The position numbers and the translations under genes were made by a program. Source: Saprospiraceae bacterium (GTDB lineage Bacteria; Bacteroidota; Bacteroidia; Chitinophagales; Saprospiraceae). From it: a stretch of DNA of 64,000 nucleotides. Below are positions 1 to 64,000 of this stretch, one piece after another. Every line of letters starts with the position of its first letter. The first letter of the stretch is position 1. The DNA lies in contig JANRME010000304.1 of the NCBI GenBank assembly GCA_033761835.1, positions 5,686-69,685 on the forward strand. The letters are read 5' to 3'. The notes beneath the pieces were generated by a model. The model searched no databases. It saw nothing but the letters and a program-made list of their open reading frames with translations, and was not told where the DNA came from.

Positions 1-1076
1 AACAAGAAAGCGAAATCACAGGAGCAGTGAGCAACCGTTTGATTCCGACCGATTTGGGCATTACTGTAAGTGACTTTTTGGATGAGCATTTTGAAAAAGT
101 AATGAATTATCAATTTACTGCCGACATTGAAAAGCAATTCGACGATATTTCCAACGGTAAGCGCCAATGGACTGCGATTCTGAAAGATTTTTACACACCT
201 TTCCACGAAACGGTTGAAAATACATTGGAAAATGCGGATCGCCCTTCGCGGGAGCGCATTTTGGGCAAAGACCCTTCGTCTGGACATACTGTACTTACAC
301 GGATGTCGCGCAATGGGCCGGTAATTCAAATTGGCACACCGGAGGAATTAAATGGAGAAGAAAAGCCACGTTATGCAAATTTGCAACCAGGGCAATCCAT
401 CGAAACCATCACTTTTGAAGAAGCGATGAAGCTCTTCCAGTTGCCAAGAGAATTTGAAAAATATAAAGGGCAGGAAATGTCAATAGGTCTCGGTCGTTTT
501 GGTCCTTATGTGAAATTTGGCGAGAAGTTTATTTCCATTCCTCGTGGCGAAGATCCGTTGAGCATTAGTCGGGAGCGAGCCATTGAATTGGTGGAGCAAA
601 AACTCAAGGAAGACGCGCCTGTTGGCACGTATAAGGGCGAACCGATCATCAAGGGCAAAGGACGGTTCGGGCCTTTTATTAAATGGCAGGATTATTTTGT
701 GAATGTGCCGAAAAGATACGATTTTGACAATTTGAAGCTGGAAGATATGCACGCACTTATCGAGGCTAAAGTGAAAAAAGAAGCTAATCGCTATGTGAAG
801 CGCTGGGAAGAGGAAGGTATTGATATCGAAAATGGACGTTGGGGACCTTTCATTCGTTTTGGTAAAGAAATGATTAGCTTTCCGAAAAAGGATGGACAAA
901 AAGTGGATGCCGATATTGCAAAAGCAATGACTTTGGAAGAAGTGAAAGCGGTCATCGTTGAGAAAATTCCGGATGCTTTTGAGAAAAAGAAAAAAGCAGC
1001 AAAGAAGACAGGCACAAGCGCAAAAAAATCCACTGCGAAAAAAACAGCGAGTAAAAAAACGGCGAGCAAGAAATAA
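1..1076 (+). CDS. topA: DNA topoisomerase I, C-terminal part (5' end lies outside the window)
   Basis: The reading frame is open to the window edge (...QESEITGAVSNRLIPTDLG precedes the first listed M). It carries repeated GRFGPY / GRFGPF / GRWGPF topo-IA C-terminal repeat motifs and a Lys/Ala-rich tail, KKKKAAKKTGTSAKKSTAKKTASKKTASKK. Confidence 0.85.
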   Translation, partial: QESEITGAVSNRLIPTDLGITVSDFLDEHFEKVMNYQFTADIEKQFDDISNGKRQWTAILKDFYTPFHETVENTLENADRPSRERILGKDPSSGHTVLTRMSRNGPVIQIGTPEELNGEEKPRYANLQPGQSIETITFEEAMKLFQLPREFEKYKGQEMSIGLGRFGPYVKFGEKFISIPRGEDPLSISRERAIELVEQKLKEDAPVGTYKGEPIIKGKGRFGPFIKWQDYFVNVPKRYDFDNLKLEDMHALIEAKVKKEANRYVKRWEEEGIDIENGRWGPFIRFGKEMISFPKKDGQKVDADIAKAMTLEEVKAVIVEKIPDAFEKKKKAAKKTGTSAKKSTAKKTASKKTASKK

Positions 1077-1106
1077 CAAATTTCATAATTTCCAATTTAC
1101 AAAATC

Positions 1107-1424
1107 ATGGAAGACAGCAAAAAAGGGCAGAATCAACTCAATATAGAATTATCGGAAGAAATTGCGGAGGGCGTGTATTCCAATTTAGCGATTATTTCGC
1201 ATTCTCCATCAGAGTTTGTGCTGGATTTTATTCGCATCATGCCGAATGTACCCAAAGCAAAGGTGAAGGCTCGGATTATCTTGACGCCACAGCACGCCAA
1301 GCGTTTGCTGAATGCTTTGAATGATAATATCAAAAAATACGAATCGCAGTTCGGATTAATCGATGAGCCAGAGCAGCCGCCATTTCCACCGATGAGTTTT
1401 AATACGCCCAAGGCGCAGGCCTAA
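1107..1424 (+). CDS. Small conserved protein, DUF3467-like
   Basis: 105-aa ORF. The block YSNLAIISHSPSEFVLDFIRIMPNVPKAKVKARIILTPQHAKRLLNAL matches my recollection of the DUF3467 family. No search was run. Confidence 0.6.
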   Translation: MEDSKKGQNQLNIELSEEIAEGVYSNLAIISHSPSEFVLDFIRIMPNVPKAKVKARIILTPQHAKRLLNALNDNIKKYESQFGLIDEPEQPPFPPMSFNTPKAQA

Positions 1425-1431
1425 CTTTGTT

Positions 1432-1471
1432 ATTGGTTACCGGGGAGGTTGAGCAATCCCAGATAACCAAT
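1432..1471. terminator. Imperfect hairpin between convergent genes (candidate bidirectional terminator)
   Basis: Arms attggtta (1432-1439) and taaccaat (1464-1471), plus inner ggg/ccc pairs. There is no clean T-run. Confidence 0.35.
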
Positions 1472-1477
1472 GATCCA

Positions 1478-2128
1478 CTATTTCCTACCATCTAAAGCCT
1501 TGCCGCTCAATTGCGCTTTTTTCAGCAGCCCGGCTATGGTCGCTCTGGAATTGCCTTGATAGGTATTCTTGATTATTTTTACCAAACCGATGCTTTTGGC
1601 GTACCATTCAATGATTTCAATAACAAGAACTGATTTATTTTTTTCAGTAAAAACCAATTTGGTTTCTATTTTCAAACAATCGGTAAAGTTGCGCAAGGGC
1701 GTTTGCGCGGTTTCAAATCCTTGTGCATTTACTTCCAAAGTAAGCGTTCCTGCCGTTTCGCCAGTCTTGTAAGGGGTTTTGCTATTATAAATTTTATATT
1801 TTTCAAAAGTAGTTGGATATAATAAAAGCGGATTTGTAAAAACATATTCCTGGTTGGCAAAGCCAAAAGCTTTAAGCTTCAAACCCTCTTGGTTCTTGCT
1901 TTCCAAACGTCTTTGTCCATCGCTTTCGACACGCCACAATTCTTGAGAAGCACTGTCCACCTGAAAATACAAATGATGTAAAGGAAGCTCGGGGCGGGCG
2001 ATATTTTCAAAAATCAGGGAATCGCTTGCTTGGTTGGTCAGATAATCGGCAATAAGAATACCACTCTGTGCAGTCGTTAAACGCCACAATAGCATGAAAA
2101 TCAGGCCCAAACCAAGCTTTTTTATCAT
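1478..2128 (-). CDS. Secreted hypothetical protein
   Basis: 216-aa ORF with an N-terminal signal peptide (MIKKLGLGLIFMLLWRLTTAQS). Its start overlaps the stop of the upstream FKBP gene by 4 nt (2125-2128), which suggests an operon. Confidence 0.6.
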   Translation of the reverse strand: MIKKLGLGLIFMLLWRLTTAQSGILIADYLTNQASDSLIFENIARPELPLHHLYFQVDSASQELWRVESDGQRRLESKNQEGLKLKAFGFANQEYVFTNPLLLYPTTFEKYKIYNSKTPYKTGETAGTLTLEVNAQGFETAQTPLRNFTDCLKIETKLVFTEKNKSVLVIEIIEWYAKSIGLVKIIKNTYQGNSRATIAGLLKKAQLSGKALDGRK

Positions 2129-2583
2129 AAATAATCTACCAATTCGATTTCAAAAATAAGCACAGAGTTAGCAGGTACACTGCTTGTTCCTGTTGCGCCA
2201 TAGCCCAAGCTTGAAGGTATAAAAAATGTGCCTTTTCCGCCTCTCTTGAGTTTTGGAATGCCGATTTGCCAACCGGCTATGAGTGTGGTCAATTGAAATG
2301 GACGCGCTTGATTACCAGGCGTTTGATCAAAAACGGTGCCGTCCAATAGATAACCTTTGTATTTTACAATCACATTGGAAGTGGGAGAAGGAAAGCCGCC
2401 AACGCCGGGTTCGGTGATGATATAATATATACCCGAAGAATCTGCTGTGGCGTTAAGGTTATTATCTCTTAGGTATTGTTCGATTTTTTGCTTATCAATT
2501 GGGTCTTGATCGGGTTCGTTTTTCTCTTTGTCACAAGCGAAAATCGTGATTCCCAATAAAGCTAAGAATATCCATTTTTTCAT
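2125..2583 (-). CDS. FKBP-type peptidyl-prolyl cis-trans isomerase, lipoprotein
   Basis: FKBP_C signature (VKYKGYLLDGTVFDQT ... GWQIGIPKLKRGGKGTFFIPSSLGYG ... VLIFEIELVD). The start is placed at the internal ATG (CAT at 2581-2583), giving MKKWIFLALLGITIFAC, a signal peptide with a lipobox. Confidence 0.85.
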   Translation of the reverse strand: MKKWIFLALLGITIFACDKEKNEPDQDPIDKQKIEQYLRDNNLNATADSSGIYYIITEPGVGGFPSPTSNVIVKYKGYLLDGTVFDQTPGNQARPFQLTTLIAGWQIGIPKLKRGGKGTFFIPSSLGYGATGTSSVPANSVLIFEIELVDYL

Positions 2584-2704
2584 GTTCGGTCTTTTTTGCG
2601 AAACGCAAAGGTAAGCAATAGCGCTGTTTTGGAATAGCAGAAATATACTTTTATGCTGGTTTGTCAAATGGCAGTCAGGAAGGGTAAATGTAATAACTAT
2701 AATA

Positions 2705-2741
2705 AAATAATCGGATAAGTTTTTTGAACCTATCCGATTAT
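2705..2741 (-). terminator. Hairpin downstream of paralog P1
   Basis: 12-bp arms aataatcggata (2705-2716) and tatccgattatt (2730-2741) with a 13-nt loop. The flank is AT-rich with no strong T-run. Confidence 0.35.
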
Positions 2742-2769
2742 TATAATCTTTAGGAATATTATAATAAAA

Positions 2770-3234
2770 TTATGGCAATGTATTAATATCTACTACTCTA
2801 TGATAAGTAGCAAGCCCATATCCTTTATAAACATTCTTTATTTCGATGGGGGCAGGTAGCTTTGGATCAAGAGGATAAGTGGTCAAACTTAATTGTTCAT
2901 CCCCATCAAAATATATGGCTTGAGTTCTCCAAATAAATTTTTCGTAATTATACCTGTAATAAACTTTTCCTCGACCTAAAATTTTTTCTTGATCGAGTAA
3001 AGGCGTTTCGCTTTGTAATACAAAAGATTTTCCTTTACCACTATTATCGGTTTCTAATAGTAGAACAACACCTTCTTTATAAGGCACGAGTCGAGCAAAG
3101 CCTTCAAATACTGTGTATTCGTCATTCTTATCAAATTTAGAAAAATCAAAACGTTCTGTAAGATTTAATTTTTCTTCTGTTTTGCAGGAAAGTAGTCCTG
3201 CCAGTAATAGTAAAGATAATACATAATTTTTCAT
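2770..3234 (-). CDS. Paralog P1 of the lipoprotein family; N-terminal module only, no Cys-rich tail
   Basis: 154 aa. Signal peptide plus lipobox (LLLLAGLLSC). It shares blocks with the next three genes (EYTVFEGFARLVP, FVLQSETPLL..EKILGRGKVYYR, YFDGDEQLSL, GYGLA..VVDIN) and ends at ...VVDINTLP, exactly where the Cys-rich tail begins in the others. Confidence 0.75.
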   Translation of the reverse strand: MKNYVLSLLLLAGLLSCKTEEKLNLTERFDFSKFDKNDEYTVFEGFARLVPYKEGVVLLLETDNSGKGKSFVLQSETPLLDQEKILGRGKVYYRYNYEKFIWRTQAIYFDGDEQLSLTTYPLDPKLPAPIEIKNVYKGYGLATYHRVVDINTLP

Positions 3235-3252
3235 ATCTGTCCAATTTAAAGA

Positions 3253-3855
3253 TTAAGTATTAATACATTCAATACAACAAGCAAAATAACCACTTGAGCA
3301 ATTTACTAAACAATTACAGTTTGGATCTGGGTTACCATTTATTGTACACCAAGGATGCCCCGGACCTCCCTCATCGCAATCACCTCCGCTTTCACTATTT
3401 TCTTTACATTTACAACTTGCATCCCCAGGCTCTTCTAAATAATTTATATCAACCAATTGATTAAATTGAACGAGCCCAAATCCTGTATAGGAGTTTTTTA
3501 GTTTTATGGGAAGAGTAATATCAGAGAGAAATAAACTAAGTTGTTCATTTCCATCAAAATATAATAAATCACCTCTATAATAAATTTTACCTTGACCTAA
3601 TGTTTTCTCTTCTTTAAGAAGAGGCATTGTAGATTGCAGTAAAAAAGTTTTACTTTCTTGCTTATTATTATTTTCAACGAATAAAACAATACCCAATTTA
3701 CTTGGAACTAATTTTGCGAATCCCTGCAAGATAAAATATTCAGACTTAGAATTTAAGTCTGAAAGATCAACCTTTTCGGTAAAGTTTAAGTCTTCTTTTA
3801 GGTTGCAACTAAGCAAGGTTATAAGCCACAATAAAAAATATGATGATTTTTTCAT
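3253..3855 (-). CDS. Paralog P2: lipoprotein with 10-Cys C-terminal tail
   Basis: The start is placed at the internal ATG (CAT at 3853-3855), giving MKKSSYFLLWLITLLSC, a signal peptide with a lipobox. The N-terminal module is homologous to P1/P3/P4. Tail: PGDASCKCKENSESGGDCDEGGPGHPWCTINGNPDPNCNCLVNCSSGYFACCIECINT. Confidence 0.8.
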   Translation of the reverse strand: MKKSSYFLLWLITLLSCNLKEDLNFTEKVDLSDLNSKSEYFILQGFAKLVPSKLGIVLFVENNNKQESKTFLLQSTMPLLKEEKTLGQGKIYYRGDLLYFDGNEQLSLFLSDITLPIKLKNSYTGFGLVQFNQLVDINYLEEPGDASCKCKENSESGGDCDEGGPGHPWCTINGNPDPNCNCLVNCSSGYFACCIECINT

Positions 3856-3896
3856 AATCTTATTTAATAATTTATTTATAAAATGCTTTATTTTTA

Positions 3897-4502
3897 TTAA
3901 TTGCAGTGTATACAACATGCAAAGTAGCCAGAACTACAAGTAACAGAACAATTACATTCATCTGGTGGTGAACCACCACCAACACTACAATCTTGTGCCC
4001 CTGGTCCTCCAGCGTCACAATCACTACCAGAGGAAGCATTTTCACGACATCGACAACTCGCATCACCTGGGTTCTCAAAATAATTTACGTCAATTAATTG
4101 ATTATATCTGGCAAGTCCGAATCCCGAATATGCCTGTTTTAACTTGATAGGTAAGTTAACGTCAGAGAGATATAAACTAAATTGTTCTACACCATCAAAA
4201 TAAAGTAAATTTTCTTGATAGTAAATTTTACCTTGTCCTAAAACTCTTTCTTTATTAAGAAGAGAAACCTTAGTTTGCAACAAAAATGTTTTATTTTCTT
4301 GTTCAGTATTCCCTTCAATAAACAAAATAAGACCCATTTTACTTGGCATCAATCGAACTGAGCCTTGAAAAACCGTATATTCTGGTTTAGAATTTAATTC
4401 AGAAAGATCAATTTGCTTAGTAAATTTTAGATCTTCATTAAGGTTACAGCTTATGCTTATAAGCAAAGTGACCAATACATAAGTATATAATAAAATTTTC
4501 AT
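3897..4502 (-). CDS. Paralog P3: lipoprotein with 10-Cys C-terminal tail
   Basis: 201 aa. Lipobox at LLISISC. Tail: PGDASCRCRENASSGSDCDAGGPGAQDCSVGGGSPPDECNCSVTCSSGYFACCIHCN. Confidence 0.8.
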   Translation of the reverse strand: MKILLYTYVLVTLLISISCNLNEDLKFTKQIDLSELNSKPEYTVFQGSVRLMPSKMGLILFIEGNTEQENKTFLLQTKVSLLNKERVLGQGKIYYQENLLYFDGVEQFSLYLSDVNLPIKLKQAYSGFGLARYNQLIDVNYFENPGDASCRCRENASSGSDCDAGGPGAQDCSVGGGSPPDECNCSVTCSSGYFACCIHCN

Positions 4503-4553
4503 GATGTCAAAGTTTACAATTTAAAATCTCTATAAATGGATTCATTTAAATAA

Positions 4554-4561
4554 CAAAACTA
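4554..4561 (-). promoter_or_regulatory. Candidate Bacteroidota -7 promoter element for P3
   Basis: The plus strand reads caaaacta, which is TAGTTTTG on the minus strand and fits TAnnTTTG. It lies about 50 nt upstream of the P3 ATG at 4502. Confidence 0.3.
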
Positions 4562-4776
4562 AAAATTCCTAGTCTAATGCTTAAGTATTGGATAATCGAT
4601 TAATATGATAATAAAATCATAGATCGAAATAATCCCTGAGAGAATTGAATCTAAAAAACATCACACAAGGGCATTACATAGGTTTCACGGATCCCGCTGA
4701 TTATTGAAAAACCTATCTGCTAAATCTGCGCGATGCAAAGCAAAATTTGTATGAAAGAAAGTTCGATTTAATTTAC

Positions 4777-5373
4777 TTATGGCTTACAATGTTTACAACA
4801 AGCAAATGTGCCACTTGTACAATTATTAATAAAACATGAGCATTCTATACCAGTTCCAACGGAGCAGCCGGATGATCCTGGTCCTCCAGCATCACAATCA
4901 CTTCCACTTTCGCTATTATCAATACACTCACAAGTTGCATCTTCTGGATGAAGATTCTTGAAATCAATAAATTTATTAAATGCAGCAAGCCCAAATCCTG
5001 TATAAGAATTTTTTAGCTTTATGGGAGGAGTAACATCAGAGAGATATAAATTAAATTGTTCATTGCCATCAAAATATAATAAATCACCTCTGAAATAAGC
5101 TTTCCCTTTTCCTAATATCTTTTCCTTATAAAGGGATGAAGATTTAGTCTGTAGTCTAAATGTCTTATCTCCTTGGTCATTTTTACCTTCAAGGTATAAC
5201 ACTATTGCTTTCTGAGTAGGAACTAGTCTAGCAAAGCCTTCGTAAACTTGGTATTCATCATTTGAATTCAATTTGGAAAAATCAACTCGAGTAATACTGG
5301 ATAAATCTTTTTCAAGATTATAGGAAGTAACTCCTGCTATTAATAGCAGAATCATGGAAAGATTGGTAAACAT
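4777..5373 (-). CDS. Paralog P4: secreted protein with 10-Cys tail; lipobox Cys replaced by Tyr
   Basis: 198 aa. The hydrophobic N-terminus MILLLIAGVTSY has TAT (5320-5322) where the paralogs have the lipobox Cys. Tail: PEDATCECIDNSESGSDCDAGGPGSSGCSVGTGIECSCFINNCTSGTFACCKHCKP. Confidence 0.8.
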   Translation of the reverse strand: MFTNLSMILLLIAGVTSYNLEKDLSSITRVDFSKLNSNDEYQVYEGFARLVPTQKAIVLYLEGKNDQGDKTFRLQTKSSSLYKEKILGKGKAYFRGDLLYFDGNEQFNLYLSDVTPPIKLKNSYTGFGLAAFNKFIDFKNLHPEDATCECIDNSESGSDCDAGGPGSSGCSVGTGIECSCFINNCTSGTFACCKHCKP

Positions 5374-5677
5374 AACTATGATGTTTTAAGGGTTAAAGGA
5401 ATTATTACAAAGCTATAGCCTTTTTTTACAAAAAACAAGTAATAGAATGTTAAAATTGAATATTATTTAAACTTTTATAATAGATCTAAGTCAAAACCAT
5501 AGTTTTCAATTGACAATCATCAATTGATGCATGGCGTCTGTTAAAACGGAGGGTGGAGCTTTGGGCGAAGCCCTCTTTGTTTTTACACTTTTCGGCAATT
5601 CCTTTTTTCAAGTTCCGGCAAAAGTTGCTTATTTGCGTTAAATTTGAAGCCATTTTGAATATCAAAAAATTTCAACC

Positions 5678-6304
5678 ATGAAAGATATGTGCGTTTTTTT
5701 GGATCCCGGGCACGGTGCATTGGATAAAAATGGGAATTACGTAACCGCCCCAGCCAAGCAATTTCAACATACTCAAGGTACTTTTCACAATGGACGCTGG
5801 TTTTATGAGGGTGTTTTCAATCGCGTAATGACCAATCGCGTCGCTATGAAATTACAAAGGCTCAATATTCCTTATCTCATCGTCGCCCACGAATATCTGG
5901 ATACACCGCTGGAGTATCGAGTGAATATGGCGAATTGGTATCACCGCAATTTCAAGCCAGGTATTTATATTTCTTTTCATGCGAATGCTGCCAATGGGCA
6001 AGCGCGGGGCTATGAAGTTTATACTTCACCCGGTAAAACCGATTCCGATTCCGTAGCGGAGTTACATTGGAATAATGTAAAAGACTTATTGAGTAGCAAA
6101 ATTTCAATGCGCCCAGACACCGCTGACGGCGATGTCGATAAGGAAGCGAATTTTTATGTATTGCGCAATACCGCGATGCCCGCTATTTTGATTGAGCATT
6201 TGTTTTTTGACAATTTTGAAGACGCAAAGCTGCTGCTGGATGACGAGGTTGTAGATTTATTCGCAGAAGCAACAACGAGAACGATCGTTCAGTGGTTTAA
6301 ATAG
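5678..6304 (+). CDS. N-acetylmuramoyl-L-alanine amidase (Amidase_3-like), no signal peptide
   Basis: Motifs FLDPGHG, ISFHANAANG and ILIEHLFFDN match the Amidase_3 Zn-ligand blocks. The N-terminus MKDMCVFLDPGHG has no leader. Confidence 0.75.
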   Translation: MKDMCVFLDPGHGALDKNGNYVTAPAKQFQHTQGTFHNGRWFYEGVFNRVMTNRVAMKLQRLNIPYLIVAHEYLDTPLEYRVNMANWYHRNFKPGIYISFHANAANGQARGYEVYTSPGKTDSDSVAELHWNNVKDLLSSKISMRPDTADGDVDKEANFYVLRNTAMPAILIEHLFFDNFEDAKLLLDDEVVDLFAEATTRTIVQWFK

Positions 6305-6322
6305 GAATCAATCATTCCCGAA

Positions 6323-7981
6323 ATGACAAATAAAGAAATCGCCAAAGCTTTTCAATTTCTGGGGGAAATCATGGAATTGCATGGGGAAAATCCCTTTAAA
6401 ATCAAGTCTTACCAGAGTGCTTATATTACTTTGCGGAAGCTCGATCAGCCCTTGGCAGAGATGAGTGAGGAAGAAATTGCCAATATTAAAGGCGTAGGAA
6501 AGGCGATTGCAGGCAAAATCCGGGAATTATTGGACAACGGCAAAATGGAAACCCTTGAAAAATACAAGGAAATGACGCCGTCGGGTGTGCAAGAAATGCT
6601 TAATATCGCTGGGTTTGGCCCGAAAAAAGTACTCACGGTCTGGAAAGATTTGGGCGTGGAAAGTGTTGGAGAATTGCTTTATGCGGTGAATGAGAATCGC
6701 TTGATCGAACTGAAAGGTTTTGGCAAGAAGACACAAGATGACCTGCGGCAGAAATTAGAATATTATCAAAGGTCTAAAGATAAATTTCACTATGCGGCGC
6801 TTGAAACCGAAGCTGAAAAATTGTTGCGACAAATTCAAGAACAATTGCCTAAAGCCAATGTCAGTCTGACCGGAGCGATGCGTCGCCGTTGCAATATCGT
6901 TGATGCTATCGAATTGTTAATTGGAACGGAAAGTAATCTGGAGCAATTGTTTCAAAATCAGTTTCTTACAAAGAAAAAACAAAGCGATACTGTAATCTAT
7001 GCTGACACCACGGATGGCTATCCTGTGATGATTTACTTTTGCAAACCAGCAGAATTTGGCTCGAAATTATTTCGCTATACTGCTTCCCAAGTTTTTTTAG
7101 AAGGCTTTATTCAACGTTTTCCAGGGCTTGATTTTAAAGGTTTGGCCGAAGAACAAGACGTTTTTGCAAAAGCAAATCTGCCTTATATTGAACCCGAATT
7201 GCGCGAAAGCGAAGCTATCATTGAAAAAGCGCTGGCTGGAAAATTGCCTCCGTTGCTCGAAGAACGCGATATTCGTGGTGTATTGCATGCGCATTCGACG
7301 TATAGCGACGGGCTGCATTCCTTGCGGGAAATGGCAGAATATGTACAGCGTCAGGGCTACGAATATCTGGGCATTACCGACCACTCCAAATCAGCATTTT
7401 ATGCGAATGGTTTGCAAGTGGAAGGCGTCCTGCAGCAATGGGCGGAGATTGATGAATTGAACAAAGAACTCGCGCCTTTCCGCATTTTCAAAGGTATAGA
7501 AAGTGATATTTTGAACGATGGCTCCCTCGATTATGAAGAAAATATTCTGAAACAATTCGATTTTATTATCGCTTCGGTGCATAGCAATCTGCGCATGGAC
7601 GAGGCAAAAGCCACGCAACGCTTGATCGCAGCGATTGAAAATCCTTATACCAAAATTTTAGGCCACCCAACCGGGCGTTTATTGCTTTCTCGAGAGGGCT
7701 ATCCGATTGATCATCAAAAAGTTATCGATGCTTGCGCTGCTAATGACGTAGCGATTGAGTTGAATGCGAATCCTTACCGCCTTGATTTGGATTGGACATG
7801 GATACCTTATGCGCTTGAAAAAGGTGTGAAAATTGCGGTCAATCCTGATGCGCACAGCCGGGAAGGCGTGCATGATATTCATTTTGGGGTGCTTTCTGCA
7901 CGTAAAGGTGGATTGACTGCGGAAACTTGTTTGAATTGCCTCAATGTCAATGAATTCGGAAAATTTTGCCAAAAAGCATGA
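6323..7981 (+). CDS. Family X DNA polymerase with C-terminal PHP domain (PolX)
   Basis: 552 aa. N-terminal helix-hairpin-helix segments (IKGVGKAIAGKIRELL; GFGPKKV; LKGFGKKTQDDL) and C-terminal PHP motifs (GVLHAHSTYSDG, ITDHS, ASVHS, NPDAH). Confidence 0.85.
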   Translation: MTNKEIAKAFQFLGEIMELHGENPFKIKSYQSAYITLRKLDQPLAEMSEEEIANIKGVGKAIAGKIRELLDNGKMETLEKYKEMTPSGVQEMLNIAGFGPKKVLTVWKDLGVESVGELLYAVNENRLIELKGFGKKTQDDLRQKLEYYQRSKDKFHYAALETEAEKLLRQIQEQLPKANVSLTGAMRRRCNIVDAIELLIGTESNLEQLFQNQFLTKKKQSDTVIYADTTDGYPVMIYFCKPAEFGSKLFRYTASQVFLEGFIQRFPGLDFKGLAEEQDVFAKANLPYIEPELRESEAIIEKALAGKLPPLLEERDIRGVLHAHSTYSDGLHSLREMAEYVQRQGYEYLGITDHSKSAFYANGLQVEGVLQQWAEIDELNKELAPFRIFKGIESDILNDGSLDYEENILKQFDFIIASVHSNLRMDEAKATQRLIAAIENPYTKILGHPTGRLLLSREGYPIDHQKVIDACAANDVAIELNANPYRLDLDWTWIPYALEKGVKIAVNPDAHSREGVHDIHFGVLSARKGGLTAETCLNCLNVNEFGKFCQKA

Positions 7982-8231
7982 AGCAAATTTTATAAAAAAT
8001 GAGGACACGATTCAAATCATTTGCTAAATTGGATTAGGAATTATGATGTGATATTGTAGTGATATTATAATATGGTGATAAGAAGCCTAATTATATTTGA
8101 TTAAGTAAAAGGACATGTTTTAGTTTAATTGAAGCCGGGATAAACATTTGATTATCAATTAAATAAGGTTTTCGGCTATAGACTGAAAAACAGTCCGACT
8201 ACTTATTGAAAAATGGGCTAAACCAGTTAGA

Positions 8232-9344
8232 ATGAAAAATATTTACGTAGCGGCGACTGGACAACACGTTGGGAAGACGACTTCTACGCTGGGTTTGGTG
8301 GTGAATCTGGCGGAGAAAGGCATTAAAACTGGGTACTGCAAGCCGGTCGGGCAACAATCTGTGAATATTGATGGTGCAAGCGCTGATAAAGACGCTGTCC
8401 TGTTCTCTGATTTTTTGCATTTCAGCATGAATCCTGATTTGCATAGCCCAGTAGTACTTGGCCCTGGCATTACTCGCCGATATATCAATGATGAAAGCCA
8501 ATTTGATTTTCGGGATAAAATTTTAAATGCTGCTAATCAATTAGAAGCATTTTATGATTTGGTTGTATATGAGGGAACTGGTCATCCAGGCGTGGGTACG
8601 GTCGTGGACTTGTCGAACGCGCAAGTAGCCAGAATGCTCGATTGTGGGGTAGTCATGATTGTAGAAGGCGGTATTGGCAATACGATTGACCGCTTGCATA
8701 TGAGTTTGGCCTTGTTTCGGGAAGAAAAAGTACCGATTTTGGGAGTGATTGTGAATAAAGTGTTTGAAGAAAAAAAAGAAGAAATAGAATATTATTTGCG
8801 TCAGAAATTTGATCGGATGGACATCCCCTTGCTTGGGGTCTTGCCTTATGATAAATCTTTGTCCTTTCCGATTATGGAAACCGTGAATCAAGCGGTGGAT
8901 GGCAAAGTTGTACTAAATGAAGATCGCCTGGGCAATCGGGTTGAGGATATTATCGCTGGCTCTCTGCTGGATATAGATGAATTTAGTTCTTTTAATAATG
9001 TATTATTAGTTGTTAGTTATGGTCGTATAGATGAGGCCATTTCTAAAATTGAAGATATTTGTACAATGAAAGGCCTCACGGAGTCTCCACTTTCAGGGGT
9101 AATAGTGACAGGAGATGGCAGACATGAGCGCTGGTACGAACGTGCCGATTTCAGCAAGCCTTATTTTGTGGAAAATGAAATTCCCGTGATAACAACGCCT
9201 TTTGATACGTATGGTTCCGTGGTGAAAGTAAGTCGTATTGAAGTGAAAATTAATACCAAAACGCCTTGGAAAATTAAACGCGCGGTAGAACTCATCCGCG
9301 AGCATGTGGACATGGAAAGACTGGTAGGGCAATTGGTTTGGTGA
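8232..9344 (+). CDS. Pta-N-terminal-like protein (BioD-like P-loop plus DRTGG-type domain)
   Basis: 370 aa. The N-terminus MKNIYVAATGQHVGKTTSTLGLV is a BioD/CobQ-like P-loop. The overall architecture resembles the N-terminal regulatory half of phosphotransacetylase without the catalytic PTA domain. This is a recollection-based assignment. Confidence 0.55.
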   Translation: MKNIYVAATGQHVGKTTSTLGLVVNLAEKGIKTGYCKPVGQQSVNIDGASADKDAVLFSDFLHFSMNPDLHSPVVLGPGITRRYINDESQFDFRDKILNAANQLEAFYDLVVYEGTGHPGVGTVVDLSNAQVARMLDCGVVMIVEGGIGNTIDRLHMSLALFREEKVPILGVIVNKVFEEKKEEIEYYLRQKFDRMDIPLLGVLPYDKSLSFPIMETVNQAVDGKVVLNEDRLGNRVEDIIAGSLLDIDEFSSFNNVLLVVSYGRIDEAISKIEDICTMKGLTESPLSGVIVTGDGRHERWYERADFSKPYFVENEIPVITTPFDTYGSVVKVSRIEVKINTKTPWKIKRAVELIREHVDMERLVGQLVW

Positions 9345-9346
9345 GG

Positions 9347-9424
9347 TTGGTTGCCGATTATTAGTTGTTGGTTATCAGTTAATTGGGAGCGCTAGGCTTC
9401 CGCAATAACCGATAACCAATAACC
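9347..9424. terminator. Long imperfect palindrome filling the convergent gap (candidate bidirectional terminator or REP-like element)
   Basis: Core arms ttggttatc (9368-9376) and gataaccaa (9411-9419), with imperfect outer extensions (ggttgccgattatt versus aataaccgataacc). Confidence 0.4.
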
Positions 9425-9428
9425 ATTT

Positions 9429-10358
9429 TTACATCAGATTATCATACACATCCATCACAGATTTCACTGCCTCAGAAGATTCCTGAAGTAGCTTCATCTC
9501 GTCAGCGTTGAGCTTTAATTCGATCACTTGATTGATACCGTTTTTGCCCAATTTCACAGGTGCGCCTACATACACGCCATCAATGCCATATTGACCTTCC
9601 AGCTTTATGCAGCAAGGGAAAATCCGATTTTCATCTTTTACAATCGCTTCTACCATTTGAGCAGCCGCCGCGCCTGGCGCATACCAAGCAGAAGTACCCA
9701 TGAGTTTTACCAACTCGCCGCCGCCCACTTTGGTGCGTTCTACAATAGCATCCAAGGTATCAGCAGCAATTAACTCAGTCACAGGAATCCCAGCAACCGT
9801 TGTATATCTCGGAAGTGGCACCATCGTATCACCATGACCACCCATCAGCACAGCTTGAATATCTTTCGGTGAAACCTGCAATTCAGTCGCCAAGAAAGCA
9901 CGGTAACGTGCAGTATCCAAAATACCTGCCATACCAAAAACCTTGGAAGCGTCCAAGCCAGAGGTTTTGTGTGCTGCGTACGTCATCACATCCAAAGGAT
10001 TGGAAACAACAATGATGATGGGGTTCGCAGAATGTTTCATAATCGAATCCGTAACAGAACTAACGATTTTGGCATTCGTAGAAATTAAATCGTCGCGGCT
10101 CATACCCGGCTTCCGCGGAATACCTGCGGTAATGACCACAATATCAGAACCAGCGGTGTCTTTATAATCATCCGTACCCACCAGATAAGTGCTGTAATTG
10201 TCAATCGGAGCTTGTTGCCAGCTATCCAAAGCTTTGCCTCTGGCAAGGTCGCCCTGAATATCCAATAGGATTACTTCTTTCACAATATCCTTGTGTGCCA
10301 ATACATTCGCGCAAGTGGCACCTACATTTCCGGCGCCTATAACGGTTACTTTGCTCAT
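9429..10358 (-). CDS. mdh: Malate dehydrogenase (LDH-like family)
   Basis: The start is placed at the ATG (CAT at 10356-10358), giving MSKVTVIGAGNVGATCA, a Rossmann motif. Also present: GIPRKPGMSRDDL and MGGHGDTMVP. Confidence 0.9.
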   Translation of the reverse strand: MSKVTVIGAGNVGATCANVLAHKDIVKEVILLDIQGDLARGKALDSWQQAPIDNYSTYLVGTDDYKDTAGSDIVVITAGIPRKPGMSRDDLISTNAKIVSSVTDSIMKHSANPIIIVVSNPLDVMTYAAHKTSGLDASKVFGMAGILDTARYRAFLATELQVSPKDIQAVLMGGHGDTMVPLPRYTTVAGIPVTELIAADTLDAIVERTKVGGGELVKLMGTSAWYAPGAAAAQMVEAIVKDENRIFPCCIKLEGQYGIDGVYVGAPVKLGKNGINQVIELKLNADEMKLLQESSEAVKSVMDVYDNLM

Positions 10359-10580
10359 GATTTTTGGTTTTATTATAATATTTTTAATATATTTACCCTT
10401 GTTTTGTGGCATCGAAAGTTCATTGTTAGAACTTTTCGCTTTAAAATGGTGCAATTATATAGATTTTTTAGCAGCTTTGTTAATTGTAAGACGAAAGATT
10501 TGCCCTAATATTTAAAGATTTAGCGAAAGATTTTAGTTAATTTCACAGCGTCTTGGGCTAAGGAGAGGTAAAAATTTAAA

Positions 10581-12104
10581 ATGTTGATTAAACGAACAAG
10601 CATAGCGCTGTTGTTTGTAACATTTGTATTGTTTCTGCAGGCTCAATCCAATGAGTTGCTATGCGGAACGCAAAGGGATGATTTAGAACAAATTACCTGG
10701 CGATTGCTGCGCAATAGAGCTGCCCTTGCTCAAAATTCGCTTCAGGCTAGGTCCACTTATTATATTCCTATTAAATTTCATATTGTATCGCAGGATGACG
10801 GTTCGGGCATGATTTATTTCCGCCATATTTTGGATCAATTATGTGCTTTAAACAAGGATTTCGCAGAAATGCAGATTCAGTTTTACATGAAGGATAATTG
10901 CCATTATGTTAGCGATACCCGCATCAATGAAAATCATTATCACTATGGGTATCTAATGGAGCGCGATAGAGATACCTCGGCTATTAATGTTTGGATTGTC
11001 AAAACGCCTTATTCACCTAATCCCAATGCGATTACACCAGGCCTTTATCAATCGTCCAAAGACTGGTTGGTGATGAGTAAAAATTATATCAATAGCAATT
11101 CCTTTGCGCTTTCGCATGAAATAGGTCATTTTTTTGGGCTATTACACACCTTCAACGGCTGGGATACCGACCCTTGGAAAGCAGATAAACATGGCAATCC
11201 AGCACCTGCTTCCTCTCCTTTGAATATTCCGACAGAAATGGCAAATGGATTGAATTGCCGCCACGCAGGTGATTATATTTGCGATACACCACCTGATTAT
11301 AATTTTGGCTTTTATTGGACAACGGATTGCAACTACAATGGGGGCGCTCGCGACCCGATGGGCGAATTAGTTGATCCAGATGAGTCAAATTTTATGTCCT
11401 ATTTTGACCTGTGTAATAGAGGCGATTATCATTTTTCATCGGAGCAAAAAAATTTGATCCAAACGGATTTGATGAGTAATTCCAGGAACTATATTCGGGA
11501 TGGTTTTATGCCTTTGTTTACCAAAATTGAAGAAACCGTTGAGCTTCGTTCGCCAACGAGCGGCGCGCAAGTACCTTATTACAATGCAATAGCGTTGGAA
11601 TGGTCGGCGGTAGTGGGAGCGAATAATTATCTGATAGAAATAGATCGAGTACCTAATTTTACCTTGCAACCGCAAAGTTTTATTACCTCAGATACGACCT
11701 TTATCCTCAATGATTTGGATCCTAACCGCACTTATTATTGGCGCATCCGACCATTCAATGAATATTATGCCTGCGCTGCACCGACTACGCCAAAATCTTT
11801 TAAGACAGGCAGCATTGCCACTGCAACCCAAAATATTCGTCAGCTACGCGACTGGAATATTACTCCAAATCCAATTTCACGAAACACTGGTGCAAAAATT
11901 ACGTTCAACACTTCAGAAGGATTTGAAGTAGAAATAAATTTGTACAATACAACTGGACAAATAGTGCAACACATTGGAAAGCAACGATTTACTCCAGGTT
12001 TGAACACCCTCCAACTTATACCTGAACACCTCAATGCTGGTATTTATTTTTTGAGATTGCAAACGAATAAAGGAAGATTAGTTGAAAAAATAATTGTATA
12101 TTAA
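10581..12104 (+). CDS. Secreted metzincin zinc metalloprotease (M43/pappalysin-like) with T9SS C-terminal sorting domain
   Basis: Signal peptide. HEIGHFFGLLHTF fits HExxHxxGxxH. An FN3-like middle region contains YYWRIRP. The C-terminal ~80 aa (ITPNPIS...GIYFLRLQTNKGRLVEKIIVY) is typical of Por secretion tails. Confidence 0.8.
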   Translation: MLIKRTSIALLFVTFVLFLQAQSNELLCGTQRDDLEQITWRLLRNRAALAQNSLQARSTYYIPIKFHIVSQDDGSGMIYFRHILDQLCALNKDFAEMQIQFYMKDNCHYVSDTRINENHYHYGYLMERDRDTSAINVWIVKTPYSPNPNAITPGLYQSSKDWLVMSKNYINSNSFALSHEIGHFFGLLHTFNGWDTDPWKADKHGNPAPASSPLNIPTEMANGLNCRHAGDYICDTPPDYNFGFYWTTDCNYNGGARDPMGELVDPDESNFMSYFDLCNRGDYHFSSEQKNLIQTDLMSNSRNYIRDGFMPLFTKIEETVELRSPTSGAQVPYYNAIALEWSAVVGANNYLIEIDRVPNFTLQPQSFITSDTTFILNDLDPNRTYYWRIRPFNEYYACAAPTTPKSFKTGSIATATQNIRQLRDWNITPNPISRNTGAKITFNTSEGFEVEINLYNTTGQIVQHIGKQRFTPGLNTLQLIPEHLNAGIYFLRLQTNKGRLVEKIIVY

Positions 12105-12123
12105 AAAAATTCCATTTAAAATA

Positions 12124-13617
12124 ATGACACGTTTTTTTAAAACGCTTCTTTTTTCCAGCCTATGTGCTGGGATGAGCTTGACTTCAGTTGCGCAAGAGCC
12201 TTTGCGCTGTGGTGCAGATCCAGTAATGTCAAAATGGCTGGAACAATACTTTGCAGGCCAAATTGCTGTGGAGAAAAATGATGAGTTTTTGTATGTGCCG
12301 CTTACCATTCATATTTTTGGCGATGATAATGGCGAAGGCTACGTTTCTGTGAATAGTGTGCTGAACGCGCTTTGCACTTTGAATGAAGACTACGCTTCTG
12401 CCAATATTCAATTTTATATTCAAGGCGATATTCGATACGCTAATAAAACGCGGTATTATAGTCATACACAAAACTCAACTGGTTCGTCTCTGAACGCGGA
12501 ATACAACGTGCCTAATAGCGTTAATTGCTATATTGTCAACAATGCAGGTGGTGCCTTGGGGTACGCGCCGCCTGGCGGTACTTATGTAGTACTTAACAAA
12601 GGGGAAATGCGCACCGGTAGCCATACTTGGCCGCACGAAATGGGACACGCATTATCTCTGCCGCATACTTTTTACGGTTGGGAAAATTATGATTTTAATT
12701 ATGAAAACATCGCACCAGATAGAGTTTATGGCGGCCTAACACCTGCGGGACGATTGGTGGAGCGCACCGATGGTACGAATTGCCAAAGCGCAGGAGATGG
12801 TTTTTGTGATACATCGCCTGATTATTTGAGTGTTCGTTGGGATTGTGATGAAAATGGTAAAAGTACGATTGTGCAAAAAGACCCGAATGGCGTCACTTTC
12901 AAATCGGATGGCACCAATGTGATGTCTTATTCTTACGATGAATGTGTCACTCGTTTTTCAGATGACCAAAAACAAGCCATGCGCGCACACGTGCAAACAG
13001 CCAAGGCATACATGCTCAATCGGGCACAACCTGTGCCAAACATCGACGGATTGAGTCCGCAATTGATTTCGCCCTCCAAAAATGAATCAGTGCTTTTTAA
13101 TAATGTTTTCTTAGAATGGCAAGCTATCCCTGACGCAAGCCATTATCTCGTGGAAGTGAGCAGGGTCAGTACTTTTGCTGCGCAATTGACGAATCGCTAC
13201 TCAGTAAAAACCAACAGCATGACGGTGACCGATTTGATCACCGATAGAACTTATTATTGGCGGGTGAAAGCTTATAATCGGAATAGTTTTTGCGCCAGCT
13301 TTAGCACTAATAATTCATTCAAAACGACTACCACTACTGCAGCGAATGATTTGGATACAAAATCTGTATTTGAAGTATTTCCCAATCCACTTGCCGAAGA
13401 TCAGGCCCTGACGATTCAAGTCAACACACCGGATAAAACAAAATTATTGGTTCGGCTTTTTGATTCATCGGGCAAATTGCTTCAATCATCTGACTATGAA
13501 GTATTAGCAGGTGAAAATATTTTGAATTTTAAACCCAATAAATTAGCGAAGGGCCTTTATTTGTTGAGCTTTACGACAAATAAAGGAAATGCCATCAAAC
13601 GAATAACGATTCAATAA
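12124..13617 (+). CDS. Secreted metzincin zinc metalloprotease paralog with T9SS C-terminal sorting domain
   Basis: The start is placed at the ATG at 12124 (MTRFFKTLLFSSLCAGMSLTSVAQ, a signal peptide). HEMGHALSLPHTF and YYWRVKA are present. The C-terminus (VFPNPLAED...GLYLLSFTTNKGNAIKRITIQ) is a Por tail. It is a tandem paralog of 10581-12104. Confidence 0.8.
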   Translation: MTRFFKTLLFSSLCAGMSLTSVAQEPLRCGADPVMSKWLEQYFAGQIAVEKNDEFLYVPLTIHIFGDDNGEGYVSVNSVLNALCTLNEDYASANIQFYIQGDIRYANKTRYYSHTQNSTGSSLNAEYNVPNSVNCYIVNNAGGALGYAPPGGTYVVLNKGEMRTGSHTWPHEMGHALSLPHTFYGWENYDFNYENIAPDRVYGGLTPAGRLVERTDGTNCQSAGDGFCDTSPDYLSVRWDCDENGKSTIVQKDPNGVTFKSDGTNVMSYSYDECVTRFSDDQKQAMRAHVQTAKAYMLNRAQPVPNIDGLSPQLISPSKNESVLFNNVFLEWQAIPDASHYLVEVSRVSTFAAQLTNRYSVKTNSMTVTDLITDRTYYWRVKAYNRNSFCASFSTNNSFKTTTTTAANDLDTKSVFEVFPNPLAEDQALTIQVNTPDKTKLLVRLFDSSGKLLQSSDYEVLAGENILNFKPNKLAKGLYLLSFTTNKGNAIKRITIQ

Positions 13618-14109
13618 TTATTTCTTTTTAAAAGACCAGGTTAGGGTTACTTTTGTTACTATTTCGCCAAAAGTGTTTGTGCCAACAGAAGTAACCCTGA
13701 TTTGTTGAGCCTCTCCACTATCCATCGTTTTTTGCACGGTATCCTGAATTTTTTTGCCTTCTTCACAGGTAAAAGTGGTCAATCCTGTCGCTTTTTTATA
13801 AAATTCTGCCTCTATATGCGTGATGAGCATAGAAATGCGTCCTCGTCCTTCTATCGCAATCAAACCTAGCGTCCCCGTCGAAAGCTCGGCCGCGCCGCAT
13901 AAGGCTGCGAAATAAGTAGAACGAAATGGATTTTGCGTCCGCCAGCTAAATGGAATGGTAATCTCCACCTTATCGGTATCGCAATATTTGATTTTTACAC
14001 CCCAAAACAACAAAGAAGGCAGCCTTTGCCAGAAATACAGGCGCATTTTCCAAGGAGTATTCAGATTGGCGATCAATTTTGATTTTGCAGGAAGAATATT
14101 GGAAGACAT
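13618..14109 (-). CDS. DUF4442-like hotdog-fold (thioesterase-like) protein
   Basis: 163 aa. The pattern LPSLLFWGVKI...D...VEITIPF.W.TQNPF.S.YFAAL.GAAELSTG matches my recollection of DUF4442. Confidence 0.55.
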   Translation of the reverse strand: MSSNILPAKSKLIANLNTPWKMRLYFWQRLPSLLFWGVKIKYCDTDKVEITIPFSWRTQNPFRSTYFAALCGAAELSTGTLGLIAIEGRGRISMLITHIEAEFYKKATGLTTFTCEEGKKIQDTVQKTMDSGEAQQIRVTSVGTNTFGEIVTKVTLTWSFKKK

Positions 14110-14183
14110 ACTTTTGCGAATTTTCGCTAAAATAGAAATAATTTGCCTTTATCTAACTAAATTTCCGATTTCCCACTTCCCAC

Positions 14184-15296
14184 TTAGTTTTCTTTCCTTT
14201 TTATTTCATACACGTCATGCCCATGTGCGTGTTCTGTATTCGAGCTGATATAATAATGTTGTTTAATGTAATCCGCACCACGCACATTCCAGCGTTCGAG
14301 ACTTTCAATCCATTTTGGGTCGTTGGTTTTTGCGCCGTCCAATAAAATCCCTTCGAGATTAGAATTATCAATCGTAGCGAAAAAAATAAGGTAAGCCCCA
14401 GAAAAGTCTGCTTTACTCAAGTTCGACCCGCGCAACACCGGATTGATGAGTACCGCATTTTGAAAATTAGCCTGAGCGGCATCAACCGCCTGCATTTTAG
14501 TGAGATTTAAATAAGAAAATGACAAATCGGCCCGACGAAGATTGGCATTATTTACTGTCGCATTGTCCAAATTAGCATAGGAAAGTTCTGCTTTGTTCAA
14601 ATCCGCATTATTCAAATTAATATGCTTTAAATTGCTGTTTTTCAAATTACTGCCTTTCAGATTCGCGTTGGATAATAAAGAATAAGAAAGACTTGCTTCC
14701 TCCAAATTGGTATTTTCCAAATTCGCCTTGGTCAAATTGACTTCTTTCAACATCGCTTTTGAGAGATAGCAATCCTTTAAATTTAAATCATAAATTTCCA
14801 TTTTATTTAGTCGTCGAATGCTACCCATTGTACGAATGACGGCTTCTTCCGAAATCCAATACCGATAATCATCAATTTCTTCTAAATAACGCTTAATATC
14901 TTGCTGTTTTCTGATATAATCATCATAAAAAGATAAAATAATTCCAAAAAGTACGATGTCAAATAAAAGTCCATGCGCCGAAATAAGTATATTCATTTCC
15001 CAATCACGCCAGTTATTTAAAATAAAAGGCTTGCTGATAAAGTATAATGCTACACTAAGAATAATGGCAGATTCTATAAAAAAACTTACGATCTCTGAGG
15101 AAGGCTTGAATAATTGTGCGATGGAACGAGAAAACAAAGCTACCAAAAATAGGATTGCCAATACTTCTGATCCTGGCCGAAAAACTAACCACAGTAAGGC
15201 CAAAGCGCCCAGAATTCTTAACATACGGGTCAACACCTTTTTGAAGCGTTGGTTAGTAGTATCCAGTTCCATCATTTTGATTTTAAGCATTTTCAT
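14184..15296 (-). CDS. Membrane protein with C-terminal pentapeptide-repeat domain
   Basis: 370 aa. It has about four hydrophobic segments in residues 25-135. A long run of A(D/N)LxX-type pentapeptides follows (ANLENTNLEEASLSYSLLSNANLKGSNLKNSNLKHINLNNADLNKAELSYANLDNATVNNANLRRADLSFSYLNL...). Confidence 0.8.
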   Translation of the reverse strand: MKMLKIKMMELDTTNQRFKKVLTRMLRILGALALLWLVFRPGSEVLAILFLVALFSRSIAQLFKPSSEIVSFFIESAIILSVALYFISKPFILNNWRDWEMNILISAHGLLFDIVLFGIILSFYDDYIRKQQDIKRYLEEIDDYRYWISEEAVIRTMGSIRRLNKMEIYDLNLKDCYLSKAMLKEVNLTKANLENTNLEEASLSYSLLSNANLKGSNLKNSNLKHINLNNADLNKAELSYANLDNATVNNANLRRADLSFSYLNLTKMQAVDAAQANFQNAVLINPVLRGSNLSKADFSGAYLIFFATIDNSNLEGILLDGAKTNDPKWIESLERWNVRGADYIKQHYYISSNTEHAHGHDVYEIKRKEN

Positions 15297-15480
15297 TAAT
15301 TCTATGAATAAAGATGATTACAAGGAGTGGGAGTTGCAAATTATGATCGCTTTTTTATACAAACGTGTAAGAAGGAGCATCTGCTCCCATCTTAAATCGC
15401 CTTTCCCAGAATTATTAATGTTCTAATCATTCTGAGGATTTCTAAAGTGCATCTTTTTGCAATATTTGATAAATCTTCCT

Positions 15481-15488
15481 TACTTTTG
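15481..15488 (+). promoter_or_regulatory. Candidate -7 promoter element upstream of sucC
   Basis: TACTTTTG fits TAnnTTTG and lies about 110 nt upstream of the sucC ATG. Confidence 0.35.
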
Positions 15489-15501
15489 GGTGTCAAAATA
15501 A

Positions 15502-15568
15502 AATGTGTTAATATGCCAATCTGATGACGTGTTGATTTTATATGTACTCACTTCATTATTAACACATT
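15502..15568 (+). other. 12-bp inverted repeat (potential stem-loop) in the putative sucC leader
   Basis: aatgtgttaata (15502-15513) and tattaacacatt (15557-15568) are perfect reverse complements separated by 43 nt. Confidence 0.5.
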
Positions 15569-15598
15569 AGCAAATTAGCAAACCAGCAAATCTAAAAA

Positions 15599-16810
15599 AT
15601 GAATCTTCACGAATACCAAGGAAAAGAACTACTCAAGAGCTATGGCGTCGCCATTCAGGAAGGAATTCTGGCACATACGATGGAAGAAGCAGTGGCAGCC
15701 TACAATCAAATCCAGGAAAAAACGGGCAGCAATTTCGCAGTAGTCAAAGCCCAAATTCATGCGGGCGGCCGTGGCAAAGGTGGTGGTGTGAAAGTTGCCA
15801 AAAATCTGGATGGATTAAAAGAACACGCTGGCAATATTCTCGGTATGATGCTGAAAACGCCTCAAACCCCAGGCGGGATGGAAGGCCCGGGCAAACTGGT
15901 GCGCAAGGTCTTGATCGCCGAAGATGCTTATGTTCCGAATTTCGAATCCTGCAAAGAATTTTATATTTCGGTGCTGACCGACCGAGAAAGCAAGCGCAAT
16001 GTGATCATTTATTCTACCGAAGGCGGCATGGATATTGAAAAAGTGGCAGAAGAAACGCCGGATTTGGTGCATAAAGAATTTGTGCATCCGACCCTCGGTT
16101 TGCAAGGATTTCAGGCTCGAAAAATTGCATTTAATCTTGGTTTGAGCGGTGAAGCTTTCAAGCAAATGACCAAATTTGTTACTGCTTTGTATAAAGCTTT
16201 TGTAAGTTCTGATGCTTCCTTATTTGAGATCAATCCGGCTATGAAAAATGGCTTTGATCAAATCATCGCGGTGGATGCTAAGGTTGCATTAGATGATAAT
16301 GCTTTATACCGTCATCCTGACCTGGAGGCAATGCGTGATGAAGATGAAGAAGATCCGACTGATGTAGAAGCGCGTCAATACGATTTAAATTTTGTGAATT
16401 TGGATGGTAACGTGGGTTGTATGGTGAATGGCGCAGGACTTGCGATGGCTACAATGGACGTGATCAAACTCTCTGGTGGTGAGCCTGCGAATTTCTTGGA
16501 TGTGGGCGGTACGGCTGACGCCAAGCGCGTGGAAAATGCATTCCGCATTATCTTGAAAGACCTGAAAGTAAAGGCGATTCTGATCAATATTTTTGGTGGG
16601 ATCGTGCGTTGCGACCGCGTGGCGCAAGGGGTGATCGATGCTTACAAAAATATTGGCGACATTCCGGTGCCGATTATCGTGCGTTTGCAAGGAACGAATG
16701 CGGATATTGCCAAGCAAATGATTGATGAATCTGGTTTGAAAGTATATTCGGCTATTCTCTTGCAAGAAGCAGCAGATTTGGTGGCTAAGGTTTTACAAGA
16801 ATCCAATTAA
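15599..16810 (+). CDS. sucC: Succinate--CoA ligase (ADP-forming) beta subunit
   Basis: Hallmark N-terminus MNLHEYQGKELL, ATP-grasp region, and the C-terminal CoA-ligase block NGAGLAMATMD...GGEPANFLDVGG. Confidence 0.95.
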   Translation: MNLHEYQGKELLKSYGVAIQEGILAHTMEEAVAAYNQIQEKTGSNFAVVKAQIHAGGRGKGGGVKVAKNLDGLKEHAGNILGMMLKTPQTPGGMEGPGKLVRKVLIAEDAYVPNFESCKEFYISVLTDRESKRNVIIYSTEGGMDIEKVAEETPDLVHKEFVHPTLGLQGFQARKIAFNLGLSGEAFKQMTKFVTALYKAFVSSDASLFEINPAMKNGFDQIIAVDAKVALDDNALYRHPDLEAMRDEDEEDPTDVEARQYDLNFVNLDGNVGCMVNGAGLAMATMDVIKLSGGEPANFLDVGGTADAKRVENAFRIILKDLKVKAILINIFGGIVRCDRVAQGVIDAYKNIGDIPVPIIVRLQGTNADIAKQMIDESGLKVYSAILLQEAADLVAKVLQESN

Positions 16811-16855
16811 GAATATTATTACTTGTAATTCCCTGTATTTCAATTTAAAAAGAAG

Positions 16856-16894
16856 ATGGAGAAGAGTACGAATGGCTTTTCTCCATTTTTTTTT
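16856..16894 (+). terminator. Rho-independent terminator of sucC
   Basis: Stem atggagaa (16856-16863) with ttctccat (16879-16886), a 15-nt loop, and a run of 8 T (16887-16894). Confidence 0.7.
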
Positions 16895-16959
16895 CCTGAA
16901 AATTTTATCTTTGGTGGTGGCGCTTTTCCCATTTCAACCATCAACTTATCAACCTTACT

Positions 16960-18441
16960 ATGACATTTCAAGAATATAGAAAATATGATGCGCTTGGCTT
17001 AGCCAAATTGGTTCAGAAAAAAGAGATCACGCCATTAGAATTGGTGGAAATCGCCATCCAAAGAGCAGAAGCAGTAAATCCCAAAATCAACGCCATCATT
17101 TATAAAATGTACGATCAAGCTAAAGATATGGCGAAGCAAGCAGATATAAATGCGCCCTTTGCTGGTGTCCCATTTCTGATAAAGGATATTGGGATTCATA
17201 TCAAAAATGAACCTTTGACGCGTGGCTGTAAAGCCTGGAAGGGCTACAAATCCTCAGAAGATAGCTTGATCGTTGAAAAATATCGCCAAGGCGGGTTAAC
17301 ATTTTTAGGGCGTAGTAATTCCCCTGAATTTGGGCTTACACCTTATACAGAGCCCCAATTTTACGGCCCGGCATGCAATCCCTGGAATACCAACAAAACT
17401 GCCGGTGGCTCCAGTGGTGGTTCGGCAGCAGCTGTAGCGGCAGGCATTACGCCAATTGCTACGGCAAGCGATGGCGGCGGCTCGATTCGGATTCCGGCAG
17501 CCAATTGTGGTTTATTTGGCATCAAGCCAAGTCGTGGTAGAGTGAGTCTTGGCAATACACTTGGCGAATGGTGGAGCGGGGCAGTGGTAGAAGGTTGTGT
17601 GAGTCGCTCGGTGCGCGATAGCGCTGCTTTCCTCGACTTGATTCAAGGCAATGCGCCTGGCGATTTATACTTGGTAAAACCGCCGATTCGATCTTATTTG
17701 GAGGAAATTCAAACTTCACCGAAGCCTTTAAAAATTGGTTTTTCTACAAAGCATACTTTGGGGCATGGTATTGATTCTGAATGCATTGCAGCTGTAAAAC
17801 ACGCAGCCGGGCTTCTGGAAAGTCTTGGGCATCAAGTAGAGGAAGTAGAATTGCCGTTTAAGCCAGAAGATTTAACCGAGATTTTTTTAATGATGGTCAC
17901 CGCAGAAACGGCAGCGGATTTACAAGAATTATCTCAATATTTAAACAGAAGAGTACGCCCGTCCGACGTCGAAACTACAACATATGCATTGGGCTTGTTG
18001 GGTAGAACCTTTTCTGCCAAGGATTTTGTCGTGCAAAAACGCCGATGGAATGAAGTAGCGCGTAGGGTAGGGGCTTTCCATGAACAATATGATTTATTGC
18101 TAACTTCTACCGTGTCCATGCTACCTTTTGATATTGGTGCAATTCAACCAAGTACTGCTGAAATCACTTCTTTGAAAATGATCAACACATTAGGCTTGGG
18201 CGTTGTCTTAAAAGCAAGTGTTGGGCCGTTAGCAGAAAAAACATTTTCTTATATCCCTTATACCGCGATTGCCAATATGACTGGCCAGCCTTCGATGTCG
18301 GTACCTTTATATTGGACAAAAGATAATTTGCCGGTTGGTACAATGCTCAGTGCTGCCTTAGGTCGGGAGGATTTGTTGTTTCAATTAGCAGCTCAATTAG
18401 AGCAGGCGCAGCCCTGGTTTGATATAATGCCTGAGTTGTAA
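16960..18441 (+). CDS. Amidase-signature (AS) family amidase
   Basis: 493 aa. Contains the GGSSGGSAAAVAAG signature and the downstream DGGGSIRIPA block. Confidence 0.85.
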   Translation: MTFQEYRKYDALGLAKLVQKKEITPLELVEIAIQRAEAVNPKINAIIYKMYDQAKDMAKQADINAPFAGVPFLIKDIGIHIKNEPLTRGCKAWKGYKSSEDSLIVEKYRQGGLTFLGRSNSPEFGLTPYTEPQFYGPACNPWNTNKTAGGSSGGSAAAVAAGITPIATASDGGGSIRIPAANCGLFGIKPSRGRVSLGNTLGEWWSGAVVEGCVSRSVRDSAAFLDLIQGNAPGDLYLVKPPIRSYLEEIQTSPKPLKIGFSTKHTLGHGIDSECIAAVKHAAGLLESLGHQVEEVELPFKPEDLTEIFLMMVTAETAADLQELSQYLNRRVRPSDVETTTYALGLLGRTFSAKDFVVQKRRWNEVARRVGAFHEQYDLLLTSTVSMLPFDIGAIQPSTAEITSLKMINTLGLGVVLKASVGPLAEKTFSYIPYTAIANMTGQPSMSVPLYWTKDNLPVGTMLSAALGREDLLFQLAAQLEQAQPWFDIMPEL

Positions 18442-18460
18442 AAAGAAATTTTTATAAAAC

Positions 18461-18955
18461 TTAAAGCGGCAAAGCGGTTCTTAATCTTTTCAATATTTCA
18501 AAAGCAGCAGGACAAATTTCGGTGTTTTTTAAAGTCAAATTAGCAATTTGATAAATCTGTTTGCGGTCGGTATGCGGATATTCGCGGCAAGCCTTTGGGC
18601 GTGCTTCGTAAATCGAGCAATAATTATCAGCACCCAAAAATGGGCAAGGTGCGCCATTATGAACATAGTCGCCATCCTCATCTAAATGCAAATATTTTTC
18701 AACAAAAGCCGCCGGCCGCATTCCTAAATACTGCGCAATACGCTCGATGTCTTTATCCCGGAAAATAGGGCTGGTGGTCTTGCAGCAATTGGCACAAGCA
18801 AGGCAATCTATCTCTGAAAAAACTTCTTCGTGCAATTCGAGTACGGTTTCGTCCAAATGCTTGGGCTTTTTTTGAGCTAACTTTTGGAAATACTTTTTAT
18901 TGGTGGCTTGTTCTTCGCGGGCGCGGGCAGGAAGATTTTGAATAAGATTTTGCAA
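18461..18955 (-). CDS. YkgJ-family (UPF0153) cysteine-cluster protein
   Basis: 164 aa with CLACANCCKT (CxxCxxCC) and later conserved Cys residues (CPFL...YCSIYEARPKACREYP). Confidence 0.75.
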   Translation of the reverse strand: MQNLIQNLPARAREEQATNKKYFQKLAQKKPKHLDETVLELHEEVFSEIDCLACANCCKTTSPIFRDKDIERIAQYLGMRPAAFVEKYLHLDEDGDYVHNGAPCPFLGADNYCSIYEARPKACREYPHTDRKQIYQIANLTLKNTEICPAAFEILKRLRTALPL

Positions 18956-19046
18956 TACAAACGGTTTTTACTTTATAATAGCAAACAAAAGTACGTACAA
19001 CTTTCCTTATCTTGAAAATGTTCTATGGCATTATTCAAAAATCAAT

Positions 19047-19958
19047 ATGAACACCTTCGCCAAAACCATAGTAAACAAAGCGAAATCACCCTCCGCCCGG
19101 TTTCGTGGATTTTTAATCCTTGGATTTTTGAGTCTCGTATGGGGTACCTCTTTTATCCTGATCAAAAAATCGTTGGAAGTTTATTCTCCTGTGCAAGTCG
19201 CTTTGCTGCGCTTGGGTTTGTCAGGGTTGGCTTTCCTGCCTTTATTTTTATATCAAATTCGCAAAATTGACTGGAAACGCTGGTATTTCTTTGTGCTGGT
19301 AGGGCTTTGCGGCAGCGGCATTCCAGCGTTTTTATTTGCTTTTGCGCAAATGCATATCAGTAGCTCGGTTGCCGGGATATTAAATTCATTAACGCCGTTA
19401 TTTACTTTATTAATAGGTATTATCATATTTCGTGCAAAATTACTTTGGGCGAAAGTAGTTGGAGTATTGCTGGGCTTAGTCGGAGCGGCGATGCTGATCT
19501 TATTCAGTAATGGTAATAATTTTCAAGGTGATGTAGGTTATAGTTTATTAATCATATTGGCGGCGATGTGCTATGCGACCAGCACCAATATCGTAGGAAA
19601 TAAATTGCGCGACGTCAAGTCATTGATTGTCAGTACTTTTGCCTTTGCTTCTGTTGGAATTCCTTCCTTTTTAATTTTGATTACGAACACCGATTTCCTC
19701 CACGTTTTGACTACACATCCGCAGGGATTAATAGGGCTTGGTTATGTTGGTTTTTTAGCCTTGGTGGGTACAGTGCTGGCGACTATCATTTTCTTCAAAT
19801 TGATTCAAGATACCAATCCTGTTTTTGCTTCTACGGTCGCTTATATCATGCCGATTGTCGCCTTGCTTTGGGGCTTGCTAGACGGCGAAACCATTGGATT
19901 ATATCACCTCTTGGGTATGGGACTTATCTTGCTTGGTGTGTATTTGAGTAGAAAATAG
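19047..19958 (+). CDS. EamA/DMT-family transporter
   Basis: 303 aa with about 10 hydrophobic helices arranged as two EamA-like halves. Confidence 0.75.
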   Translation: MNTFAKTIVNKAKSPSARFRGFLILGFLSLVWGTSFILIKKSLEVYSPVQVALLRLGLSGLAFLPLFLYQIRKIDWKRWYFFVLVGLCGSGIPAFLFAFAQMHISSSVAGILNSLTPLFTLLIGIIIFRAKLLWAKVVGVLLGLVGAAMLILFSNGNNFQGDVGYSLLIILAAMCYATSTNIVGNKLRDVKSLIVSTFAFASVGIPSFLILITNTDFLHVLTTHPQGLIGLGYVGFLALVGTVLATIIFFKLIQDTNPVFASTVAYIMPIVALLWGLLDGETIGLYHLLGMGLILLGVYLSRK

Positions 19959-19989
19959 AATCATTTTTCCAACATTTATCTGCTAAGAC

Positions 19990-20020
19990 TTGACAAAGCT
20001 TGTCAATAGCTGTATTTTTG
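19990..20020 (+). terminator. Candidate terminator after the DMT transporter gene
   Basis: ttgacaa (19990-19996), agc loop, ttgtcaa (20000-20006). A T5 run (20015-20019) lies 8 nt downstream. Confidence 0.35.
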
Positions 20021-20060
20021 AATGTTCTTATATTTCAGAATTTACTGAAAAAAATGAAGA

Positions 20061-20630
20061 ATGATTTCTTTATACATTCCTTCAAATGATCAGATAAGAG
20101 ATTTTTTAAAGAAACAAGAAATTTTGACCTTTACTTATCATGAAATAGGTAAAACCAGCATTCAAACTCGAATACAATCTTATGATAATGATTATTTGAA
20201 AGTCAAGATAGGAACAGGAGAAGAGGACTTTCAAAAAGCGATAGCTGCCATCCAGGATTGGCGGATGTTTCCAGGAAAATGGACAAGGATTTTACTTGAA
20301 GAAATGCCTGTTTTGGAAGGAGTCTGTGTCGCAATGTTTGCTCACTTTGCAGGAATTTGGTGGCGTAACGCTTGCCGAATAGTTTATGTAATAAATGAGC
20401 CTAAACGCTATGGCTTTGCTTATGGTACTTTGCCAGCACATATTGAATCAGGGGAGGAGTTATTTCTGGTATCTAAAGACGAAAAAGGAATTGTGTGGTA
20501 CGAAATTCGAGCATTCTCCAGACCCAGACATTGGATTGCAAAGGTGAGCTATCCTATCATCAGATTGCTTCAAGCGCAATTTCGACGAGATTCGGCCAGA
20601 CAAATGGAAAAGATTTTAAAAAATAACTGA
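20061..20630 (+). CDS. DUF1990-like protein
   Basis: 189 aa. The block YGFAYGTLPAHIESGEELF matches the conserved DUF1990 core as I recall it. Confidence 0.55.
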   Translation: MISLYIPSNDQIRDFLKKQEILTFTYHEIGKTSIQTRIQSYDNDYLKVKIGTGEEDFQKAIAAIQDWRMFPGKWTRILLEEMPVLEGVCVAMFAHFAGIWWRNACRIVYVINEPKRYGFAYGTLPAHIESGEELFLVSKDEKGIVWYEIRAFSRPRHWIAKVSYPIIRLLQAQFRRDSARQMEKILKNN

Positions 20631-21538
20631 TGCGTGTTCAATCCTGGCATATTGGTTTGTTTATTTGGTTGCTTATTTTGATTGTTCAACCCAGCGGACT
20701 ATTTTATGAATGGTGGGCGCGCTTACTTTTGTTATTGGCGGCATTGGTCTGGATTCCCTTAGCATTTTCTTTACCGATTCTCAAAAATGAAAATTTTTTA
20801 TTACAAATCGGGATGTTACCTTCTGCCATATTATTAGTGGTATCTATGCTTTTGCCAAAAAACTATTGGGCTTTCATCTGCGCTATTCCTTGGTTTTTGA
20901 TTACTTTTTTAATATTTATAAATGGTTTAAAAGATTTATTTCAAATAAAAAAATGGACAGCATCCATAATTGCTATTAATTTAGGACAAGTATTTTTAAT
21001 TATTGGTGGAGCTTGGTTACTCGCAGATCGATTTGATTTCCAACCAGTTAGTTTTTCTCCTGATATTGTTTTACTCACGAGTATTCATTTTCATTATGCA
21101 GGTTTTATATTTCCTTTATTGGCAGGACTTGCTGCCCAGAAGCAGAATTCTGAGGCACTTAACCTGGGAAGCACCTTAGCGATTATTGCTATTCCAATGA
21201 CTGCGATAGGGATCACGATTTCACATTTACATTCTATTTATCATTTTGAATTAATAGCAGCGGTAGCAGTCGTTATAGCCGGATGGTGTGTCGCAATTGG
21301 ATACTTTGAAATAATTGTAAAAAATAAATTACCTCTTATTACTAGAATGCTTTGGTTTATTATGTCTATTACATTATTAATAAGTATGACCTTAGCTTTT
21401 TTATATGCAATTCGTTTTTATTATGTAATAGATTGGCTATCAATTCCAGCAATGAGAGCATTTCATGGTACACTAAATGCAATTGTGGTAAGTGGATGCG
21501 GATTATTGGGTTGGCGGTTTTATAAAAATGAATTTTAA
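20630..21538 (+). CDS. YndJ-like polytopic membrane protein
   Basis: 302 aa with about 9-10 TM segments. Its ATG overlaps the TGA of the preceding gene (ctgATGcg at 20627-20632). The YndJ assignment is a recollection only. Confidence 0.45.
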   Translation: MRVQSWHIGLFIWLLILIVQPSGLFYEWWARLLLLLAALVWIPLAFSLPILKNENFLLQIGMLPSAILLVVSMLLPKNYWAFICAIPWFLITFLIFINGLKDLFQIKKWTASIIAINLGQVFLIIGGAWLLADRFDFQPVSFSPDIVLLTSIHFHYAGFIFPLLAGLAAQKQNSEALNLGSTLAIIAIPMTAIGITISHLHSIYHFELIAAVAVVIAGWCVAIGYFEIIVKNKLPLITRMLWFIMSITLLISMTLAFLYAIRFYYVIDWLSIPAMRAFHGTLNAIVVSGCGLLGWRFYKNEF

Positions 21539-21543
21539 TAATA

Positions 21544-22062
21544 TCATTCTTCCTTAAACCAACCCGCATACTTGATATAAGCATTGGCAATGCGTTCAAT
21601 CGTATCTTTGAATTGTGCTTCGCTGATGGCTTTTACTTTTTTGGCGGGTACGCCAGCATAAATATGTCCAGATTCGCAATGTGTATTTTCCAAAATAACT
21701 GCTCCAGCAGCGATTAAAACATTGCTTTCGACTATCGCGTGGTCCATCACAATAGCACCCATCCCGATCAGCACATTATCATGCAAAGTGCAGCCATGCA
21801 CAAGCGCCCTGTGCCCGATGGAAACATTATTCCCAATGGTCGTAGCGGCCCGCTCAAAAGTACCGTGAATGATGGCTCCGTCCTGGATATTAACTTTATT
21901 TCCAATACGTATGCTATTTACATCGCCACGTACGACCGCCTGAAACCAAACACTACAATCATCGCCCATGATCAAATCGCCAATCAGTGTGGCATTTTCA
22001 GCGAAAAAACAATTGCTTCCGTATTGAGGTGTAAACCCGCGAACACTTTTGATCAGAGCCAT
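21544..22062 (-). CDS. Gamma-carbonic-anhydrase-like / hexapeptide-repeat protein (YrdA/PaaY type)
   Basis: 172 aa. Left-handed beta-helix hexapeptide repeats, with the N-terminal pattern typical of the gamma-CA family (...TPQYGSNCFFAENATLIGDLIMGDDCSVWFQAVVRGDVN.IRIG). Confidence 0.8.
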   Translation of the reverse strand: MALIKSVRGFTPQYGSNCFFAENATLIGDLIMGDDCSVWFQAVVRGDVNSIRIGNKVNIQDGAIIHGTFERAATTIGNNVSIGHRALVHGCTLHDNVLIGMGAIVMDHAIVESNVLIAAGAVILENTHCESGHIYAGVPAKKVKAISEAQFKDTIERIANAYIKYAGWFKEE

Positions 22063-22083
22063 TTTTGATGAATTAGAAATTGA

Positions 22084-22602
22084 TTATTGGAAATTAGTTG
22101 TTGGATATTGGTTGATATGAACTTCATATTTTTCTTCTTGAACGGTGCGACCCCACATCGTCGTTTCTTTTTGGAAAATATTGACAAAACCAAAAGATTC
22201 GTAGAGTTTAATGGCAACCGTTTGTTCGCTAATAGTTTGTAATATTACAGATGTATAACCTGCTGTTTTACAGAAATCCATGGCTGATTGCATCAGGCGT
22301 TTGCCAAGCCCCAAACCACGCAAATCCGGCGAAAGCAAGAACCACCTAAGCTGTGCCTGGGTTTCAGAAATATTTACAATGGCAATACTGCCCTTTACCA
22401 TATCGTCTTTCTCCACTAACCAAATGCGTTCTCGCGCATTCATATTTTTGATAAAATGCGATAAAGGCTCCGCTACATAAGCATCGAAGGTATAATCGAA
22501 GCCACGTTCCTGTCCATATAGCACCCCGTGCCAATAGACAATAGCGCCTATATCGCCGGGCTTGAGTTCATTGCGGATGACGACGTCTTGACCTGGATTC
22601 AT
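22084..22602 (-). CDS. GNAT-family N-acetyltransferase
   Basis: 172 aa. Acetyl-CoA binding block LLSPDLRGLGLGKRLMQSAMDFCK (R/Q-x-x-G-x-G/A). Confidence 0.8.
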   Translation of the reverse strand: MNPGQDVVIRNELKPGDIGAIVYWHGVLYGQERGFDYTFDAYVAEPLSHFIKNMNARERIWLVEKDDMVKGSIAIVNISETQAQLRWFLLSPDLRGLGLGKRLMQSAMDFCKTAGYTSVILQTISEQTVAIKLYESFGFVNIFQKETTMWGRTVQEEKYEVHINQYPTTNFQ

Positions 22603-22735
22603 GTACTACTTTTGTACTTTCAAACATAGCGATTTTCTGTGAATTCAAAGCATTCATTTACAAAACCAATGACTTTGGTCATTTCAATTTAACTATACAA
22701 TAATTAATATTGAAAATACAAGAAAAGTGAAAATT

Positions 22736-23155
22736 ATGAAAAAACAAACAGGAATATGGATCGATTCGCGGGAAGCGATTGTGGTTCAATTGAATAAAAA
22801 AGATGCTATGGTTTTACGTATCGAGTCCGAAATCGAAAATTTCAACGTTGTAGGCGGTTCCCGCTCAAAGACAGAATGGGGCCCACGCGAAGAAGTATCG
22901 GAAAGCAAATATGTAGAGCGCCGCAAACACCAGGAAAAGGATTATTTCGAACAGGTAATGGAAGCAGTAAATGAAGCCGATGAATTGTACATCTTCGGCC
23001 CAGCCGAGGCCAAGACCCGTTTAGCGAAAATCATAGAAGCGAGCAATACGTTCCATCCGAAATTGCTAAATATCGAAACCGCTGATAGCATGACCGAAAA
23101 CCAGATTGTCGCACAAGTAAAAGCATTTTTTGAATCTATTGGTAACGAAAATTGA
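22736..23155 (+). CDS. Hypothetical protein, first gene of the stress cluster
   Basis: 139 aa counted from the ATG at 22736 (the listed ORF begins at a GTG at 22727). I cannot assign a family. The N-terminal pattern (GIWIDSREAIVV) and LYIFGPAEAK loosely recall host-attachment/eRF1-like small proteins. Confidence 0.5.
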   Translation: MKKQTGIWIDSREAIVVQLNKKDAMVLRIESEIENFNVVGGSRSKTEWGPREEVSESKYVERRKHQEKDYFEQVMEAVNEADELYIFGPAEAKTRLAKIIEASNTFHPKLLNIETADSMTENQIVAQVKAFFESIGNEN

Positions 23156-23259
23156 TAAAAATCAAGCGATTAGATGACAAACAACACTTCGTGTACCAAC
23201 GATTATGGACAATTTGGCAATGATTTCAAAGCTATTCAGTATAACCTAAAAACAAAGCC

Positions 23260-23706
23260 ATGTTACGAGCTAAAATTAGAAACAGAGCCTTTGATCGAAT
23301 GGGAGAAAATTTTGCTCATTTGATTGACCCCGATCACTTTTTGGGTAGAACTGCCTTTGATATTCCGTATCACAAAGAGATGCCTCCTGCTAATATTCGA
23401 AAGGAAGGTAAAATTTTTGAATTGGAATTGGCGGTGCCAGGCTTCACAAAAGACGAACTGGAAGTGATCGTAAAAGATGGCGTTTTGACTATTCGTGGAG
23501 AACGCAGTAGATCAGAGCATTCAGAAACCTCCCAATACATCCTGGAAGAATTTAATTACAATTCATTCGAGCGCTCTTTTCGCTTGGCTGAGAATGTGGC
23601 ACAGGAAGATATTGTTGCCAAGTACGAAAATGGCTTACTCAAACTGACTTTTATTGACGTACCGGAAGAAGAAGAACGCAATTATCGGAAAGTCAAAGTA
23701 GAATAG
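23260..23706 (+). CDS. Hsp20/alpha-crystallin small heat-shock protein
   Basis: Alpha-crystallin domain: FELELAVPGFTKDELEVIVKDGVLTIRGER ... FERSFRLAENV...AKYENGLLKLTF. Confidence 0.9.
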   Translation: MLRAKIRNRAFDRMGENFAHLIDPDHFLGRTAFDIPYHKEMPPANIRKEGKIFELELAVPGFTKDELEVIVKDGVLTIRGERSRSEHSETSQYILEEFNYNSFERSFRLAENVAQEDIVAKYENGLLKLTFIDVPEEEERNYRKVKVE

Positions 23707-23707
23707 T

Positions 23708-24028
23708 ATGAAACTAAGATGGTTATTGACCATGATGAATTTGTTTGGAACATTTGACATCAGAGATGCCATGCGGTCAGGAGCCGTTATTGTTGATGTG
23801 CGAACGGAGGCGGAGTATGTCGGGTTTCACATCAAAGGTGCGTTCAATATTCCTTACGATGAGATTGAAAAAAGCATCGAAACAATTCAATCGTGGCACA
23901 AACCAATTATTGTTTACAGCACTTATGGCTTGCGCGGCAGGCTTGCTGCTAAAAAACTGCGCAAATATGGCATTGCAGTATGGCCCAGCACCCGCGACCA
24001 ATTGTGTGAACTCTTGGCTTCTACCTGA
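23708..24028 (+). CDS. Rhodanese-homology domain protein, active-site Cys replaced by Ser
   Basis: Contains VIVDVRTEAEYVGFHIKGAFNIP and the loop IIVYSTYGLRGR. The position normally occupied by the catalytic Cys (YCxxGxR) is Ser71 (AGC at 23918-23920). Confidence 0.75.
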   Translation: MKLRWLLTMMNLFGTFDIRDAMRSGAVIVDVRTEAEYVGFHIKGAFNIPYDEIEKSIETIQSWHKPIIVYSTYGLRGRLAAKKLRKYGIAVWPSTRDQLCELLAST

Positions 24029-24115
24029 TATTTTATTGCGCCAATCCTGGCATGTTACACTTGTATTTGATTTTTAATATTTTGCTAAATGGTAAATGAT
24101 TAATTATCAATAATT

Positions 24116-25006
24116 ATGACACCACGTAAATTTCGCCGAATTCTGCTTGCCCTTGATTTGTCGGAGATGGACAAAACACTGCTGCGCTACATTGCTGAGA
24201 TGCACCAGGTGTTGGGTGCTGAAAAAATTTACTTCCTGCATATCATGCCAGACTTTACTGCTCCTAAAAACATAGATGTCGATTTTCATAAATTGTTTTC
24301 ATCAGAATACCCAGTAGATGAGAAAGTAAGGGATAAAATTGCCTTGGATGTGCAAGAATTTTTTGGGAACTCAAGAGATGTAGAATTGACAGTGGAAGTG
24401 GTAGAAGGCAGACCTTATGATAAACTATTGCACTGGATTGAGGTCAAGGAAATAGATTTGTTGGTTGTTGGACACAAAATGGCCAGCCAAGGAAGTGGCA
24501 TTATGCCTCGACGCGTAGCTCGCCGTGCCAAATGCAGTATTTTATTTGTATCGGAAAAACCGAGCATACCCAACCATGTATTGGTGCCGATAGATTTCTC
24601 TGATAACTCCGTTCGGGCTTTGCAATTTGCAGTACAACTCGATCACAATTTGCCGGATGCAAGCGTCACCGCCTTGCACGTTGTAGAGGCCCCTCCCGAA
24701 AAATATTATATGCGGACCACTCCAGTGAGCGGCTTTAGAGCTATGCTGACCGAAGCTGCTAAAAAGGCTTATCATAAGATGATCGAAGATAATGGATTAA
24801 CGGATAATGCTATTAATGCAGCTTTTTTGGAAGATGATTACATCAGCATTACTACACGGATTACGGATTTTATAGATAATAATTTGGTTGATTTGGTGGT
24901 GATTGGCGCACAAGGGCATACTGCTTTTGAACATTTTATTTACGGCAGTGTAACCGAGAAACTGGTAGAGCAATGCGAAAAAAAACCAATTCTTGTGATC
25001 AGATAA
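24116..25006 (+). CDS. Universal stress protein with tandem Usp domains
   Basis: 296 aa. Two Usp-like halves each end in a G-x-x-G ... ATP-binding-like block (LLVVGHKMASQGSG...; LVVIGAQGHTAFEHFIYGSVTEKLV). Confidence 0.8.
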   Translation: MTPRKFRRILLALDLSEMDKTLLRYIAEMHQVLGAEKIYFLHIMPDFTAPKNIDVDFHKLFSSEYPVDEKVRDKIALDVQEFFGNSRDVELTVEVVEGRPYDKLLHWIEVKEIDLLVVGHKMASQGSGIMPRRVARRAKCSILFVSEKPSIPNHVLVPIDFSDNSVRALQFAVQLDHNLPDASVTALHVVEAPPEKYYMRTTPVSGFRAMLTEAAKKAYHKMIEDNGLTDNAINAAFLEDDYISITTRITDFIDNNLVDLVVIGAQGHTAFEHFIYGSVTEKLVEQCEKKPILVIR

Positions 25007-25057
25007 AGTCTTTACGCATTCAATTAACTCTAAAAAGATATTTTGAGAAAAATTAAA

Positions 25058-25092
25058 GCCATTCTCGATTCCGAGAATGGCTCTTTTGTTTT
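25058..25092. terminator. Bidirectional rho-independent terminator between usp and the convergent lipoprotein gene
   Basis: Stem gccattctcg (25058-25067) with cgagaatggc (25072-25081) and a 4-nt loop, followed by tcttttgttttc. The upstream flank aattaaa supplies a T-rich tract on the other strand. Confidence 0.8.
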
Positions 25093-25136
25093 CTGGTTTT
25101 TGAAGCTTAAATTTTCCGACTTCGTACTTCGAAAGA

Positions 25137-25970
25137 TTATCTTCTCCAACGAGGCTCGATGCGAATGACGCGAGTCTCACCATTTGGCAACGTGACCTGT
25201 GCTTTGTTGTCACAATCTTCACCGCCGAAGCCGTAGTCAATCGTAAATACATTGCCGTTTCTATTCACTTGGCGGATACCATTGCCAACCCAAGGGCAGA
25301 TTTTTGCTTTGATAAGTGGCTCGATAATTTCGGAACTGTAGGTTTTGCCATCGCGATTCGTGCCGGAAGAAGAACCTTCAATTTTAACAACATCGTCGAA
25401 CATTCTCGGTGTATTTGCACCAAGGATTACTGTGTAAGTGTGCTCCGCTTCCCACATCGCTACATCTCCATCAGGATAAGTGATTTTATGCTCAAAACCG
25501 CGTGTAAAAGAGCTATTACCGTTATTGGTTAGTGTCGTAGTGCCTTCAAGCTTCGCGCCATCCACGTAGTAGTCTACAAAAGTAATGGTGCGGGTTGCGC
25601 CGGTTTGATTTAATGGGGCACTTTGTACAATCACAATTTTACCCTTTTTCTCTCTACCGCGTGGAGAAGTACAGCCATCGCCGTAGTCAATCGTGATTGT
25701 TTTGGGGAAAGTCATAGTATCTGCTGGCTCGATGGTGCGAGTTGGGCAATCTTCGCGTACTTCCACACCGCCTTCAGCCATGATACCATTCTCGATCAAT
25801 TCTTCGATTTCATCTTCGGCATCTAATACAAGGTCTTCAACAGCAGTAAGGTCTTCGGTAGTAATAACATCTTCGTTGAGCGAGTCAGTATTGTCATCGT
25901 CTTTATTACAAGCGGCAAATGTCAAAATCAAACCCAACAAGAGCATGGATAGAAATGAAAACTTTTTCAT
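25137..25970 (-). CDS. Hypothetical lipoprotein
   Basis: 277 aa. Signal peptide plus lipobox (LLLGLILTFAAC), then an acidic Asp/Glu-rich segment. No family recognised. Confidence 0.65.
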   Translation of the reverse strand: MKKFSFLSMLLLGLILTFAACNKDDDNTDSLNEDVITTEDLTAVEDLVLDAEDEIEELIENGIMAEGGVEVREDCPTRTIEPADTMTFPKTITIDYGDGCTSPRGREKKGKIVIVQSAPLNQTGATRTITFVDYYVDGAKLEGTTTLTNNGNSSFTRGFEHKITYPDGDVAMWEAEHTYTVILGANTPRMFDDVVKIEGSSSGTNRDGKTYSSEIIEPLIKAKICPWVGNGIRQVNRNGNVFTIDYGFGGEDCDNKAQVTLPNGETRVIRIEPRWRR

Positions 25971-26292
25971 GGTAGATTGAACTTTTTTTGGTTAAATAAT
26001 GAATGAAATACTTTTGTTAAAATAATCGCCACGTACAAAAAATTAAAAGATTGATAATCAATAAACTGAATATTAATCAATAATCAATTGTAAATAGACA
26101 ATTATAGATTGGGGCTGTTAATGTGCACACTATCAGCAAGTTAAAATTGTCAATTTAAATATTTTTGTATTATTTTGTTGACATCAGATAGACTTGGCAT
26201 TTCGATTAAGGTTTAATGCGGTTTAAAAAAATTTTCAAATAAATTTTAATAACCTGGAGTGTCCTATATTTCGCTTCTTATCTTTGCTTCCG

Positions 26293-26838
26293 ATGAATGA
26301 AGGAAGGGTCATATTAAACCAAGAAAGATTCGCACTCACAATTGAACGACTTTGCCAGCAATTGATTGAAGAGTACGATGATTTTAACGCTACCTGTCTG
26401 GTAGGCATTCAAACTGGTGGCGCAGTGCTGACCGATCGTTTGTGTCAAAGAATTCAGGAAATTCTTGGAATTCCCAAATTGGCAAGCGGCAAGCTGGATA
26501 TTACTTTTTATCGCGATGATTTTCGCCGCAGAGATAAACCACTCGCGCCGAGCGCCACTGAAATGGATTTTATCGTAGAGGATAAAAATGTGGTGTTGAT
26601 CGATGATGTATTGTACACGGGGCGCACGACGCAAGCCGCGCTCACTGCGCTCAATCATTTTGGCCGGCCGCGCTCGGTAGAATTATTGGTGATGGTTGAT
26701 CGAAGATTCAATCGGCATTTGCCGGTGCAGCCCGATTTTGTTGGGATTGTCATAGACGCACTCGACGAAGCCTACGTGCGCGTGGAATGGCAGGAAGAAA
26801 ATGGCGAAGATCGAATTTTATTGTTTGCAGATAAATGA
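26293..26838 (+). CDS. pyrR: PyrR (uracil phosphoribosyltransferase / pyr regulator family)
   Basis: PRPP-binding motif VVLIDDVLYTGRTTQAAL plus overall PyrR-like length and blocks. ATG at 26293 (the listed ORF begins at a TTG at 26284). Confidence 0.85.
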   Translation: MNEGRVILNQERFALTIERLCQQLIEEYDDFNATCLVGIQTGGAVLTDRLCQRIQEILGIPKLASGKLDITFYRDDFRRRDKPLAPSATEMDFIVEDKNVVLIDDVLYTGRTTQAALTALNHFGRPRSVELLVMVDRRFNRHLPVQPDFVGIVIDALDEAYVRVEWQEENGEDRILLFADK

Positions 26839-26890
26839 GTTGGTTAATTTTTATTTGTTATCAAGTTTTCTTGTTCTCTATGTCACGCAG

Positions 26891-26928
26891 TCTGGCATCT
26901 TTAAATCTGGCATCTGGCATCTTTAAAA
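26891..26928 (+). repeat. Short tandem repeat immediately upstream of the pyrB start
   Basis: TCTGGCA occurs at 26891, 26906 and 26913. The first and third copies are followed by TCTTTAAA, giving a TCTGGCATCTTTAAA unit twice. The pyrB ATG is at 26930. Confidence 0.8.
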
Positions 26929-26929
26929 T

Positions 26930-27862
26930 ATGAGCATAACACAAGAACTGAGTACGAAACACTTACTGGGCATCAAATACCTCAACCCCGAGGACATACA
27001 TCTTATTTTTGAAACCGCCGACAGCTTTAAAGAAGTTATCAACCGCCCTATCAAAAAAGTCCCTTCGCTCCGAGATATTACCATTGTTAATTTGTTTTTT
27101 GAAGATTCTACCCGTACGCGCATTTCCTTCGAGCTTGCGGAGAAGCGCCTTTCTGCAGATGTACTCAATTTCTCAGCATCTTCTTCTTCTGTGAAAAAAG
27201 GGGAGACCTTACTTGATACCGTCAATAATATCCTTTCCATGAAAGTGGATATGGTCGTGATGCGCCATCCCGCGCCTGGAGCGCCACATTTTCTGGCTCG
27301 CCATATCGACGCCAATATTATCAATGCTGGTGATGGCACACACGAGCACCCCACCCAAGCTTTGCTCGATGCTTATTCTATTCGTGAGAAACTCGGTACT
27401 TTAGAAGGTAAGAAGGTGGCTATATTTGGAGATATTCTACACTCCAGGGTAGCTTTAAGCAATATCTTTTGTCTAAAGAAATTGGGTGCAGAAGTCATTG
27501 TCTGCGGCCCGCCGACTTTGATTCCAAAACATATTCATGAACTGGGAGTTGGTGTAGAATACAATGTACGCAAAGCCTTGGAATGGTGTGATGTAGCGAA
27601 TATTCTTCGCATTCAATTAGAACGGCAGGACATCAAATACTTTCCTTCTCTCCGTGAATACGCGCAATATTTTGGCATCAACAAAGCCCTACTCGACAGC
27701 TTGAACAAACCCATCGTCATCATGCACCCCGGCCCGATCAATCGCGGCGTGGAAATCACCAGCGATGTCGCTGATTCTGAGCATTCTATCATTTTACAAC
27801 AAGTAGAAAACGGTGTAGCCGTGCGCATGGCGGTGCTGTATTTGCTGGCAGCGCGAGGGTGA
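26930..27862 (+). CDS. pyrB: Aspartate carbamoyltransferase catalytic subunit
   Basis: Motifs FFEDSTRTRISFE (STRTR), HEHPTQALLD (HPxQ) and HPGPINRG. Confidence 0.95.
   Translation: MSITQELSTKHLLGIKYLNPEDIHLIFETADSFKEVINRPIKKVPSLRDITIVNLFFEDSTRTRISFELAEKRLSADVLNFSASSSSVKKGETLLDTVNNILSMKVDMVVMRHPAPGAPHFLARHIDANIINAGDGTHEHPTQALLDAYSIREKLGTLEGKKVAIFGDILHSRVALSNIFCLKKLGAEVIVCGPPTLIPKHIHELGVGVEYNVRKALEWCDVANILRIQLERQDIKYFPSLREYAQYFGINKALLDSLNKPIVIMHPGPINRGVEITSDVADSEHSIILQQVENGVAVRMAVLYLLAARG
27822..27858 (+). repeat. Direct repeat copy 1 (last 37 nt of pyrB coding sequence before the final Gly codon and stop)
   Basis: tgcgcatggcggtgctgtatttgctggcagcgcgagg is identical to 28689-28725. Confidence 0.95.
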
Positions 27863-27908
27863 TGTGCGGACACTGACAGGCAGGCAATCCGGCGCTAACT
27901 TTGGCTTA

Positions 27909-28340
27909 TTAATTCTTCAAAAGGCGAGTTCCGGTAAGTAATTCCAAGAAATCATCCGCAGAAATAACTGGGACACTAGGGAATGCAATATCTTTTAATG
28001 CCTTGAAATGGCGGTCTTCTGTAACGATAAAATCAGCATTGGCAGCAATGGCGCAGTCCACGAACTTATTATCATCGGGGTCTTCCCGAATTAAATTCCA
28101 AAAAAAGTATTTTGAAATCTGCACGGTATCTGGGGAATTTTCAATCGCTTTTAAGGTATTTTCTGCAACGCTTGGCCGAAGGCTGTATTTCTCTTGCAGT
28201 TTTTCGGCATATTCGGAAAGAATATCGGTTGTGACACAAAGCTCAAACCCGCCATTTAGAAAAGCATCGAAAATAGGATAATACGGAGTTCCAAAAGGAA
28301 TGGAAACCAGTAACACATTGGTATCCAATACGACTCTCAC
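27909..28340 (-). CDS. PIN-domain toxin (PIN_3 / TIGR00305-like TA toxin)
   Basis: 143 aa with a GTG start. Contains MRVVLDTNVLL, DPDDNKF and FIVTEDRHF, the acidic residues typical of PIN nucleases. A 4-nt GTGA overlap links it to the upstream small ORF. Confidence 0.8.
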   Translation of the reverse strand: MRVVLDTNVLLVSIPFGTPYYPIFDAFLNGGFELCVTTDILSEYAEKLQEKYSLRPSVAENTLKAIENSPDTVQISKYFFWNLIREDPDDNKFVDCAIAANADFIVTEDRHFKALKDIAFPSVPVISADDFLELLTGTRLLKN

Positions 28341-28585
28341 TTTTGCTCCTTTTTATAGGGGGTGCGCATATTTTCTTGAAGCAGTTCTTGGGCATCATAG
28401 CCTTTCTTTTCCCAAACTGCTTGCGCTTCGGCACTGGCTTTATCGGCAAAATATCGCGCTATCATCCTTTGAATAACCTTCAAATCTTCATCTGCAACAC
28501 CATCCGCATAGAGCCTCAATAACTGAAGTTGCAGATTACTAAGTGGAAGAGAAAGTGGAGCGGCATTCGGTTCTTGTGCTTGCAT
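28337..28585 (-). CDS. Putative cognate antitoxin
   Basis: 82 aa counted from the ATG (CAT at 28583-28585); a TTG at 28612 is an alternative start. Its stop overlaps the toxin start. The product is small and helical (LQLQLLRLYADGVADEDLKVIQRMIARYFADKA). No family recognised. Confidence 0.6.
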   Translation of the reverse strand: MQAQEPNAAPLSLPLSNLQLQLLRLYADGVADEDLKVIQRMIARYFADKASAEAQAVWEKKGYDAQELLQENMRTPYKKEQK

Positions 28586-28688
28586 GTCCGTTGTTTTACG
28601 CTTAATGTGCAATGTTTAACAAATTTAGCCCTTTTTTGTCAAGGGGGCAATTCCTTTTTTCAAAAAAGATTAGTCAATCGCGCCAGAC

Positions 28689-28725
28689 TGCGCATGGCGG
28701 TGCTGTATTTGCTGGCAGCGCGAGG
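28689..28725 (+). repeat. Direct repeat copy 2 (orphan duplicate of the pyrB 3' end)
   Basis: Identical 37-mer. It is followed by ataa (Gly-stop kept in frame), where copy 1 has gtga. Confidence 0.95.
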
Positions 28726-28906
28726 ATAAAAATGCATTAAGCAGTTTCAATTAAAACGTCGATAAAAAAGTGCATCTAAAATGTCTATTTTAGAGTTATT
28801 CTTTTATTATTGTACAAATGACTTTTAGAGCTTGTTACATAATCTAAAGTATGCCCCGTTTTCTTGTTAGATAAAATCCTTTACAGGACATTCAAAATGA
28901 ATTAGT

Positions 28907-31324
28907 ATGAAATTAAAGCAGATCCAATTTGCCATTTATTCATTGATTGCCTCCATGATTTGCGTGAGCGCATCGGCTCAGACCGAGCAATACCAGGATT
29001 ATCCGATCACGCCTGTTCCTTTTTCTAAAGTGCAGATCAAAGATAATTTTTGGGCACCTAAAATCCGTACGAACCACGATGTGACCATCCCGATTGCTTA
29101 TGAACAGAGCAAAAAAACAGGGCGCATTGATAATTTTAAAATCGCCGGCGGCTTGATGGAAGGGCAATTCTGCACCGAATACCCTTTCGACGATACCGAT
29201 ATTTACAAAATCATTGAGGCGGCGAGTTATTCCATCCAAACCTTTCCAGATAAAAAAATGGAAAACATGATGGATTCTTTAATTTCGTATATTGCTGTTG
29301 CTCAAGAGGATGATGGGTATCTTTATACCACGCGTACCATTGGCAAAAATGTGCATGAATGGGCGGGAGAGCAACGTTGGGAATTGGTACATGATCTGAG
29401 TCATGAATTGTATAATCTGGGGCATCTGTTTGAAGCGGCGGTAGCGCATTACTCGGCTACGGGCAAGCGCAATCTCTTAGATATTGCCATCAAAAGCGCG
29501 AACCTGATTTGCAATGAATTTGGTGAAGGCAAAATTGTCAATTATCCTGGGCATCAGGAAGTGGAGATTGGTTTGGTCAAATTGTATCGCGTCACCAAAG
29601 ATGAGCGTTATTTGAAACTCGCCAAATTTTTCCTGGACGTGCGCGGCAGAGCAAACGTCGGAAAGCCAGCAAAATATAGCCAATCGCATATTCCTGTTAC
29701 CCAGCAAAAAGAAGCCGTCGGGCACGCAGTACGCGGCGCGTATATGTGGACGGGCATGGCAGATATTGCAGCCATCATGGGTGATGAAGCATATATGAAA
29801 GCGATCAATAATATCTGGCATGATATAGTTGACAAAAAATATTATATTAATGGCGGTATCGGCGCTACGGGCAGCGGCGAGGCTTTTGGCGAGGCTTACG
29901 AATTGCCGAATATGTCTGCTTATTGCGAAACTTGCGCCGGCGTGGGCAATGCGATCTGGAATTATCGGATGTTTTTGATGACGGGCGAAAGCAAATTCAT
30001 TGATGTGTTGGAAAGGTCTATGTATAATAATATTATAGATGGCGTTTCTTTATCAGGTGATCGCTTTTTCTACCCGAATCCTTTGGCTTCTTATGGTCAG
30101 CACGAGCGAAGCGAGTGGTTTGGGTGTGCTTGCTGCCCGCCAAATGTGGCGCGTTTTCTGCCTTCAATGCCAGGTTATATTTATGCACAAAAAGATAATG
30201 ATATTTATGTCAATCTTTACATAGCCAGTGAATCTACTTTTAATGCAAATGATAATCTATTGACAATCAGTCAACAAAGCGGGTTTCCCTGGCAAGGCGA
30301 TGTTAAAATTAATTTTAAATCTATTAAGCCTATTGATGCCAATATAAAGCTCCGCATTCCAGGTTATGCAATTAATCGCCCTGTGCCGAGTGATTTATAT
30401 ACGTATTTGGATGCAAATCCTGATCCTATTGTAATAAAATTAAATGGCAAAAAGGTTGATTATCAAATCGATGATAAGGGTTATGTGAATATTGCTAAAA
30501 AATGGACGAGCCGTGATGTCATCGAAATTGCTTTTCCGATTGTAACGGAAATTGTGCAATCGCACGCTGGAGTAACTGAAAATACCGGCAAAATCGCTGT
30601 GGAACGCGGTCCAATCTTATATTGCGCTGAATGGGCAGATAATCCTAATGGGGAAATTTTAAATTTAATTGTGCCTGAAAATCAAGATTTTAAAGCAGTT
30701 AAATCGGAAAAATTAGGTGGCATTTACACCATCGAAGCGACTGCCAAAAGAGCAAAACGCAACCTGAAAGGCGAAGTAGAAGTCAGCAATAGCAACCCAT
30801 TGACACTGATTCCGTATCACCTTTGGAACAATCGAGGTCCGGGAGAAATGAGTGTTTGGCTGGCGACGGATTTGAGCAGCGCCCGCCCTGCCCCTGCGCC
30901 CACCATTGCCAACAAAAGTAAGGTCACGGCTTCTGTCAAAACCAAAGCGATCCGCGCGGTGAACGACCAAATGTATCCAAAAAATTCCAACGACCATACG
31001 ATACCTTATATTCATTGGTGGCCCAAAAAAGCGACGAGCGAGTGGATGCAATTTGATTTTGAGCAGCCGCAAGAAATATCCTCGGTGAAAGTATATTGGT
31101 TTGACGATGGACCACATGGGGGTTGTAGAATTCCGGCAAGCTGGGAAGTGCAGTATAAAGAGGGCGAAGAATGGAAGCCCGTGCAAGCAGCCAGCGCTTA
31201 CAAAGTGACCAAAGATGATTGGGATGTAATTCAATTTAAATCATTGAAAACTAGTGCGTTGCGACTTGTTGTCAATCTACCGCAGGAATATGCTACTGGT
31301 ATTTATGAAGTAATTATTGAGTGA
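28907..31324 (+). CDS. GH127-family beta-L-arabinofuranosidase-like enzyme with C-terminal discoidin/F5-8-type-C-like domain
   Basis: 805 aa with a signal peptide. SAYCETCAGVGN (E-x-C) and WFGCACCPPNVARF (CC) correspond to the Glu/Cys3 Zn site described for GH127 HypBA1. The C-terminal ~140 aa is a beta-sandwich-like carbohydrate-binding-type module. Confidence 0.8.
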   Translation: MKLKQIQFAIYSLIASMICVSASAQTEQYQDYPITPVPFSKVQIKDNFWAPKIRTNHDVTIPIAYEQSKKTGRIDNFKIAGGLMEGQFCTEYPFDDTDIYKIIEAASYSIQTFPDKKMENMMDSLISYIAVAQEDDGYLYTTRTIGKNVHEWAGEQRWELVHDLSHELYNLGHLFEAAVAHYSATGKRNLLDIAIKSANLICNEFGEGKIVNYPGHQEVEIGLVKLYRVTKDERYLKLAKFFLDVRGRANVGKPAKYSQSHIPVTQQKEAVGHAVRGAYMWTGMADIAAIMGDEAYMKAINNIWHDIVDKKYYINGGIGATGSGEAFGEAYELPNMSAYCETCAGVGNAIWNYRMFLMTGESKFIDVLERSMYNNIIDGVSLSGDRFFYPNPLASYGQHERSEWFGCACCPPNVARFLPSMPGYIYAQKDNDIYVNLYIASESTFNANDNLLTISQQSGFPWQGDVKINFKSIKPIDANIKLRIPGYAINRPVPSDLYTYLDANPDPIVIKLNGKKVDYQIDDKGYVNIAKKWTSRDVIEIAFPIVTEIVQSHAGVTENTGKIAVERGPILYCAEWADNPNGEILNLIVPENQDFKAVKSEKLGGIYTIEATAKRAKRNLKGEVEVSNSNPLTLIPYHLWNNRGPGEMSVWLATDLSSARPAPAPTIANKSKVTASVKTKAIRAVNDQMYPKNSNDHTIPYIHWWPKKATSEWMQFDFEQPQEISSVKVYWFDDGPHGGCRIPASWEVQYKEGEEWKPVQAASAYKVTKDDWDVIQFKSLKTSALRLVVNLPQEYATGIYEVIIE

Positions 31325-31334
31325 AATTATCACC

Positions 31335-31367
31335 AGATTTAGGAAATTTTTAAAATTTCCTAAATCT
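31335..31367. repeat. 33-bp perfect palindrome between the two GH127-like genes
   Basis: The sequence is agatttaggaaatttt + t + aaaatttcctaaatct, giving 16-bp arms. Confidence 0.9.
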
Positions 31368-31390
31368 CAACTTTAAAATAAGGGATTATA

Positions 31391-33721
31391 ATGAAAAAGC
31401 TCCGAAATACGCTTATTTATTGCAGTTTAATTTTATTTTCTATTACATCCTTATTATATGCTCAAAATCGCCAGGAAGTAAAGCCCTTCGCTTTAAGCGA
31501 CGTAAAACTGCTGGAAGGACCATTTAAACACGCTACCGATCTGAATATCAAATCTTTATTGAGCTACGAGCCGGATCGGCTGCTGGCGCGGTTTCGGTCG
31601 GAGGCAGGTTTGGAGCCAAGAGCCGAATCGTACAAAGGTTGGGAGGCGCAAATGCTGGCGGGGCATAGCCTCGGGCATTACCTGAGCGCTTGTGCGATGA
31701 TGTATCAAACTATTGGGGATAAGCAATTTTTGGATCGCTTGAATTACATCGTGGACGAGTTGGAAATCATACAAAAAGCCAATGGTGGCGGGTATCTTGG
31801 CGCTTTTACCAATGGCAAAAAGATTTTTGAAGAAGAAATTGCAAAAGGCAATATCCGGTCGCAAGGCTTTGATTTGAATGGGATTTGGTCGCCATTTTAT
31901 ACCCATCATAAAGTGTTCGCGGGCTTGCGCGATGCTTATCGTTTGTGCGGCAATAAAAAAGCGCTGACACTGGAAGCCAATTTTGCAGATTGGGTGGAGA
32001 CCATTGTGCGACCTTTGACGGAGGAGCAGATGCAGGAGATGCTCCGTTGCGAATTTGGCGGCATTCAGGAGACTTTTGCACAATTATACGAAGATACCGG
32101 GAATAAAAAATACCTGGATTTGGCGCGGGTTTTTCATCACAAAGCAATCGTTGATCCGCTGGCGGAAGGCAAGGACGTTATGCCTGGCAAGCATGGCAAT
32201 ACACAAATCCCAAAACTCAATGCTTACGCGGTTTTTTACGAATTGACTGGCAATGAAAAAGATCGAAAAGCAGCGGAATTCTTCTGGAATACAGTGGTTC
32301 ATCATCATTCTTATGTGACCGGCGGAAACGGGAATCACGAGTATTTTGGCGAGCCGGATAAACTGCGCAATCGCCTGAGCGAAGGCACCACCGAGACTTG
32401 CAATGTTTATAATATGCTCAAACTCTCCGAGCATTTGTTCTTGTGGAAGCCAGATGCCCAGGTGGCGGATTTTTATGAAAGGGCTTTGTTCAATCATATT
32501 TTGTCCACACAGCATCCTGAAACGGGGCGAGTGATTTACAATTTATCCTTGGAAATGGGCGGTCGGAAATATTATCAAAATCCGTATTCCTTTACTTGTT
32601 GCGTCGGCTCCGGCATGGAAACCCATAGCAAATACGGCGGTAGTATTTATTATCATAATAATACAGAATTGTATGTAAGTCAATACATTGCATCGGAAGT
32701 GAATTGGAAAGAGCAGGGCATTCAATTTACCCAAACGACCAAATTCCCGGAAGAACAAGGCACGAGTTTTACATTTCAAATGAAAAAAGCGAAGGAATTG
32801 ACGCTGCATTTGCGCTATCCGCATTGGGCAGAAAAAGGAATAGAAGTCTTGGTCAACGGCAAGAAGCAAGTCGTTAATAGCCGACCCGGAAGCTTTGTTT
32901 CCATCAAACGCAAGTGGAAAAACGGGGATAAGGTGGAGGTGAAATTTCCGTTCTCATTAAGATTAGAAGCCATGCCGGATGACCCTGCGCGGATTGCGGT
33001 GTTTTATGGTCCGGTGGTACTCGCAGGAGATTTGGGTCCGAATGAAGATGAAAATGCGACTTCACCAGATTATGTACCGATTTTTATGTCGGAAGAGCGG
33101 AATCCCAGCGCTTGGCTGGAGCCGGTTGCAGGGCAAGTTAATGTCTTCAAAACCAAGGGAGTAGGCAAACCCAGAGAGGTAGTTTTTAAACCATTTTATC
33201 AAACACATGACCGTCGGTATTCAATTTATTTTGACTTGTTCAATGAGCAAAAATGGAAGGAATTCCAGGCAGCCTATCAGGCAGAACAAGAACGCAAAAA
33301 GAAGCTGGAAGCCATGACTTTCGATGCGTTTCAGCCGGGTGAAATGCAGCCCGAACGCGACTATAATTTCACAGGCGATAAGTTGAATCTGGAAGAAAAT
33401 TTCCGGGGTAGAAAAGCGCGGGGTTCCGAGCGCGGCGGCTGGCTTTCGTTTGAGATGAAAGTGATGAAAGGGCAACCAATGGCTTTGGTGCTGGAATATT
33501 GGGGCGGTTATACCGGTTCTAAAACTTTTGACATTCTGGTGAATGATATAAAAATCGCAACAGAAAACATTAGTGGAAAACGAGATGGAGAATTTATTGA
33601 TATCCAATACAATATCCCAGATGCAATTACTGCCGAGACCGACAAAGTGACCATCAAACTGATGCCGCACGAAGGACACCGAGCAGGTCCATTTTTTTAT
33701 GCGCGCACGATCAAAAGATAA
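31391..33721 (+). CDS. GH127/GH146-like (DUF1680) glycoside hydrolase
   Basis: 776 aa with a signal peptide. GTTETCNVYNM (E-x-C) and FTCCVGSGMETHSKY (CC) are conserved with the upstream paralog. Confidence 0.75.
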   Translation: MKKLRNTLIYCSLILFSITSLLYAQNRQEVKPFALSDVKLLEGPFKHATDLNIKSLLSYEPDRLLARFRSEAGLEPRAESYKGWEAQMLAGHSLGHYLSACAMMYQTIGDKQFLDRLNYIVDELEIIQKANGGGYLGAFTNGKKIFEEEIAKGNIRSQGFDLNGIWSPFYTHHKVFAGLRDAYRLCGNKKALTLEANFADWVETIVRPLTEEQMQEMLRCEFGGIQETFAQLYEDTGNKKYLDLARVFHHKAIVDPLAEGKDVMPGKHGNTQIPKLNAYAVFYELTGNEKDRKAAEFFWNTVVHHHSYVTGGNGNHEYFGEPDKLRNRLSEGTTETCNVYNMLKLSEHLFLWKPDAQVADFYERALFNHILSTQHPETGRVIYNLSLEMGGRKYYQNPYSFTCCVGSGMETHSKYGGSIYYHNNTELYVSQYIASEVNWKEQGIQFTQTTKFPEEQGTSFTFQMKKAKELTLHLRYPHWAEKGIEVLVNGKKQVVNSRPGSFVSIKRKWKNGDKVEVKFPFSLRLEAMPDDPARIAVFYGPVVLAGDLGPNEDENATSPDYVPIFMSEERNPSAWLEPVAGQVNVFKTKGVGKPREVVFKPFYQTHDRRYSIYFDLFNEQKWKEFQAAYQAEQERKKKLEAMTFDAFQPGEMQPERDYNFTGDKLNLEENFRGRKARGSERGGWLSFEMKVMKGQPMALVLEYWGGYTGSKTFDILVNDIKIATENISGKRDGEFIDIQYNIPDAITAETDKVTIKLMPHEGHRAGPFFYARTIKR

Positions 33722-33723
33722 TC

Positions 33724-34419
33724 TTATAGCTTGAATACGAAGCCGTTAGATACTTTTTCTAGGTATTTTTTTTGATCAAATTTGTAGAGAAAAGAGCCTT
33801 TTTTCGAGGACTCCATATCTTTTTCATTTAATTTCACTAAAATATCTAAACCATTGATTTTCTTAGTGAAATTTCGTTTATCCATGTCTTCGCGCATAAT
33901 GGCTTCGTACAATTTTTGTAAATGACGCATGGTGAATTTCTCTGGCAAGAGTTCAAAACCAATGGGTTGAACAGAAGTTTTATACTGCAATTGTTTAATC
34001 GCCTGACGAACTATGTCGTTGTGGTCAAAGATAAGATCGGGCAACTCTGATAAATTAAACCATTGTGCTGAGTATCGTTTAATCAATTCGGTATTATGTT
34101 CTGCGATATTGATTAAAGCATAATACGGCACAGAAATAGTGCGGTCGCCGGGGTCTCGATCTACTTCGCTGAAAACATTTAGCTGCTCCATATAGATATC
34201 ATGTAAGCCCGTGAGGTGATACAATACGCGAGCGGCTGCCTGGTTCAAGTTTTCGGTTTTTTTCAAAAACCCTCCCATCAAAGACCAATGACCCTTTTTG
34301 GGCTCAAAATCTCTTTTAATGAGTAGGAGTTGGAGTTCCTCTTGATCCAAATCAAAACCAAAAATAATGCAGTCCACCGCAATATAGGCTTTGTCTTCGC
34401 TGTCGTAATGATGGATCAT
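33724..34419 (-). CDS. NUDIX-domain transcriptional regulator (NrtR family; AraR-like)
   Basis: The NUDIX-fold N-terminal half (VDCIIFGF...LLLIKR...PKKGHWSLMGGFL) has a degenerate Nudix box. The C-terminal half is winged-helix-like. The gene is placed divergently from araB, as described for Bacteroides AraR. ATG at 34419; the listed ORF starts at a GTG at 34434. Confidence 0.7.
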   Translation of the reverse strand: MIHHYDSEDKAYIAVDCIIFGFDLDQEELQLLLIKRDFEPKKGHWSLMGGFLKKTENLNQAAARVLYHLTGLHDIYMEQLNVFSEVDRDPGDRTISVPYYALINIAEHNTELIKRYSAQWFNLSELPDLIFDHNDIVRQAIKQLQYKTSVQPIGFELLPEKFTMRHLQKLYEAIMREDMDKRNFTKKINGLDILVKLNEKDMESSKKGSFLYKFDQKKYLEKVSNGFVFKL

Positions 34420-34542
34420 ATTGAATTTTTTCACCGCAAATATCTAAAAATAGAATTTTGTTTTGTTAAAATTATTAACAATTCTAATTTTCAAGCATAT
34501 TTATTTAAAAACAAGCAAGGGAACAATTATAATAGGCAATCG

Positions 34543-34565
34543 ACAATAGTAGAAAGTACTATTGT
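34543..34565. promoter_or_regulatory. Candidate operator palindrome 1 (araR side)
   Basis: ACAATAGTA-gaaag-TACTATTGT, with perfect 9-bp arms and a 5-nt spacer. Confidence 0.4.
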
Positions 34566-34749
34566 TTTGAAAATCAGCAATTTGTTGTAAATAAAATCTA
34601 TATATATTCTGGAACAAATGCTTAGATAACTCTTGCCAATTGAAATTTTATTCCGTTTTTTAGGGGAAAGCCAATAATTTGATTAAAAGTTGCAAAATTT
34701 ACGCCTAAATTTTTCTTTTTAGAATTAATGTTGCTAATATTGGCTCTAT

Positions 34750-34770
34750 TAAATGTATAATTTACATTTA
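34750..34770. promoter_or_regulatory. Candidate operator palindrome 2 (araB side)
   Basis: TAAATGTA-taatt-TACATTTA, with perfect 8-bp arms and a 5-nt spacer. It shares the GTA-N5-TAC core with palindrome 1. Confidence 0.4.
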
Positions 34771-34776
34771 AATTTG
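34769..34776 (+). promoter_or_regulatory. Candidate -7 promoter element for araB
   Basis: TAAATTTG fits TAnnTTTG, lies 67 nt upstream of the araB ATG, and overlaps the right arm of palindrome 2. Confidence 0.35.
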
Positions 34777-34842
34777 CAAGAACAAAATCCTTGACCATAC
34801 ATTACGAAATATTTGAAATAAGCTATTGAAAATCAAATACAA

Positions 34843-36492
34843 ATGAATTATGTCATTGGAATAGATTTTGGTACAGATAGTGTACGTGCGATTTTGACCG
34901 ATGCGATGAATGGAGTAGAAATCAGCCAATCGGTGCATTATTATAGCCGTTGGAAAGCCGGAAAATATTGCGACTCAGCAACAAATCAATTCCGACAACA
35001 TCCGCTTGACTACTTAGAAGGACTGGAAACTACGATCAAAAATTGCCTCGCTCAAGCGTCGCAAGTGAAACCAGAAGATGTCAAGGGTATCGCTGTGGAT
35101 ACAACGGGTTCGACGCCGGTAGCAGTTGATAAGTATGGCACGCCATTGGCATTATTGCCAGGTTTTGAGGAGAATCCGAATGCGATGTTTATTCTTTGGA
35201 AAGACCATACTGCAGTGGCGGAAGCGGCTGAAATCAATCATATTTCGCGTACTTGGGGCGGGACGGATTTTACAAAATATATCGGGGGCATTTATTCTTC
35301 GGAATGGTTTTGGGCAAAAATTTTGCATACGATCCGTATGGATGAAGCAGTTGCCAATGCTGCTTATTCTTGGATGGAACATTGCGATTGGATTCCAGCG
35401 GTACTCACTGGAAATAAAGATGTGTTGAGCGTAAAACGCAGTCGCTGTGCGGCTGGGCACAAAGCAATGTGGCACGGAGAATGGCAGGGCTTGCCGCCAA
35501 AAGAGTATTTGACATTATTTGACTCACGTTTGGCAGATTTACGCGATCGATTGTTTCGAGATACTTTTACTTCTGATATTTCGGCTGGTAAGCTAAGTAA
35601 AACATGGGCGGACAAATTGGGCTTGAGTGAAAATGTTGTTGTCGCTGTAGGTACCTTCGATGCACACGCAGGGGGCTTGGGTGCTGAAATCGAGCCTTAC
35701 AGCTTGGTGAAAGTAATGGGAACCTCTACATGTGATATTATGGTCGCGCCTTTTGAAGAAATTGGCAATAAGTTGGTCCGCGGTATTTGCGGTCAGGTGG
35801 ATGGCTCGGTGATACCAGGAATGCTGGGCTTAGAGGCAGGTCAATCCGCTTTTGGGGATTTGTTGGCTTGGTTTCGGGATGTGGCACTTTGGGCAGTGCA
35901 AAACAGCCGTGATATTAGCGAGGATGCCAAAAACAAGATTGCAGAAAACCTGATTACCCAACTTTCTGAAGCAGCCGCAAAAATCCCACCGAAAATTGAT
36001 AGCGTTGTGGCGCTCGATTGGGTTAACGGTAGGCGTACGCCCGATGCAAATCAAGCGCTTAAAGGTGCGATCATGGGGCTGAATATGGGTAGCGATGCAC
36101 CAGCCATTTTCCGGGCAATGGTAGAAGCAATTTGTTTTGGATCGAAGCGTATTGTCGAGCGATTCCAAGAGGAAGGCGTTGAAATCAAACAAGTCGTGGG
36201 CATTGGCGGCGTTGCAAAAAAGTCGGCTTTTGTGATGCAAACGCTGGCGGATGTCTTGAATATGCCGATTAAGGTTGCGACTTCTGAGCAAGCACCTTCG
36301 TTAGGCGCGGCAATGCTGGCAGCTACGGCGGCAGGGATTTATGCAAATGTAGAAGATGCACGGCGAGTTATGGGCAATGGTTTTGACAAAACGTATCATC
36401 CGATGCCAGAACACGTACCGATTTACGAGCAATTGTATGCAAAGTACTTAAAATTAGGCGCTTTCGTAGAAGAAAATACACCGACATTTTAA
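34843..36492 (+). CDS. araB: Ribulokinase (FGGY family)
   Basis: 549 aa. FGGY N-terminus IGIDFGTDSVRA. The length and blocks are typical of AraB, and the gene is adjacent to araD and araA. Confidence 0.9.
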   Translation: MNYVIGIDFGTDSVRAILTDAMNGVEISQSVHYYSRWKAGKYCDSATNQFRQHPLDYLEGLETTIKNCLAQASQVKPEDVKGIAVDTTGSTPVAVDKYGTPLALLPGFEENPNAMFILWKDHTAVAEAAEINHISRTWGGTDFTKYIGGIYSSEWFWAKILHTIRMDEAVANAAYSWMEHCDWIPAVLTGNKDVLSVKRSRCAAGHKAMWHGEWQGLPPKEYLTLFDSRLADLRDRLFRDTFTSDISAGKLSKTWADKLGLSENVVVAVGTFDAHAGGLGAEIEPYSLVKVMGTSTCDIMVAPFEEIGNKLVRGICGQVDGSVIPGMLGLEAGQSAFGDLLAWFRDVALWAVQNSRDISEDAKNKIAENLITQLSEAAAKIPPKIDSVVALDWVNGRRTPDANQALKGAIMGLNMGSDAPAIFRAMVEAICFGSKRIVERFQEEGVEIKQVVGIGGVAKKSAFVMQTLADVLNMPIKVATSEQAPSLGAAMLAATAAGIYANVEDARRVMGNGFDKTYHPMPEHVPIYEQLYAKYLKLGAFVEENTPTF

Positions 36493-36494
36493 AT

Positions 36495-37199
36495 ATGAGT
36501 GATTATCAGTATATAAAAGAGATTTGTTACGAGGCAAATATGCAATTACCCAAACTTGGTTTGGTATTATTCACTTTTGGCAATGTCAGTGTGGTAGATC
36601 GTGAAAAAAACGTATTTGCTATCAAGCCTTCGGGCGTCCCTTATGAAAAACTCCGCCCGGAAAATATTGTCATTCTTGATTTTGATGCAATATTAGTGGA
36701 AGGCAATATGCGTCCATCATCGGATACAAAAACCCATGCGGCTTTGTACCAGCATTGGGAAAGAATTGGAGCGATTGTGCATACACATTCGACGTATGCT
36801 ACGGCTTGGGCGCAAACGCAATTGGATATTCCGATTCTGGGTACAACCCATGCGGATCATCTCACGGTGGACGTGCCTTGTGCGCCGCCGATGAGTGATG
36901 AGATGATAAAAGGTGATTATGAGTATGAAACTGGTTTTCAAATAATTAATGATTTTGAGCGACGAGGCTATTCTTATGACGAAGTGGAAATGATTTTACT
37001 GGGCAATCACGCGCCTTTCACTTGGGGTAAAACGGCCGAAAAGGCAGTATATAATAGCGCTGTGCTGGAAGAAATTGCCAAAATGGCGTATTTGAGTTGC
37101 ACCATTCGACCCGATGTGCCACGATTGAAAGAAGCATTGATTCAGAAACATTATGAGCGAAAGCACGGCAAAAATGCCTATTATGGTCAAAATGAATGA
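36495..37199 (+). CDS. araD: L-ribulose-5-phosphate 4-epimerase
   Basis: Class II aldolase/adducin fold. Contains FTFGNVS, IKPSGV and VHTHSTYATAWA. Confidence 0.9.
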   Translation: MSDYQYIKEICYEANMQLPKLGLVLFTFGNVSVVDREKNVFAIKPSGVPYEKLRPENIVILDFDAILVEGNMRPSSDTKTHAALYQHWERIGAIVHTHSTYATAWAQTQLDIPILGTTHADHLTVDVPCAPPMSDEMIKGDYEYETGFQIINDFERRGYSYDEVEMILLGNHAPFTWGKTAEKAVYNSAVLEEIAKMAYLSCTIRPDVPRLKEALIQKHYERKHGKNAYYGQNE

Positions 37200-37222
37200 T
37201 TAACGAATATTAAAAAGATAAT

Positions 37223-38782
37223 ATGAAAAAGAGACGACTATTACCCTTGATGAGCACCCTGTTGTTAATGCAGGCGATGGCTTTTGGACAACAACAGGCG
37301 GATGTAAGCATTATTGTCAATGCAGATCAAAGTAAATATACTATCAACAAACACATCTATGGTCATTTTGCAGAGCATTTGGGCAGGTGTATATATGGCG
37401 GCTTTTATGTTGGAGAAGATAATCAAAAAATTCCTAATACAAATGGCGTTCGCAATGACGTTGTTCAAGCGCTGAAGGAATTAAAAATTCCCAATTTGCG
37501 CTGGCCCGGCGGTTGCTTTGCAGATACTTATCACTGGAAGGATGGAATTGGGCCCAAAAAAGACCGCCCAACGATGGTTAATCAATGGTGGGGCGGCGTC
37601 ACCGAAGATAATAGCTTTGGCACGCATGATTTTTTGAATATGTGCGAATTGTTAAATACGGAACCTTATTTATCGGTCAATGTGGGCAGCGGTACCGTAA
37701 AAGAAGTTGCAGATTGGGTGCAATATGTCAATCATGATGGTATAAGCCCAATGGCTACTTTGCGTAAAGAAAATGGACGGGAAAAACCCTGGAATGTAAA
37801 ATATTGGGGCATGGGTAATGAAGCTTGGGGCTGCGGCGGTAATATGACGGCAGAATATTATGCGAACATTTACCGGCAGTATGCAACCTTTGTTTCTGAT
37901 TGGACCAATAGCAAACAAATACAACGTATCGCTTCTGGCGCAAGCGATGATGATTATCACTGGACGGAAGTGCTAATGCGGGACGTGCCAAGAAATTTAA
38001 TCGAAGGGGTGGCATTACATCATTATTCTGTTATTAATTGGGGTAATAAAGGTTCTGCAACGGATTTCTCTGAAGACCAGTATTTTAGTACTATGAGACA
38101 GGCCTTATTAATGGATGAATTAATAACAAAGCATACCAATATCATGGATCGTTATGATCCAAGTAAAAGAATAGCACTTGTAGTGGATGAGTGGGGTGGC
38201 TGGTATGATGTAGAACCAGGAACAAACGGTGCATTTTTATATCAGCAAAATACCATGCGCGATGCTGTGTTAGCTGGCGCCACACTGAATATTTTTAACA
38301 ATCATGCAGATAGAGTTAGGATGGCGAATTTGGCACAAACGATTAATGTATTGCAGGCTGTTATTTTAACGAATGAGACAAAAATGCTTTTGACACCGAC
38401 TTACCATGTAATGAAAATGTATAATGTACATCAAGATGCGAAGCTACTGCCAATTAATATAAATAATATAATGTATAAGCAAGGCGATCGGGAACTACCT
38501 GCTGTTTCAACTTCTGTATCACAGGATGCTAATGGGGCTATTCATATTTCTTTAGTGAATGTTGATCCGAACAAAGAGCACTCTGTGGCGTTACGGATTC
38601 GGGGAGCAGCTTTCAAAATAGTGAGCGGTTCGATATTGACTTCACAGAAACTACAGGATCACAATACTTTTGATCATCCTGACAAGGTGAAGCCGGTTGC
38701 ATTTAAAGATTTCAAAAAAGAGGATGATCTTTTGTCTGTAAAAATGCCGCCATTTTCGGTTATTGTGCTTGAATTAAAGTAA
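37223..38782 (+). CDS. GH51 alpha-L-arabinofuranosidase, secreted
   Basis: Signal peptide. WGMGNEAWG carries the acid/base Glu in GNE, and LVVDEWGGWY carries the nucleophile Glu. Confidence 0.85.
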   Translation: MKKRRLLPLMSTLLLMQAMAFGQQQADVSIIVNADQSKYTINKHIYGHFAEHLGRCIYGGFYVGEDNQKIPNTNGVRNDVVQALKELKIPNLRWPGGCFADTYHWKDGIGPKKDRPTMVNQWWGGVTEDNSFGTHDFLNMCELLNTEPYLSVNVGSGTVKEVADWVQYVNHDGISPMATLRKENGREKPWNVKYWGMGNEAWGCGGNMTAEYYANIYRQYATFVSDWTNSKQIQRIASGASDDDYHWTEVLMRDVPRNLIEGVALHHYSVINWGNKGSATDFSEDQYFSTMRQALLMDELITKHTNIMDRYDPSKRIALVVDEWGGWYDVEPGTNGAFLYQQNTMRDAVLAGATLNIFNNHADRVRMANLAQTINVLQAVILTNETKMLLTPTYHVMKMYNVHQDAKLLPININNIMYKQGDRELPAVSTSVSQDANGAIHISLVNVDPNKEHSVALRIRGAAFKIVSGSILTSQKLQDHNTFDHPDKVKPVAFKDFKKEDDLLSVKMPPFSVIVLELK

Positions 38783-38811
38783 ACTGTAAGCAAAAGGTTA
38801 ATAGCACATTA

Positions 38812-39483
38812 ATGAAAATTCAGGGATTTATTTTTGATATGGACGGTACGATGGTGGACAATATGATGGTGCATCATCGCGCATGGCAACGGAAATTAGC
38901 CGAACTGGGTTTGGAAATGAATTTAGAAGAAGTGCGACAGAGCATTCATGGGATTAATGAAGAAATTTTAGAGCGTTTGTTTGGCGAACGATTCAGTTTG
39001 GAAGAGCGAAAACGCATTTCATCTGAGAAAGAAGCGGCTTATCGAGAGATTTTTTTACCCGAATTGAAATTATTGGACGGTTTATCCGATTTTTTACAAT
39101 CCGCTTTTGAAAAAGGCATTGTAATGGGCGTCGGAACAGCTGCGCCTATTGAAAATGTGGACTTTGTATTGGACCATTTGAATATTCGGCATTACTTCAA
39201 AGCGGTCATTCATGCTGGGTTAGTTTCCAAAGGAAAGCCAGACCCTGAAGTTTGGAAAAAAGTTGCAGAAGGCATGGATCTTAATTTGGAGCATTGCCTG
39301 GTGTTTGAAGATAGCCCTACGGGTACAGAAGCAGCACGGCGTGCGGGTTGCCCGACTTATGTGGTCACTACGACGCATATGCAGGAGGAGTTTGCACAAT
39401 TTCCCAATATAGTAGGCTTTTTAGAGGATTTTACAACCATCAGCATCGAAGAGATACTTCAGGGAGTTTATTTTTACAAGTAA
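38812..39483 (+). CDS. HAD-superfamily hydrolase (beta-phosphoglucomutase-like subfamily IA)
   Basis: Motif [13 protein letters not shown], plus the later GKPDPEV and FEDSPTG blocks. Confidence 0.8.
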
Positions 39484-39508
39484 AAATATTAAAAAACGAG
39501 GATTGGTC

Positions 39509-41002
39509 ATGATGGAAAGTTTGAAAAAACTCGAAATTTGGTTTGTGACGGGCAGCCAGCATTTGTATGGCGAGGAGACCTTAAAACAAGTAGCAGAGCA
39601 TTCACAAGTTATTACAAAGGAACTAAATAATAATTCTAATATTCCGGTTACCATTGTATTTAAGCCTGTGTTGACAACACCAGATGCGATTTATCGGCTT
39701 TGTTTGGATGCCAACTCTGCTGAAAATTGTATTGGATTGATTGGCTGGATGCATACTTTTTCGCCTGCAAAAATGTGGATTCGAGGTTTAAAAATATTAC
39801 AAAAACCGCTATTGCATTTGCATACACAATACAACCGCGACATCCCCTGGGCTTCGATTGATATGGATTTTATGAATCTGAATCAGTCGGCACATGGAGA
39901 TCGAGAGTTTGGATTTATCGGTACGCGGATGCGGATGAATCGAAAAGTAGTGGTGGGGCATTGGCAGGATACAGAGGTGGTTGAGCGAATAAGCGTATGG
40001 TCTCGAGTGGCAGCAGCTTGGCATGATTGGCAGGGCGCAAAGTTTGCTCGTTTGGGCGACAATATGCGACAAGTGGCTGTTACTGAGGGGGATAAAGTTG
40101 AAGCTGAATTGCAATTTGGCTACTCGGTAAATGGCTATGGCATAGGCGATTTGGTGAAATATGTGAATGAAGTAAATGATAATCAAATAAATGATTTAAT
40201 AAGTATTTACCTTGAAACTTATAATGTAGTAAATATTTTGCATAAAAATGGCGTGCAACATAATGCTCTACGCGAAGCAGCACGGATTGAAATAGGATTA
40301 AGCACGTTTTTACAAGATGGCGGCTTTAAAGGATTTACCGATACTTTTGAGGATTTACATGGCTTGGAGCAGTTGCCAGGCATTGCTGTGCAAAGATTGA
40401 TGGCACGAGGATATGGTTTCGGCGCAGAAGGCGATTGGAAAACGGCTGCTTTGGTGCGTGCCATGAAAGTAATGGCTACGGGCTTGCCAGGTGGCAATTC
40501 TTTTATGGAAGATTATACGTATCATTTTCATCCGAATGGGATGGCGGTGTTAGGGGCGCACATGCTTGAAATATGTGAAGGAATAGCAGAGGGGCGACCC
40601 AACTGCGAAATTCATCCACTTGGTATCGGCGGCAAAGCCGATCCCGTAAGGTTGGTGTTCAATGTTGCCGCGGGCGAAGCACTCAATGCTTCCATGATTG
40701 ATATGGGCAATCGTTTCCGTATCTTGGTCAACGAAGTAGAAGCCATCAAGCCGGAAGCAGATTTGCCGAAACTACCAGTAGCAAGAGTGTTGTGGCGTTG
40801 TAAACCGGATTTAAAAACCGCAGCAACGGCGTGGATACTGGCGGGCGGCGCGCATCATACTTGTTATAGCCAAAATTTGACGGCGGAATATTTAGAGGAT
40901 TTCGCGGCTATAGCTGGCATTGAATATGTTTTAATTAATGAAAAAACAGATTTGTATCAATTCAAAAATGAGTTGCGTTGGAATGAAATGTATTACAAGT
41001 AA
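39509..41002 (+). CDS. araA: L-arabinose isomerase
   Basis: Hallmark N-terminus [15 protein letters not shown]. The length is about 497 aa. ATG at 39509; the listed ORF begins at a TTG at 39503. Confidence 0.95.
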
Positions 41003-41051
41003 AGTAATTTCATTATGAGTTAAACTCCGATATATTACCTCTTTGGATCAG

Positions 41052-41106
41052 CCTATAAGGTTTTTTTTAATCTTATAGGTTTATTGTGAAAGATTTATTT
41101 CACAAT
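41052..41106 (+). terminator. Two consecutive hairpins after araA (candidate terminator)
   Basis: First hairpin: cctataag (41052-41059) with cttatagg (41072-41079) around a T8 loop. Second hairpin: attgtgaaa (41083-41091) with tttcacaat (41098-41106). Confidence 0.45.
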
Positions 41107-41145
41107 GTAATAATTGATAGATAATGATTATTTAAATAATATAAT

Positions 41146-42285
41146 ATGAAACGACTAAACCTGACCCTATTCACCTTGGCGCTGCTCTCGATAGTTGCTT
41201 GCAAGCAGGTGTCCAAACAAGAAGATACGACTTCAAAACCAGCCTTTAAGGTAGAAAAAATGCCTTTTGGAAAGGTGGGCGAAGAGGAAATTACCTTATA
41301 CAAACTGTCCACGCCAAGTGGTTTTACGGTCGAAATAATCAATTACGGCGCGGCCATTGTATCCATTCTTGCGCCTGATAAAAATGGCGAAATGGGCAAT
41401 GTGGTGCTGGGTTTTGACTCTTTATCCGGCTACTTGCAAGCTGGAAATCCTTATTTTGGTTGTATCGCAGGTCGTTATGCCAATCGTATTGCCAAAGCGC
41501 AGTTTAAACTCGATGGCACAACTTATAAACTTGCCGCCAATAATGGCCAAAATACCTTGCATGGTGGACTAAAAGGATTTGATAAAGTGGTATGGGCCGC
41601 GGAAGAAAGCGTGGGCGATTCTTCTGCATCTTTGATGTTGACATATTTGAGCCCGGATGGCGAAGAAGGTTATCCTGGAAATCTTATGGCCGGCGTGGTT
41701 TACACGGTTACGAACGACAATGCACTCCGGATTCAATACAAAGCGACAACGGATAAAGCGACGCCTGTTAACTTGACCAATCATGCTTATTTCAATCTGG
41801 GTGCCGGCAAAACGCCTGATATTCTTGGGCATGAATTAATGCTTAATGCTGACGATTACACGCCTGTGGACGCTACTTTGATTCCAACCGGAAAAATTGA
41901 ATCGGTGAAAGGCGGTTCAATGGATTTTACGAGCGCGAAGCCCATTGGTAGAGATTTGGCGCAAGTAGAAGGCGGATACGACCATAATTTTATTCTGAAT
42001 AAAACCGGAAATGGCCTGTCATTAGCAGCGACTTTGTACGAGCCCACTTCGGGTAGAATGATGGAAATGCAGACCACCGAACCGGCGGTTCAATTCTACT
42101 CGGGCAATTTTTTAAATGGAGGGCTTACAAATGAAGATGGGAAGACAATTGTGAAGCATTACGGACTTTGCCTAGAAGCACAGCATTATCCGGATTCACC
42201 TAACCAACCTAATTTTCCAAATACCATCTTAAAACCAGGTGAAACTTATACGCAAACTACAATGTACCGCTTTTCAATAAAATAA
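41146..42285 (+). CDS. Aldose 1-epimerase (mutarotase), lipoprotein
   Basis: Contains NLTNHAYFNL plus the GalM-type blocks GGLKGFDKVVW and EAQHYPDSPN. N-terminal lipobox at LALLSIVAC. Confidence 0.85.
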   Translation: MKRLNLTLFTLALLSIVACKQVSKQEDTTSKPAFKVEKMPFGKVGEEEITLYKLSTPSGFTVEIINYGAAIVSILAPDKNGEMGNVVLGFDSLSGYLQAGNPYFGCIAGRYANRIAKAQFKLDGTTYKLAANNGQNTLHGGLKGFDKVVWAAEESVGDSSASLMLTYLSPDGEEGYPGNLMAGVVYTVTNDNALRIQYKATTDKATPVNLTNHAYFNLGAGKTPDILGHELMLNADDYTPVDATLIPTGKIESVKGGSMDFTSAKPIGRDLAQVEGGYDHNFILNKTGNGLSLAATLYEPTSGRMMEMQTTEPAVQFYSGNFLNGGLTNEDGKTIVKHYGLCLEAQHYPDSPNQPNFPNTILKPGETYTQTTMYRFSIK

Positions 42286-42404
42286 ATTTTGATAATTAAA
42301 ACTGAATGATTAATCTTGATTTGTAAAAATTTTATAAAAACAACCGATTGAGAATTATATTTTTAATGTAAATAACATCATAACACCTTTAACTCAAATT
42401 CAAT

Positions 42405-44021
42405 ATGAAAGGTTTTGAAACATTAGACTGGGTGGTAATCGGGATTTATTTTGCGATGCTCTTAGGCATTGCCCTTTGGGTAATCACCCGCCGTCAAAAG
42501 AACACCGAAGATTACTTTTTGGCGGGCCGCAACATTGGCTGGTTTGTTGTAGGCGCCTCTATTTTTGCTTCCAATATTGGCTCGGAGCACGTTGTCGGGT
42601 TAGCTGGTGCAGGTGCCGGTGGCAAAATCCCAATGCTCATTTATGAACTACACGCCTGGTTAGTCATCACGCTTGGCTGGGTATTTCTGCCCTTTTATAT
42701 TCGAAGTGGCATATTCACTACACCTGAATTTTTGGAACGCCGCTTTAATGAGAATACCCGGTGGTTTTTGAGTATTTTCTCCCTATTAGCTTATGTTTTG
42801 ACTAAAGTATCGGTGACTGTTTATGCTGGCGGCATTGTTATCGCTTCACTCTTGGGCATTGACTTTTGGTTTGGCGCTTTGATTACAGTGGTACTCACTG
42901 GTGCTTACACTGTGCTTGGCGGTATGAGGGCGGTGGTTTATACCGAAGCCTTACAAACCGTTGTTCTGATTATTGGCGCGGCTACATTGACTTTTGTAGG
43001 ACTCAACGCGGTCGGCGGTTGGGAAGGTATGAGAGCTTCCTTAGAACCCGGATATCTTAATATGTGGCGGCCAGCTTCTGATCCAAATTTCCCCTGGCCA
43101 AGTTTGGTGATAACCAGTACGATTGTAGGAACCTGGTATTGGTGTACCGATCAATATATTGTGCAAAGAGCTTTGGCTGCCAGAAACATAACCCAGGGAC
43201 GGCGGGGTACGATTTTCGGGGGTTTGCTTAAATTAATGCCGGTATTTTTATTTTTAATCCCGGGAGTCGTTGCTTTAGCTTTGAAAAATAGAGGAGAATT
43301 GAATTGGGATACACCCGATCAAGCATTTGCAACTTTATTGATGGAAAAAATGCCCACAGGCTTGAAGGGCTTGGTTGCTGCGGGGCTTCTGGCAGCGCTG
43401 ATGAGCTCCTTGGCCTCGGTATTTAATTCCTGCTCCACGCTATTCACTGTTGATATTTATAAAAAATTACGTCCTGATACGCCGGAGACTAAATTACTTC
43501 GAGTTGGACGTATCGCCACGGGTATTGTTGTAATATTGGGTATCGCCTGGATTCCAATTATGCAAAATATCTCTGGAGTTTTGTACGAATACCTTCAATC
43601 GGTACAATCTTATATTGCGCCGCCGATTACCGCCGTATTCTTACTGGGAATTTTCTCCAAACGTATCAATAGCACAGGTGCGATGGCTACCTTGATAGCC
43701 GGCTTGAGTGTTGCGGTTGTTCGATTGGTACTGGAATTGAGCAAGGATTCCTTGGATCCTGATAGTATTTTCTTTGCTTTTGGCAACATGAATTTTTTGA
43801 CTTTTGCAGCCTGGTTTTTCTTATTTTCGGTGATTATTTGTATCGGAGTGAGTTTACTGACACCTGCGCCTTCTGTTGAAAAAATTCAAGGATTGACATA
43901 TGGCACACTTACAGCCGAACAAAAAGCGGCGAACCGCGCCAGCTATAGCGTTTGGGATGTAGTATTCTCGGTTATCGTGATTGGAATCGTAGCTTATGTA
44001 ATGATAAGTTTTACGGGTTAG
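42405..44021 (+). CDS. Sodium:solute symporter (SSF/SGLT family)
   Basis: 538 aa with about 13-14 TM segments. The N-terminal block YFLAGRNIGWFVVGASIFASNIGSEH is typical of SSF. Confidence 0.85.
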   Translation: MKGFETLDWVVIGIYFAMLLGIALWVITRRQKNTEDYFLAGRNIGWFVVGASIFASNIGSEHVVGLAGAGAGGKIPMLIYELHAWLVITLGWVFLPFYIRSGIFTTPEFLERRFNENTRWFLSIFSLLAYVLTKVSVTVYAGGIVIASLLGIDFWFGALITVVLTGAYTVLGGMRAVVYTEALQTVVLIIGAATLTFVGLNAVGGWEGMRASLEPGYLNMWRPASDPNFPWPSLVITSTIVGTWYWCTDQYIVQRALAARNITQGRRGTIFGGLLKLMPVFLFLIPGVVALALKNRGELNWDTPDQAFATLLMEKMPTGLKGLVAAGLLAALMSSLASVFNSCSTLFTVDIYKKLRPDTPETKLLRVGRIATGIVVILGIAWIPIMQNISGVLYEYLQSVQSYIAPPITAVFLLGIFSKRINSTGAMATLIAGLSVAVVRLVLELSKDSLDPDSIFFAFGNMNFLTFAAWFFLFSVIICIGVSLLTPAPSVEKIQGLTYGTLTAEQKAANRASYSVWDVVFSVIVIGIVAYVMISFTG

Positions 44022-44066
44022 GATGGTTTTTTAAGCATAAAATTGGATAAAAATGAAGCCGAAACG

Positions 44067-44105
44067 CCTCTTTTCGGTACTGTTCATCGGTACCGAGGGG
44101 TTTTT
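44067..44105 (+). terminator. Candidate terminator after the symporter gene
   Basis: cggtac (44075-44080) pairs with gtaccg (44090-44095). The stem extends through cctc/gagg across a tttt bulge and is followed by g + ttttt. Confidence 0.5.
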
Positions 44106-44519
44106 ATATACCCAAACCGCATCTACCGTTACGATTGAAGATGATAAAAGAGCAGCATGTTTTCAGCAAAAGTATGTTCGGGAAAAGGTTTATAATGTGC
44201 ACGTGATACCTCGCTGGTTTGAGTATTTCACTCGATTTTAGTATGAAATCAGCTAAAAAAGGTAAAAAGAATTCAGACCAATACTGCTAATTTAAAAGGT
44301 AAACTTTGAATATTTTAATAAAAAGGGGATGAATTATTTTGTAGAACATTAAACTTGTTCGAAAATAGATTTGCTAAATCTCCAAGATTTTAGTAAATAT
44401 TTGATTATTAAAAGATTAATAATTTATTTTTGAACAACTCTATTTATTGAGTGTAACGGTGATTTGGGATTTTTAAATATTAATAATTTTTAGCTTAAGA
44501 TTATTATAAATTGAATGGT

Positions 44520-46220
44520 ATGAAAAATATAATACTACTTAATAGCTTTATTTTTTGCTTGTTCTATCATTTTTCTTATAGTCAAAACAGCATCCCCGAT
44601 CTGATTATACAGTATAATGCAGATCAGCAAATACTCCAGCGATTTTACACAGTGCAAGGTGCTTCTGAAACAAGCGAACGAATGCAGCAGTTAATTGTAG
44701 ATTATCGTTCGCAGCTTGAAAAATTGAACTACGATCGTCTAACTTTAGGTGAAAAGGTTGATTATCAGTTGTTTTTGCGCAATTTAAATGAAAATTATCG
44801 TCTCGAAAAACAATTGCAAAACGAGTTAAAAGCAGCGGAATCTCTCTTTCCTTTTGCAAATGACATTTATACCTTAATCGTTGCCAAACGCCGCGGGCAA
44901 CAACCCGACGCGCAAGCAGTCGCGGAGCAGATGGCTGCTGTTCAAGTACAAATAGCAACACTTTCTCAGACAATAGAAGCCGGCCCAAATATCAATGCGG
45001 AATTGGTGCGCCCGACGCTGGCATATTTGGAAAGTTTGAAAAAGGCACTTTTGGAAGCGCATCGTTTTTATGATGACTATGACCCTGTTTACTCCTGGTG
45101 GACTAAAAAACCTTTTGAAGACCTGAACAAAGCGATGGAAGCCTACGCCAAACTGCTAGACAAAAAGCAGGAGGTACAGAGTAACCAGAAAAGAGATAAA
45201 TCAGGGATTGTCGGCGTACCGATTGGGGATGCCGAGATTCGAAAGCAACTTCAGTATGAAATGATTCCTTATACGCCCGATGAGTTGATCCAGATTGCCG
45301 AGCAGGAATTTGCTTGGTGTGATCGGGAAATGCTGAAAGCATCAAGAGCGATGGGCTTTGGTGATAATTGGCATAAGGCCCTCGAAGCGGTGAAAGAAAA
45401 ATACGTTGCGCCTGGGCAGCAGCCAGCAGTTATTGATCGCTTGTACAACGAATCTATTGATTTCATTAAAAAACGAGATTTGATTACCATTCCGCCACTC
45501 GCGGAAGAGACCTGGCGTATGTCTATGATGTCGGCTGAGCGGCAGCGGGTTTCGCCCTTTTTTCTCGGCGGAGAGCAGATTATTATTTCTTATCCGACCA
45601 GCACCATGACACATGAGGAAAAATTGATGAGTATGCGGGGCAATAATCCTCATTTTTCAAGAGCTACGGTGCAACACGAACTTATTCCTGGGCATGGTTT
45701 GCAGGCTTTTATGAGTCGCCGGTATAATACTTACCGAGATTTTAATACGCCTTTTTGGGGCGAAGGTTGGGCTTTATATTGGGAGCGATTGTTATGGGAT
45801 TTGGGTTTTCCTGAAACGCCCGAAGACAAAATTGGTATGCTCTTTTGGCGGATGCACCGATGTGCACGGATTATTTTTTCACTCAAATACCACCAAGGAG
45901 AATGGACACCACAGGAATGCATTGATTTTTTGGTGGAGCGGGTAGGGCATGAGCGTGCAAATGCGGAAGGCGAGGTCAGGCGTTCTTTTACTGGCAATTA
46001 TGGGCCTTTGTATCAATTGGCTTATATGATTGGCGGATTACAATTTGAGGCCTTGAAAAAAGAATTAGTGGATAGTGGTAAAATGAGTTACCGGGCATTT
46101 CACGATCAGATTTTGCAGGAAAACCGAATGCCGGTAGAAATGGTAAGGGCTTTGCTCACAAAGAAAGCGCCTTCGAAAGATTTTAAGACCAGTTGGCGAT
46201 TTTATGAGTTAAAACCGTAA
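44520..46220 (+). CDS. DUF885-family protein (putative metallopeptidase-like), secreted
   Basis: Signal-like N-terminus, HELIPGHGLQ (HExxxH-type block) and a length of about 566 aa, consistent with DUF885 as I recall it. Confidence 0.6.
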   Translation: MKNIILLNSFIFCLFYHFSYSQNSIPDLIIQYNADQQILQRFYTVQGASETSERMQQLIVDYRSQLEKLNYDRLTLGEKVDYQLFLRNLNENYRLEKQLQNELKAAESLFPFANDIYTLIVAKRRGQQPDAQAVAEQMAAVQVQIATLSQTIEAGPNINAELVRPTLAYLESLKKALLEAHRFYDDYDPVYSWWTKKPFEDLNKAMEAYAKLLDKKQEVQSNQKRDKSGIVGVPIGDAEIRKQLQYEMIPYTPDELIQIAEQEFAWCDREMLKASRAMGFGDNWHKALEAVKEKYVAPGQQPAVIDRLYNESIDFIKKRDLITIPPLAEETWRMSMMSAERQRVSPFFLGGEQIIISYPTSTMTHEEKLMSMRGNNPHFSRATVQHELIPGHGLQAFMSRRYNTYRDFNTPFWGEGWALYWERLLWDLGFPETPEDKIGMLFWRMHRCARIIFSLKYHQGEWTPQECIDFLVERVGHERANAEGEVRRSFTGNYGPLYQLAYMIGGLQFEALKKELVDSGKMSYRAFHDQILQENRMPVEMVRALLTKKAPSKDFKTSWRFYELKP

Positions 46221-46380
46221 TGTTATATTTATTATGATTTCTAAGTAGTTTGATGGTTTTTGGCTAAGAGGCTCCTTAAGAGTAGCCACGAATCAAAAGT
46301 TTGATTTGATTAAAAATCAGTCTTTTGGCTACTGGATTCTAAACTACTCGACTACTTAATAAACAGATGTACTTTTGAAT

Positions 46381-46423
46381 AAAAATGGGTTGTTACCTCA
46401 TTATCGAATAACAACCCATTTTT
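46381..46423. terminator. Bidirectional terminator between convergent genes
   Basis: aaaaatgggttgtta (46381-46395) with taacaacccattttt (46409-46423). The 15-bp arms include A/T runs on both sides. Confidence 0.75.
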
Positions 46424-46544
46424 ATTTAGTTCAAATTAATAATACATCAACCCTCATTTCATATCGTTTTTAGTTTATGACAATATGTGTTTGATTTTTA
46501 ATTAATTACGCTTATATCCCCGATTTTATATTTCGGATTTGATA

Positions 46545-49025
46545 TTAATCCTCATCAATTGGCATCTGAATACCAATCATATAGCCAATATCCCATTTTC
46601 CAGCAGAGTTATGAGACCATACAAGGTCAAAACGGAAGAGCCGGAAAACACCAAAACCAATATTATCAAGCCCTACACCCAATTCAAGATAATCCTTTTT
46701 TTCTTTAGTGTATAAAAATCCAGCTTTAAAAATTTCGCGCCAGCCGAGCTTACGAATCAAAGGAATTTTACCCAAAATCCACCCATCAAAATTATGCTGG
46801 AAATGCACTTGTAAATAACTATCATTGGTGCTATGTTCATAATAAGGCAGTAAGAAAAAAGACGAAGCGTAGCGGTCGGGGCTGCCGATGAAGGTTTGAT
46901 TGCCTAAAAAATGACGGAAATCCATAAATTGTAAGGAATTGTGTGTGAGAAACTTACCGGCTTCTACTTGAAATTCCGAAGTGCCGACTACACCCAACGA
47001 AAGATCATTCTCAAGAATGCGAACCGACAACAAATCATAATTTACATCGCTCCCAAATGATCGGATGCCCTTTCGATATTGAATCCACAAGTCTGGAAGA
47101 TCCGAGCCATAATTAAACTTCCGATCGGGATAAGATATATATTTTTGTTTGTAGCGCAATCTTAAGTTCGCAGTAAACGTGAGCGCTTCGCTCTGCTCAA
47201 AGGAAGGTACAAATTCGCTGCCCAGCGGATCGTTGGGTTCGTAGCTTTTTTCTTTATTTTTGTTCCAGCTAAAATCAGTGCGATTCACCAATGGCGTGCG
47301 TTGTGCGTATTCGAGTGCGGTCGTCAAAAACACGCCATTAAAAAATTCCCTTTGAAAATTGATACGCCCAAAGGCTTTGTCATACAACTTCATGTAATTC
47401 TCCTTTCCAATGAGCGAGTACAACGTATTAAGTGTTTTGCTAATGGGATTAGCGCCATTAAATTGGGTTGCATTAATGCCGCCAGATAGCCCAATCTGAG
47501 TGGAATGTTTTTGCTCGAAGCGATAATTCAAGCCGAGCGTACCGCGCAAACGCTTATCAGCGAAGCCATAATTAACCGAGCCTCGTGCCGACCACCAACG
47601 GGTACTGTTTTCATCAAATTCTCGGCGATAGGTGGCATTCAAATCGGCATTCCAGCCTTGTACCGTATTAAATTGCACTGTCGTTGCAGGCGAATTAATA
47701 TTCAAATAGCGGCGTTCATAAGAATTCCGATAATCATATCCGAACAAAATATCAATCGGTTTGAACTTGTTGTTTTTCGCATCAATCGAGTCTAGATAAG
47801 GCTTGGATTCGCGTATTTCCTGCAAACTATCTTTTCGAACGTAGTCCACCGTCTCTTCCTCTGTGAGCGGAATCGGACGAATCGTATCCCAGAATTCTAA
47901 AGGCTTTTCATTTGCACCGTCATTTACTTTAAATACTTCATTGCCAAAAAAATTGGATGCAAAATTGGGTTCTAAATTATAATTACTATAAATTCCAGTA
48001 AATGTTCCACCCAATCTAAAACCAAATAACCCTGCCCGAAAAGTAATCGCTTGACTAAAAATTCGATACATATCAGGCTGTTGTATAGGTACATACACTT
48101 GTTTAATCGAAAGCGAGTCCAATCCTGGTTGATTAATATTGGCTTGCAATAACAATAAATCTGCGCTTTGAATATTCCAAATATCTTCTGTAATATAAAT
48201 GATACCTCGATAGACAGGATCTTCATTTCGACGCGGGATTACTTCAATTTTGTTGACCAATCTTCCTTCGTCGTCCAAAAAAGTGCCAATCAGGCGATAG
48301 CGATAATATGCCAAGGCATTACCGGCGATAGGCGAGACGATTTGCCGGCTGAAATCCGCAGTATTTTCATATAAATTAAAATCCATATCCGAAGCGCGGT
48401 TGAAGCCAAAACCATTATCATTGCCGCTCACTTTGGAGGATAACATTTCTTCTTTATACTCGTCGGGTTCTTGAAAATATAATTTAGACTGCGATTCAGA
48501 CAAATAAACAATTCCCTGACGATTGGAATCGAGTGTGCCTCCAAGATCACCTAAATCTCTGCCAAAAAATTTCTCTGGAGCATCTAAGAATTTGATATTT
48601 CCTTTTATGTAAACATCACAAGAATAAGCTTTTATAAGATCACGGAAATATTTACGCTTTTCAATTGCTTTGCGAATGACCGCGTAAGCTGGGTCTTCAG
48701 CATTAGCCTTTACAACTACTTCGCCCAATTCAACGGGCTGTTCTTGCAATGTCACATCCAATAGGATTGGATCGTTTTTAATGCGAATTTGTGCGATAAC
48801 TTGCTTAAAACCAACATATTGGAAAACTAAATTGTAATTGCCCGATTGTAATTCGAGGCGGTATTCCCCATTTACATTGCTAGTCGTACCGATAGAAGTG
48901 CCTTTGACGTACACGCTGGCGAAGGAAAGTGGCTCGCCTTCAGAGTCAGTGATTTTGCCACTGATTTGAGCGTTCAGATCAGCCCATAGCATCAGGAGGC
49001 TAAAAAAAAGTATCAGATGTTTCAT
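46545..49025 (-). CDS. Outer-membrane-type protein: carboxypeptidase-regulatory-like N-domain plus large beta-rich domain (DUF5686-like)
   Basis: The start is placed at the ATG (CAT at 49023-49025), giving MKHLILFFSLLMLWADLNAQ, a signal peptide. ISGKITDSEGEPLSFASVYVKGTSIGTTSNVNGEY is a CarboxypepD_reg motif. The remaining ~700 aa is aromatic-rich and beta-rich. Confidence 0.7.
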   Translation of the reverse strand: MKHLILFFSLLMLWADLNAQISGKITDSEGEPLSFASVYVKGTSIGTTSNVNGEYRLELQSGNYNLVFQYVGFKQVIAQIRIKNDPILLDVTLQEQPVELGEVVVKANAEDPAYAVIRKAIEKRKYFRDLIKAYSCDVYIKGNIKFLDAPEKFFGRDLGDLGGTLDSNRQGIVYLSESQSKLYFQEPDEYKEEMLSSKVSGNDNGFGFNRASDMDFNLYENTADFSRQIVSPIAGNALAYYRYRLIGTFLDDEGRLVNKIEVIPRRNEDPVYRGIIYITEDIWNIQSADLLLLQANINQPGLDSLSIKQVYVPIQQPDMYRIFSQAITFRAGLFGFRLGGTFTGIYSNYNLEPNFASNFFGNEVFKVNDGANEKPLEFWDTIRPIPLTEEETVDYVRKDSLQEIRESKPYLDSIDAKNNKFKPIDILFGYDYRNSYERRYLNINSPATTVQFNTVQGWNADLNATYRREFDENSTRWWSARGSVNYGFADKRLRGTLGLNYRFEQKHSTQIGLSGGINATQFNGANPISKTLNTLYSLIGKENYMKLYDKAFGRINFQREFFNGVFLTTALEYAQRTPLVNRTDFSWNKNKEKSYEPNDPLGSEFVPSFEQSEALTFTANLRLRYKQKYISYPDRKFNYGSDLPDLWIQYRKGIRSFGSDVNYDLLSVRILENDLSLGVVGTSEFQVEAGKFLTHNSLQFMDFRHFLGNQTFIGSPDRYASSFFLLPYYEHSTNDSYLQVHFQHNFDGWILGKIPLIRKLGWREIFKAGFLYTKEKKDYLELGVGLDNIGFGVFRLFRFDLVWSHNSAGKWDIGYMIGIQMPIDED

Positions 49026-49197
49026 ACGTAGATGTTTGATGTAAAACAGGGTTTGGCGCAAAGTTATTATGAAGAGTGGAAATAATGATTTAAGGTTGGT
49101 TTAAAAATAATTTAAAGATGTGTTAAAATAGAGATATAGGTTTACTGGCGTAAGGCGTAAAGACATATAAGTAATTCGCTATATTATGAATTTTTAA

Positions 49198-50763
49198 TCA
49201 TCCCATCTTCTCTAACAATCCTTCCCGTTTTGCAAATTTTTCCATTGCAATTTCTTGAATCGGGCGATTTTCAATTTTACTTTCTAACCAAGATATGATG
49301 TCCAGATAAAGAAATGCTCGTTTTTCATAAGGGTCGTTTAGCAATTTAAGTAATTTTTCTTTCAAACTGATAAACTCTTGTTTCATTTCTGACTCACGCA
49401 TTCGCGGTACGCGCCGCACAAAGCGGAATATTTCTTGCAAAACGGATTGCATTTGTTCCATCTTTGATAAAAAACGATACACTGATTTTACTTGATATTC
49501 AACTAATTGCGCGTTCCCTAACTCATAGTGCGCAATCAAATTGAGAATTCTGGCAAATGACTGAATATCTTCCCGATAATCTGGATTTTTTTGATTGATA
49601 ATCATATTTAAATATTCAATCGCATTTTTATTATCGCCGCTACCAAAATACAAGCAAGCGATACGATAATAAAATAGCATGACACGATGATTGTCCCAAT
49701 TGTATTCGTCTTCATCTATCAATTCTATTACTTTGGGAATCAGCTTAATACCTTCACTGAAAGTGCCTTCTATAAAATGTTTTTTGACGGTGTGATTGTA
49801 TAAAAATAAATAATAAAGCCCTTCTATATTTTTATTTTGCGTTATATCATATTCGTCGGCAAAACTTTTTAATTCAATTAAAGTTTTTTCAAATTTTTGA
49901 TAATATAATAAATTAAAAAGCACATTCAACAAATTATGAACCCCTTTGAGATACATCGGTACGTTGAGCAATTTCAACTCCGATTCCTCATGAAATAAGT
50001 CCACCCAACGCTGTGCGTACCGATAACTCATCGGAAAATCCTGTATCATGTGATAGTACCAAATATGCGCCTGACAATAATAAATTTTGCCATAAAAATC
50101 GAGCCGCTTGTAATCAATATCAGGTAATTTACTTTTAAAAAATTCTTTTACATAATTATGATCTTTTTCATTACGTGCAAAACCAACCTTGATGTACAAT
50201 CCATACATCTGCAAGGCGAGGTTGGAAAAACGATTGGTTTCCGTTAGTATTTTGTTGATTTCCAGGGCTTCAGCAGTCAATTCCTCTGCTCGGCCTTCTA
50301 TACTGCGGGTGATGTACTGCGCTTCGATGTATTTTTCAAATTCAATGATTTCTAGAGCGATTGCATAAAACTTTCCTTTGATGGCTCGTGCTTTTGCTTT
50401 GTCTAAAATATCTAGACTTTGACGATATAATCCCTTGTCGTACAATACTTTAGCGTGGTCAATCGATTCGCGTATCTGGAGATCTTCAACATGATTTCGA
50501 TTCAATAATCTTAAACTTGTGAGTAATTGTTTATATAAATGTGCCTTCAAATTAGAAAGTTGGGTCTTTTTAATCGCTGGCAGCTTCCGCAAAATCATAT
50601 CTTCATCGTACTCTTTGTATTTGTCAAGCATATCAAACAATTGTAAAAACAAAATATCGTCCGATGCCTGATTGCGCCCTACAAACAGACGAAAATGCCT
50701 TTTTTCCGCTCGTGTCAGCGACTTAATTAATTGTATGAGGTCGTCGGTTTTTTGCTTAGGCAT
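49198..50763 (-). CDS. Hypothetical all-helical (TPR-like) protein
   Basis: 521-aa ORF with no signal peptide and repeated amphipathic helical segments. No family recognised. Confidence 0.6.
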   Translation of the reverse strand: MPKQKTDDLIQLIKSLTRAEKRHFRLFVGRNQASDDILFLQLFDMLDKYKEYDEDMILRKLPAIKKTQLSNLKAHLYKQLLTSLRLLNRNHVEDLQIRESIDHAKVLYDKGLYRQSLDILDKAKARAIKGKFYAIALEIIEFEKYIEAQYITRSIEGRAEELTAEALEINKILTETNRFSNLALQMYGLYIKVGFARNEKDHNYVKEFFKSKLPDIDYKRLDFYGKIYYCQAHIWYYHMIQDFPMSYRYAQRWVDLFHEESELKLLNVPMYLKGVHNLLNVLFNLLYYQKFEKTLIELKSFADEYDITQNKNIEGLYYLFLYNHTVKKHFIEGTFSEGIKLIPKVIELIDEDEYNWDNHRVMLFYYRIACLYFGSGDNKNAIEYLNMIINQKNPDYREDIQSFARILNLIAHYELGNAQLVEYQVKSVYRFLSKMEQMQSVLQEIFRFVRRVPRMRESEMKQEFISLKEKLLKLLNDPYEKRAFLYLDIISWLESKIENRPIQEIAMEKFAKREGLLEKMG

Positions 50764-50875
50764 TGTATTTGTAGTTTAATTAAAAACCTGATAGCCAAAA
50801 TACTATGTAAAATTGCTTTTATTGTGATTTCGGATTATTTGTCTATTTTATTTTCCTTGCCAATTCTTGAACCAC

Positions 50876-50883
50876 TAACTTTG
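50876..50883 (+). promoter_or_regulatory. Candidate -7 promoter element of an unannotated short transcript
   Basis: TAACTTTG fits TAnnTTTG and lies about 90 nt upstream of the orphan terminator. Confidence 0.3.
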
Positions 50884-50971
50884 AATCAACAAACATAACA
50901 TCTTTCTTAAGATCAAAGGTTAAATTTCATCAGTTCGAAGTTATTATAAACGATTTGAGTTCATTAAGTGG

Positions 50972-51001
50972 CGGCGCGCAAGAGCGCCGTTCTTTTTTTT
51001 T
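50972..51001 (+). terminator. Strong orphan rho-independent terminator upstream of recQ
   Basis: cggcgc (50972-50977) with gcgccg (50984-50989) and a 6-nt loop, followed by t-t-c and then 9 T. No plus-strand gene lies upstream. Confidence 0.75.
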
Positions 51002-51061
51002 GGGAAAAGCAGGAAAGCGTTGTTTATCAACAGGCAAATTTGCTAAATTTGTTCAAAATTA

Positions 51062-52978
51062 TTGACAAAATTTGCTTTGATTGATACGCCGTTACATATT
51101 CTTAAAAAATACTGGGGTTATAATGCTTTCCGAGACTTGCAAGCCGACATCATCCAGTCGGTACTCGATGGCAAAGATACCCTGGCGCTGATGCCTACAG
51201 GCGGCGGTAAATCTATCTGTTTTCAAGTGCCTGCGCTTTGCCAGGAAGGTATTTGCATTGTTATTTCTCCGCTTATTGCATTAATGAAAGATCAGGTACA
51301 TAATCTGCGTCAACGTAATATTCCTGCTGCTGCTATTTATTCGGGGATGCATTCCATAGAAATGGACCGAATTTTTGATAATTGTGTTTATGGCAATACC
51401 AAGTTGCTTTACCTTTCACCAGAGCGTTTGGTTACGGATTTGGCCCGCGAACGCATTTCACGGATGCACGTCAATCTGCTGGCAGTGGACGAAGCACATT
51501 GTATCTCGCAGTGGGGTTATGATTTTCGTCCGTCTTATCTTGAAATTGTGAATATTCGTGAACTTGTTCCCAAAGCGCCGATTCTGGCTTTGACCGCTAC
51601 CGCTACGCCCGAAGTAGTAGAAGATATTCAAGAAAAATTGCAATTCAAATCCAAGAATGTATTTCAAAAAAGCTTTGCCCGAAGCAATCTCGCTTATGTT
51701 GTATTGAATGAAGAGGGAAAAATGGAAAAATTACTGGATATTTTAAAAAAGGTGAAAGGCTCGGGTGTAGTTTATGTACGCAATCGACGTAAAACAAAGG
51801 AAATTGCTCAGTTTTTGGTACAAAAAGGAATTGCCGCTGATTTTTATCATGCCGGTTTACAGCCTGAAGAACGTTCGGAAAAACAAGACGCATGGATTGA
51901 AAATCAAACGCGTATTATAGTGAGTACCAATGCTTTTGGGATGGGAATCGATAAGCCCGACGTGCGTGTAGTGGTACATTTGGAACTGCCTGATAGCCTC
52001 GAAGCATATTTCCAAGAAGCTGGGCGCGCGGGGCGCGATGGTAAAAAATCTTATGCTGTATTGTTATATAATCATAATGACCGCTTGAGTCTTGAGAAAA
52101 ACTATGCATTGGCTTTCCCTGAAATAAATGAAATTCGACGTGTATATCATGCTTTAGGAAGTTATTATCAACTCGCTATTGGAGCAGGCGCTGGGGCGAG
52201 TTATGATTTTGATATGATATCCTTTGGAAAAAATTTTCAATTAGAGCCTATCAGAACATTACACGCGCTCAAAACGCTGGAACAAGCCAGCTGGCTTACG
52301 CTTACTGAGGCTGTTTACACGCCTTCGAGTTTGCAGGTAAAGGTTTCCAAAGAAGAATTATACGATTATCAATTGCGACATCCTAAATATGATTTGATGC
52401 TCAAAGCCATTTTGCGCTCTTATCAGGGTTCTTTTAGTCATTTTGTAAATGTTCGTGAATCACAATTGGCTTCTTTTTTAAAAATTTCAATCGAGGAAGT
52501 TATAAAAACGCTAGATTTATTACATAAAGATAATATCATTGAATATTTGCCGCAGACCGATCAACCGCAACTCACTTTCCTGCAAGATCGGGTTGACGCA
52601 AACGATTTGACAATTGACCACCAATTGTACGAATTTCGGCGCAAACGGCACTGGGAACGCATCCAAAAAGCGATTGCTTATGCCGAAGATCCAATTTGCA
52701 GGAGTCGCCAATTATTGAATTATTTTGGTGAAAAAAATGATAAAGATTGTGGTATTTGTGATGTATGTCTTGGCAGAACCAAAGCTGATTTAAGTAATGC
52801 GGATTATGATGCGATTAAAAATAAAATTCAAGAAAAGCTAAATGAAAATGTAATGCCCCTGGAGCAACTTATGAGTGGATTTTCATCTACTAGCCAGGAA
52901 AAAGTGCTACGTGTATTGGAATACTTATTGGATGAAGGCTACGTTTTTCAGAATGGAAATGTTTTACAATGGAAATGA
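51062..52978 (+). CDS. recQ: RecQ-family ATP-dependent DNA helicase
   Basis: Walker A LMPTGGGKS, DEAH box (VDEAHCISQWGYDFRP), and a RecQ-Ct Zn motif (CRSRQLLNYFGE...CGICDVC). The start is a TTG. Confidence 0.9.
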   Translation: MTKFALIDTPLHILKKYWGYNAFRDLQADIIQSVLDGKDTLALMPTGGGKSICFQVPALCQEGICIVISPLIALMKDQVHNLRQRNIPAAAIYSGMHSIEMDRIFDNCVYGNTKLLYLSPERLVTDLARERISRMHVNLLAVDEAHCISQWGYDFRPSYLEIVNIRELVPKAPILALTATATPEVVEDIQEKLQFKSKNVFQKSFARSNLAYVVLNEEGKMEKLLDILKKVKGSGVVYVRNRRKTKEIAQFLVQKGIAADFYHAGLQPEERSEKQDAWIENQTRIIVSTNAFGMGIDKPDVRVVVHLELPDSLEAYFQEAGRAGRDGKKSYAVLLYNHNDRLSLEKNYALAFPEINEIRRVYHALGSYYQLAIGAGAGASYDFDMISFGKNFQLEPIRTLHALKTLEQASWLTLTEAVYTPSSLQVKVSKEELYDYQLRHPKYDLMLKAILRSYQGSFSHFVNVRESQLASFLKISIEEVIKTLDLLHKDNIIEYLPQTDQPQLTFLQDRVDANDLTIDHQLYEFRRKRHWERIQKAIAYAEDPICRSRQLLNYFGEKNDKDCGICDVCLGRTKADLSNADYDAIKNKIQEKLNENVMPLEQLMSGFSSTSQEKVLRVLEYLLDEGYVFQNGNVLQWK

Positions 52979-52999
52979 TTTAAATTTAATTCGCTTACT

Positions 53000-53674
53000 A
53001 TGATAAGGAAATTAAGCAAAATTGATTGGAGGTATGCACTTGGCGAAGTATTCCTTATTTTTCTGGGCATCAACCTAGCATTATGGTTTAATAATTTAAA
53101 CGAAAATCGAAAAACAAGAAGCCAGGAGATAGAAACGCTTAAAGAAATCAAATTGGGTTTACAGGCAGATTTAATAGATATTGTTACAAATATTGAAGGA
53201 TTTGAAAATCGAACCAAGAGTTATGATCTATTGATTAAATATTTGATTAATAAAAAGCCAATGGATGATAGTCTTCGGATGTATCTTCCTTTTTTAAGCG
53301 GCTCTACGATGTTTGTTACCAACAGGACGCCCTACGAAACACTAAAATCACATGGATTTTGGTTAATAAGTAATGACAGTTTGCGCGCAGCCATTATGAA
53401 ATATTATGATGTTTCTCAGGACTGGATGTTAATAAACGAGGATGGGTATTTACAACATTATACAATGAACATTAAACCTATTTTGGTCAAACACTTTGAG
53501 TTTAGAAAAGGGTTGCTGCCTTTTGATTTTGACGCTTTGTGCCAGGATAGAGAAGTGCTGCAAAATCTACTCTGGGCAAATTCATTAAATTATTTGCAAC
53601 TTAATTTGTATAAAGATATTAGAACAGAAGCCAATACTCTCATTCAAAAAATAGATAAAGAATTAGCTCGTTAA
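53000..53674 (+). CDS. Single-pass membrane protein, DUF6090-like
   Basis: 224 aa. The N-terminus ...YALGEVFLIFLGINLALWFNNLNENRK resembles the conserved anchor of DUF6090 proteins. This is a recollection. Confidence 0.5.
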   Translation: MIRKLSKIDWRYALGEVFLIFLGINLALWFNNLNENRKTRSQEIETLKEIKLGLQADLIDIVTNIEGFENRTKSYDLLIKYLINKKPMDDSLRMYLPFLSGSTMFVTNRTPYETLKSHGFWLISNDSLRAAIMKYYDVSQDWMLINEDGYLQHYTMNIKPILVKHFEFRKGLLPFDFDALCQDREVLQNLLWANSLNYLQLNLYKDIRTEANTLIQKIDKELAR

Positions 53675-53677
53675 GCT

Positions 53678-54778
53678 TTGGGAAAAAATATCATTTGTAC
53701 CGTTACCAACGATCTTTCTTATGACCAACGCATGATTCGTATTTGTACAAGTCTTGCTCATGCTGGTTATAAAGTGCTGTTAATCGGGCGGTTGAAAAGA
53801 AATTCTGAGTCATTGATAAATAAACCTTTTCAACAAAAACGCTTGAAATGCTGGTTTGAAAAAGGTAAGTTTTTTTATATTGAATATAATATTCGATTGC
53901 TTTTTTATTTACTTTTTGTAAAATTTGATGCGATTTGCGCAGTAGATTTAGATACCATTTTACCAGGATTATTTCTGAGTAAAATCCGTGGAAAGCCCTG
54001 TGTTTATGATGCGCATGAGTATTTTACAGAAACGCCAGAAGTTGTGCGCCGCCCAATTATAAAATATATTTGGGAAATGATTGCCAAATTTGCCATTCCG
54101 CGCGTGGAGGTAGCATACACGGTGGGGGAGGAGTTAGCAAAGATTTTTGAACAGCGATATAAAAAGAAATTTTGGGTCATTCGAAATGTACCATTTCGAC
54201 AAGAAGGAATTGCAAATCCAACTCGAAATATTATATTATATCAAGGTGTATTAAATGAAGGACGCGGTTTGGAACAAGCCATCGAAGCGATGCAAACGCT
54301 TGAAAATAGTGAACTTTGGCTGGCTGGCGAAGGCGATTTATCTGCATTTTTGCGACAAAAAGTTATTCATTTACAATTGGAAAATAAAGTAAAATTCTTG
54401 GGTTATTTACATCCAAAAGAGTTACATGAAACAACATTGCAAGCGAAAATAGGGCTTAATTTATTGGAAAACAGAGGCTTGAGTTATTATTATTCTTTAG
54501 CAAACAAAACATTTGATTATATTCAGGCGGGCATCCCTTCCATTCATATGAATTTTCCGGAATATAATAAAATTAATGAAAAGCATGATGTTTTTTTACT
54601 AATTGAGGATTTGAATATTCAAAGAATTATAACAGCCATTGAAAATTTAATCAAAAATAAGGATTTGTATAATGAATTGCGAGAAAATTGCCTGGAAGCT
54701 AAAAAAATCTTTGTTTGGGAGAAAGAAGAAGAAAAATTAATAGCGCTGTATAATAACCTGTTAAAGAATAAGCATTAG
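53678..54778 (+). CDS. Glycosyltransferase (GT-B fold, GT4-like)
   Basis: 366 aa with a TTG start. The C-terminal half contains ILYQGVLNEGRGLEQAIEAM...LWLAGEGD and an E-x7-E-like region. Confidence 0.7.
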   Translation: MGKNIICTVTNDLSYDQRMIRICTSLAHAGYKVLLIGRLKRNSESLINKPFQQKRLKCWFEKGKFFYIEYNIRLLFYLLFVKFDAICAVDLDTILPGLFLSKIRGKPCVYDAHEYFTETPEVVRRPIIKYIWEMIAKFAIPRVEVAYTVGEELAKIFEQRYKKKFWVIRNVPFRQEGIANPTRNIILYQGVLNEGRGLEQAIEAMQTLENSELWLAGEGDLSAFLRQKVIHLQLENKVKFLGYLHPKELHETTLQAKIGLNLLENRGLSYYYSLANKTFDYIQAGIPSIHMNFPEYNKINEKHDVFLLIEDLNIQRIITAIENLIKNKDLYNELRENCLEAKKIFVWEKEEEKLIALYNNLLKNKH

Positions 54779-54802
54779 GAAATTTGTAAATCTCCTAATG
54801 CT
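54771..54802. terminator. Hairpin between convergent genes
   Basis: agcattagga (54771-54780) with tcctaatgct (54793-54802) and a 12-nt loop. It overlaps the GT stop codon. There is no T-run. Confidence 0.45.
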
Positions 54803-54820
54803 TGGCAATCAATTATTTGA

Positions 54821-57343
54821 CTATTCTTCTTCTTCAAAAATAGCTCTACCGCTCCGATCGATAATCGTCACACCCGCTTGTTGTGTACCCATCAGCAAAA
54901 TATCTTGTACGTTTACATGCGGCGGACGCGTGATCGCCCAAAGGATTGCATCGGCTACATCGCTCGCATTTAAGGGTTTAAAATCTTCATAAATCCTGGC
55001 TCTTTCGGCATCGCCATCAAACCGAACCAATGCAAATTCCGTCTCTTCTACATGCCCGGGCGCAACCTGGCTTACTCGAATATTGTAGGAATGCAAATCC
55101 AAACGCATCCCTTTGGTTAAGGCTTCTACCGCGAATTTGGAGGCGCAATACACATTTCCATTCGGATAGACTTCTTTACCCGCGGTCGAACTGATATTGA
55201 TGATATGTCCTTTTCTGCGCTTCACCATCAAAGGCGCTACGACACGTGTCATGTATAGCAAACCCTTCACATTCGTATCAATCATTTCTTCCCAATGCTC
55301 CAATTTTCCTTCGTGGATTGGATGGAAACCTTTGGCTTTGCCAGCGTTATTAATTAGTATATCAATAGCTTGCCAATCTTCGCCGAGGTTTTCAATAGCA
55401 CGTTCCACTGCATTTACATCCCGGACATCGAAATCAAGCGTTTTTATTTTGATATCATATTCGGACTCCAATTCTTTCTCCAGATCATCCAAACGTTCTT
55501 TGCGACGACCAGTAAGGATTAAATCGAAACCATTTTCTGCTAATAATGTTGCCGTAGTTCGCCCAATGCCAGAAGTCGCGCCAGTGATCAGCGCAATTTT
55601 GCCTTCACCCGGAAGTTTCGCTTTTAGAGTTTCTGCTGCCTCCGCTTGCTTTGCCGCCTCTTCTTCTTGTGTTTTCAGCATTTCCTCCAATTGTTGGATA
55701 CTTTGCTTGAGGGCCTCGATTGTTTCATGCGTAGCAGCCGATTCAGGATAAGCGGTCACTTTATACTCAAAAGCTTTGTCGTTTTCCGGGGTTTTTAACT
55801 CTGGATTGATTTTTATAGCGCGCAAGTAGTATTCACGGGCGGTTTCTTTATTTCCCATTCGATGGTATGACATCGCCAAATCATAATTGGCAAATGGATG
55901 TTTTGGATTCGCTTTTAGCGTTTTTTCAAAATATTTGATTGCTTTTTTAGGTTTGTCCAATTGTTCCGCTAACAAATTGGCGTAGCGATACGTGGCATCC
56001 ATATTGTTTTCATCATATTTAGCAGCTTTTTTGAAATATTTAGCAGCTTGTTCTATTTGATCCGGATATTGTGCAGCTACGACCATGCCCAGGCGATAGT
56101 ACGCATCGGCGTTTTCATCGTTGATCTCTACCAACTTTTCGTAAGAATTTTTTGCCAGCAGAAAATCTTGTTTTAATTCAGCCAATTGTCCAATGAGTAA
56201 AAGCGCCTCTTCGTTTTCAGGTTCTATTTCTAAAGCGGCATCCAATTGATTAATGCTTTCCGATTGATTGTCAGTATATTGTGCCAATAAAACGGCATAA
56301 GCATAGCGCAACGCAAAACTTCCAGGATGGAATGAAATATAATCTGCTAAAGAACTTAAAGCGCTTTGTACATCGCCGGAATTGGCAGCATCATAAGCGG
56401 TTTCAACCCAATTTTGAATCTGGGCTTCACCAATGGGTTCTTCTTCTAAATCTTTCTCTTCTGGCTCAGGCGCTGCTTCGATTTCAATTGGGGGTTCTAT
56501 TTTCGATTCAATATGTTCAAATTCAAAATTGCCATTTGAACTGGGTTCTGGCTCATACATTTTTTCTGCTTCTTCAACTATGGCAACAGGAGTTTCGGCT
56601 ATTTTTTCTTCCAGTATAGGTTCTTCCACATTAGGGTGGGATTCCACTTCTATCTCCTGTTTAATTTCAACAATCGGCGGCAAAGTTTCAACCGGTGCGG
56701 TTGGCTCAAAAGTAGGCTTCGGTGCAATGGGCATCAACGGTGGCAAATCGCGGAAAGCCCGCCAGCCATTGTCATCATTGGTAAAACGGAAAAAACGCTC
56801 GTAGCTATTGGCAATAAAATCAGGGTATTCCAAAAAATCCATGTTGCGCAAAGTCCTCAGAAACTCTCCGATTTCACCCGAAATATCGCGCATCACACGT
56901 AAGTACTGATTAAACTTTTCTTCGTCCAATTCATCGTGCAATTGGCGCTTTTGCTTGCGCAAATCGAGATATTGATCTTGCCAATAATTGATATATTTGA
57001 TAATATCGCTCACGCGATCAAATTGCGTGGGAGCGCTGATGGGTTGCCCTGTATTATCATCTTTGGTTTGGCCATCTACAATCACAGGTAATATATCGGA
57101 GCCGCGTTCTTGTAGAAACTTCAAGCCACCACTCATGCACTGCGCGGATTTCAGGAAATTATCGCTGATGACCAACAGAACTGGTCCGCGTTTACCACGC
57201 AATTGAGTGCTGAGCGATTCGTCGTTAGTGGTTCGTTTGCAGTAAAAATGTTCAAACGAGTAGGAGGCCCTGCTCAATTGGCGTTCGATTTCTTCTGCAA
57301 TTCTAATGTTGTCAATGCAGTATGCTAAAGCTATACTTTTCAT
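54821..57343 (-). CDS. Multidomain protein: TIR-like N-domain, acidic Pro/Glu linker, TPR repeats, C-terminal classical SDR oxidoreductase
   Basis: 840 aa. Residues 1-75 (SIALAYCIDNIRIAEEIERQL...GPVLLVISDNFLKSAQC) follow the TIR_2-like beta-alpha pattern. Residues ~205-310 are a P/E-rich low-complexity stretch. Residues ~310-560 hold several 34-aa TPR-like repeats (AYYRLGMV..., AKYFKKAAKYDENN..., AIKYFEKTLKANPKH..., AREYYLRAIKINPE). The C-terminus has ALITGATSGIGRTTA (TGxxxGxG), NNAG and YCASKFAV (YxxxK). Confidence 0.7.
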   Translation of the reverse strand: MKSIALAYCIDNIRIAEEIERQLSRASYSFEHFYCKRTTNDESLSTQLRGKRGPVLLVISDNFLKSAQCMSGGLKFLQERGSDILPVIVDGQTKDDNTGQPISAPTQFDRVSDIIKYINYWQDQYLDLRKQKRQLHDELDEEKFNQYLRVMRDISGEIGEFLRTLRNMDFLEYPDFIANSYERFFRFTNDDNGWRAFRDLPPLMPIAPKPTFEPTAPVETLPPIVEIKQEIEVESHPNVEEPILEEKIAETPVAIVEEAEKMYEPEPSSNGNFEFEHIESKIEPPIEIEAAPEPEEKDLEEEPIGEAQIQNWVETAYDAANSGDVQSALSSLADYISFHPGSFALRYAYAVLLAQYTDNQSESINQLDAALEIEPENEEALLLIGQLAELKQDFLLAKNSYEKLVEINDENADAYYRLGMVVAAQYPDQIEQAAKYFKKAAKYDENNMDATYRYANLLAEQLDKPKKAIKYFEKTLKANPKHPFANYDLAMSYHRMGNKETAREYYLRAIKINPELKTPENDKAFEYKVTAYPESAATHETIEALKQSIQQLEEMLKTQEEEAAKQAEAAETLKAKLPGEGKIALITGATSGIGRTTATLLAENGFDLILTGRRKERLDDLEKELESEYDIKIKTLDFDVRDVNAVERAIENLGEDWQAIDILINNAGKAKGFHPIHEGKLEHWEEMIDTNVKGLLYMTRVVAPLMVKRRKGHIINISSTAGKEVYPNGNVYCASKFAVEALTKGMRLDLHSYNIRVSQVAPGHVEETEFALVRFDGDAERARIYEDFKPLNASDVADAILWAITRPPHVNVQDILLMGTQQAGVTIIDRSGRAIFEEEE

Positions 57344-57428
57344 GTGTTGGTTCTAAGAATTTTGTTTTTTGGAATTTAAAGCCCTTAATAAAACAATCGA
57401 AATTCATTAAATCTTCAAAATTAAGCAT

Positions 57429-58796
57429 TTATAATTCTTCTGCCATCAATTCCTTGATAAAAGTATCAAATTTTTGTTTAAAATTTTGGTATTCGCTGGT
57501 CGCGGGCCCTGAAAACCCGGTGTGAATGCGCCGAACTTTATTCTGCCGATCAATAAAAATCATGGTCGGAAAAGAAATCACGCGATTGAGCATCGGAAGT
57601 GCTTTGCTTGCTTTGGTCTTGACATCAGAACCAGCATATAGAATCTCATAATCTATTCCAAAAAATTCCTTGTACTTTAGAATGGCAGCCCGAGCTTTGC
57701 TCTCATCGTTGTGGCGCTCAAAAGCCAGTCCAATAATTTCCAGGTCATCGTTTGGGTTATTTTTTAAATAATCCAATAAAAATTCAGTTTCATCTCTACA
57801 ATTAGGACACCAAGTGCCCATAATTTGTACGATCTTTATTTTATCCTGGTATTTTGGATCATCAAGTGAGATGGTTTTACCGTCTGGATTTTTAAATGCA
57901 AAAGTAAATTTATCATAACCAGGATTGAGGTAAGTCAAGGAATCTGCATTGCCCAGGCGAAACTCAGAGTTGCGTCGTGCCGTCCAAGTGGTGGTATAAT
58001 GCTTGCCCGACCACCAAGTACCAAATAATGTACTGTCGGCTTGAATTTTGGCTTCAAAAAGATAAGCGTGCGAACCATCAAATGCTGAAAGATAAAGCTT
58101 ATCACCTTGAACCGTACCCTCCAAAAAGCGATGGTCGCCGGTTTCGGTCATAAAAGTACCATTCAGGTTATTTCCTTTTTGTACAAATTCGCCAATCCCT
58201 TTTTCTTCATCTTCTGTGTCAGGCGAAAATGTTACCTCCCAGCGCCCGGTGGCATCCAATGTAGGTGTTTCTTTCATTTTGGTGAAGCGATGCGACAGGC
58301 CTTGACGGGCAACAAATGGAATTCGATAGTCCACATTTCGATTATTCACTACCCATTCACCTTGAATGATATTTTCATGATAAATTCCCTTTATATAAGA
58401 ATCGAATACAGGGAAATTAATTACAATCGTATCTTTTGCAATGCGTTTATCTCTGCCGATGACGATGTCATCCAAGCGAATACGCTCTTCACCATTTATA
58501 ATTTCAATATAAAATTTAGTATCATTTTCATACTTTACTTCAAAAGTGAATGGAAGCTCTCCTGAATTGATACGATCAATTCGATTAGGAATTTCCTCAT
58601 CATCGGCTGTGCCGCCCTTCGTTGTACTGGCTGCCACAGGATCAAGCGTCAGAACGGCTCGCCAATAACCTGGCGCTAAACCTGTATAAGGATTTTCAGC
58701 TACAAAACAACCGGAATTTACCACGATTGCGATTATAGCAATTAGCAAGAATATTTTATTTTGCGCAAATGTTGTGGTCATATTTTTATAAGTCAT
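57429..58796 (-). CDS. Lipoprotein with C-terminal TlpA/ResA-like thioredoxin domain
   Basis: 455 aa. Hydrophobic N-terminus with NSGC. The C-terminal domain carries GTWCPNC (CxxC). Confidence 0.75.
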   Translation of the reverse strand: MTYKNMTTTFAQNKIFLLIAIIAIVVNSGCFVAENPYTGLAPGYWRAVLTLDPVAASTTKGGTADDEEIPNRIDRINSGELPFTFEVKYENDTKFYIEIINGEERIRLDDIVIGRDKRIAKDTIVINFPVFDSYIKGIYHENIIQGEWVVNNRNVDYRIPFVARQGLSHRFTKMKETPTLDATGRWEVTFSPDTEDEEKGIGEFVQKGNNLNGTFMTETGDHRFLEGTVQGDKLYLSAFDGSHAYLFEAKIQADSTLFGTWWSGKHYTTTWTARRNSEFRLGNADSLTYLNPGYDKFTFAFKNPDGKTISLDDPKYQDKIKIVQIMGTWCPNCRDETEFLLDYLKNNPNDDLEIIGLAFERHNDESKARAAILKYKEFFGIDYEILYAGSDVKTKASKALPMLNRVISFPTMIFIDRQNKVRRIHTGFSGPATSEYQNFKQKFDTFIKELMAEEL

Positions 58797-58860
58797 TGTT
58801 TCAATGTAGGAAAGGCTTTTGGAAGGATAATTGTTTAAGAATATAATGGATTTCCATTCG

Positions 58861-59388
58861 TTATCCTTTCTCTCCTACAAAATGATGCTCCTTGTATTTG
58901 AACAATATATTGAAGGTAGTCAGACTCCCGTAAATGCGCGTCAGGTATTGCTGCAAGTTAATTTTATCCTCATCTGTCAATTTCTCGCTCGTATTGATGC
59001 GTTGTTCCATTACACGAAGCCTATCACGTACCATTACGATTTTATGGAAAAAAGTTTCAATTGGAAACTCTTTTTCTTTCAAAGAATTGTCAGAAGGCTT
59101 TAGAATCATGGTACCGCCAACCCAACGATCACCCAAAGGCACTTCTTCGGAAATGTCGGAAAAGTCGCGCAAAATTTTGATTAATGATTTCTCGGCTTCA
59201 CTAAAAGTGACGTTTTCTTCGGCAGGAAGCGCTTCTATGATGTCCCATTTATCATAATCTCTGCCCACTTGTTTGATGCCGTACAACATAAAACACACTT
59301 CATAAGCCGCTTTGTGTAAGCGAATAATAACACCATCACCGTAAGCGGGATGTTTTACTCTGGAGCCGATTCCCAATGGATTGCCCAT
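58861..59388 (-). CDS. Conserved hypothetical protein
   Basis: 175 aa counted from the ATG (CAT at 59386-59388); the listed ORF begins at a GTG at 59397. No family recognised. Confidence 0.55.
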   Translation of the reverse strand: MGNPLGIGSRVKHPAYGDGVIIRLHKAAYEVCFMLYGIKQVGRDYDKWDIIEALPAEENVTFSEAEKSLIKILRDFSDISEEVPLGDRWVGGTMILKPSDNSLKEKEFPIETFFHKIVMVRDRLRVMEQRINTSEKLTDEDKINLQQYLTRIYGSLTTFNILFKYKEHHFVGEKG

Positions 59389-59603
59389 AATAAACACTTA
59401 ATGATTGGTTTGTAAGTTTACTGTGCCAAATTTGAGAAAATTCTTGAACAAGTTGACGTATTTCATGCTCCTAATGCTGAAAGTAGCAGATCGCCACATT
59501 TTGTTAATATTAAAAATTACTCAGACGATATTTTCTCGTCATTTTTATATCAAATCAAAAACAACCAGACTGAAATCCTGTTGAAAGACCTTAACATTGT
59601 GCT

Positions 59604-60638
59604 ATGAAATTGCAAAACGATTTGCTTTTAAGAGTTGCTAATGGGCAAGCGGTCGAGCGCCCGCCCGTTTGGCTGATGCGTCAGGCAGGACGTATCTTGC
59701 CCGAATACCGCGCTGTGCGAGAGAAATTGCACGATTTTAAAGAATTGGTGACCACTCCCGAACGTGCAGCAGAAGTCACGATTCAGCCTGTAAATATTTT
59801 GGGGGTGGATGCGGCCATCATTTTCTCTGATATTTTGGTGATTCCTGAAGCTTTGGGCTTGGATTATGAAATGGAAGAAAAACGCGGTCCGATTTTTCCA
59901 AAAACCATTCAAATTCAAAGAGATATTGACATCTTGCGCTCAAGTGAAGAAGCGGCTGCGCATTTGCAATACGTTTATGATGCTTTGCAAATCACTAAAA
60001 GCGAATTGAATGGGCGTGTGCCGCTCATTGGTTTTTGTGGTGCACCATGGACATTGCTGGCGTATATGGTGGAAGGTTCAGGTAGCAAAACATTTTCTAA
60101 AGCAAAAAAATTTCTTTATACACAACCGATTGAATCTCATAGCCTACTGCAAAAAATCACGGATGCTTCGATTGCTTATTTGAAAAAACAAATTCAGAAC
60201 GGGGCCGATTTGGTACAAATTTTCGATTCCTGGGCGGGCATTTTGAGTCCTGCGCAGTACCAGGAGTTTTCGGCAAAATACATTGCACAAATTTGTAATG
60301 AGATTACCGAAGCTCCGATCACGATTTTTGCCAAAGGTGCTTGGTTTGCGCTGGAAGATTTTGCCAGGATGGATTGTAATATCATTGGTTTGGATTGGAA
60401 TATGGATCCGACTGAGAGCCGAAGAAAGATAGGGGTGACTAAAGCTTTGCAAGGAAATCTTGATCCTTGTTGTTTGTATGCTTCCACCGAACAAATTCGG
60501 AAGGAAACGAATGCGATGCTTCGGGCTTTTGGTGGTAAGCATATTGCCAATCTTGGTCATGGGGTTTATCCGGATACACCTTTGGACGGCGTCCGCGCTT
60601 TTATTGAGACGGTACAGGCATTCCGTTATGAATCCTAA
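59604..60638 (+). CDS. hemE: Uroporphyrinogen decarboxylase
   Basis: Hallmark [15 protein letters not shown] and the downstream URO-D blocks. Confidence 0.95.
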
Positions 60639-60761
60639 AACTTTTGGGTAATTTTTATCGTTTATCGCTTCTGTGTTTTAATTTTGAATTTTGCTTGGAA
60701 TATTTTAAGTGTGGCACATTTTCAAAATGCGCCACACTTTCATACAATAATAAATAATAAT

Positions 60762-61640
60762 ATGGGTTGGTTCAGACGACTCAGAGAAGGTATCCAAACA
60801 GCAACCAGAAACAAAAAAGAGGCACCCGAAGGCTTGTGGTATCAGTGTAAAGAGTGCAAGGAAACTTCCACAATGAAGGAATTGAAAGAAAATTTCTTCA
60901 AATGCCCAAGTTGCAATTATCATGTTCGGATTAGCTCTAAAGATTATTTCTCTTTGTTATTCGATAGCAATTATGACGAGCTTTTCGGCAATCTTCGAGC
61001 CAAAGATATGCTTGGTTTTACTGATTTGAAACCCTATCCAAAGCGATTGGAAGAAACCATCAAAAAAACAAGATTGACTGAGGCTATGACAGTAGCCAAA
61101 GGCAGAGTGAATAAACGCTCGCTGGTGGTAGCAGCTATGGACTTCAATTTTATTGGCGGCTCGATGGGTTCTGTGGTCGGCGAAAAAATTTCCCTATCGA
61201 TTGACCATTGCTTGGAACATCGCATTCCACTTTTGATTATTTCAAAATCAGGTGGCGCGCGGATGATGGAAGCCGCGTTTTCGTTGATGCAAATGGCAAA
61301 AACAGCAGCTAAATTGACCTTGTTGGCGAAATCTGGCATTCCGTATTTTTCGATGCTCACCGACCCGACGACTGGTGGTGTGACGGCCTCTTACGCGATG
61401 CTGGGGGATATTAATTTTGCTGAACCCAAGGCACTGATTGGCTTTGCCGGGCCGCGCGTCATTCGGGAAACGATCAAACGCGATTTGCCAGAAGGTTTTC
61501 AAACCGCAGAGTTTTTATTAGAGAGTGGTTTTCTTGACAATGTCGTAGATAGAAAGGATTTGAAGGAATATATTTCGGATTTGCTTTATTTGTTTGATGA
61601 GAAAAATCGTGTATTGACAACGGATATGGATAGTTTATAA
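60762..61640 (+). CDS. accD: Acetyl-CoA carboxylase carboxyltransferase beta subunit
   Basis: ATG at 60762 (MGWFRRL...). Zn ribbon CKECKE...CPSCNYH. Carboxyltransferase block FIGGSMGSVVGEK. Confidence 0.9.
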   Translation: MGWFRRLREGIQTATRNKKEAPEGLWYQCKECKETSTMKELKENFFKCPSCNYHVRISSKDYFSLLFDSNYDELFGNLRAKDMLGFTDLKPYPKRLEETIKKTRLTEAMTVAKGRVNKRSLVVAAMDFNFIGGSMGSVVGEKISLSIDHCLEHRIPLLIISKSGGARMMEAAFSLMQMAKTAAKLTLLAKSGIPYFSMLTDPTTGGVTASYAMLGDINFAEPKALIGFAGPRVIRETIKRDLPEGFQTAEFLLESGFLDNVVDRKDLKEYISDLLYLFDEKNRVLTTDMDSL

Positions 61641-61690
61641 AAGCTTGAAGAGCAAGAGTTTAAAAATTAAAAAAAAATCAAAATATAACT

Positions 61691-62245
61691 ATGAGAATCA
61701 TATCCATCTTCTTACTATCCCTTCTTTTATTTTCCTGCAATCCGCGAACAACAGGCTCGCTGCCGACTACCGATCAGTTGCCAAAAGTAGATGCCGAAGC
61801 TAATCTGCAAAAACTTGGAATCAATCTGCCGAAACCCTCGTCACCAGTGGCAAATTATGTGAATGCTGTGCGCACGGGCAACTTGATTTTTCTGGCTGGC
61901 AAAGGACCGCTCAAGGATGATGGCACTTATATCACAGGAAAAGTGGGAAAAGATTTGAATGAACGTCAGGGATATGAAGCCGCTAGATTGGTGGGAATCA
62001 ATCAATTAGCTGCCCTGAAAGCTGAAATTGGCGATTTGAATAAAGTAAAACGCATCGTGAAAGTGCTGGGTATGGTGAATTGCACCGACAATTTTACCAA
62101 CCAACCCGAAGTGGTGAATGGTTTCTCCGATTTGATGGTGGCGGTATTTGGCGATCGTGGCAAACACGCTCGCTCGGCAGTGGGAATGTCGTCTTTGCCT
62201 AGAAACATTGCGGTAGAAGTGGAATTGATTGTAGAAGTGGAATAA
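61691..62245 (+). CDS. RidA/YjgF-family protein with lipoprotein signal peptide
   Basis: The N-terminus MRIISIFLLSLLLFSC is a lipobox. The C-terminal ~130 aa has the YjgF/RidA pattern (LIFLAGKGP..., ...ARSAVGMSSLPRNIAVEVELIVEV). Confidence 0.7.
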   Translation: MRIISIFLLSLLLFSCNPRTTGSLPTTDQLPKVDAEANLQKLGINLPKPSSPVANYVNAVRTGNLIFLAGKGPLKDDGTYITGKVGKDLNERQGYEAARLVGINQLAALKAEIGDLNKVKRIVKVLGMVNCTDNFTNQPEVVNGFSDLMVAVFGDRGKHARSAVGMSSLPRNIAVEVELIVEVE

Positions 62246-62369
62246 GGATTTGACCATAAATTGTTTTTTCAAAGGATTTTTAAGCTCCTTCGTTCAACCA
62301 AACCTCCCCTTTATATTTTATATGCTTACTTTGTGTAAAGCATTGTAAAACATACAAAAAATTTAACCT

Positions 62370-63617
62370 ATGATTTCAGCAGAAACCATGCTTTCTTCGC
62401 AGGATTTGATACAATTGGAAGAGCAATACGGAACACATAATTACCATCCATTGCCAGTCGTACTTGCGAAAGGGCGGGGCGTATTCGTATGGGATGTGGA
62501 AGATAAACAATATTATGATTTTTTATCGGCATATTCTGCTGTAAATCAAGGACATTGTCACCCGCGAATTATCAAAGCCTTAGTAGAACAAGCGGGGAAA
62601 TTGACCCTGACTTCGCGGGCATTTTATAATGATGTCTTAGGTCGTTTTGAAAAATACATCACCGAATACTTTGGTTATGATCGCGTACTGCCCATGAATA
62701 CTGGCGTAGAGGGCGGGGAAACTGCCATCAAGCTGGCGCGGAAATGGGGTTACAAAAACAAGGGTATTCCGGTGAATGAAGCAAAAGTTATTTTTGTGAC
62801 CGGCAATTTCTGGGGGCGCACACTTGCTGCGATTTCTGCTTCTACCGATTCTAAAAGCACGAAGGATTTTGGACCTTATATGCCAGGATACAAAATTGTG
62901 CCTTACAATGATTTAACCGCATTGGAAGAAGCTTTGCAAGACCCAACGGTGGCGGGCTTCATGGTAGAACCGATTCAGGGCGAGGCGGGCGTCGTAGTGC
63001 CCGATGATCATTATTTACCTGGAGCTTATAAATTATGTAAAGAATATAATGTTTTATTTATAGCCGATGAAATTCAGACAGGGCTTGGGCGCACGGGAAA
63101 ATTATTATGCTGTGATTATCATAATTTTAAACCCGATATTTTAATTCTTGGCAAAGCCTTATCTGGGGGCACGTATCCTGTATCAGCCATTTTAGCGAAT
63201 GACGAAATTATGCTCAATCTTCGCCCTGGTGAGCATGGCTCAACTTATGGTGGCAATCCATTGGCTTCTGCAGTAGCAATGGAGGCCTTGCAAGTGTTGA
63301 AAGACGAGCGATTGGCAGAAAATGCTTCTCATCTTGGCAATATTTTTCGTGAACGGATGCAGCGAAATTTAGTGGACAAAACGGAGATAGTGACCTCGGT
63401 GCGCGGCAAAGGTTTATTAAACGCAATTGTAGTAAATGATAGCGAAGACGGGGATTTGGCTTGGAATATCTGCATGAAAATGGCGGAAAACGGCTTGTTG
63501 GCAAAACCTACTCACGGCAACATCATTCGATTTGCGCCGCCACTGGTGATGACCGAGGCGCAACTACACGAATGTTGTGACATTATAGAACAAACGATTT
63601 TGACATTTGACGTTTAA
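62370..63617 (+). CDS. rocD: Ornithine--oxo-acid aminotransferase (class III PLP aminotransferase)
   Basis: Contains [29 protein letters not shown] and GKALSGG (PLP Lys). The length is 415 aa. Confidence 0.85.
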
Positions 63618-63690
63618 TGTTTGTAATTCTGGCATCCTTCGGTCGCCGTAGGCTTACCGTAGGCGATGCTGGTATCTGACATCTTGAAAA

Positions 63691-64000
63691 TGAATTTTAT
63701 CATCTACGATCTGGAGGCAACTTGTTGGCAAGGACGACCACCCTCTCTGGTGCAGGAAATTATTGAAATTGGAGCGGTTCGGCTCAATAACTATGGCGAA
63801 GTGGAAGGCACTTTCAATAGTTTTGTTCGACCTAAAATGCACCCACGACTTTCCGTTTTTTGTCAGGAACTGACGACCATACGGCAGACTGATATTGATC
63901 GGGCGCGTTATTTTCCTGATGTAATTGAAGATTTTCAGGATTGGGCCGAGGTTTTTGATGAAGATTATGTGCTTTGCTCCTGGGGCGGTTTTGATAAAAA
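63691..64000 (+). CDS. DEDDh-type 3'-5' exonuclease (KapD/ERI-1-like), N-terminal part; runs off the window
   Basis: Translated by hand: MNFIIYDLEATCWQGRPPSLVQEIIEIGAVRLNNYGEVEGTFNSFVRPKMHPRLSVFCQELTTIRQTDID... This shows the Exo I motif DLEAT and the typical following blocks. There is no stop before the window end, which is why the ORF track lacks it. Confidence 0.7.

What the first reader, a model, noticed from the sequence alone, without database searches (positions are those of the whole stretch)
2770..5373. Tandem array of four paralogous lipoprotein genes in an AT-rich block; neither module is recognisable
Four co-directional minus-strand genes (P1 2770-3234, P2 3253-3855, P3 3897-4502, P4 4777-5373) are separated by gaps of 18, 41 and 274 bp. 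They share a ~140-aa N-terminal module. The conserved blocks are EY.V..GFA(R/K)LVP, (K)(T/S)F.LQ(S/T)...LL..E(K/R).LG.GK.YY, LLYFDG.EQ.SL.LSD, PIKLK..Y(T/S)GFGL and (V/I)D(I/V)N.

I cannot place this module in any named family. Single-line G+C counts suggest a composition shift: 18/60 at 3481-3540, against 31/60 at 6001-6060 in the flanking amidase gene. Stretches of the paralogs remain almost identical at nucleotide level. One example is cctggtcctccagc(g/a)tcacaatcact in P3 (~4000-4026) and P4 (~4877-4903), which points to recent duplication or gene conversion.

An expanding, composition-shifted family of surface-exposed proteins is the kind of accessory locus that may encode an undescribed function, such as adhesion, antagonism, or a receptor or decoy. 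This is my top candidate in the window.
Basis: partly seen in the sequence, partly recalled or inferred. Interest (0 to 1): 0.75.

Follow-up and report, generated by a model that had tools for sequence, protein, structure and literature searches.

The report
Acquired island of orphan lipoprotein paralogs
A Saprospiraceae genome has picked up a 2.8-kb AT-rich DNA island carrying four old, diverged copies of a small exported (mostly lipid-anchored) protein that resembles nothing known; three copies carry a unique acidic 10-cysteine tail, and their function is still unknown.

Summary
Four co-directional minus-strand genes sit at the stated coordinates. They share a ~125-aa N-module, and the block is the lowest-GC stretch of the window.

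Three details need correcting:
- Only P1-P3 have a lipobox. P4 has Tyr in place of the lipidated Cys.
- The paralogs are old (41-62% aa identity, 58-71% nt identity, dS about 0.9-1.8), so neither recent duplication nor gene conversion is supported.
- P2-P4 carry a conserved acidic tail of about 57 aa with 10 invariant Cys. P1 lacks it.

New findings:
- The array is a ~2.8-kb insertion. The closest relative (flanking genes 75-99% identical) and seven more Saprospiraceae genomes have the FKBP and amidase genes adjacent and no array.
- The family is tiny: seven singleton proteins among ~15 billion. The three outside members are single-copy, tail-less and P1-like.
- Pfam, NCBIfam, PHROGs, PADLOC, PDB sequence searches and Foldseek (PDB, BFVD) on a confident model of the N-module all find nothing.

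Best reading: a pre-formed array acquired by horizontal transfer, encoding non-enzymatic envelope or surface binding proteins whose tail is probably a disulfide knot. The biological role is not determined. This is a genuine orphan family, with moderate interest.

The parts
2684..5497 (.). Inserted AT-rich island of about 2.8 kb. Boundaries are approximate: clear homology to the empty site in L007 ends at 2646, with weak similarity to about 2683, and resumes at about 5497-5523.
   Evidence: blastn and alignment of the window against L007. FKBP and amidase are adjacent, with gaps of about 220-310 nt and no array, in L007-L011, L014, L024 and L038. This is the lowest-GC stretch of the window.
4777..5373 (-). 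P4 (198 aa, MDX1942656.1). It has a signal-peptide-like N-terminus with Tyr in place of the lipobox Cys, then the N-module and the 10-Cys tail. It is the first gene of the array.
3897..4502 (-). P3 (201 aa, MDX1942655.1). Lipobox ISISC, N-module and 10-Cys tail.
3253..3855 (-). P2 (200 aa, MDX1942654.1). Lipobox TLLSC, N-module and 10-Cys tail. The start at 3855 agrees with the paralog alignment and with the NCBI annotation; the longer ORF starting at 3918 is unlikely.
2770..3234 (-). P1 (154 aa, MDX1942653.1). Lipobox GLLSC followed by K-T-E-E, which resembles the lipoprotein export signal. It has the N-module with a loop insertion and no Cys tail. It is the copy closest to the three outside homologs (42-47% identity).
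3253..3426 (-). P2 tail: acidic (net -8), 10 Cys.
3897..4067 (-). P3 tail: acidic (net -6), 10 Cys.
4777..4944 (-). P4 tail: acidic (net -6), 10 Cys.
2706..2742 (-). Intrinsic-terminator-like hairpin (16-bp stem followed by a T-run), 28 nt after the P1 stop codon and inside the island.
   Evidence: RNA fold dG -20.2 kcal/mol, z = -4.55
5408..5415 (-). TAGCTTTG, a Bacteroidota -7-like box (TAnnTTTG) 35 nt upstream of the P4 ATG. This is a possible promoter with low weight, because no properly spaced -33 element is present.
4554..4561 (-). TAGTTTTG, a -7-like box 52 nt upstream of the P3 ATG, in the 274-nt gap. It is a possible second promoter for P3-P2-P1, with low weight.

Best explanation
**Shown**
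- About 2.8 kb (roughly 2684-5497) is a lineage-specific insertion between the FKBP-lipoprotein gene and the amidase gene of a Saprospiraceae genome.
- It consists of four anciently diverged paralogs of an orphan family and its own terminator.
- It has no mobility gene and no terminal repeats.

**Inferred: origin**
- The array was assembled in an AT-richer donor and acquired as one block by horizontal transfer.

**Inferred: mechanism**
- All four proteins are exported through Sec.
- P1-P3 are cleaved by signal peptidase II and lipidated on Cys, which tethers them to the outer membrane. P1-type proteins carry an LES-like K-T-E-E motif and may be flipped to the cell surface.
- P4 has lost the Cys, so it is either released as a soluble envelope protein or stays anchored by its signal peptide.
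- The N-module is a compact eight-stranded all-beta domain. No conserved Cys, His or Ser nucleophile is present, so it is most likely a binding domain and not an enzyme.
- In P2-P4 it presents a strongly acidic tail of about 57 aa. The ten invariant, fixed-spacing cysteines most likely form five disulfides, giving a rigid knot, in the oxidising envelope.

**Most likely role**
- Membrane-tethered binders that capture, mask or neutralise an external partner. That would be a protective inhibitor or decoy, or an adhesin-type function.

**Confidence**
- The architectural statement (acquired island of exported, mostly lipid-anchored, non-enzymatic proteins) is fairly secure.
- The specific protective-binder role is a guess, at about 0.3.
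For: **Insertion**
- L007 has flanking genes at 75-99% aa identity, and seven further Saprospiraceae loci share the synteny. All have FKBP and amidase adjacent and none has a family member.
- The family is absent from the GTDB species-representative genomes at the sensitivity of the scan pattern.

**Foreign composition**
- GC is 31.7% against 40.3% for the window.
- GC3 is 0.19-0.20 against 0.40 +/- 0.05, below every other ORF in the window.

**A pre-formed array**
- Paralog dS is 0.85-1.8 and dN is 0.24-0.47. The host-versus-L007 flanking genes give dS of 0.37-0.60 (FKBP alone 1.04, with an offset start in its alignment) and dN of 0.006-0.16.

**Real, constrained genes**
- dN/dS is 0.17-0.34 in the N-module and 0.20-0.52 in the tail.
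- There are 27 invariant positions across the 7 members.
- All 10 Cys are invariant, with fixed spacing.

**Export and lipidation**
- P1, P2 and P3 pass a PROSITE-style lipobox pattern.
- The acidic pair at +4/+5 in P1-type proteins fits C-X-K-(D/E)2-X, the export signal described in PMC5080379.

**Fold**
- The AF2 model of the N-module has pLDDT 88 and pTM 0.81, with eight beta strands.

**Self-contained unit**
- There is a terminator hairpin after P1 and -7-like boxes before P4 and P3.

**No enzymatic or system signature**
- Pfam, NCBIfam, PADLOC and PHROGs give nothing.
Against: - No experimental or homology-based functional evidence exists.
- Only one of the five AF2 models is confident (the others are at 61-64), and the alignment has only 7 sequences.
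- The tail was not modelled (pLDDT about 41), so the disulfide knot is inferred from Cys invariance and an even Cys count only.
- P2 and P3 have the acidic pair one residue out of register with the LES, and position is reported to be critical.
- The donor is unknown. No tail-bearing homolog exists anywhere else.
- No insertion mechanism is evident: no target-site duplication, inverted repeat, tRNA or integrase.
- dS is saturated and is computed on AT-biased genes, so the relative dating is rough.
- P4's Cys-to-Tyr change could be a MAG consensus error, since it is a single G-to-A change.
Confidence: 0.5

Rival explanations
1. Orphan immunity or inhibitor array. The small tethered beta-domains neutralise incoming envelope-targeting toxins or lytic enzymes, in the manner of T6SS/AID immunity lipoproteins or the MliC/Pli lysozyme inhibitors.
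For: - It is a co-directional array of small paralogous envelope lipoproteins with skewed GC, acquired horizontally and with no toxin gene alongside.
- Outside homologs sit in variable regions next to toxin-antitoxin-like genes.
- This matches the general picture of AID/rAID clusters (10.1101/471110).
Against: - No member of the family is found next to an effector gene anywhere.
- There is no XerD-like recombinase and no repetitive intergenic sequence.
- PADLOC, Pfam and NCBIfam give no match to immunity or inhibitor families.
- Foldseek finds no MliC/Pli-like barrel.
- The idea does not explain the conserved 10-Cys tail.
Confidence: 0.15
2. Tethered toxin or antimicrobial peptide precursors. 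The N-module acts as a carrier or pro-domain, the Cys-rich tail is a released disulfide-rich toxin, and the tail-less P1 immediately downstream is the immunity protein.
For: - The layout of signal peptide, conserved N-domain and C-terminal Cys-rich module recalls prepropeptide toxins.
- P1 follows P2 after only 18 nt.
- The junction P-x-D-A-[ST]-C is conserved.
- The island was acquired horizontally.
Against: - The tails are strongly anionic (net -6 to -8, pI about 4.1), unlike membrane-active peptides.
- The tails are as conserved as the N-modules and are not polymorphic.
- There is no protease, transporter or maturase in the island.
- P1-type genes occur alone in three other contexts, with no tail-bearing partner.
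Confidence: 0.1
3. Metal-binding (metallothionein-like) tails. Surface or periplasmic lipoproteins sequester or buffer Zn, Cu or Cd through CxC, CC and CxxC motifs.
For: - The tail contains two CxC motifs, one CC and a terminal CCxxC. It is rich in acidic, Gly, Ser and Asn residues, and two of the three copies have a His next to the last Cys.
Against: - Cys content is 17%, below what is typical of metallothioneins (own knowledge).
- The location is an oxidising compartment, which favours disulfides.
- Gly, Pro and aromatic positions are invariant (GGPG, SG-x-FACC), which suggests a fixed fold.
- No Pfam or NCBIfam metallothionein or metal-resistance hit was found, and no such genes lie nearby.
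Confidence: 0.08
4. RiPP precursor array. A long conserved leader domain is followed by a Cys-rich core that is modified by a radical-SAM or lanthionine enzyme, in the style of NHLP/Nif11 precursor arrays.
For: - Tandem paralogs with a conserved N-domain and a Cys-rich C-terminus resemble NHLP/Nif11-type precursor arrays (own knowledge).
Against: - Sec/lipoprotein signal peptides are incompatible with cytoplasmic maturation.
- There is no maturase, peptidase-domain (PCAT-type) ABC transporter or GG cleavage motif in the island, and the flanks are conserved housekeeping synteny.
- NCBIfam RiPP precursor models do not hit.
Confidence: 0.02
5. Decaying passenger genes. The island is a neutral remnant of foreign DNA with no current function.
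For: - The family is extremely rare (7 proteins).
- P4 has lost its lipidation Cys.
- The composition is not ameliorated.
Against: - All four ORFs are intact.
- dN/dS is 0.17-0.52.
- Ten invariant Cys and 27 invariant N-module positions are kept despite dS of about 1 or more.
- The terminator is retained.
Confidence: 0.1

Closest known systems
Bacteroidota surface-exposed lipoproteins carrying the lipoprotein export signal (LES; Lauber et al. 2016, PMC5080379)
   Same: - Signal peptidase II signal peptide with a lipobox Cys.
- P1 and the outside homologs have a polar or basic residue followed by two acidic residues at +4/+5 (C-K-T/I-E-E).
   Different: - There is no homology to any characterised surface lipoprotein (SusD, BtuG/H, MucG and so on).
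- P2 and P3 have the acidic pair at +5/+6.
- P4 has no Cys.
- Localisation is untested.
AID / rAID-1 orphan immunity gene arrays of Bacteroidales (10.1101/471110)
   Same: - Horizontally acquired.
- Skewed, low GC.
- Co-directional array of small genes with no cognate toxin gene.
   Different: - No XerD-like recombinase and no integron-like intergenic repeats.
- No homology to any cognate immunity gene.
- The genes are paralogs of one family, not a mixed repertoire.
- The Cys-rich tails have no parallel.
Chlamydial small cysteine-rich outer-membrane lipoprotein OmcA (Pfam Chlam_OMP3) - recalled from memory as an analogy
   Same: - A small lipoprotein with a very Cys-rich exported part that is thought to be disulfide-bonded in the envelope.
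   Different: - There is no Pfam match even at E <= 10.
- Here the Cys-rich part is a C-terminal appendage on a 125-aa Cys-free beta domain.
- The phylum and genomic context are different.
Polymorphic-toxin / prepropeptide architectures (conserved N-terminal carrier plus C-terminal toxin, with a downstream immunity gene)
   Same: - The order of modules.
- A tail-less gene lies immediately downstream.
   Different: - The tails are not polymorphic, are anionic, and match no toxin family.
- No secretion or processing genes are present.
- P1-type genes occur alone elsewhere.

Membership tests
Bacterial lipoproteins (signal peptidase II substrates) | N-terminal signal peptide ending in a lipobox with an invariant Cys at +1 | tested here: met
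   - P1 (LLSC), P2 (LLSC) and P3 (SISC) pass a PROSITE PS51257-style pattern, as do P0005 and P0007.
- P4 (VTSY) has no Cys and fails.
- P0008 fails on Asn at -2.
- So the feature is met for three of the four window genes.
Bacteroidota surface lipoproteins with LES | C-X-K-(D/E)2-X: a polar or basic residue, then two acidic residues at +4/+5, with position critical (PMC5080379) | tested here: inconclusive
   - P1 C-K-T-E-E-K and the outside homologs C-K-T/I-E-E-N fit the acidic +4/+5 pair.
- P2 C-N-L-K-E-D and P3 C-N-L-N-E-D are shifted by +1.
- P4 is not applicable.
- The LES consensus for Saprospiraceae is not known.
Bacteroidota surface lipoproteins with LES | Demonstrated exposure at the cell surface | not testable with these tools
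   This needs surface proteolysis, immunolabelling or a surfome analysis.
rAID-1 / AID orphan immunity clusters | [quoted passage not shown] | tested here: not met
   The island holds only the four paralogs. Its flanks are conserved housekeeping genes that are syntenic with L007.
rAID-1 / AID orphan immunity clusters | Genes homologous to cognate immunity genes found next to effector genes elsewhere | tested here: not met
   - The family has only 7 members.
- None of the outside loci has an adjacent toxin or effector gene.
- PADLOC, Pfam and NCBIfam give nothing.
rAID-1 / AID orphan immunity clusters | Two or more co-directional genes with skewed, low GC | tested here: met
   Four co-directional genes at 31-33.5% GC, against 40.3% for the window.
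rAID-1 / AID orphan immunity clusters | Repetitive, integron-like intergenic sequences | tested here: not met
   The repeat finder reports only the coding-region paralogy, and no intergenic repeat family.
Any Pfam / NCBIfam / PHROGs / PADLOC family (N-module or tail) | A profile match at or near the curated threshold | tested here: not met
   - No hit passes a curated threshold.
- The best chance-level hits are SipL at E = 0.14 and Cas6e at 0.018-0.067, at 13 bits.
- The tails alone give nothing at E <= 10.
Known folds (PDB, BFVD), including the LolA/RseB-like, lipocalin and MliC-like barrels | A significant structural match to the N-module model | tested here: not met
   - Foldseek against PDB gives a best E of 0.077 and TM <= 0.27.
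- Foldseek against BFVD gives a best E of 0.08 and TM <= 0.27.
- hhalign against E. coli RseB gives a probability of 0.2%.
- PDB sequence profiles give nothing.
- AlphaFold DB was not available.
Metallothioneins | A profile match, a very high Cys fraction and metal-thiolate clusters | tested here: not met
   - No Pfam or NCBIfam hit.
- Cys content is 17%.
- Metal binding itself cannot be tested here.
RiPP precursor arrays (NHLP/Nif11-type) | A cytoplasmic leader domain with an adjacent maturase and a peptidase-domain (PCAT-type) ABC transporter | tested here: not met
   - The proteins carry Sec/lipoprotein signal peptides.
- No maturase or transporter lies in the island or in its syntenic flanks.

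The most novel reading that the evidence does not exclude
The N-module is a genuinely new beta fold. The acidic 10-Cys tail is a new kind of bacterial, lipoprotein-displayed cystine-knot module, found so far only in this genome. Together they would form a transferable surface 'binder cassette', or a tethered disulfide-rich effector with P1 as its partner, and so a class of envelope protein not yet described in Bacteroidota.
Probability: 0.15. Interest if true: 0.6.

Novelty: new variant of a known kind. Interest (0 to 1): 0.35.

Why it matters
If the proteins are expressed, this would be a clean example of three things:
- a very rare orphan family (7 proteins in about 15 billion);
- a predicted fold with no structural relative;
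- a Cys-rich appendage that is unique so far, moved as a ready-made paralog array into a wastewater-type Saprospiraceae lineage.

It could reveal a new surface-binding or protective module. It also gives a dated case of block transfer without recognisable mobility genes.

As it stands it has no functional handle and touches no long-standing question. It is a well-characterised unknown and not a discovery.

Tried and rejected
**Family and homology searches**
- Pfam, NCBIfam, PADLOC and PHROGs on all four proteins, and Pfam on the tails alone: nothing.
- PDB sequence searches with the profiles A1, A8 and A3: nothing credible.
- Word-indexed search of 5.8 billion proteins with P2, the tail profile and a 5-sequence profile: only the paralogs plus P0005, P0007 and P0008.
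- Exhaustive HMMER search of 1.84 billion representatives: only P0005 is a real extra hit. P0006 was rejected as a low-complexity tandem-repeat protein that matches through 'EGLVLFLES'.
- DNA-level scans of the GTDB genomes, JGI metagenomes and IMG/VR with the N-module and tail profiles: no extra loci.

**Structure**
- The full-length AF2 model was poor (pLDDT 58.6, tail about 41), and its Foldseek hits are meaningless.
- The N-module model is good, but Foldseek against PDB and BFVD returns nothing. The recurring weak RseB lead was rejected by hhalign.
- A relationship to the neighbouring DUF3108-like protein was rejected.

**Other checks**
- Rfam and tRNA scans: nothing in the island.
- Terminal repeats, target-site duplication or a shared non-coding backbone with the outside loci: none convincing. 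Only a 5-nt AGTCA lies at both junctions, which is not significant.
- A full two-box Bacteroidota promoter pattern: no match in the island.
- Literature searches for Cys-rich Bacteroidota or Saprospiraceae lipoproteins, and for the sample accessions: nothing relevant.


Full report
**1. The observation**

- P1 2770-3234 (154 aa)
- P2 3253-3855 (200 aa)
- P3 3897-4502 (201 aa)
- P4 4777-5373 (198 aa)

The gaps are 18, 41 and 274 nt. They correspond to NCBI proteins MDX1942653-56 (SFU99_18960-18975) of a Saprospiraceae MAG, on an 87.8-kb contig.

Identity is 41-62% at the amino-acid level.

The composition shift holds over the whole window:
- The array is 31.7% GC, against 40.3% for the window.
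- It is the lowest 2.6-kb stretch in the 64 kb, about 3.4 sd below the mean.
- GC3 of the four genes is 0.19-0.20. For 47 other ORFs it is 0.40 +/- 0.05 with a minimum of 0.254.

**2. Corrections**

(a) P4 is not a lipoprotein as written. Where P1-P3 have L-L-S-C or S-I-S-C, P4 has V-T-S-Y. There is no upstream alternative start.

(b) The 'almost identical' stretch is 28/30 nt over the conserved peptide SGSDCDAGGPG, in genes whose third positions are about 80-85% A/T.
- Overall nucleotide identity is 58-71%.
- The longest exact match between any two copies is 26 nt.
- NG86 dS is 0.85-1.8.
- The duplications are therefore old, and nothing calls for recent duplication or conversion.

(c) The second module deserves description. 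P2-P4 end in a tail of about 57 aa.
- It has ten invariant cysteines with the spacing C-x-C-x9-C-x9-C-x7-10-C-x-C-x3-4-C-x6-CC-x2-C.
- GGPG and SG-x-FACC are also invariant.
- Net charge is -6 to -8, with a pI of about 4.1.
- P1 stops right after the N-module.

**3. The array is an insertion**

I used the flanking PolX-like gene to fetch syntenic loci from GTDB species representatives.

L007 (JADJNW010000003.1, Saprospiraceae MAG Fred_18-Q3-R57-64_BAT3C.164) has the window's flanking genes at 75-99% amino-acid identity, in the order TopoI-C, DUF3467, DUF3108-like, FKBP, amidase, PolX, AAA_26, MDH.
- Its FKBP and amidase genes are about 276 nt apart.
- It has no family member.

The same adjacency, with gaps of about 220-310 nt, is seen in L008, L009, L010, L011, L014, L024 and L038, whose PolX identity falls from 82% to 66%.

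Nucleotide homology between the window and L007 stops at 2646, with weak similarity to about 2683. It resumes at about 5497-5523. About 59 nt in L007 is therefore replaced by about 2.8 kb in the window.

The island contains the following:
- the four genes;
- a strong terminator hairpin after P1 (dG -20.2, z = -4.55);
- -7-like TAnnTTTG boxes 35 nt before the P4 start and 52 nt before the P3 start.

It contains no other ORF, tRNA, Rfam element, integrase or terminal repeats.

Host-versus-L007 flanking genes have dS of 0.37-0.60 (FKBP alone 1.04, with an offset start in its alignment) and dN of 0.006-0.16. The paralogs differ by dS of 0.85-1.8 and dN of 0.24-0.47. So the copies diverged before the island entered this lineage. 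Together with the GC3 anomaly, this points to horizontal acquisition of a pre-formed array from an AT-richer donor. This is an inference, and dS is saturated.

**4. How rare and how unrecognisable the family is**

- An exhaustive HMMER search of 1.84 billion representatives with the N-module profile found the window's own proteins (as cluster representatives), one true outside homolog (P0005) and one spurious repeat protein.
- A profile search of the 5.8-billion-protein set added P0007 and P0008.
- All seven family members are singleton clusters.
- The three outside proteins are 167-168 aa, tail-less and P1-like. They begin C-K-T/I-E-E-N, share a loop insertion at the same place as P1, and are 42-47% identical to P1.
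- They sit as single genes in unrelated neighbourhoods: next to a GH31 gene and an MNT-type nucleotidyltransferase, next to Rieske and metallo-beta-lactamase genes, and next to a 67-aa RHH-like ORF.
- DNA-level scans of genomes, metagenomes and viral contigs added nothing. The tail has no relative anywhere.
- Pfam, NCBIfam, PADLOC, PHROGs and PDB sequence searches are empty.

With seven sequences, AlphaFold2 gives a confident N-module model: pLDDT 88, pTM 0.81 and eight consecutive beta strands. Only one of the five models is confident.

Foldseek finds no match in the PDB (best E 0.077, TM <= 0.27) or in BFVD (best E 0.08). The recurring weak RseB lead fails hhalign. The neighbouring DUF3108-like protein is unrelated. 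The tail could not be modelled.

**5. Mechanism**

Shown:
- Signal peptides with a lipobox in P1-P3.
- Purifying selection on both modules (dN/dS 0.17-0.52).
- 27 invariant N-module positions, none of which is a Cys, His or Ser.
- Ten invariant tail cysteines, which is an even number.

Inferred:
- Export through Sec, followed by lipidation and tethering to the outer membrane.
- Possible surface exposure of P1-type proteins. Their K-T-E-E matches the acidic +4/+5 rule of the Bacteroidota lipoprotein export signal (PMC5080379). P2 and P3 are one residue out of register.
- A five-disulfide knot in the tail.
- A non-enzymatic binding role.

I rate a protective binder, decoy or inhibitor, or an adhesin-type role, as most likely. 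The specific role is only about 0.3.

Rivals:
- An orphan-immunity array shares the skewed-GC co-directional layout. It lacks the recombinase, the intergenic repeats and any effector-linked homolog (one search gives the defining features).
- A tethered toxin with P1 as immunity is disfavoured by the anionic, non-polymorphic tails and by the stand-alone P1-type genes elsewhere.
- Metallothionein-like metal binding has the right motif types, but the compartment is oxidising and there is no family match.
- RiPP precursors are excluded in practice by the signal peptides and the absence of a maturase.
- Neutral decay is argued against by intact ORFs and by constraint.

**6. Verdict**

The 'expanding or recently converted' reading is wrong. 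One copy is not a lipoprotein. Nothing yet indicates what the proteins do.

This is a real orphan family with an unusual Cys-rich appendage. It is of moderate interest and worth a structure or localisation experiment, but it is not a top-tier finding.

Noticed in passing
window 5527-5585 (+), and the matching FKBP-amidase intergenic regions of L007, L008 and L009: A conserved GC-rich hairpin followed by a T-run (GGAGGGTGGAGC...GCCCTC TTTGTTTTT), preceded by a conserved ATGGCGTCTGT. The stem sequence differs between genomes while the pairing appears to be kept. It lies just right of the island and upstream of the amidase promoter box TAAATTTG. It has no Rfam match. It could be a small RNA, a short ORF (36 aa) or a terminator.
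   Followed up: partly
window 2125-2583 (-): The FKBP-type PPIase lipoprotein next to the island scores 80.7 bits against NCBIfam BamJ, a component of the Bacteroidota BAM complex. That is below the 100-bit cut-off. It is conserved in synteny across Saprospiraceae.
   Followed up: no
window 20061-21538, 49198-50763 and 53000-54778: Other low-GC patches (GC3 0.25-0.36). They encode DUF1990 plus a YndJ-like protein, a 521-aa protein with no Pfam match, and a DUF6090-like protein (below cut-off) plus a GT4 glycosyltransferase. They may be further accessory or acquired segments.
   Followed up: partly
L001 980-1183 (-); L002 10670-10990 (-); L003 and L004: The outside homologs of the family lie next to toxin-antitoxin-like genes: a 67-aa RHH/ParD-like ORF and an MNT-type nucleotidyltransferase (NTP_transf_2/Polbeta). 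This suggests they also sit in variable regions.
   Followed up: no
P0006 (540 aa, from the representative library): A tandem-repeat, low-complexity protein matched the N-module profile in 8 stretches (E = 5e-7), purely through 'EGLVLFLES'-type repeats. It is a false positive worth remembering when profiles of this family are reused.
   Followed up: yes
window 10581-13617 (+): Two adjacent 507-aa paralogs. Only the first was scanned: an M43-like metalloprotease with a T9SS C-terminal sorting domain. The second is inferred from a 31% tblastn match in L007. The pair is conserved in L007.
   Followed up: no

What the first reader, a model, noticed from the sequence alone, without database searches (positions are those of the whole stretch)
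3253..4947. Conserved 10-cysteine C-terminal tail with fixed spacing on three paralogs
P2, P3 and P4 each end in a 56-58-aa tail (coding ~3256-3429, 3900-4070 and 4780-4947). All three fit the spacing C-x-C-x9-C-x9-C-x(7-10)-C-x-C-x(3-4)-C-x6-C-C-x2-C.

The inter-Cys segments are Gly/Ser/Asp/Pro-rich (DCD(A/E)GGPG is invariant). The extreme C-terminus reads (S/T)SG(Y/T)FACC(I/K)(E/H)C. That makes about 18% Cys in a lipid-anchored or secreted context.

Three readings are possible: a 5-disulfide knottin/granulin-like mini-domain, a metal-binding (metallothionein-like) tail, or a cleavable Cys-rich peptide carried on a large pro-domain. I do not recognise the motif. The boundary (..VDINY(L/F)E(E/N)PGDASC) is sharp and coincides with the end of tail-less P1, which indicates a modular unit.
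Basis: seen in the sequence. Interest (0 to 1): 0.65.

Follow-up and report, generated by a model that had tools for sequence, protein, structure and literature searches.

The report
Unannotated disulfide-rich tail on tandem lipoproteins
Three neighbouring lipoprotein genes end in a real, conserved cysteine-rich mini-domain that belongs to a so far unannotated family, which in other bacteria is also made as a small secreted peptide from bacteriocin-like gene clusters.

Summary
P2 (3253-3855), P3 (3897-4502) and P4 (4777-5373), all on the minus strand, each end in a 56-58 aa tail with 10 Cys at the stated spacing. P1 (2770-3234) lacks the tail.

The tail is not an orphan motif. A profile search found about 100 distant cluster representatives, mostly 200-250 aa signal-peptide proteins or lipoproteins, with the same N-domain plus an 8-Cys core: CxC / C-x2-GG-x-G-x3-C / C-x3-C / x6-CC. 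The window adds a lineage-specific fifth Cys pair.

Several results argue for an exported, all-disulfide, autonomous fold and against metal binding:
- Cys counts are even in about 90% of members.
- Extra or missing Cys come in pairs.
- The CxC element sits either N- or C-terminal.
- GG-leader peptides carry a circularly permuted version.

AlphaFold2 with 99 sequences gives pLDDT 90, with a four-stranded tail. No PDB or BFVD fold match was found, and there is no Pfam, NCBIfam or PDB sequence hit.

Stand-alone versions lie beside thiol-disulfide oxidoreductases, a C39-peptidase ABC exporter, or DUF5128 propellers. The window has none of these partners. The biological role is therefore inferred: a stable extracellular effector or binding head, possibly bacteriocin-like.

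The parts
4777..5373 (-). P4: 198-aa paralog with N-domain plus 10-Cys tail. The signal peptide has Tyr in place of the lipobox Cys (..AGVTS|YNLEKD), so it is probably cleaved by signal peptidase I and soluble.
4780..4947 (-). P4 Cys-rich tail (56 aa): PEDATCECIDNSESGSDCDAGGPGSSGCSVGTGIECSCFINNCTSGTFACCKHCKP
3897..4502 (-). P3: 201-aa predicted lipoprotein (..ISISC|NLNEDL) with N-domain plus 10-Cys tail. This is the sequence that was modelled.
3900..4070 (-). P3 Cys-rich tail (57 aa). AF2 places strands at residues 149-154 (CxC), 171-176, 183-189 (CNCSVTC) and 193-198 (GYFACC). Block-mean pLDDT in the tail is 72-96.
3253..3855 (-). P2: 200-aa predicted lipoprotein (..TLLSC|NLKEDL) with N-domain plus 10-Cys tail.
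3256..3429 (-). P2 Cys-rich tail (58 aa).
2770..3234 (-). P1: 154-aa tail-less paralog (lipobox ..GLLSC|KTEEKL). It has two insertions in the N-domain relative to P2-P4. Another tail-less relative, P0004, exists in a metagenome.
5408..5415 (-). TAGCTTTG, a Bacteroidota-type -7 promoter motif (TAnnTTTG), 35 nt upstream of the P4 start.
   Evidence: the motif definition is from general knowledge
4554..4561 (-). TAGTTTTG, a Bacteroidota-type -7 motif, 52 nt upstream of the P3 start. No such motif lies directly before P2 or P1, so P3-P2-P1 are probably one transcript.
2706..2742 (-). 16-bp stem-loop followed by a T-run, 28 nt after the P1 stop. It is a likely terminator closing the P3-P2-P1 unit.

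Best explanation
The tail is a copy of an unannotated, autonomously folding, disulfide-rich extracellular mini-domain of about 45-55 aa.

Its core has four elements in a fixed cyclic order:
- CxC
- C-x2-GG-x-G-x3-C
- C-x3-C (usually CSVxC)
- x6 then CC (usually GYYACC)

These give eight Cys that form four disulfides. The window paralogs add a fifth pair. After Sec export, P1-P3 are lipidated and P4 probably is not. The tail is oxidised in the periplasm and forms a compact four-stranded beta unit at the C-terminus of a roughly 125-aa beta-rich N-domain.

Shown: the sequence family, Cys conservation and parity, modularity (including permutation), a confident model, and the absence of any known-family match.

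Inferred: the disulfide bonding itself. The biological role is also inferred. The role I consider most likely is a protease-resistant effector or binding head displayed on, or released from, the cell envelope and used in interactions with other cells (bacteriocin-like antagonism or recognition). The reason is that the same module, on its own, is the core of GG-leader peptides encoded in a locus with a C39-peptidase ABC exporter, and of NVEALA-leader and Sec-signal mini-proteins that sit beside dedicated thiol-disulfide oxidoreductases.
For: Family. A full HMMER profile search of 1.84 billion representatives gave 101 hits. Nearly all are 140-260 aa and most end at profile position 192-195 of 196. 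Their sequences share F.LQT and GYGL motifs in the N-domain and the Cys core. The invariant columns are C162, G165, G166, C172, C185, C196 and C197 of P3.

Disulfide reading.
- 106 of 118 parsed members have an even Cys count: 42 with CxC N-terminal and 28 with CxC C-terminal (8 Cys each), and the rest mostly 10 or 12.
- Five mini-proteins that lost the first Cys of CSVxC (replaced by Y or H) also lost the second Cys of CxC (P0118, P0119, P0121, P0127, P0128).
- The N-domain is usually Cys-free.

Autonomy.
- Mini-proteins exist that are only a signal peptide plus the module (P0093, P0097, P0119, P0127).
- T9SS-tailed versions exist (P0010).
- GG-leader peptides (P0120, P0123, P0129 and its neighbour) match the tail profile as two swapped halves. 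They match full length only when the core is duplicated in tandem, which indicates circular permutation.

Structure. AF2 with 99 sequences gave mean pLDDT 90.3 and pTM 0.81, with four strands in the tail, against pLDDT 56 with 4 sequences.

Context of relatives.
- L020: TlpA-like thioredoxin, C39-ABC exporter, AprE/HlyD-type protein, GG-leader module peptide, plus another GG-leader Cys-rich ORF.
- L021/L022: NVEALA-leader module, DUF5128 propeller, then a 207-aa protein with an SCRDC (CxxC) motif.
- L007: thioredoxin, module, DUF5128.
- L009: module, DsbA, 382-aa protein.
- L012: DsbA-like, full-length member, NHL/DUF5128-like protein, thioredoxin.

The thiol-oxidoreductase plus GG-peptidase transporter layout parallels bacteroidetocin loci (PMC6671954).

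Selection. dN/dS is 0.15-0.5 with saturated dS between the window paralogs.
Against: - No experiment and no model coordinates were available, so disulfide connectivity and tail/N-domain packing are not established.
- About 10% of members have odd Cys counts. Some of these are parsing artefacts, but some are real, for example P0112.
- The window (64 kb) holds no relative of the thioredoxin, DsbA, C39-ABC, HlyD-type or DUF5128 partner proteins by phmmer.
- Most full-length family members sit as orphan genes among housekeeping genes: Kordia, Fibrella, Flavobacterium urocaniciphilum and Acidobacteriota loci. The bacteriocin-like context therefore applies to the mini-proteins and only one full-length member (L012).
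- No processing site is evident at the N-domain/tail boundary.
- The C39-ABC exporter association rests on one locus. A second GG-leader locus (L025, 4.5 kb) shows only tandem precursors.
Confidence: 0.55

Rival explanations
1. The tail is a purely structural cap. It is a disulfide staple that stabilises the N-domain of an envelope lipoprotein whose function (ligand binding, or inhibition of a protease) resides in the N-domain. The tail has no activity of its own.
For: The N-domain and tail co-occur in about 95% of profile hits. pTM of 0.81 for the whole chain suggests one compact unit. The tail-less proteins P1 and P0004 carry compensating insertions in the N-domain. Most full-length members are orphan genes without export or oxidation partners. 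There is a weak profile similarity of the N-terminal part to the Tannerella lipoprotein protease inhibitor potempin A (8b2m, E=0.088).
Against: The module exists alone behind three kinds of leader and in permuted form. This is hard to explain if it only staples a partner domain. The potempin match is not significant, includes the signal peptide, and was not recovered by Foldseek.
Confidence: 0.25
2. The tail is a pro-peptide cargo. The N-domain acts as a carrier or intramolecular chaperone, and the tail is cut off near ..NPGD|ASC.. and released as a free Cys-rich peptide.
For: There is a sharp boundary and a pLDDT dip at residues 141-150. Free versions of the module are made from leader peptides elsewhere. 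P4 has lost its lipid anchor.
Against: There is no conserved cleavage motif at the boundary across the family. No peptidase gene is linked in the window or in other full-length loci.
Confidence: 0.12
3. The tail is a metal-binding (metallothionein-like or Zn-ribbon-like) element that buffers or senses Cu, Zn or Cd in the envelope.
For: The tail is 18% Cys with CxC and CC motifs, as in metallothioneins. This is a sequence observation.
Against: There is no Pfam hit, including to metallothionein families, at E<=10. The protein is exported. Cys counts are even (6, 8, 10, 12) rather than multiples of four, with paired gain and loss. No His or CxxC knuckles are conserved. DsbA/TlpA-type neighbours in relatives point to oxidation.
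Confidence: 0.05
4. The tail is a RiPP-type substrate, whose Cys are converted to thioethers or other crosslinks by a dedicated enzyme, possibly the DUF5128 propeller.
For: Leader-peptide versions and a recurrent, uncharacterised DUF5128/NHL-like neighbour occur in four loci.
Against: No radical-SAM, LanM-type or YcaO-type genes were found in any of the loci read. The window proteins use Sec/lipobox signals and have no such neighbours.
Confidence: 0.03

Closest known systems
Bacteroidetocins (class IIf bacteriocins of Bacteroidetes; PMC6671954)
   Same: Relatives of the tail (P0123 in L020) are GG-leader peptides. They are encoded with a thiol oxidoreductase and an ABC transporter carrying a double-glycine (C39) peptidase domain. 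That is the layout described for bacteroidetocins, whose disulfides are attributed to the linked oxidoreductase.
   Different: Bacteroidetocins are 42-aa peptides with 4 Cys and share no sequence similarity with this module. The module here has 8 Cys and a different motif set. The window proteins are about 200-aa Sec/lipobox proteins without a GG leader, transporter or oxidoreductase nearby. No toxicity has been tested.
Disulfide-rich mini-domains (hevein/CBM18, knottins, granulins, bacterial cis-defensins; PMC11561630)
   Same: They share a 40-55 aa size, 6-12 Cys, Gly/Ser-rich loops, an exported location and beta-rich cores. CxxxC and CxC motifs, as in CS-alpha-beta defensins, are present. 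There is a conserved aromatic pair, as in hevein.
   Different: There is no Pfam or PDB sequence hit and no Foldseek hit. The CSVxC segment is predicted as a strand, not a helix. There is one CC pair against granulin's four. The 74 bacterial defensins reported in PMC11561630 came from Proteobacteria, Acidobacteria and Actinobacteria, not Bacteroidota.
NVEALA (PF14055) small proteins with DUF5128 (PF17170) six-bladed propellers
   Same: Two relatives (P0125, P0131) carry an NVEALA-type N-terminus. P0125 is followed directly by a DUF5128 gene. The Sec-signal mini-protein P0119 is also followed by a DUF5128 gene.
   Different: The window proteins have no NVEALA region and no DUF5128 neighbour. 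Neither Pfam family has an assigned function, and no paper was found.
Bacteroidota surface lipoproteins with a lipoprotein export signal (PMC5080379)
   Same: P1-P3 have lipoboxes followed by acidic residues (CKTEEK, CNLKED, CNLNED). Many homologs read CS(N/T)D(E/D), like the SDDDD, SDDFE and K-(D/E)2 signals.
   Different: The position of the acidic pair is shifted by one residue in P2 and P3. Surface exposure is not shown. P4 lacks the lipidated Cys.
Thrombospondin type-1 repeat
   Same: It shares a local 'CSVTCG.G' string.
   Different: The match has E=1.3 only. There is no WxxW or Arg ladder, and the Cys number is different.

Membership tests
New 8-Cys module family (defined here) | C-x2-GG-x-G-x3-C, then a loop, then C-x3-C, then about x6, then CC, plus one CxC element, in one cyclic order | tested here: met
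   All three window tails match. The invariant columns are C162, G165, G166, C172, C185, C196 and C197.
New 8-Cys module family (defined here) | The protein is exported (Sec, lipobox, GG-leader, NVEALA or T9SS contexts) | tested here: met
   Signal peptides or lipoboxes were read in P1-P4 and the homologs. This was by eye; no predictor was run.
Metallothionein-like / metal-binding tail | Match to a metallothionein family model | tested here: not met
   No Pfam hit at E<=10 for the three tails.
Metallothionein-like / metal-binding tail | Reduced thiolates coordinating metal | not testable with these tools
   Indirect evidence is against it: even Cys counts that are not multiples of four, paired gain and loss, and export.
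Hevein/CBM18, granulin, knottin | Family HMM or fold match with the characteristic Cys framework | tested here: not met
   No Pfam hit in the 3 tails or the 99 members. Foldseek against PDB gave best E 0.011 and TM<0.2.
CS-alpha-beta (cis-) defensins | CxxxC on an alpha-helix bonded to CxC on a beta-strand | tested here: not met
   Both motifs are present in the sequence, but AF2 puts CNCSVTC in a strand (183-189) and predicts no helix in the tail.
GG-leader class II bacteriocin precursors (bacteroidetocin-like) | N-terminal double-glycine leader | tested here: not met
   The window proteins have Sec/lipobox signals. The relatives P0120, P0123 and P0129 do have GG leaders.
GG-leader class II bacteriocin precursors (bacteroidetocin-like) | Linked C39-peptidase ABC transporter and thiol oxidoreductase | tested here: not met
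   No relatives were found in the 64-kb window by phmmer. The feature is met for relative P0123 in L020.
GG-leader class II bacteriocin precursors (bacteroidetocin-like) | Antibacterial activity | not testable with these tools
   This needs overlay or dot assays.
NVEALA (PF14055) | Pfam model match | tested here: not met
   No hit for P1-P4. Only the mini-proteins P0125 and P0131 carry it.
Bacteroidota surface-exposed lipoproteins | Lipobox Cys | tested here: met
   P1 LLSC, P2 LLSC and P3 SISC have it. P4 has TSY and does not.
Bacteroidota surface-exposed lipoproteins | Export signal of acidic residues at about +3 to +5 after the Cys | tested here: inconclusive
   P1 reads CKTEEK. P2 and P3 have ED at +5/+6. 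The published signals are position-sensitive (PMC5080379).
RiPP precursors with Cys crosslinks (SCIFF/ranthipeptide, lanthipeptide) | Linked modifying enzyme (radical SAM, LanM and similar) | tested here: not met
   None appears among the precomputed Pfam families listed for called genes in the contigs returned by the look-up of encoding contigs (L001-L012, L020-L025). Pfam on the window covered only the genes flanking the paralog array.

The most novel reading that the evidence does not exclude
The module defines a new class of 8-Cys (four-disulfide) secreted effector peptides of Bacteroidota and Acidobacteriota that exists in three circular permutants. It is delivered by at least four routes: a GG-leader with a C39-ABC exporter, an NVEALA leader with a DUF5128 propeller, a plain Sec signal, and a lipoprotein or T9SS fusion. 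On this reading, the window's tandem lipoproteins would be cell-surface-tethered (and in P4 soluble) versions used for contact-dependent antagonism or kin recognition.
Probability: 0.22. Interest if true: 0.8.

Novelty: new variant of a known kind. Interest (0 to 1): 0.6.

Why it matters
Disulfide-rich mini-proteins are prized scaffolds and frequent toxins or signals, yet very few bacterial families are described, and hardly any from Bacteroidota. This module matches no model in the Pfam and NCBIfam copies searched and has no solved-structure relative. It nevertheless recurs across two phyla, behind several export systems and in permuted forms. That gives a defined sequence signature for mining, and a set of natural variants for structure and activity work: 6, 8, 10 and 12 Cys forms and three permutants.

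It also gives the first functional handle on NVEALA/DUF5128 cassettes, which are common in Bacteroidota and have no known role.

Tried and rejected
- The word-index homolog search with P3 alone found only the window's own proteins.
- The search for related loci with the four paralogs found nothing in GTDB genomes or JGI metagenomes. A narrow 'CGTGYYAC' alignment worked but samples only one sub-clade.
- The exact-sequence contig look-up for P3 returned nothing.
- Pfam and NCBIfam on the paralogs, the tails and 99 members gave no family.
- PDB sequence searches gave only chance-level hits: leptin receptor tag region, TSR 'CSVTCG', potempin A at E=0.088 and Csx28. All were rejected as non-significant.
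- AF2 with 4 sequences was unusable (pLDDT 56).
- Foldseek against PDB and BFVD gave only PCNA-like noise, with TM about 0.18.
- Literature string searches for GYYACC and similar returned only degenerate primers. DUF5128/NVEALA returned nothing relevant. General searches for Cys-rich Bacteroidota proteins returned nothing relevant.
- The bacterial defensin paper describes a different fold and different taxa.
- The idea that the downstream FKBP lipoprotein is co-transcribed was dropped. A strong hairpin terminator follows P1, and the FKBP gene has its own -7 motif.
- The sigma-70 promoter scan was no better than shuffles.
Full report
**1. What is in the window**

Positions 2770-5373 of the minus strand carry four tandem paralogs.

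| Gene | Coordinates | Length | Tail |
|---|---|---|---|
| P4 | 5373..4777 | 198 aa | yes |
| P3 | 4502..3897 | 201 aa | yes |
| P2 | 3855..3253 | 200 aa | yes |
| P1 | 3234..2770 | 154 aa | no |

- The longer mechanical ORF for P2, starting at 3918, overlaps the end of P3. The paralog alignment does not support it.
- P1-P3 start with lipoprotein signal peptides (LLSC, LLSC, SISC). P4 has Tyr at the lipobox position (VTSY) and probably is a signal-peptidase-I substrate.
P1 stops where the tails begin.
- The 2-6 kb stretch has 34% G+C against about 42% around it.
- Bacteroidota-type -7 motifs (TAnnTTTG) precede P4 and P3 but not P2 or P1. A 16-bp hairpin with a T-run follows P1. The likely units are therefore P4 alone and P3-P2-P1 together.
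- Between paralogs, dS is saturated (0.85-2.4) and dN/dS is 0.15-0.5 in both the N-domain and the tail. All Cys are retained. These are old duplicates under purifying selection.

**2. The tail is part of a wider, unannotated family**

- The word-index search found only the window's own proteins. Pfam, NCBIfam and PDB sequence searches were empty.
- A full HMMER profile search of 1.84 billion cluster representatives returned 101 hits.
- Nearly all hits are 140-260 aa proteins with a signal peptide or lipobox. They have an N-domain with F.LQT and GYGL motifs and a C-terminal Cys module.
- In a 99-sequence alignment, the invariant columns are five Cys and the two Gly of 'GG'. A further Cys (C189) and a Gly (G168) are conserved in at least 90% of sequences.
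- The core is C-x2-GG-x-G-x3-C, a variable loop, C-x3-C (mostly CSVxC), x6, then CC (mostly GYYACC), plus one CxC.
- Named members are all 'hypothetical protein' with no Pfam domain: Kordia sp. SMS9 KORDIASMS9_02637, an uncultured Fibrella, a Bacteroidota MAG and Algoriphagus aquimarinus.
- Genome scans added Flavobacterium urocaniciphilum DSM 27078, a Flavobacteriaceae MAG, and Bryobacteraceae and Vicinamibacteraceae (Acidobacteriota) MAGs.
- The fetched loci range from 31 to 66% G+C.

**3. Evidence that the Cys form disulfides in an autonomous fold**

(a) Parity.
- Of 118 parsed members, 106 have an even number of tail Cys.
- 42 have CxC upstream and none downstream. 28 have the reverse. Both groups total 8 Cys.
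- Members with 10 or 12 Cys add Cys in pairs at matching places.
- A cruder count gave 98 of 115 even.

(b) Paired loss. Five mini-proteins that replace the first Cys of CSVxC by Tyr or His also replace the second Cys of CxC, which leaves 6 Cys.

(c) The window pattern. One extra Cys lies two residues before CSVxC and one lies at the very end (CCxxC). This pattern occurs only in the three window paralogs. In the model these fall on the facing ends of the last hairpin (strands 183-189 and 193-198). A C183-C200 bond in P3 is therefore plausible, but this is an inference.

(d) Modularity.
- The module occurs alone behind Sec signals (P0093, P0097, P0119, P0127).
- It occurs before a T9SS sorting domain (P0010).
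- It occurs behind NVEALA-type N-termini (P0125, P0131).
- It occurs behind double-glycine leaders (P0120, P0123, P0129 and its tandem neighbour).

(e) Circular permutation.
- In the GG-leader peptides the order is CSVxC..CC..CxC..C-GG-G-C.
- A profile of ordinary tails matches them as two swapped halves (profile positions 31-49, then 2-27). It matches end to end (2-49) only when the core is duplicated in tandem.
- N-terminal CxC, C-terminal CxC and the GG-leader order are thus three openings of one cyclic order. This implies adjacent termini and a self-contained fold.

(f) Structure.
- With four sequences AF2 failed (pLDDT 56).
- With 99 sequences it gave mean pLDDT 90.3 and pTM 0.81, with four strands in the tail.
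- Foldseek found nothing in PDB or BFVD: best E 0.011 in PDB and 0.086 in BFVD, with TM normalised to the query at most 0.23.
- Profile searches of PDB gave only chance-level strings.

**4. Genomic context**

Most full-length members are single genes among unrelated or housekeeping neighbours. This holds for Kordia and its syntenic MAG, Fibrella, L013-L019 and the window.

The mini-proteins and one full-length member are different.

| Locus | Gene order |
|---|---|
| L020 | TlpA-like thioredoxin, C39-peptidase ABC transporter, AprE/HlyD-type protein, then the GG-leader module peptide; a second GG-leader Cys-rich ORF of another type lies upstream of the thioredoxin gene (923-1141) |
| L021/L022 | NVEALA-leader module, DUF5128 propeller, then a 207-aa protein with an SCRDC (CxxC) motif |
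| L007 | thioredoxin, module, DUF5128 |
| L009/L010 | module, DsbA, 382-aa protein |
| L012 | DsbA-like, full-length member, NHL/DUF5128-like 388-aa protein, thioredoxin |
| L011, L025 | tandem mini-protein genes |

The L020 layout parallels bacteroidetocin loci, where a thiol oxidoreductase and a double-glycine peptidase transporter flank a GG-leader toxin (PMC6671954).

The window contains no relative of any of these partner proteins by phmmer.

**5. Interpretation**

The structural claim is well supported: an exported, four- or five-disulfide, autonomous mini-domain of a new family.

Metal binding is unlikely on three grounds:
- Cys counts are even but not multiples of four.
- The protein is exported.
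- Relatives have oxidoreductase neighbours.

The biological role is inferred. The stand-alone module is produced by systems that typically export bacteriocins or signalling peptides. I therefore favour an effector or binding head that the window's proteins carry on a lipoprotein (P2, P3) or as a soluble secreted protein (P4). The acidic residues after the lipobox resemble Bacteroidota lipoprotein export signals but are shifted, so surface exposure is open (PMC5080379).

The main rival is that, in the 200-aa proteins, the tail merely stabilises the N-domain. The tail-less P1 and P0004 carry N-domain insertions that may compensate for the missing tail. Proteolytic release of the tail is possible but has no specific support.

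**6. Novelty**

No Pfam, NCBIfam, PDB or literature record of the module was found. The general kind, small disulfide-rich secreted domains and GG-leader peptides with a linked oxidoreductase, is known. The family, its permutants and its fusion to lipoproteins are not. I rate it a new variant of a known kind, with moderate-to-high interest.

Noticed in passing
window 5302-5373 (P4 N-terminus): P4 has Tyr where P1-P3 have the lipidated Cys (VTSYN against LLSCN). One paralog has therefore switched from a lipoprotein to a probable soluble secreted form. The ORF is otherwise intact and under purifying selection.
   Followed up: partly
window 2001-6000: The paralog array lies in a 34% G+C stretch flanked by about 42% G+C. 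This could mean a compositional island, or simply AT-rich fast-evolving genes.
   Followed up: no
window 2125-2583 and 1478-2128 (minus strand): Directly downstream lie an FKBP-type peptidyl-prolyl isomerase lipoprotein (Pfam E 6e-19) and a weakly DUF3108-like secreted protein. They are separated from P1 by a strong hairpin terminator and have their own -7 motif at 2606-2613, so they are probably not co-transcribed.
   Followed up: partly
L020 923-1141 and 3-191: The same bacteriocin-like locus encodes a second GG-leader peptide with a different Cys-rich core (MLMKYKDFKTMTANEMKNIIGG|TEPIEPRVKCGTCPSS...). It also holds a further Cys-rich ORF fragment, so this is a multi-precursor cluster.
   Followed up: no
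L001 9290-9868 and L004 9663-10244: About 600 nt (L001) to 1 kb (L004) downstream of the Kordia-type family member sits a conserved 192-193 aa lipoprotein. It has its own, unrelated Cys-rich C-terminus (..ITCTTSECSHESTGCAVKYD..YCSPCANGGKC..) and no Pfam match.
   Followed up: no
L007 6334-7467, L021 923-2083, L012 6775-7941, L009 5700-6848: A 377-388 aa protein (DUF5128 six-bladed propeller, or NHL-like) follows the module gene in four unrelated loci. In three it follows directly, and in L009 a DsbA gene lies between them. A thioredoxin-fold or CxxC-motif gene is also present in each. This looks like a recurrent cassette of unknown function that includes the NVEALA family.
   Followed up: partly
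profile of A3 against PDB 8b2m_A: There is a weak (E=0.088) similarity between the N-terminal 120 positions of the family profile and Tannerella forsythia potempin A, a lipoprotein protease inhibitor. It includes the signal peptide and was not recovered by Foldseek.
   Followed up: partly
window, whole: The Bacteroidota promoter pattern TTTG-N17-21-TAnnTTTG occurs 9 times against 3.65 expected from shuffles. Only 1 of 100 shuffles reached 9. This is consistent with a Bacteroidota origin of the window.
   Followed up: no

Follow-up and report, generated by a model that had tools for sequence, protein, structure and literature searches.

How does a two-gene toxin-antitoxin (TA) module come to lie between two copies of the end of a core biosynthetic gene? 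The question is raised by a 64-kb stretch of Saprospiraceae DNA (the window), in which a short direct repeat derived from the 3' end of pyrB brackets a small minus-strand gene pair. The original prediction took this arrangement as the mark of site-specific integration into a gene end, by an element that was either the remnant of a larger island or a cassette mobilised in trans. Here we describe the insertion and its empty site, the occurrence of the same layout at other genes, and the route by which such modules might enter these genomes.

An insertion at the 3' end of pyrB

The features of the locus are collected in Table 1. As predicted, the 37-mer TGCGCATGGCGGTGCTGTATTTGCTGGCAGCGCGAGG was found to occur exactly twice in the window, and the two copies are identical at 37/37 positions. 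No additional match was detected within the 64 kb when up to 3 mismatches were allowed (0 expected from 100 shuffles), and the 37-mer, which was also looked for as a possible widespread repeat, is not dispersed across this stretch. It had been described as the 37 nt before the final Gly codon of pyrB; it does derive from the pyrB end, but it includes the first two bases of that codon. The left copy is the end of the intact pyrB gene and runs into G TGA, while the right copy runs into A TAA. The right copy stays in frame to its GGA TAA, and the spurious open reading frame that the prediction had noted there (28529-28729, ending ...RMAVLYLLAARG) is closed by this stop. Two mismatches between the window copies fall within 5 nt just past the perfect 37-mer (positions 38-42).

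Table 1. Coordinates of the features at the pyrB locus (positions in the window).
Feature	Position	Strand	Basis or remark
pyrB, aspartate carbamoyltransferase catalytic subunit, intact	26930..27862	+	Pfam OTCace_N/OTCace
Left 37-nt repeat copy, functional pyrB end	27822..27858	+	Sequence comparison
Inserted DNA, 830 nt	27859..28688	.	Absent from L098 empty site
Spacer, pyrB stop to convergent PIN stop, 46 nt	27863..27908	.	Unique to window copy
PIN_3-family toxin gene, 143 aa	27909..28340	-	Pfam E 9e-21; TIGR00305
Putative antitoxin, 82 aa	28337..28585	-	Stop overlaps PIN GTG start as GTGA, 28337-28340
Candidate -7 promoter TAAATTTG	28620..28627	-	Fits TAnnTTTG, 34 nt upstream of antitoxin ATG
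Small GC-rich hairpin GCCCTTTTTTGTCAAGGGGGC	28628..28648	+	Just upstream of putative TA promoter
Right 37-nt repeat copy, displaced "fossil" original pyrB end	28689..28725	+	Junction alignment
Ancestral pyrB Gly-stop GGA TAA, contiguous with native downstream DNA	28724..28729	+	Identical to L098 pyrB end
GH127 beta-L-arabinofuranosidase gene, native pyrB neighbour	28907..31324	+	Directly after pyrB in L098

An empty site was found in a related genome (L098), where the pyrB product of the window has a counterpart, P0122, with 98% amino acid identity. This genome was reached by a protein search; a pyrB genome scan gave relatives with at most 86% amino acid identity, which were too distant to serve as an empty site, and exact-sequence look-ups with the window pyrB and PIN proteins returned no match. 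Window and L098 are syntenic on both flanks at 86-88% nucleotide identity. In the blastn comparison, window positions 26109-27858 align to L098 5229-6929 and window positions 28689-33720 to L098 6893-11966, such that the two flank alignments overlap on one 37-mer (L098 6893-6929). The empty site holds the 37-mer only once, then GGA TAA, and then downstream DNA matching that of the window's right-hand copy, from which it follows that the DNA between the repeat copies in the window is an insertion and that the right copy is the displaced original gene end. The junction alignment further shows that the inserted DNA supplies positions 27859-27862, the last base of the pyrB Gly codon plus the TGA stop. 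GGG TGA is the natural end of a pyrB allele in another genome (L099). Both window copies of the 37-mer differ from L098 at two positions.

The TA pair was absent from 86/86 related pyrB loci, including those with a 95-98% identical pyrB. The comparison with related strains that had been proposed as a check yielded both the empty site and no sign of a fixed ancestral TA pair. Synteny comparison also showed that the 3' neighbourhood of pyrB differs in nearly every relative.

Several smaller points concern the junctions themselves. An empty site in this DNA would read pyrB ... 37-mer ... GGATAAAAATGC, an excision-circle junction would read ...CGCGCCAGAC + 37-mer + GTGATGTGCGG..., and the junction between the pyrB end and the spacer has the sequence GCGCGAGGGTGATGTGCGGACACTGACAGG. 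To the left of the right copy, gTCAATCGCGcC resembles in-frame INRG codons. A longer pyrB remnant was considered for this stretch and judged likely to be chance (p roughly 0.01-0.03 by our own estimate), and the resemblance is not relied on.

The inserted toxin-antitoxin cassette

Only two genes lie between the repeat copies, a PIN_3 gene and a small open reading frame 5' of it, which form the minus-strand module with a GTGA overlap that had been foreseen. The PIN protein scores 75.3 bits against PF13470 (cut-off 27) and 45.1 bits against TIGR00305 (cut-off 29.15), and its acidic residues D6, E43, D87, D89, D90, D95, and D109 are invariant across 14 aligned homologues. Homologues number more than 2000 at E<=1e-10, and a metagenome scan with the PIN protein gave 8 loci. 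For the putative antitoxin, neither Pfam nor NCBIfam gave a match at E<=0.01, and Pfam gave none at E<=1 either. A homologous partner of about 82 aa is encoded upstream of the PIN gene in 8/10 probed loci, and L096 and L097 gave no match to the window antitoxin. Its start is likely the ATG at 28585, which gives the length of the homologues, rather than the alternative TTG at 28612. Judged by the toxin domain, its acidic residues, and the translationally coupled partner gene conserved alongside it, the cassette is a putative type II TA module with a PIN_3 (TIGR00305) toxin, for which toxicity and neutralisation by the partner are predicted.

Upstream of the antitoxin, TAAATTTG fits TAnnTTTG, the Bacteroidota -7 promoter motif, and a similar TAccTTTG stands at the equivalent place in the related locus L087; we infer that it is the promoter of the antitoxin and toxin genes. 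The neighbouring hairpin might serve as an operator or as a terminator that insulates the pair. Rfam gave no match in 26000-29200. The 46-nt spacer, which may be donor-derived DNA from 3' of a donor's pyrB, has no significant structure (fold z-score 0.29), and for the unique flanks of the pair (27859-27908 and 28591-28688) nothing meaningful was found in the compared loci or elsewhere in the window.

In agreement with the prediction, Pfam searches of all open reading frames of at least 180 aa between 10.5 and 44 kb, i.e. about 15 kb on either side, revealed no integrase or transposase domain. A DDE transposon or MITE was considered and rejected: no inverted repeat pairs the insert ends, and the duplication is 37 nt long and varies between sites. 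An integron cassette was likewise rejected, since the boundary repeat is pyrB coding sequence rather than attC; the spacer has no significant fold, and no integrase was found.

The same layout at other genes and with other cargo

The TA family was found in 10 distinct contexts. Flanking direct repeats score 23-41 in 4 of these, a level reached by 0/515 random pseudo-modules, and a fifth context has a repeat score of 15, which was equalled by 1/515 of the controls. The genes whose ends flank homologous cassettes are pyrB, a response regulator gene, a NACHT gene, an ABC ATPase gene, and asd. At four or five host genes other than pyrB the cassette is bracketed by a copy of the adjoining gene's 3' end, 18-64 nt long, and no recombinase lies inside these cassettes. 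Six or more other compact modules have the same layout, again without recombinases, with ParE and MNT/HepT TA pairs, HNH modules, and DUF6934 and GxxExxY genes sharing the architecture, sometimes in arrays. For example, L087 consists of four gene-end copies with three modules and L081 of three copies with two modules; the architecture seen at L081 recurs through L086 in independent assemblies from six metagenomes. Overall the duplication ranges from 18 to 255 nt, which fits a variable illegitimate joint and not a fixed crossover site, and no common motif was seen by eye among the flanking repeats. The insertion in the window is one case of a recurrent entry route for small selfish gene modules into these genomes.

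Sequence comparison of the paired gene-end copies shows that those at L027, L081, L087, and L106 differ in the manner of alleles. There are 10 synonymous changes and 1 non-synonymous change between the copies at L081, and 14 and 1, respectively, at L027; 25/27 differing codons at these two loci are synonymous. Each copy moreover has its own in-frame stop: TGA and TAA in the window, TGA and TAG at L106, KG-stop and R-stop at L081, and ...KMNEEL-stop and ...KIMMNDE-stop at L087. At L072, where the repeat spans 112 nt, 3/3 mismatches lie within its final 15 nt, on the side nearest the cassette. Allele-like copies with their own stops argue against a simple target-site duplication and favour a donor in which the cassette already lay behind its own pyrB. 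With only about 78% identity, the relatives were too distant for the 15 copy differences at L027 to be polarised.

Possible routes of entry

The explanation we lean towards is that the TA cassette was acquired without a dedicated recombinase, through recombination in pyrB homology combined with one illegitimate joint. A selfish type II TA cassette, comprising promoter, 82-aa antitoxin, and PIN_3 toxin, would have arrived by horizontal transfer from a related bacterium in which it lay just behind a pyrB allele ending in GGG TGA. Homology within pyrB would have anchored recombination of the incoming DNA at one end; at the other, where homology would be lacking, an illegitimate joint would have formed 43 nt before the stop codon of the recipient gene. 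Because synteny downstream of pyrB varies among relatives, far-side homology would usually be missing. The product would be an intact pyrB with a donor-type end, the cassette, and a displaced copy of the recipient's last 37+6 nt. This would amount to homology-facilitated illegitimate recombination. The outcome would be no different after a Campbell-type single crossover with a circle that bears "pyrB end + cassette". The two 37-nt repeats could later recombine with each other and so remove the cassette precisely, and TA addiction would counter-select this loss, which would explain why such cargo survives. The pathway, the donor arrangement, and the effect of addiction are inferred; what the sequences show directly is the insertion with its polarity, the duplication, a stop codon provided by the insert, the recurrence at other genes, copies that differ like alleles, and no recombinase genes.

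Several observations count against a donor of this kind or fit it no better than its rivals. A donor lineage with the order pyrB, 46-nt spacer, PIN was not found among the loci searched, and the nearest PIN genes (85% amino acid identity) are at the response-regulator locus rather than at pyrB. A sliding profile of pyrB identity against L098 showed no foreign tract. In-situ duplication would explain equally well that the two copies are identical to each other and share their departures from L098. In experiments, the usual outcome of homology-facilitated illegitimate recombination is a loss of recipient DNA and not its duplication. Finally, the first placement of the cassette beside each different gene falls outside the homology-anchored model.

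Integration by a tyrosine or serine recombinase, with the 37-mer as att core and an integrase that was lost from a larger island or acted in trans, strikes us as unlikely, even though an identical core flanks the insert, the insert restores the pyrB Gly-stop in the manner of classical integrative elements, and the arrays at L081 and L087, with their att-like repeats, resemble tandem accretion at att sites. What the prediction had right here is a true insertion with a restored gene end, as L098 shows; the integrase/att part is not supported, given the different gene ends used elsewhere. These ends fit no single attP or recombinase specificity, and an attP carried by the element cannot account for an "att" that changes from site to site. 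Neither a recombinase gene nor a shared att core was found: the former was absent from about 15 kb on either side, the insert is only 830 nt, the compact modules of other kinds do without one, and the repeats, compared by eye, have no evident motif in common. Nor does the proposed remnant of a larger island convince, since clean pruning to about 0.8 kb is unlikely to recur so often, and for mobilisation by a recombinase in trans there was no supporting observation here. It is similarly doubtful that the cassette was ligated into a 37-nt staggered break whose fill-in produced the duplication, with G TGA arising fortuitously. The perfect copies, with their two shared bases that differ in L098, are as this account would have them, and insertions with long, variable duplications and no mobility genes have been described for restriction-modification and HNH genes (PMC2853133). 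Yet the functional copy continues past the identical 37 nt with another Gly codon and stop; the probability that random cassette sequence would at once provide an in-frame stop is about 3/64, and the same outcome recurs at L106, L081, and L087. In addition, nearly all differences between the copies at L027 and at L081 are synonymous, where decay of a non-coding copy would give about 60% non-synonymous-type changes by our own estimate, and mismatches cluster at one end of the repeat.

We give very little credence to the remaining accounts, namely that the TA pair and the duplication are ancestral and were lost in L098 and other relatives via the repeats, or that the arrangement is an artefact of metagenome assembly. 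Repeat recombination would regenerate the exact L098 sequence, and the window probably does come from an assembled contig, its proteins being found on one of 87.8 kb. Against loss stand the uniform absence of the pair from the related pyrB loci and the perfect identity of the copies, which argues for a recent event. Against an artefact, an assembler needs both junction sequences to be present in real DNA, and the architecture was recovered independently in the six metagenomes of L081-L086.

The closest known class is the "insertion with long target duplication" of restriction-modification gene complexes (Nobusato et al. 2000, Gene 259:99; Furuta et al. 2010, NAR, PMC2853133), and the window case is a new member of it. 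Shared features are a small addiction-type module without transposase or integrase and long, variable repeats (>30 bp) that are single in a relative. The window has the empty site, direct repeats above 30 bp (37 nt, 100%), an insert below 20 kb (830 nt), no adjoining mobility gene, and a 37-mer present twice in 64 kb and once in relatives. In a published H. influenzae case the 46-bp repeats overlap a gene's 3' end, and the published set counts a solitary HNH gene (mcrA) as well as an orphan methylase (PMC2853133). The cargo in the window is a type II PIN_3 TA pair in a member of the Bacteroidota (Saprospiraceae) and not a restriction-modification complex, which was a criterion of the published screen and not of the mechanism. 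The window differs further in that its copies behave like two gene-end alleles with their own stops rather than like copies of a recipient target, and in that related loci show multi-module arrays separated by the same gene end. In the library of papers searched, we found no report of type II TA cassettes with long target or 3'-end duplication.

Other systems resemble the locus in part. Homology-facilitated illegitimate recombination has been documented as a RecA-dependent way in which foreign DNA can enter a genome (PMC6382021, which summarises work including Meier & Wackernagel 2003). The organisms in which it is known, from transformation in the laboratory, are Acinetobacter, Pseudomonas stutzeri, and S. 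pneumoniae. Like the route we favour, it combines one homologous anchor with one illegitimate joint and needs no element-encoded enzyme, and it would cover the donor-allele end, the variable joint, and the absence of a recombinase; on the other hand, the anchor end is duplicated here, and the Saprospiraceae are outside its documented hosts. A different comparison is offered by e14 and phage 21, which integrate at the 3' end of icd and carry a replacement gene end. These and the tRNA-targeting islands share with the window a duplicated end, a functional copy completed by the element, and a downstream 3' fossil, but they have an integrase and one fixed att, whereas the insert here is 0.83 kb long and has no integrase, and the gene ends used by the cassette family differ between loci. 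Integron cassettes and Acinetobacter pdif modules are like L081 and L087 in having promoter-plus-TA modules of about 0.8 kb in repeat-punctuated arrays; the repeats here, however, are the coding 3' end of a host gene and not attC or XerC/D sites, with no IntI gene nearby and no hairpin-type recombination site detected at the ends of the window insert.

These comparisons allow a broader and more tentative reading, that small selfish or defence-type modules of Saprospiraceae and other Bacteroidota form a recombinase-free cassette system. It is conceivable that each module travels with a short 3' end piece of a conserved host gene, and entry might, speculatively, proceed by general recombination through this piece. 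Serial entries could perhaps give rise to arrays with allelic copies of one gene end between the modules. Whether the whole amounts to an integron-like accumulator that runs on host-gene homology, with addiction shielding it against repeat-mediated deletion, we regard as a possibility of the same tentative kind. If the array reading is true, these arrays would be the equivalent of integron cassette arrays, but independent of a recombinase.

The locus provides a clean pair of filled and empty sites for an addiction module that invaded an essential core gene at its very end, with no integrase and no damage to the gene. Displaced gene ends preserve, as fossils, the alleles that a module met on its arrival, and could therefore help to trace donors and to put the acquisitions in order; they also give rise to spurious open reading frames and to seeming gene fragments, which annotation pipelines ought to recognise. 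Recurrence of the layout at many genes and with several cargos suggests that small defence and addiction modules in Bacteroidota have a common entry route, one so far documented mainly for restriction-modification genes.

Insertion behind pyrB

The original prediction placed a PIN toxin-antitoxin (TA) pair between direct repeats of the pyrB end, and this layout was borne out: the 37-mer TGCGCATGGCGGTGCTGTATTTGCTGGCAGCGCGAGG occurs exactly twice in the window, the copies matching perfectly, and no third copy with up to 3 mismatches was found there, none being expected by chance. The first copy is the pyrB end and continues G TGA, while the second continues A TAA and terminates a spurious ORF ending ...RMAVLYLLAARG. 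Exact-sequence look-ups returned no record of the window's proteins, and a species-level genome scan yielded distant relatives only; a protein search led to the closest pyrB (P0122, 98% identical), on a 790-kb Saprospiraceae contig of GCA_016714085.1 (locus L098). Window positions 26109-27858 align to 5229-6929 of this locus and 28689-33720 to 6893-11966, both flank alignments sharing one 37-mer copy with two mismatches. This copy is followed by GGA TAA AAATGCATTAA..., exactly as in the right-hand copy of the window, and a GH127 gene lies directly after the pyrB end. Because L098 has a single 37-mer and native downstream DNA, the alignment confirms the intervening 830 nt of the window as an insertion that restored the gene end, as had been predicted. 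Judged from the same alignment, the ancestral pyrB stop is the one now downstream of the insert, and the present GGG TGA came with it. The TA pair was absent from all 86 related pyrB loci, which makes insertion in the window more parsimonious than repeated loss. The expected empty site thus exists, and two readings at odds with insertion, a duplication with TA genes in all relatives and a widespread intergenic repeat, are contradicted by these loci and by the 37-mer's copy number, respectively.

Coordinates of features in the window and in comparison loci (L numbers) from other genomes
Locus	Feature	Coordinates	Strand	Remarks
Window	Diverged tandem repeats	2809-5285
Window	pyrR-pyrB intergenic region	26810-26944
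Window	15-nt repeat TCTGGCATCTTTAAA	26891; 26913
Window	pyrB	26930-27862		OTCace_N and OTCace domains
Window	pyrB INRG codons	27739-27750
Window	37-mer copies	27822-27858; 28689-28725
Window	Insertion	27859-28688
Window	Conserved cassette	27909-28590
Window	PIN_3 toxin gene	27909-28340	minus	Pfam E 9e-21; TIGR00305
Window	Small partner ORF (putative antitoxin)	28337-28585	minus	Upstream of PIN; stop overlaps PIN GTG start as GTGA
Window	Spurious ORF	28529-28729		66 codons
Window	TAAATTTG box (putative promoter)	28620-28627
Window	gTCAATCGCGcC	28672-28688
Window	Ancestral pyrB stop (from alignment)	28727-28729
L002	Repeat-flanked module	5930-6722
L002	GxxExxY-family gene	6124-6495	minus	TIGR04256
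L027	Repeat-flanked module	5680-7137
L027	DUF6934 gene	6207-6653
L072	Repeat-flanked module	8724-9657
L072	Unstab_antitox; ParE	8926-9165; 9149-9475
L081	Module array	3829-5506		Also L082-L086, L090, L104
L087	Module array	4594-7187		Also L088
L087	NACHT-gene 3'-end copies	4594-4686; 5435-5497; 6376-6468; 7141-7187
L095	Module array	1783-4285
L097	Repeat-flanked region	2011-3745
L097	MNT/HepT pair	2121-2754
L097	73-nt leader copies	2045-2117; 3673-3745

Several other features of the window were recorded. Immediately before the right-hand 37-mer, gTCAATCGCGcC shows in-frame similarity to the INRG codons of pyrB; this may be fortuitous or the vestige of a longer, internally deleted piece of pyrB. 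The pyrR-pyrB intergenic region contains a perfect 15-nt direct repeat, has just 40-50% identity to L098 (flanking genes ~90%) and gave no Rfam match; it may serve as a lineage-specific pyr leader or attenuator. Far upstream, 3-4 tandem repeats of ~640-870 nt, with segments 65-87% identical, probably represent paralogous genes in a row and have no connection with the pyrB insertion.

The cassette and similar modules elsewhere

Homologues and sequence context point to the ATG at 28585 as the start of the partner ORF, which then encodes 82 aa, and the TAAATTTG box agrees with the Bacteroidota -7 promoter motif. The PIN protein retains all conserved acidic residues and has more than 2000 homologues, most of the contexts examined including a homologous partner of ~82 aa upstream of PIN. 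This partner matches no Pfam or NCBIfam family, remains paired with PIN_3 in Saprospiraceae and also outside that family (L095, 29% identity) and appears to represent an uncharacterised antitoxin family. The conserved cassette, roughly the pair of genes with a short leader, has 80% nucleotide identity to that of L081, and its flanks in the window are unrelated to those at other cassette loci. The insert is unexceptional in base composition. Its surroundings (10.5-44 kb) consist of housekeeping and arabinose-utilisation genes, and among the ORFs of at least 180 aa in this interval none encodes a recombinase or transposase domain.

Strong direct repeats, with the 3' end of the adjacent gene as one copy, enclose the cassette in 4 of 10 distinct contexts: pyrB in the window (37 nt), a response regulator in L081 and L104 (~60 nt), a NACHT gene in L087 (47-64 nt) and an ABC ATPase in L106 (43 nt, 98% identical). 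A fifth context, asd in L089, shows a repeat of 18 nt that runs across the stop codon. When 515 random module-sized intervals from unbiased loci were scored for flanking direct repeats, all fell short of the scores of the four strong contexts and just one attained that of asd.

The same layout was found around other cargo. In L027, from a different Bacteroidota lineage, a 255-nt pyrB 3'-end duplication (94% identity) encloses a DUF6934 gene followed by a small ORF, and the distal copy runs on into downstream DNA conserved in relatives. In L002, a GxxExxY-family gene follows immediately on the pyrB stop, with direct repeats of 136 nt (79% identity) on either side; together with the L027 gene and the window TA pair, this makes three small modules directly behind pyrB among the examined loci. 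The ParE-type pair of L072 is bracketed by a 112-nt repeat made up of the final 84 nt of a Pyr_redox_3 gene, the stop and the next 28 nt, and the MNT/HepT pair of L097 lies between 33-nt repeats of a HAD-domain gene end. The L097 leader reappears ahead of an antitoxin-PIN_3 pair.

Arrays were also observed. Four NACHT-gene ends in L087 separate a PIN_3 TA pair, an HNH plus 136-aa module and a ParDE pair. Copies 1 and 3 have the stop, 14 nt and a promoter-like TAccTTTG stretch in common as well (~120 nt, 91% identity), so the same leader stands ahead of two different TA pairs. In L081, three allelic LuxR-type response-regulator ends bracket an HNH plus 81-aa module and a PIN_3 TA pair; the functional end is matched more closely by the most distal copy (94%) than by the middle one (80%). 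L095, a non-Saprospiraceae contig with hom, rpsB and tsf as neighbors, has an array of four TA-like modules. Two inserted PIN modules there lie between duplicated stretches of 212-240 nt that cover a Phd-like antitoxin gene's promoter and 5' two-thirds; three module boundaries carry a 64-nt repeat that includes a hairpin (AATGACGACAAAGTTTCTGTTGTTTTGTCGTCG...) and may be attC-like.

Origin of the paired gene ends

The non-coding copy of a decayed target duplication should gather mostly non-synonymous-type changes, by our estimate ~60% of differences. Paired copies instead differ like alleles, with 14 synonymous versus 1 non-synonymous differences in L027 and 10 versus 1 in L081. The copies each end with an in-frame stop of their own, which often differs between them (GGG TGA versus GGA TAA in the window, TGA versus TAG in L106), and the last residues can differ as well (KG versus R in L081, ...KMNEEL versus ...KIMMNDE in L087). 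Mismatches concentrate at the cassette-proximal end, as in L072 (3/3 in the last 15 of 112 nt), and the natural pyrB ending in L099, another relative, is GGG TGA. Together, these features give the functional copy the look of a donor's allele for that gene end, brought in with the cassette, and literal duplication of the target by a staggered cut is disfavored. In the window itself, the two copies are identical to each other and both differ from L098 at two bases, which duplication in situ and a closely related donor explain equally well. Site-specific integration, with the integrase lost or acting in trans, had been the original prediction; it is not supported, as the 'att' differs at every locus, repeat lengths range from 18 to 255 nt and recombinases are absent. 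An artefact of assembly is unlikely; the L081-type structure is present in assemblies from six metagenomes.

Arrival with a donor allele would start from a related bacterium in which the cassette already lay directly behind the orthologous gene, taken as given for each gene. A homologous crossover within the conserved gene would be combined with an illegitimate joint a short distance upstream of the recipient's stop. This pathway, homology-facilitated illegitimate recombination, has been documented for transformable bacteria (PMC6382021). Almost all relatives differ in synteny downstream of pyrB, so far-side homology would usually be lacking. Alternatively, a circle carrying 'gene end + cassette' could enter by a single crossover, for which, by our reasoning, the 18-nt repeat is too short. 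TA addiction would counter repeat-mediated loss of the insert. No donor lineage with 'pyrB, spacer, PIN' was found among the PIN homologue contexts examined, the closest PIN genes (85%) being at the response-regulator locus, and no foreign tract was seen in pyrB relative to L098. A recombinase-free, homology-driven cassette system is a tentative and somewhat doubtful proposal.

Relation to known insertion classes

The insert resembles integrative elements in restoring its target gene but does not qualify as an integrase element; transposon and integron cassette were likewise rejected. Among described classes, the nearest is 'insertion with long target duplication', recognized from H. pylori genome comparison (Nobusato et al. 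2000, Gene 259:99) and since broadened to restriction-modification systems of every type across several phyla (Furuta et al. 2010, PMC2853133). Members of this class show long duplications of variable length with no further mobile element, and their mechanism is unsettled; they include a lone HNH gene, and the H. influenzae example has 46-bp repeats that overlap with a gene's 3' end (PMC2853133). The window insert shares the structure of this class and differs in its type II TA cargo, for which we found no literature report of long target duplication. It belongs to a known but poorly understood class, and the wider pattern, with allele-like gene-end fossils (original gene ends displaced beyond the insert) and module arrays separated by copies of one gene end, is worth systematic attention.
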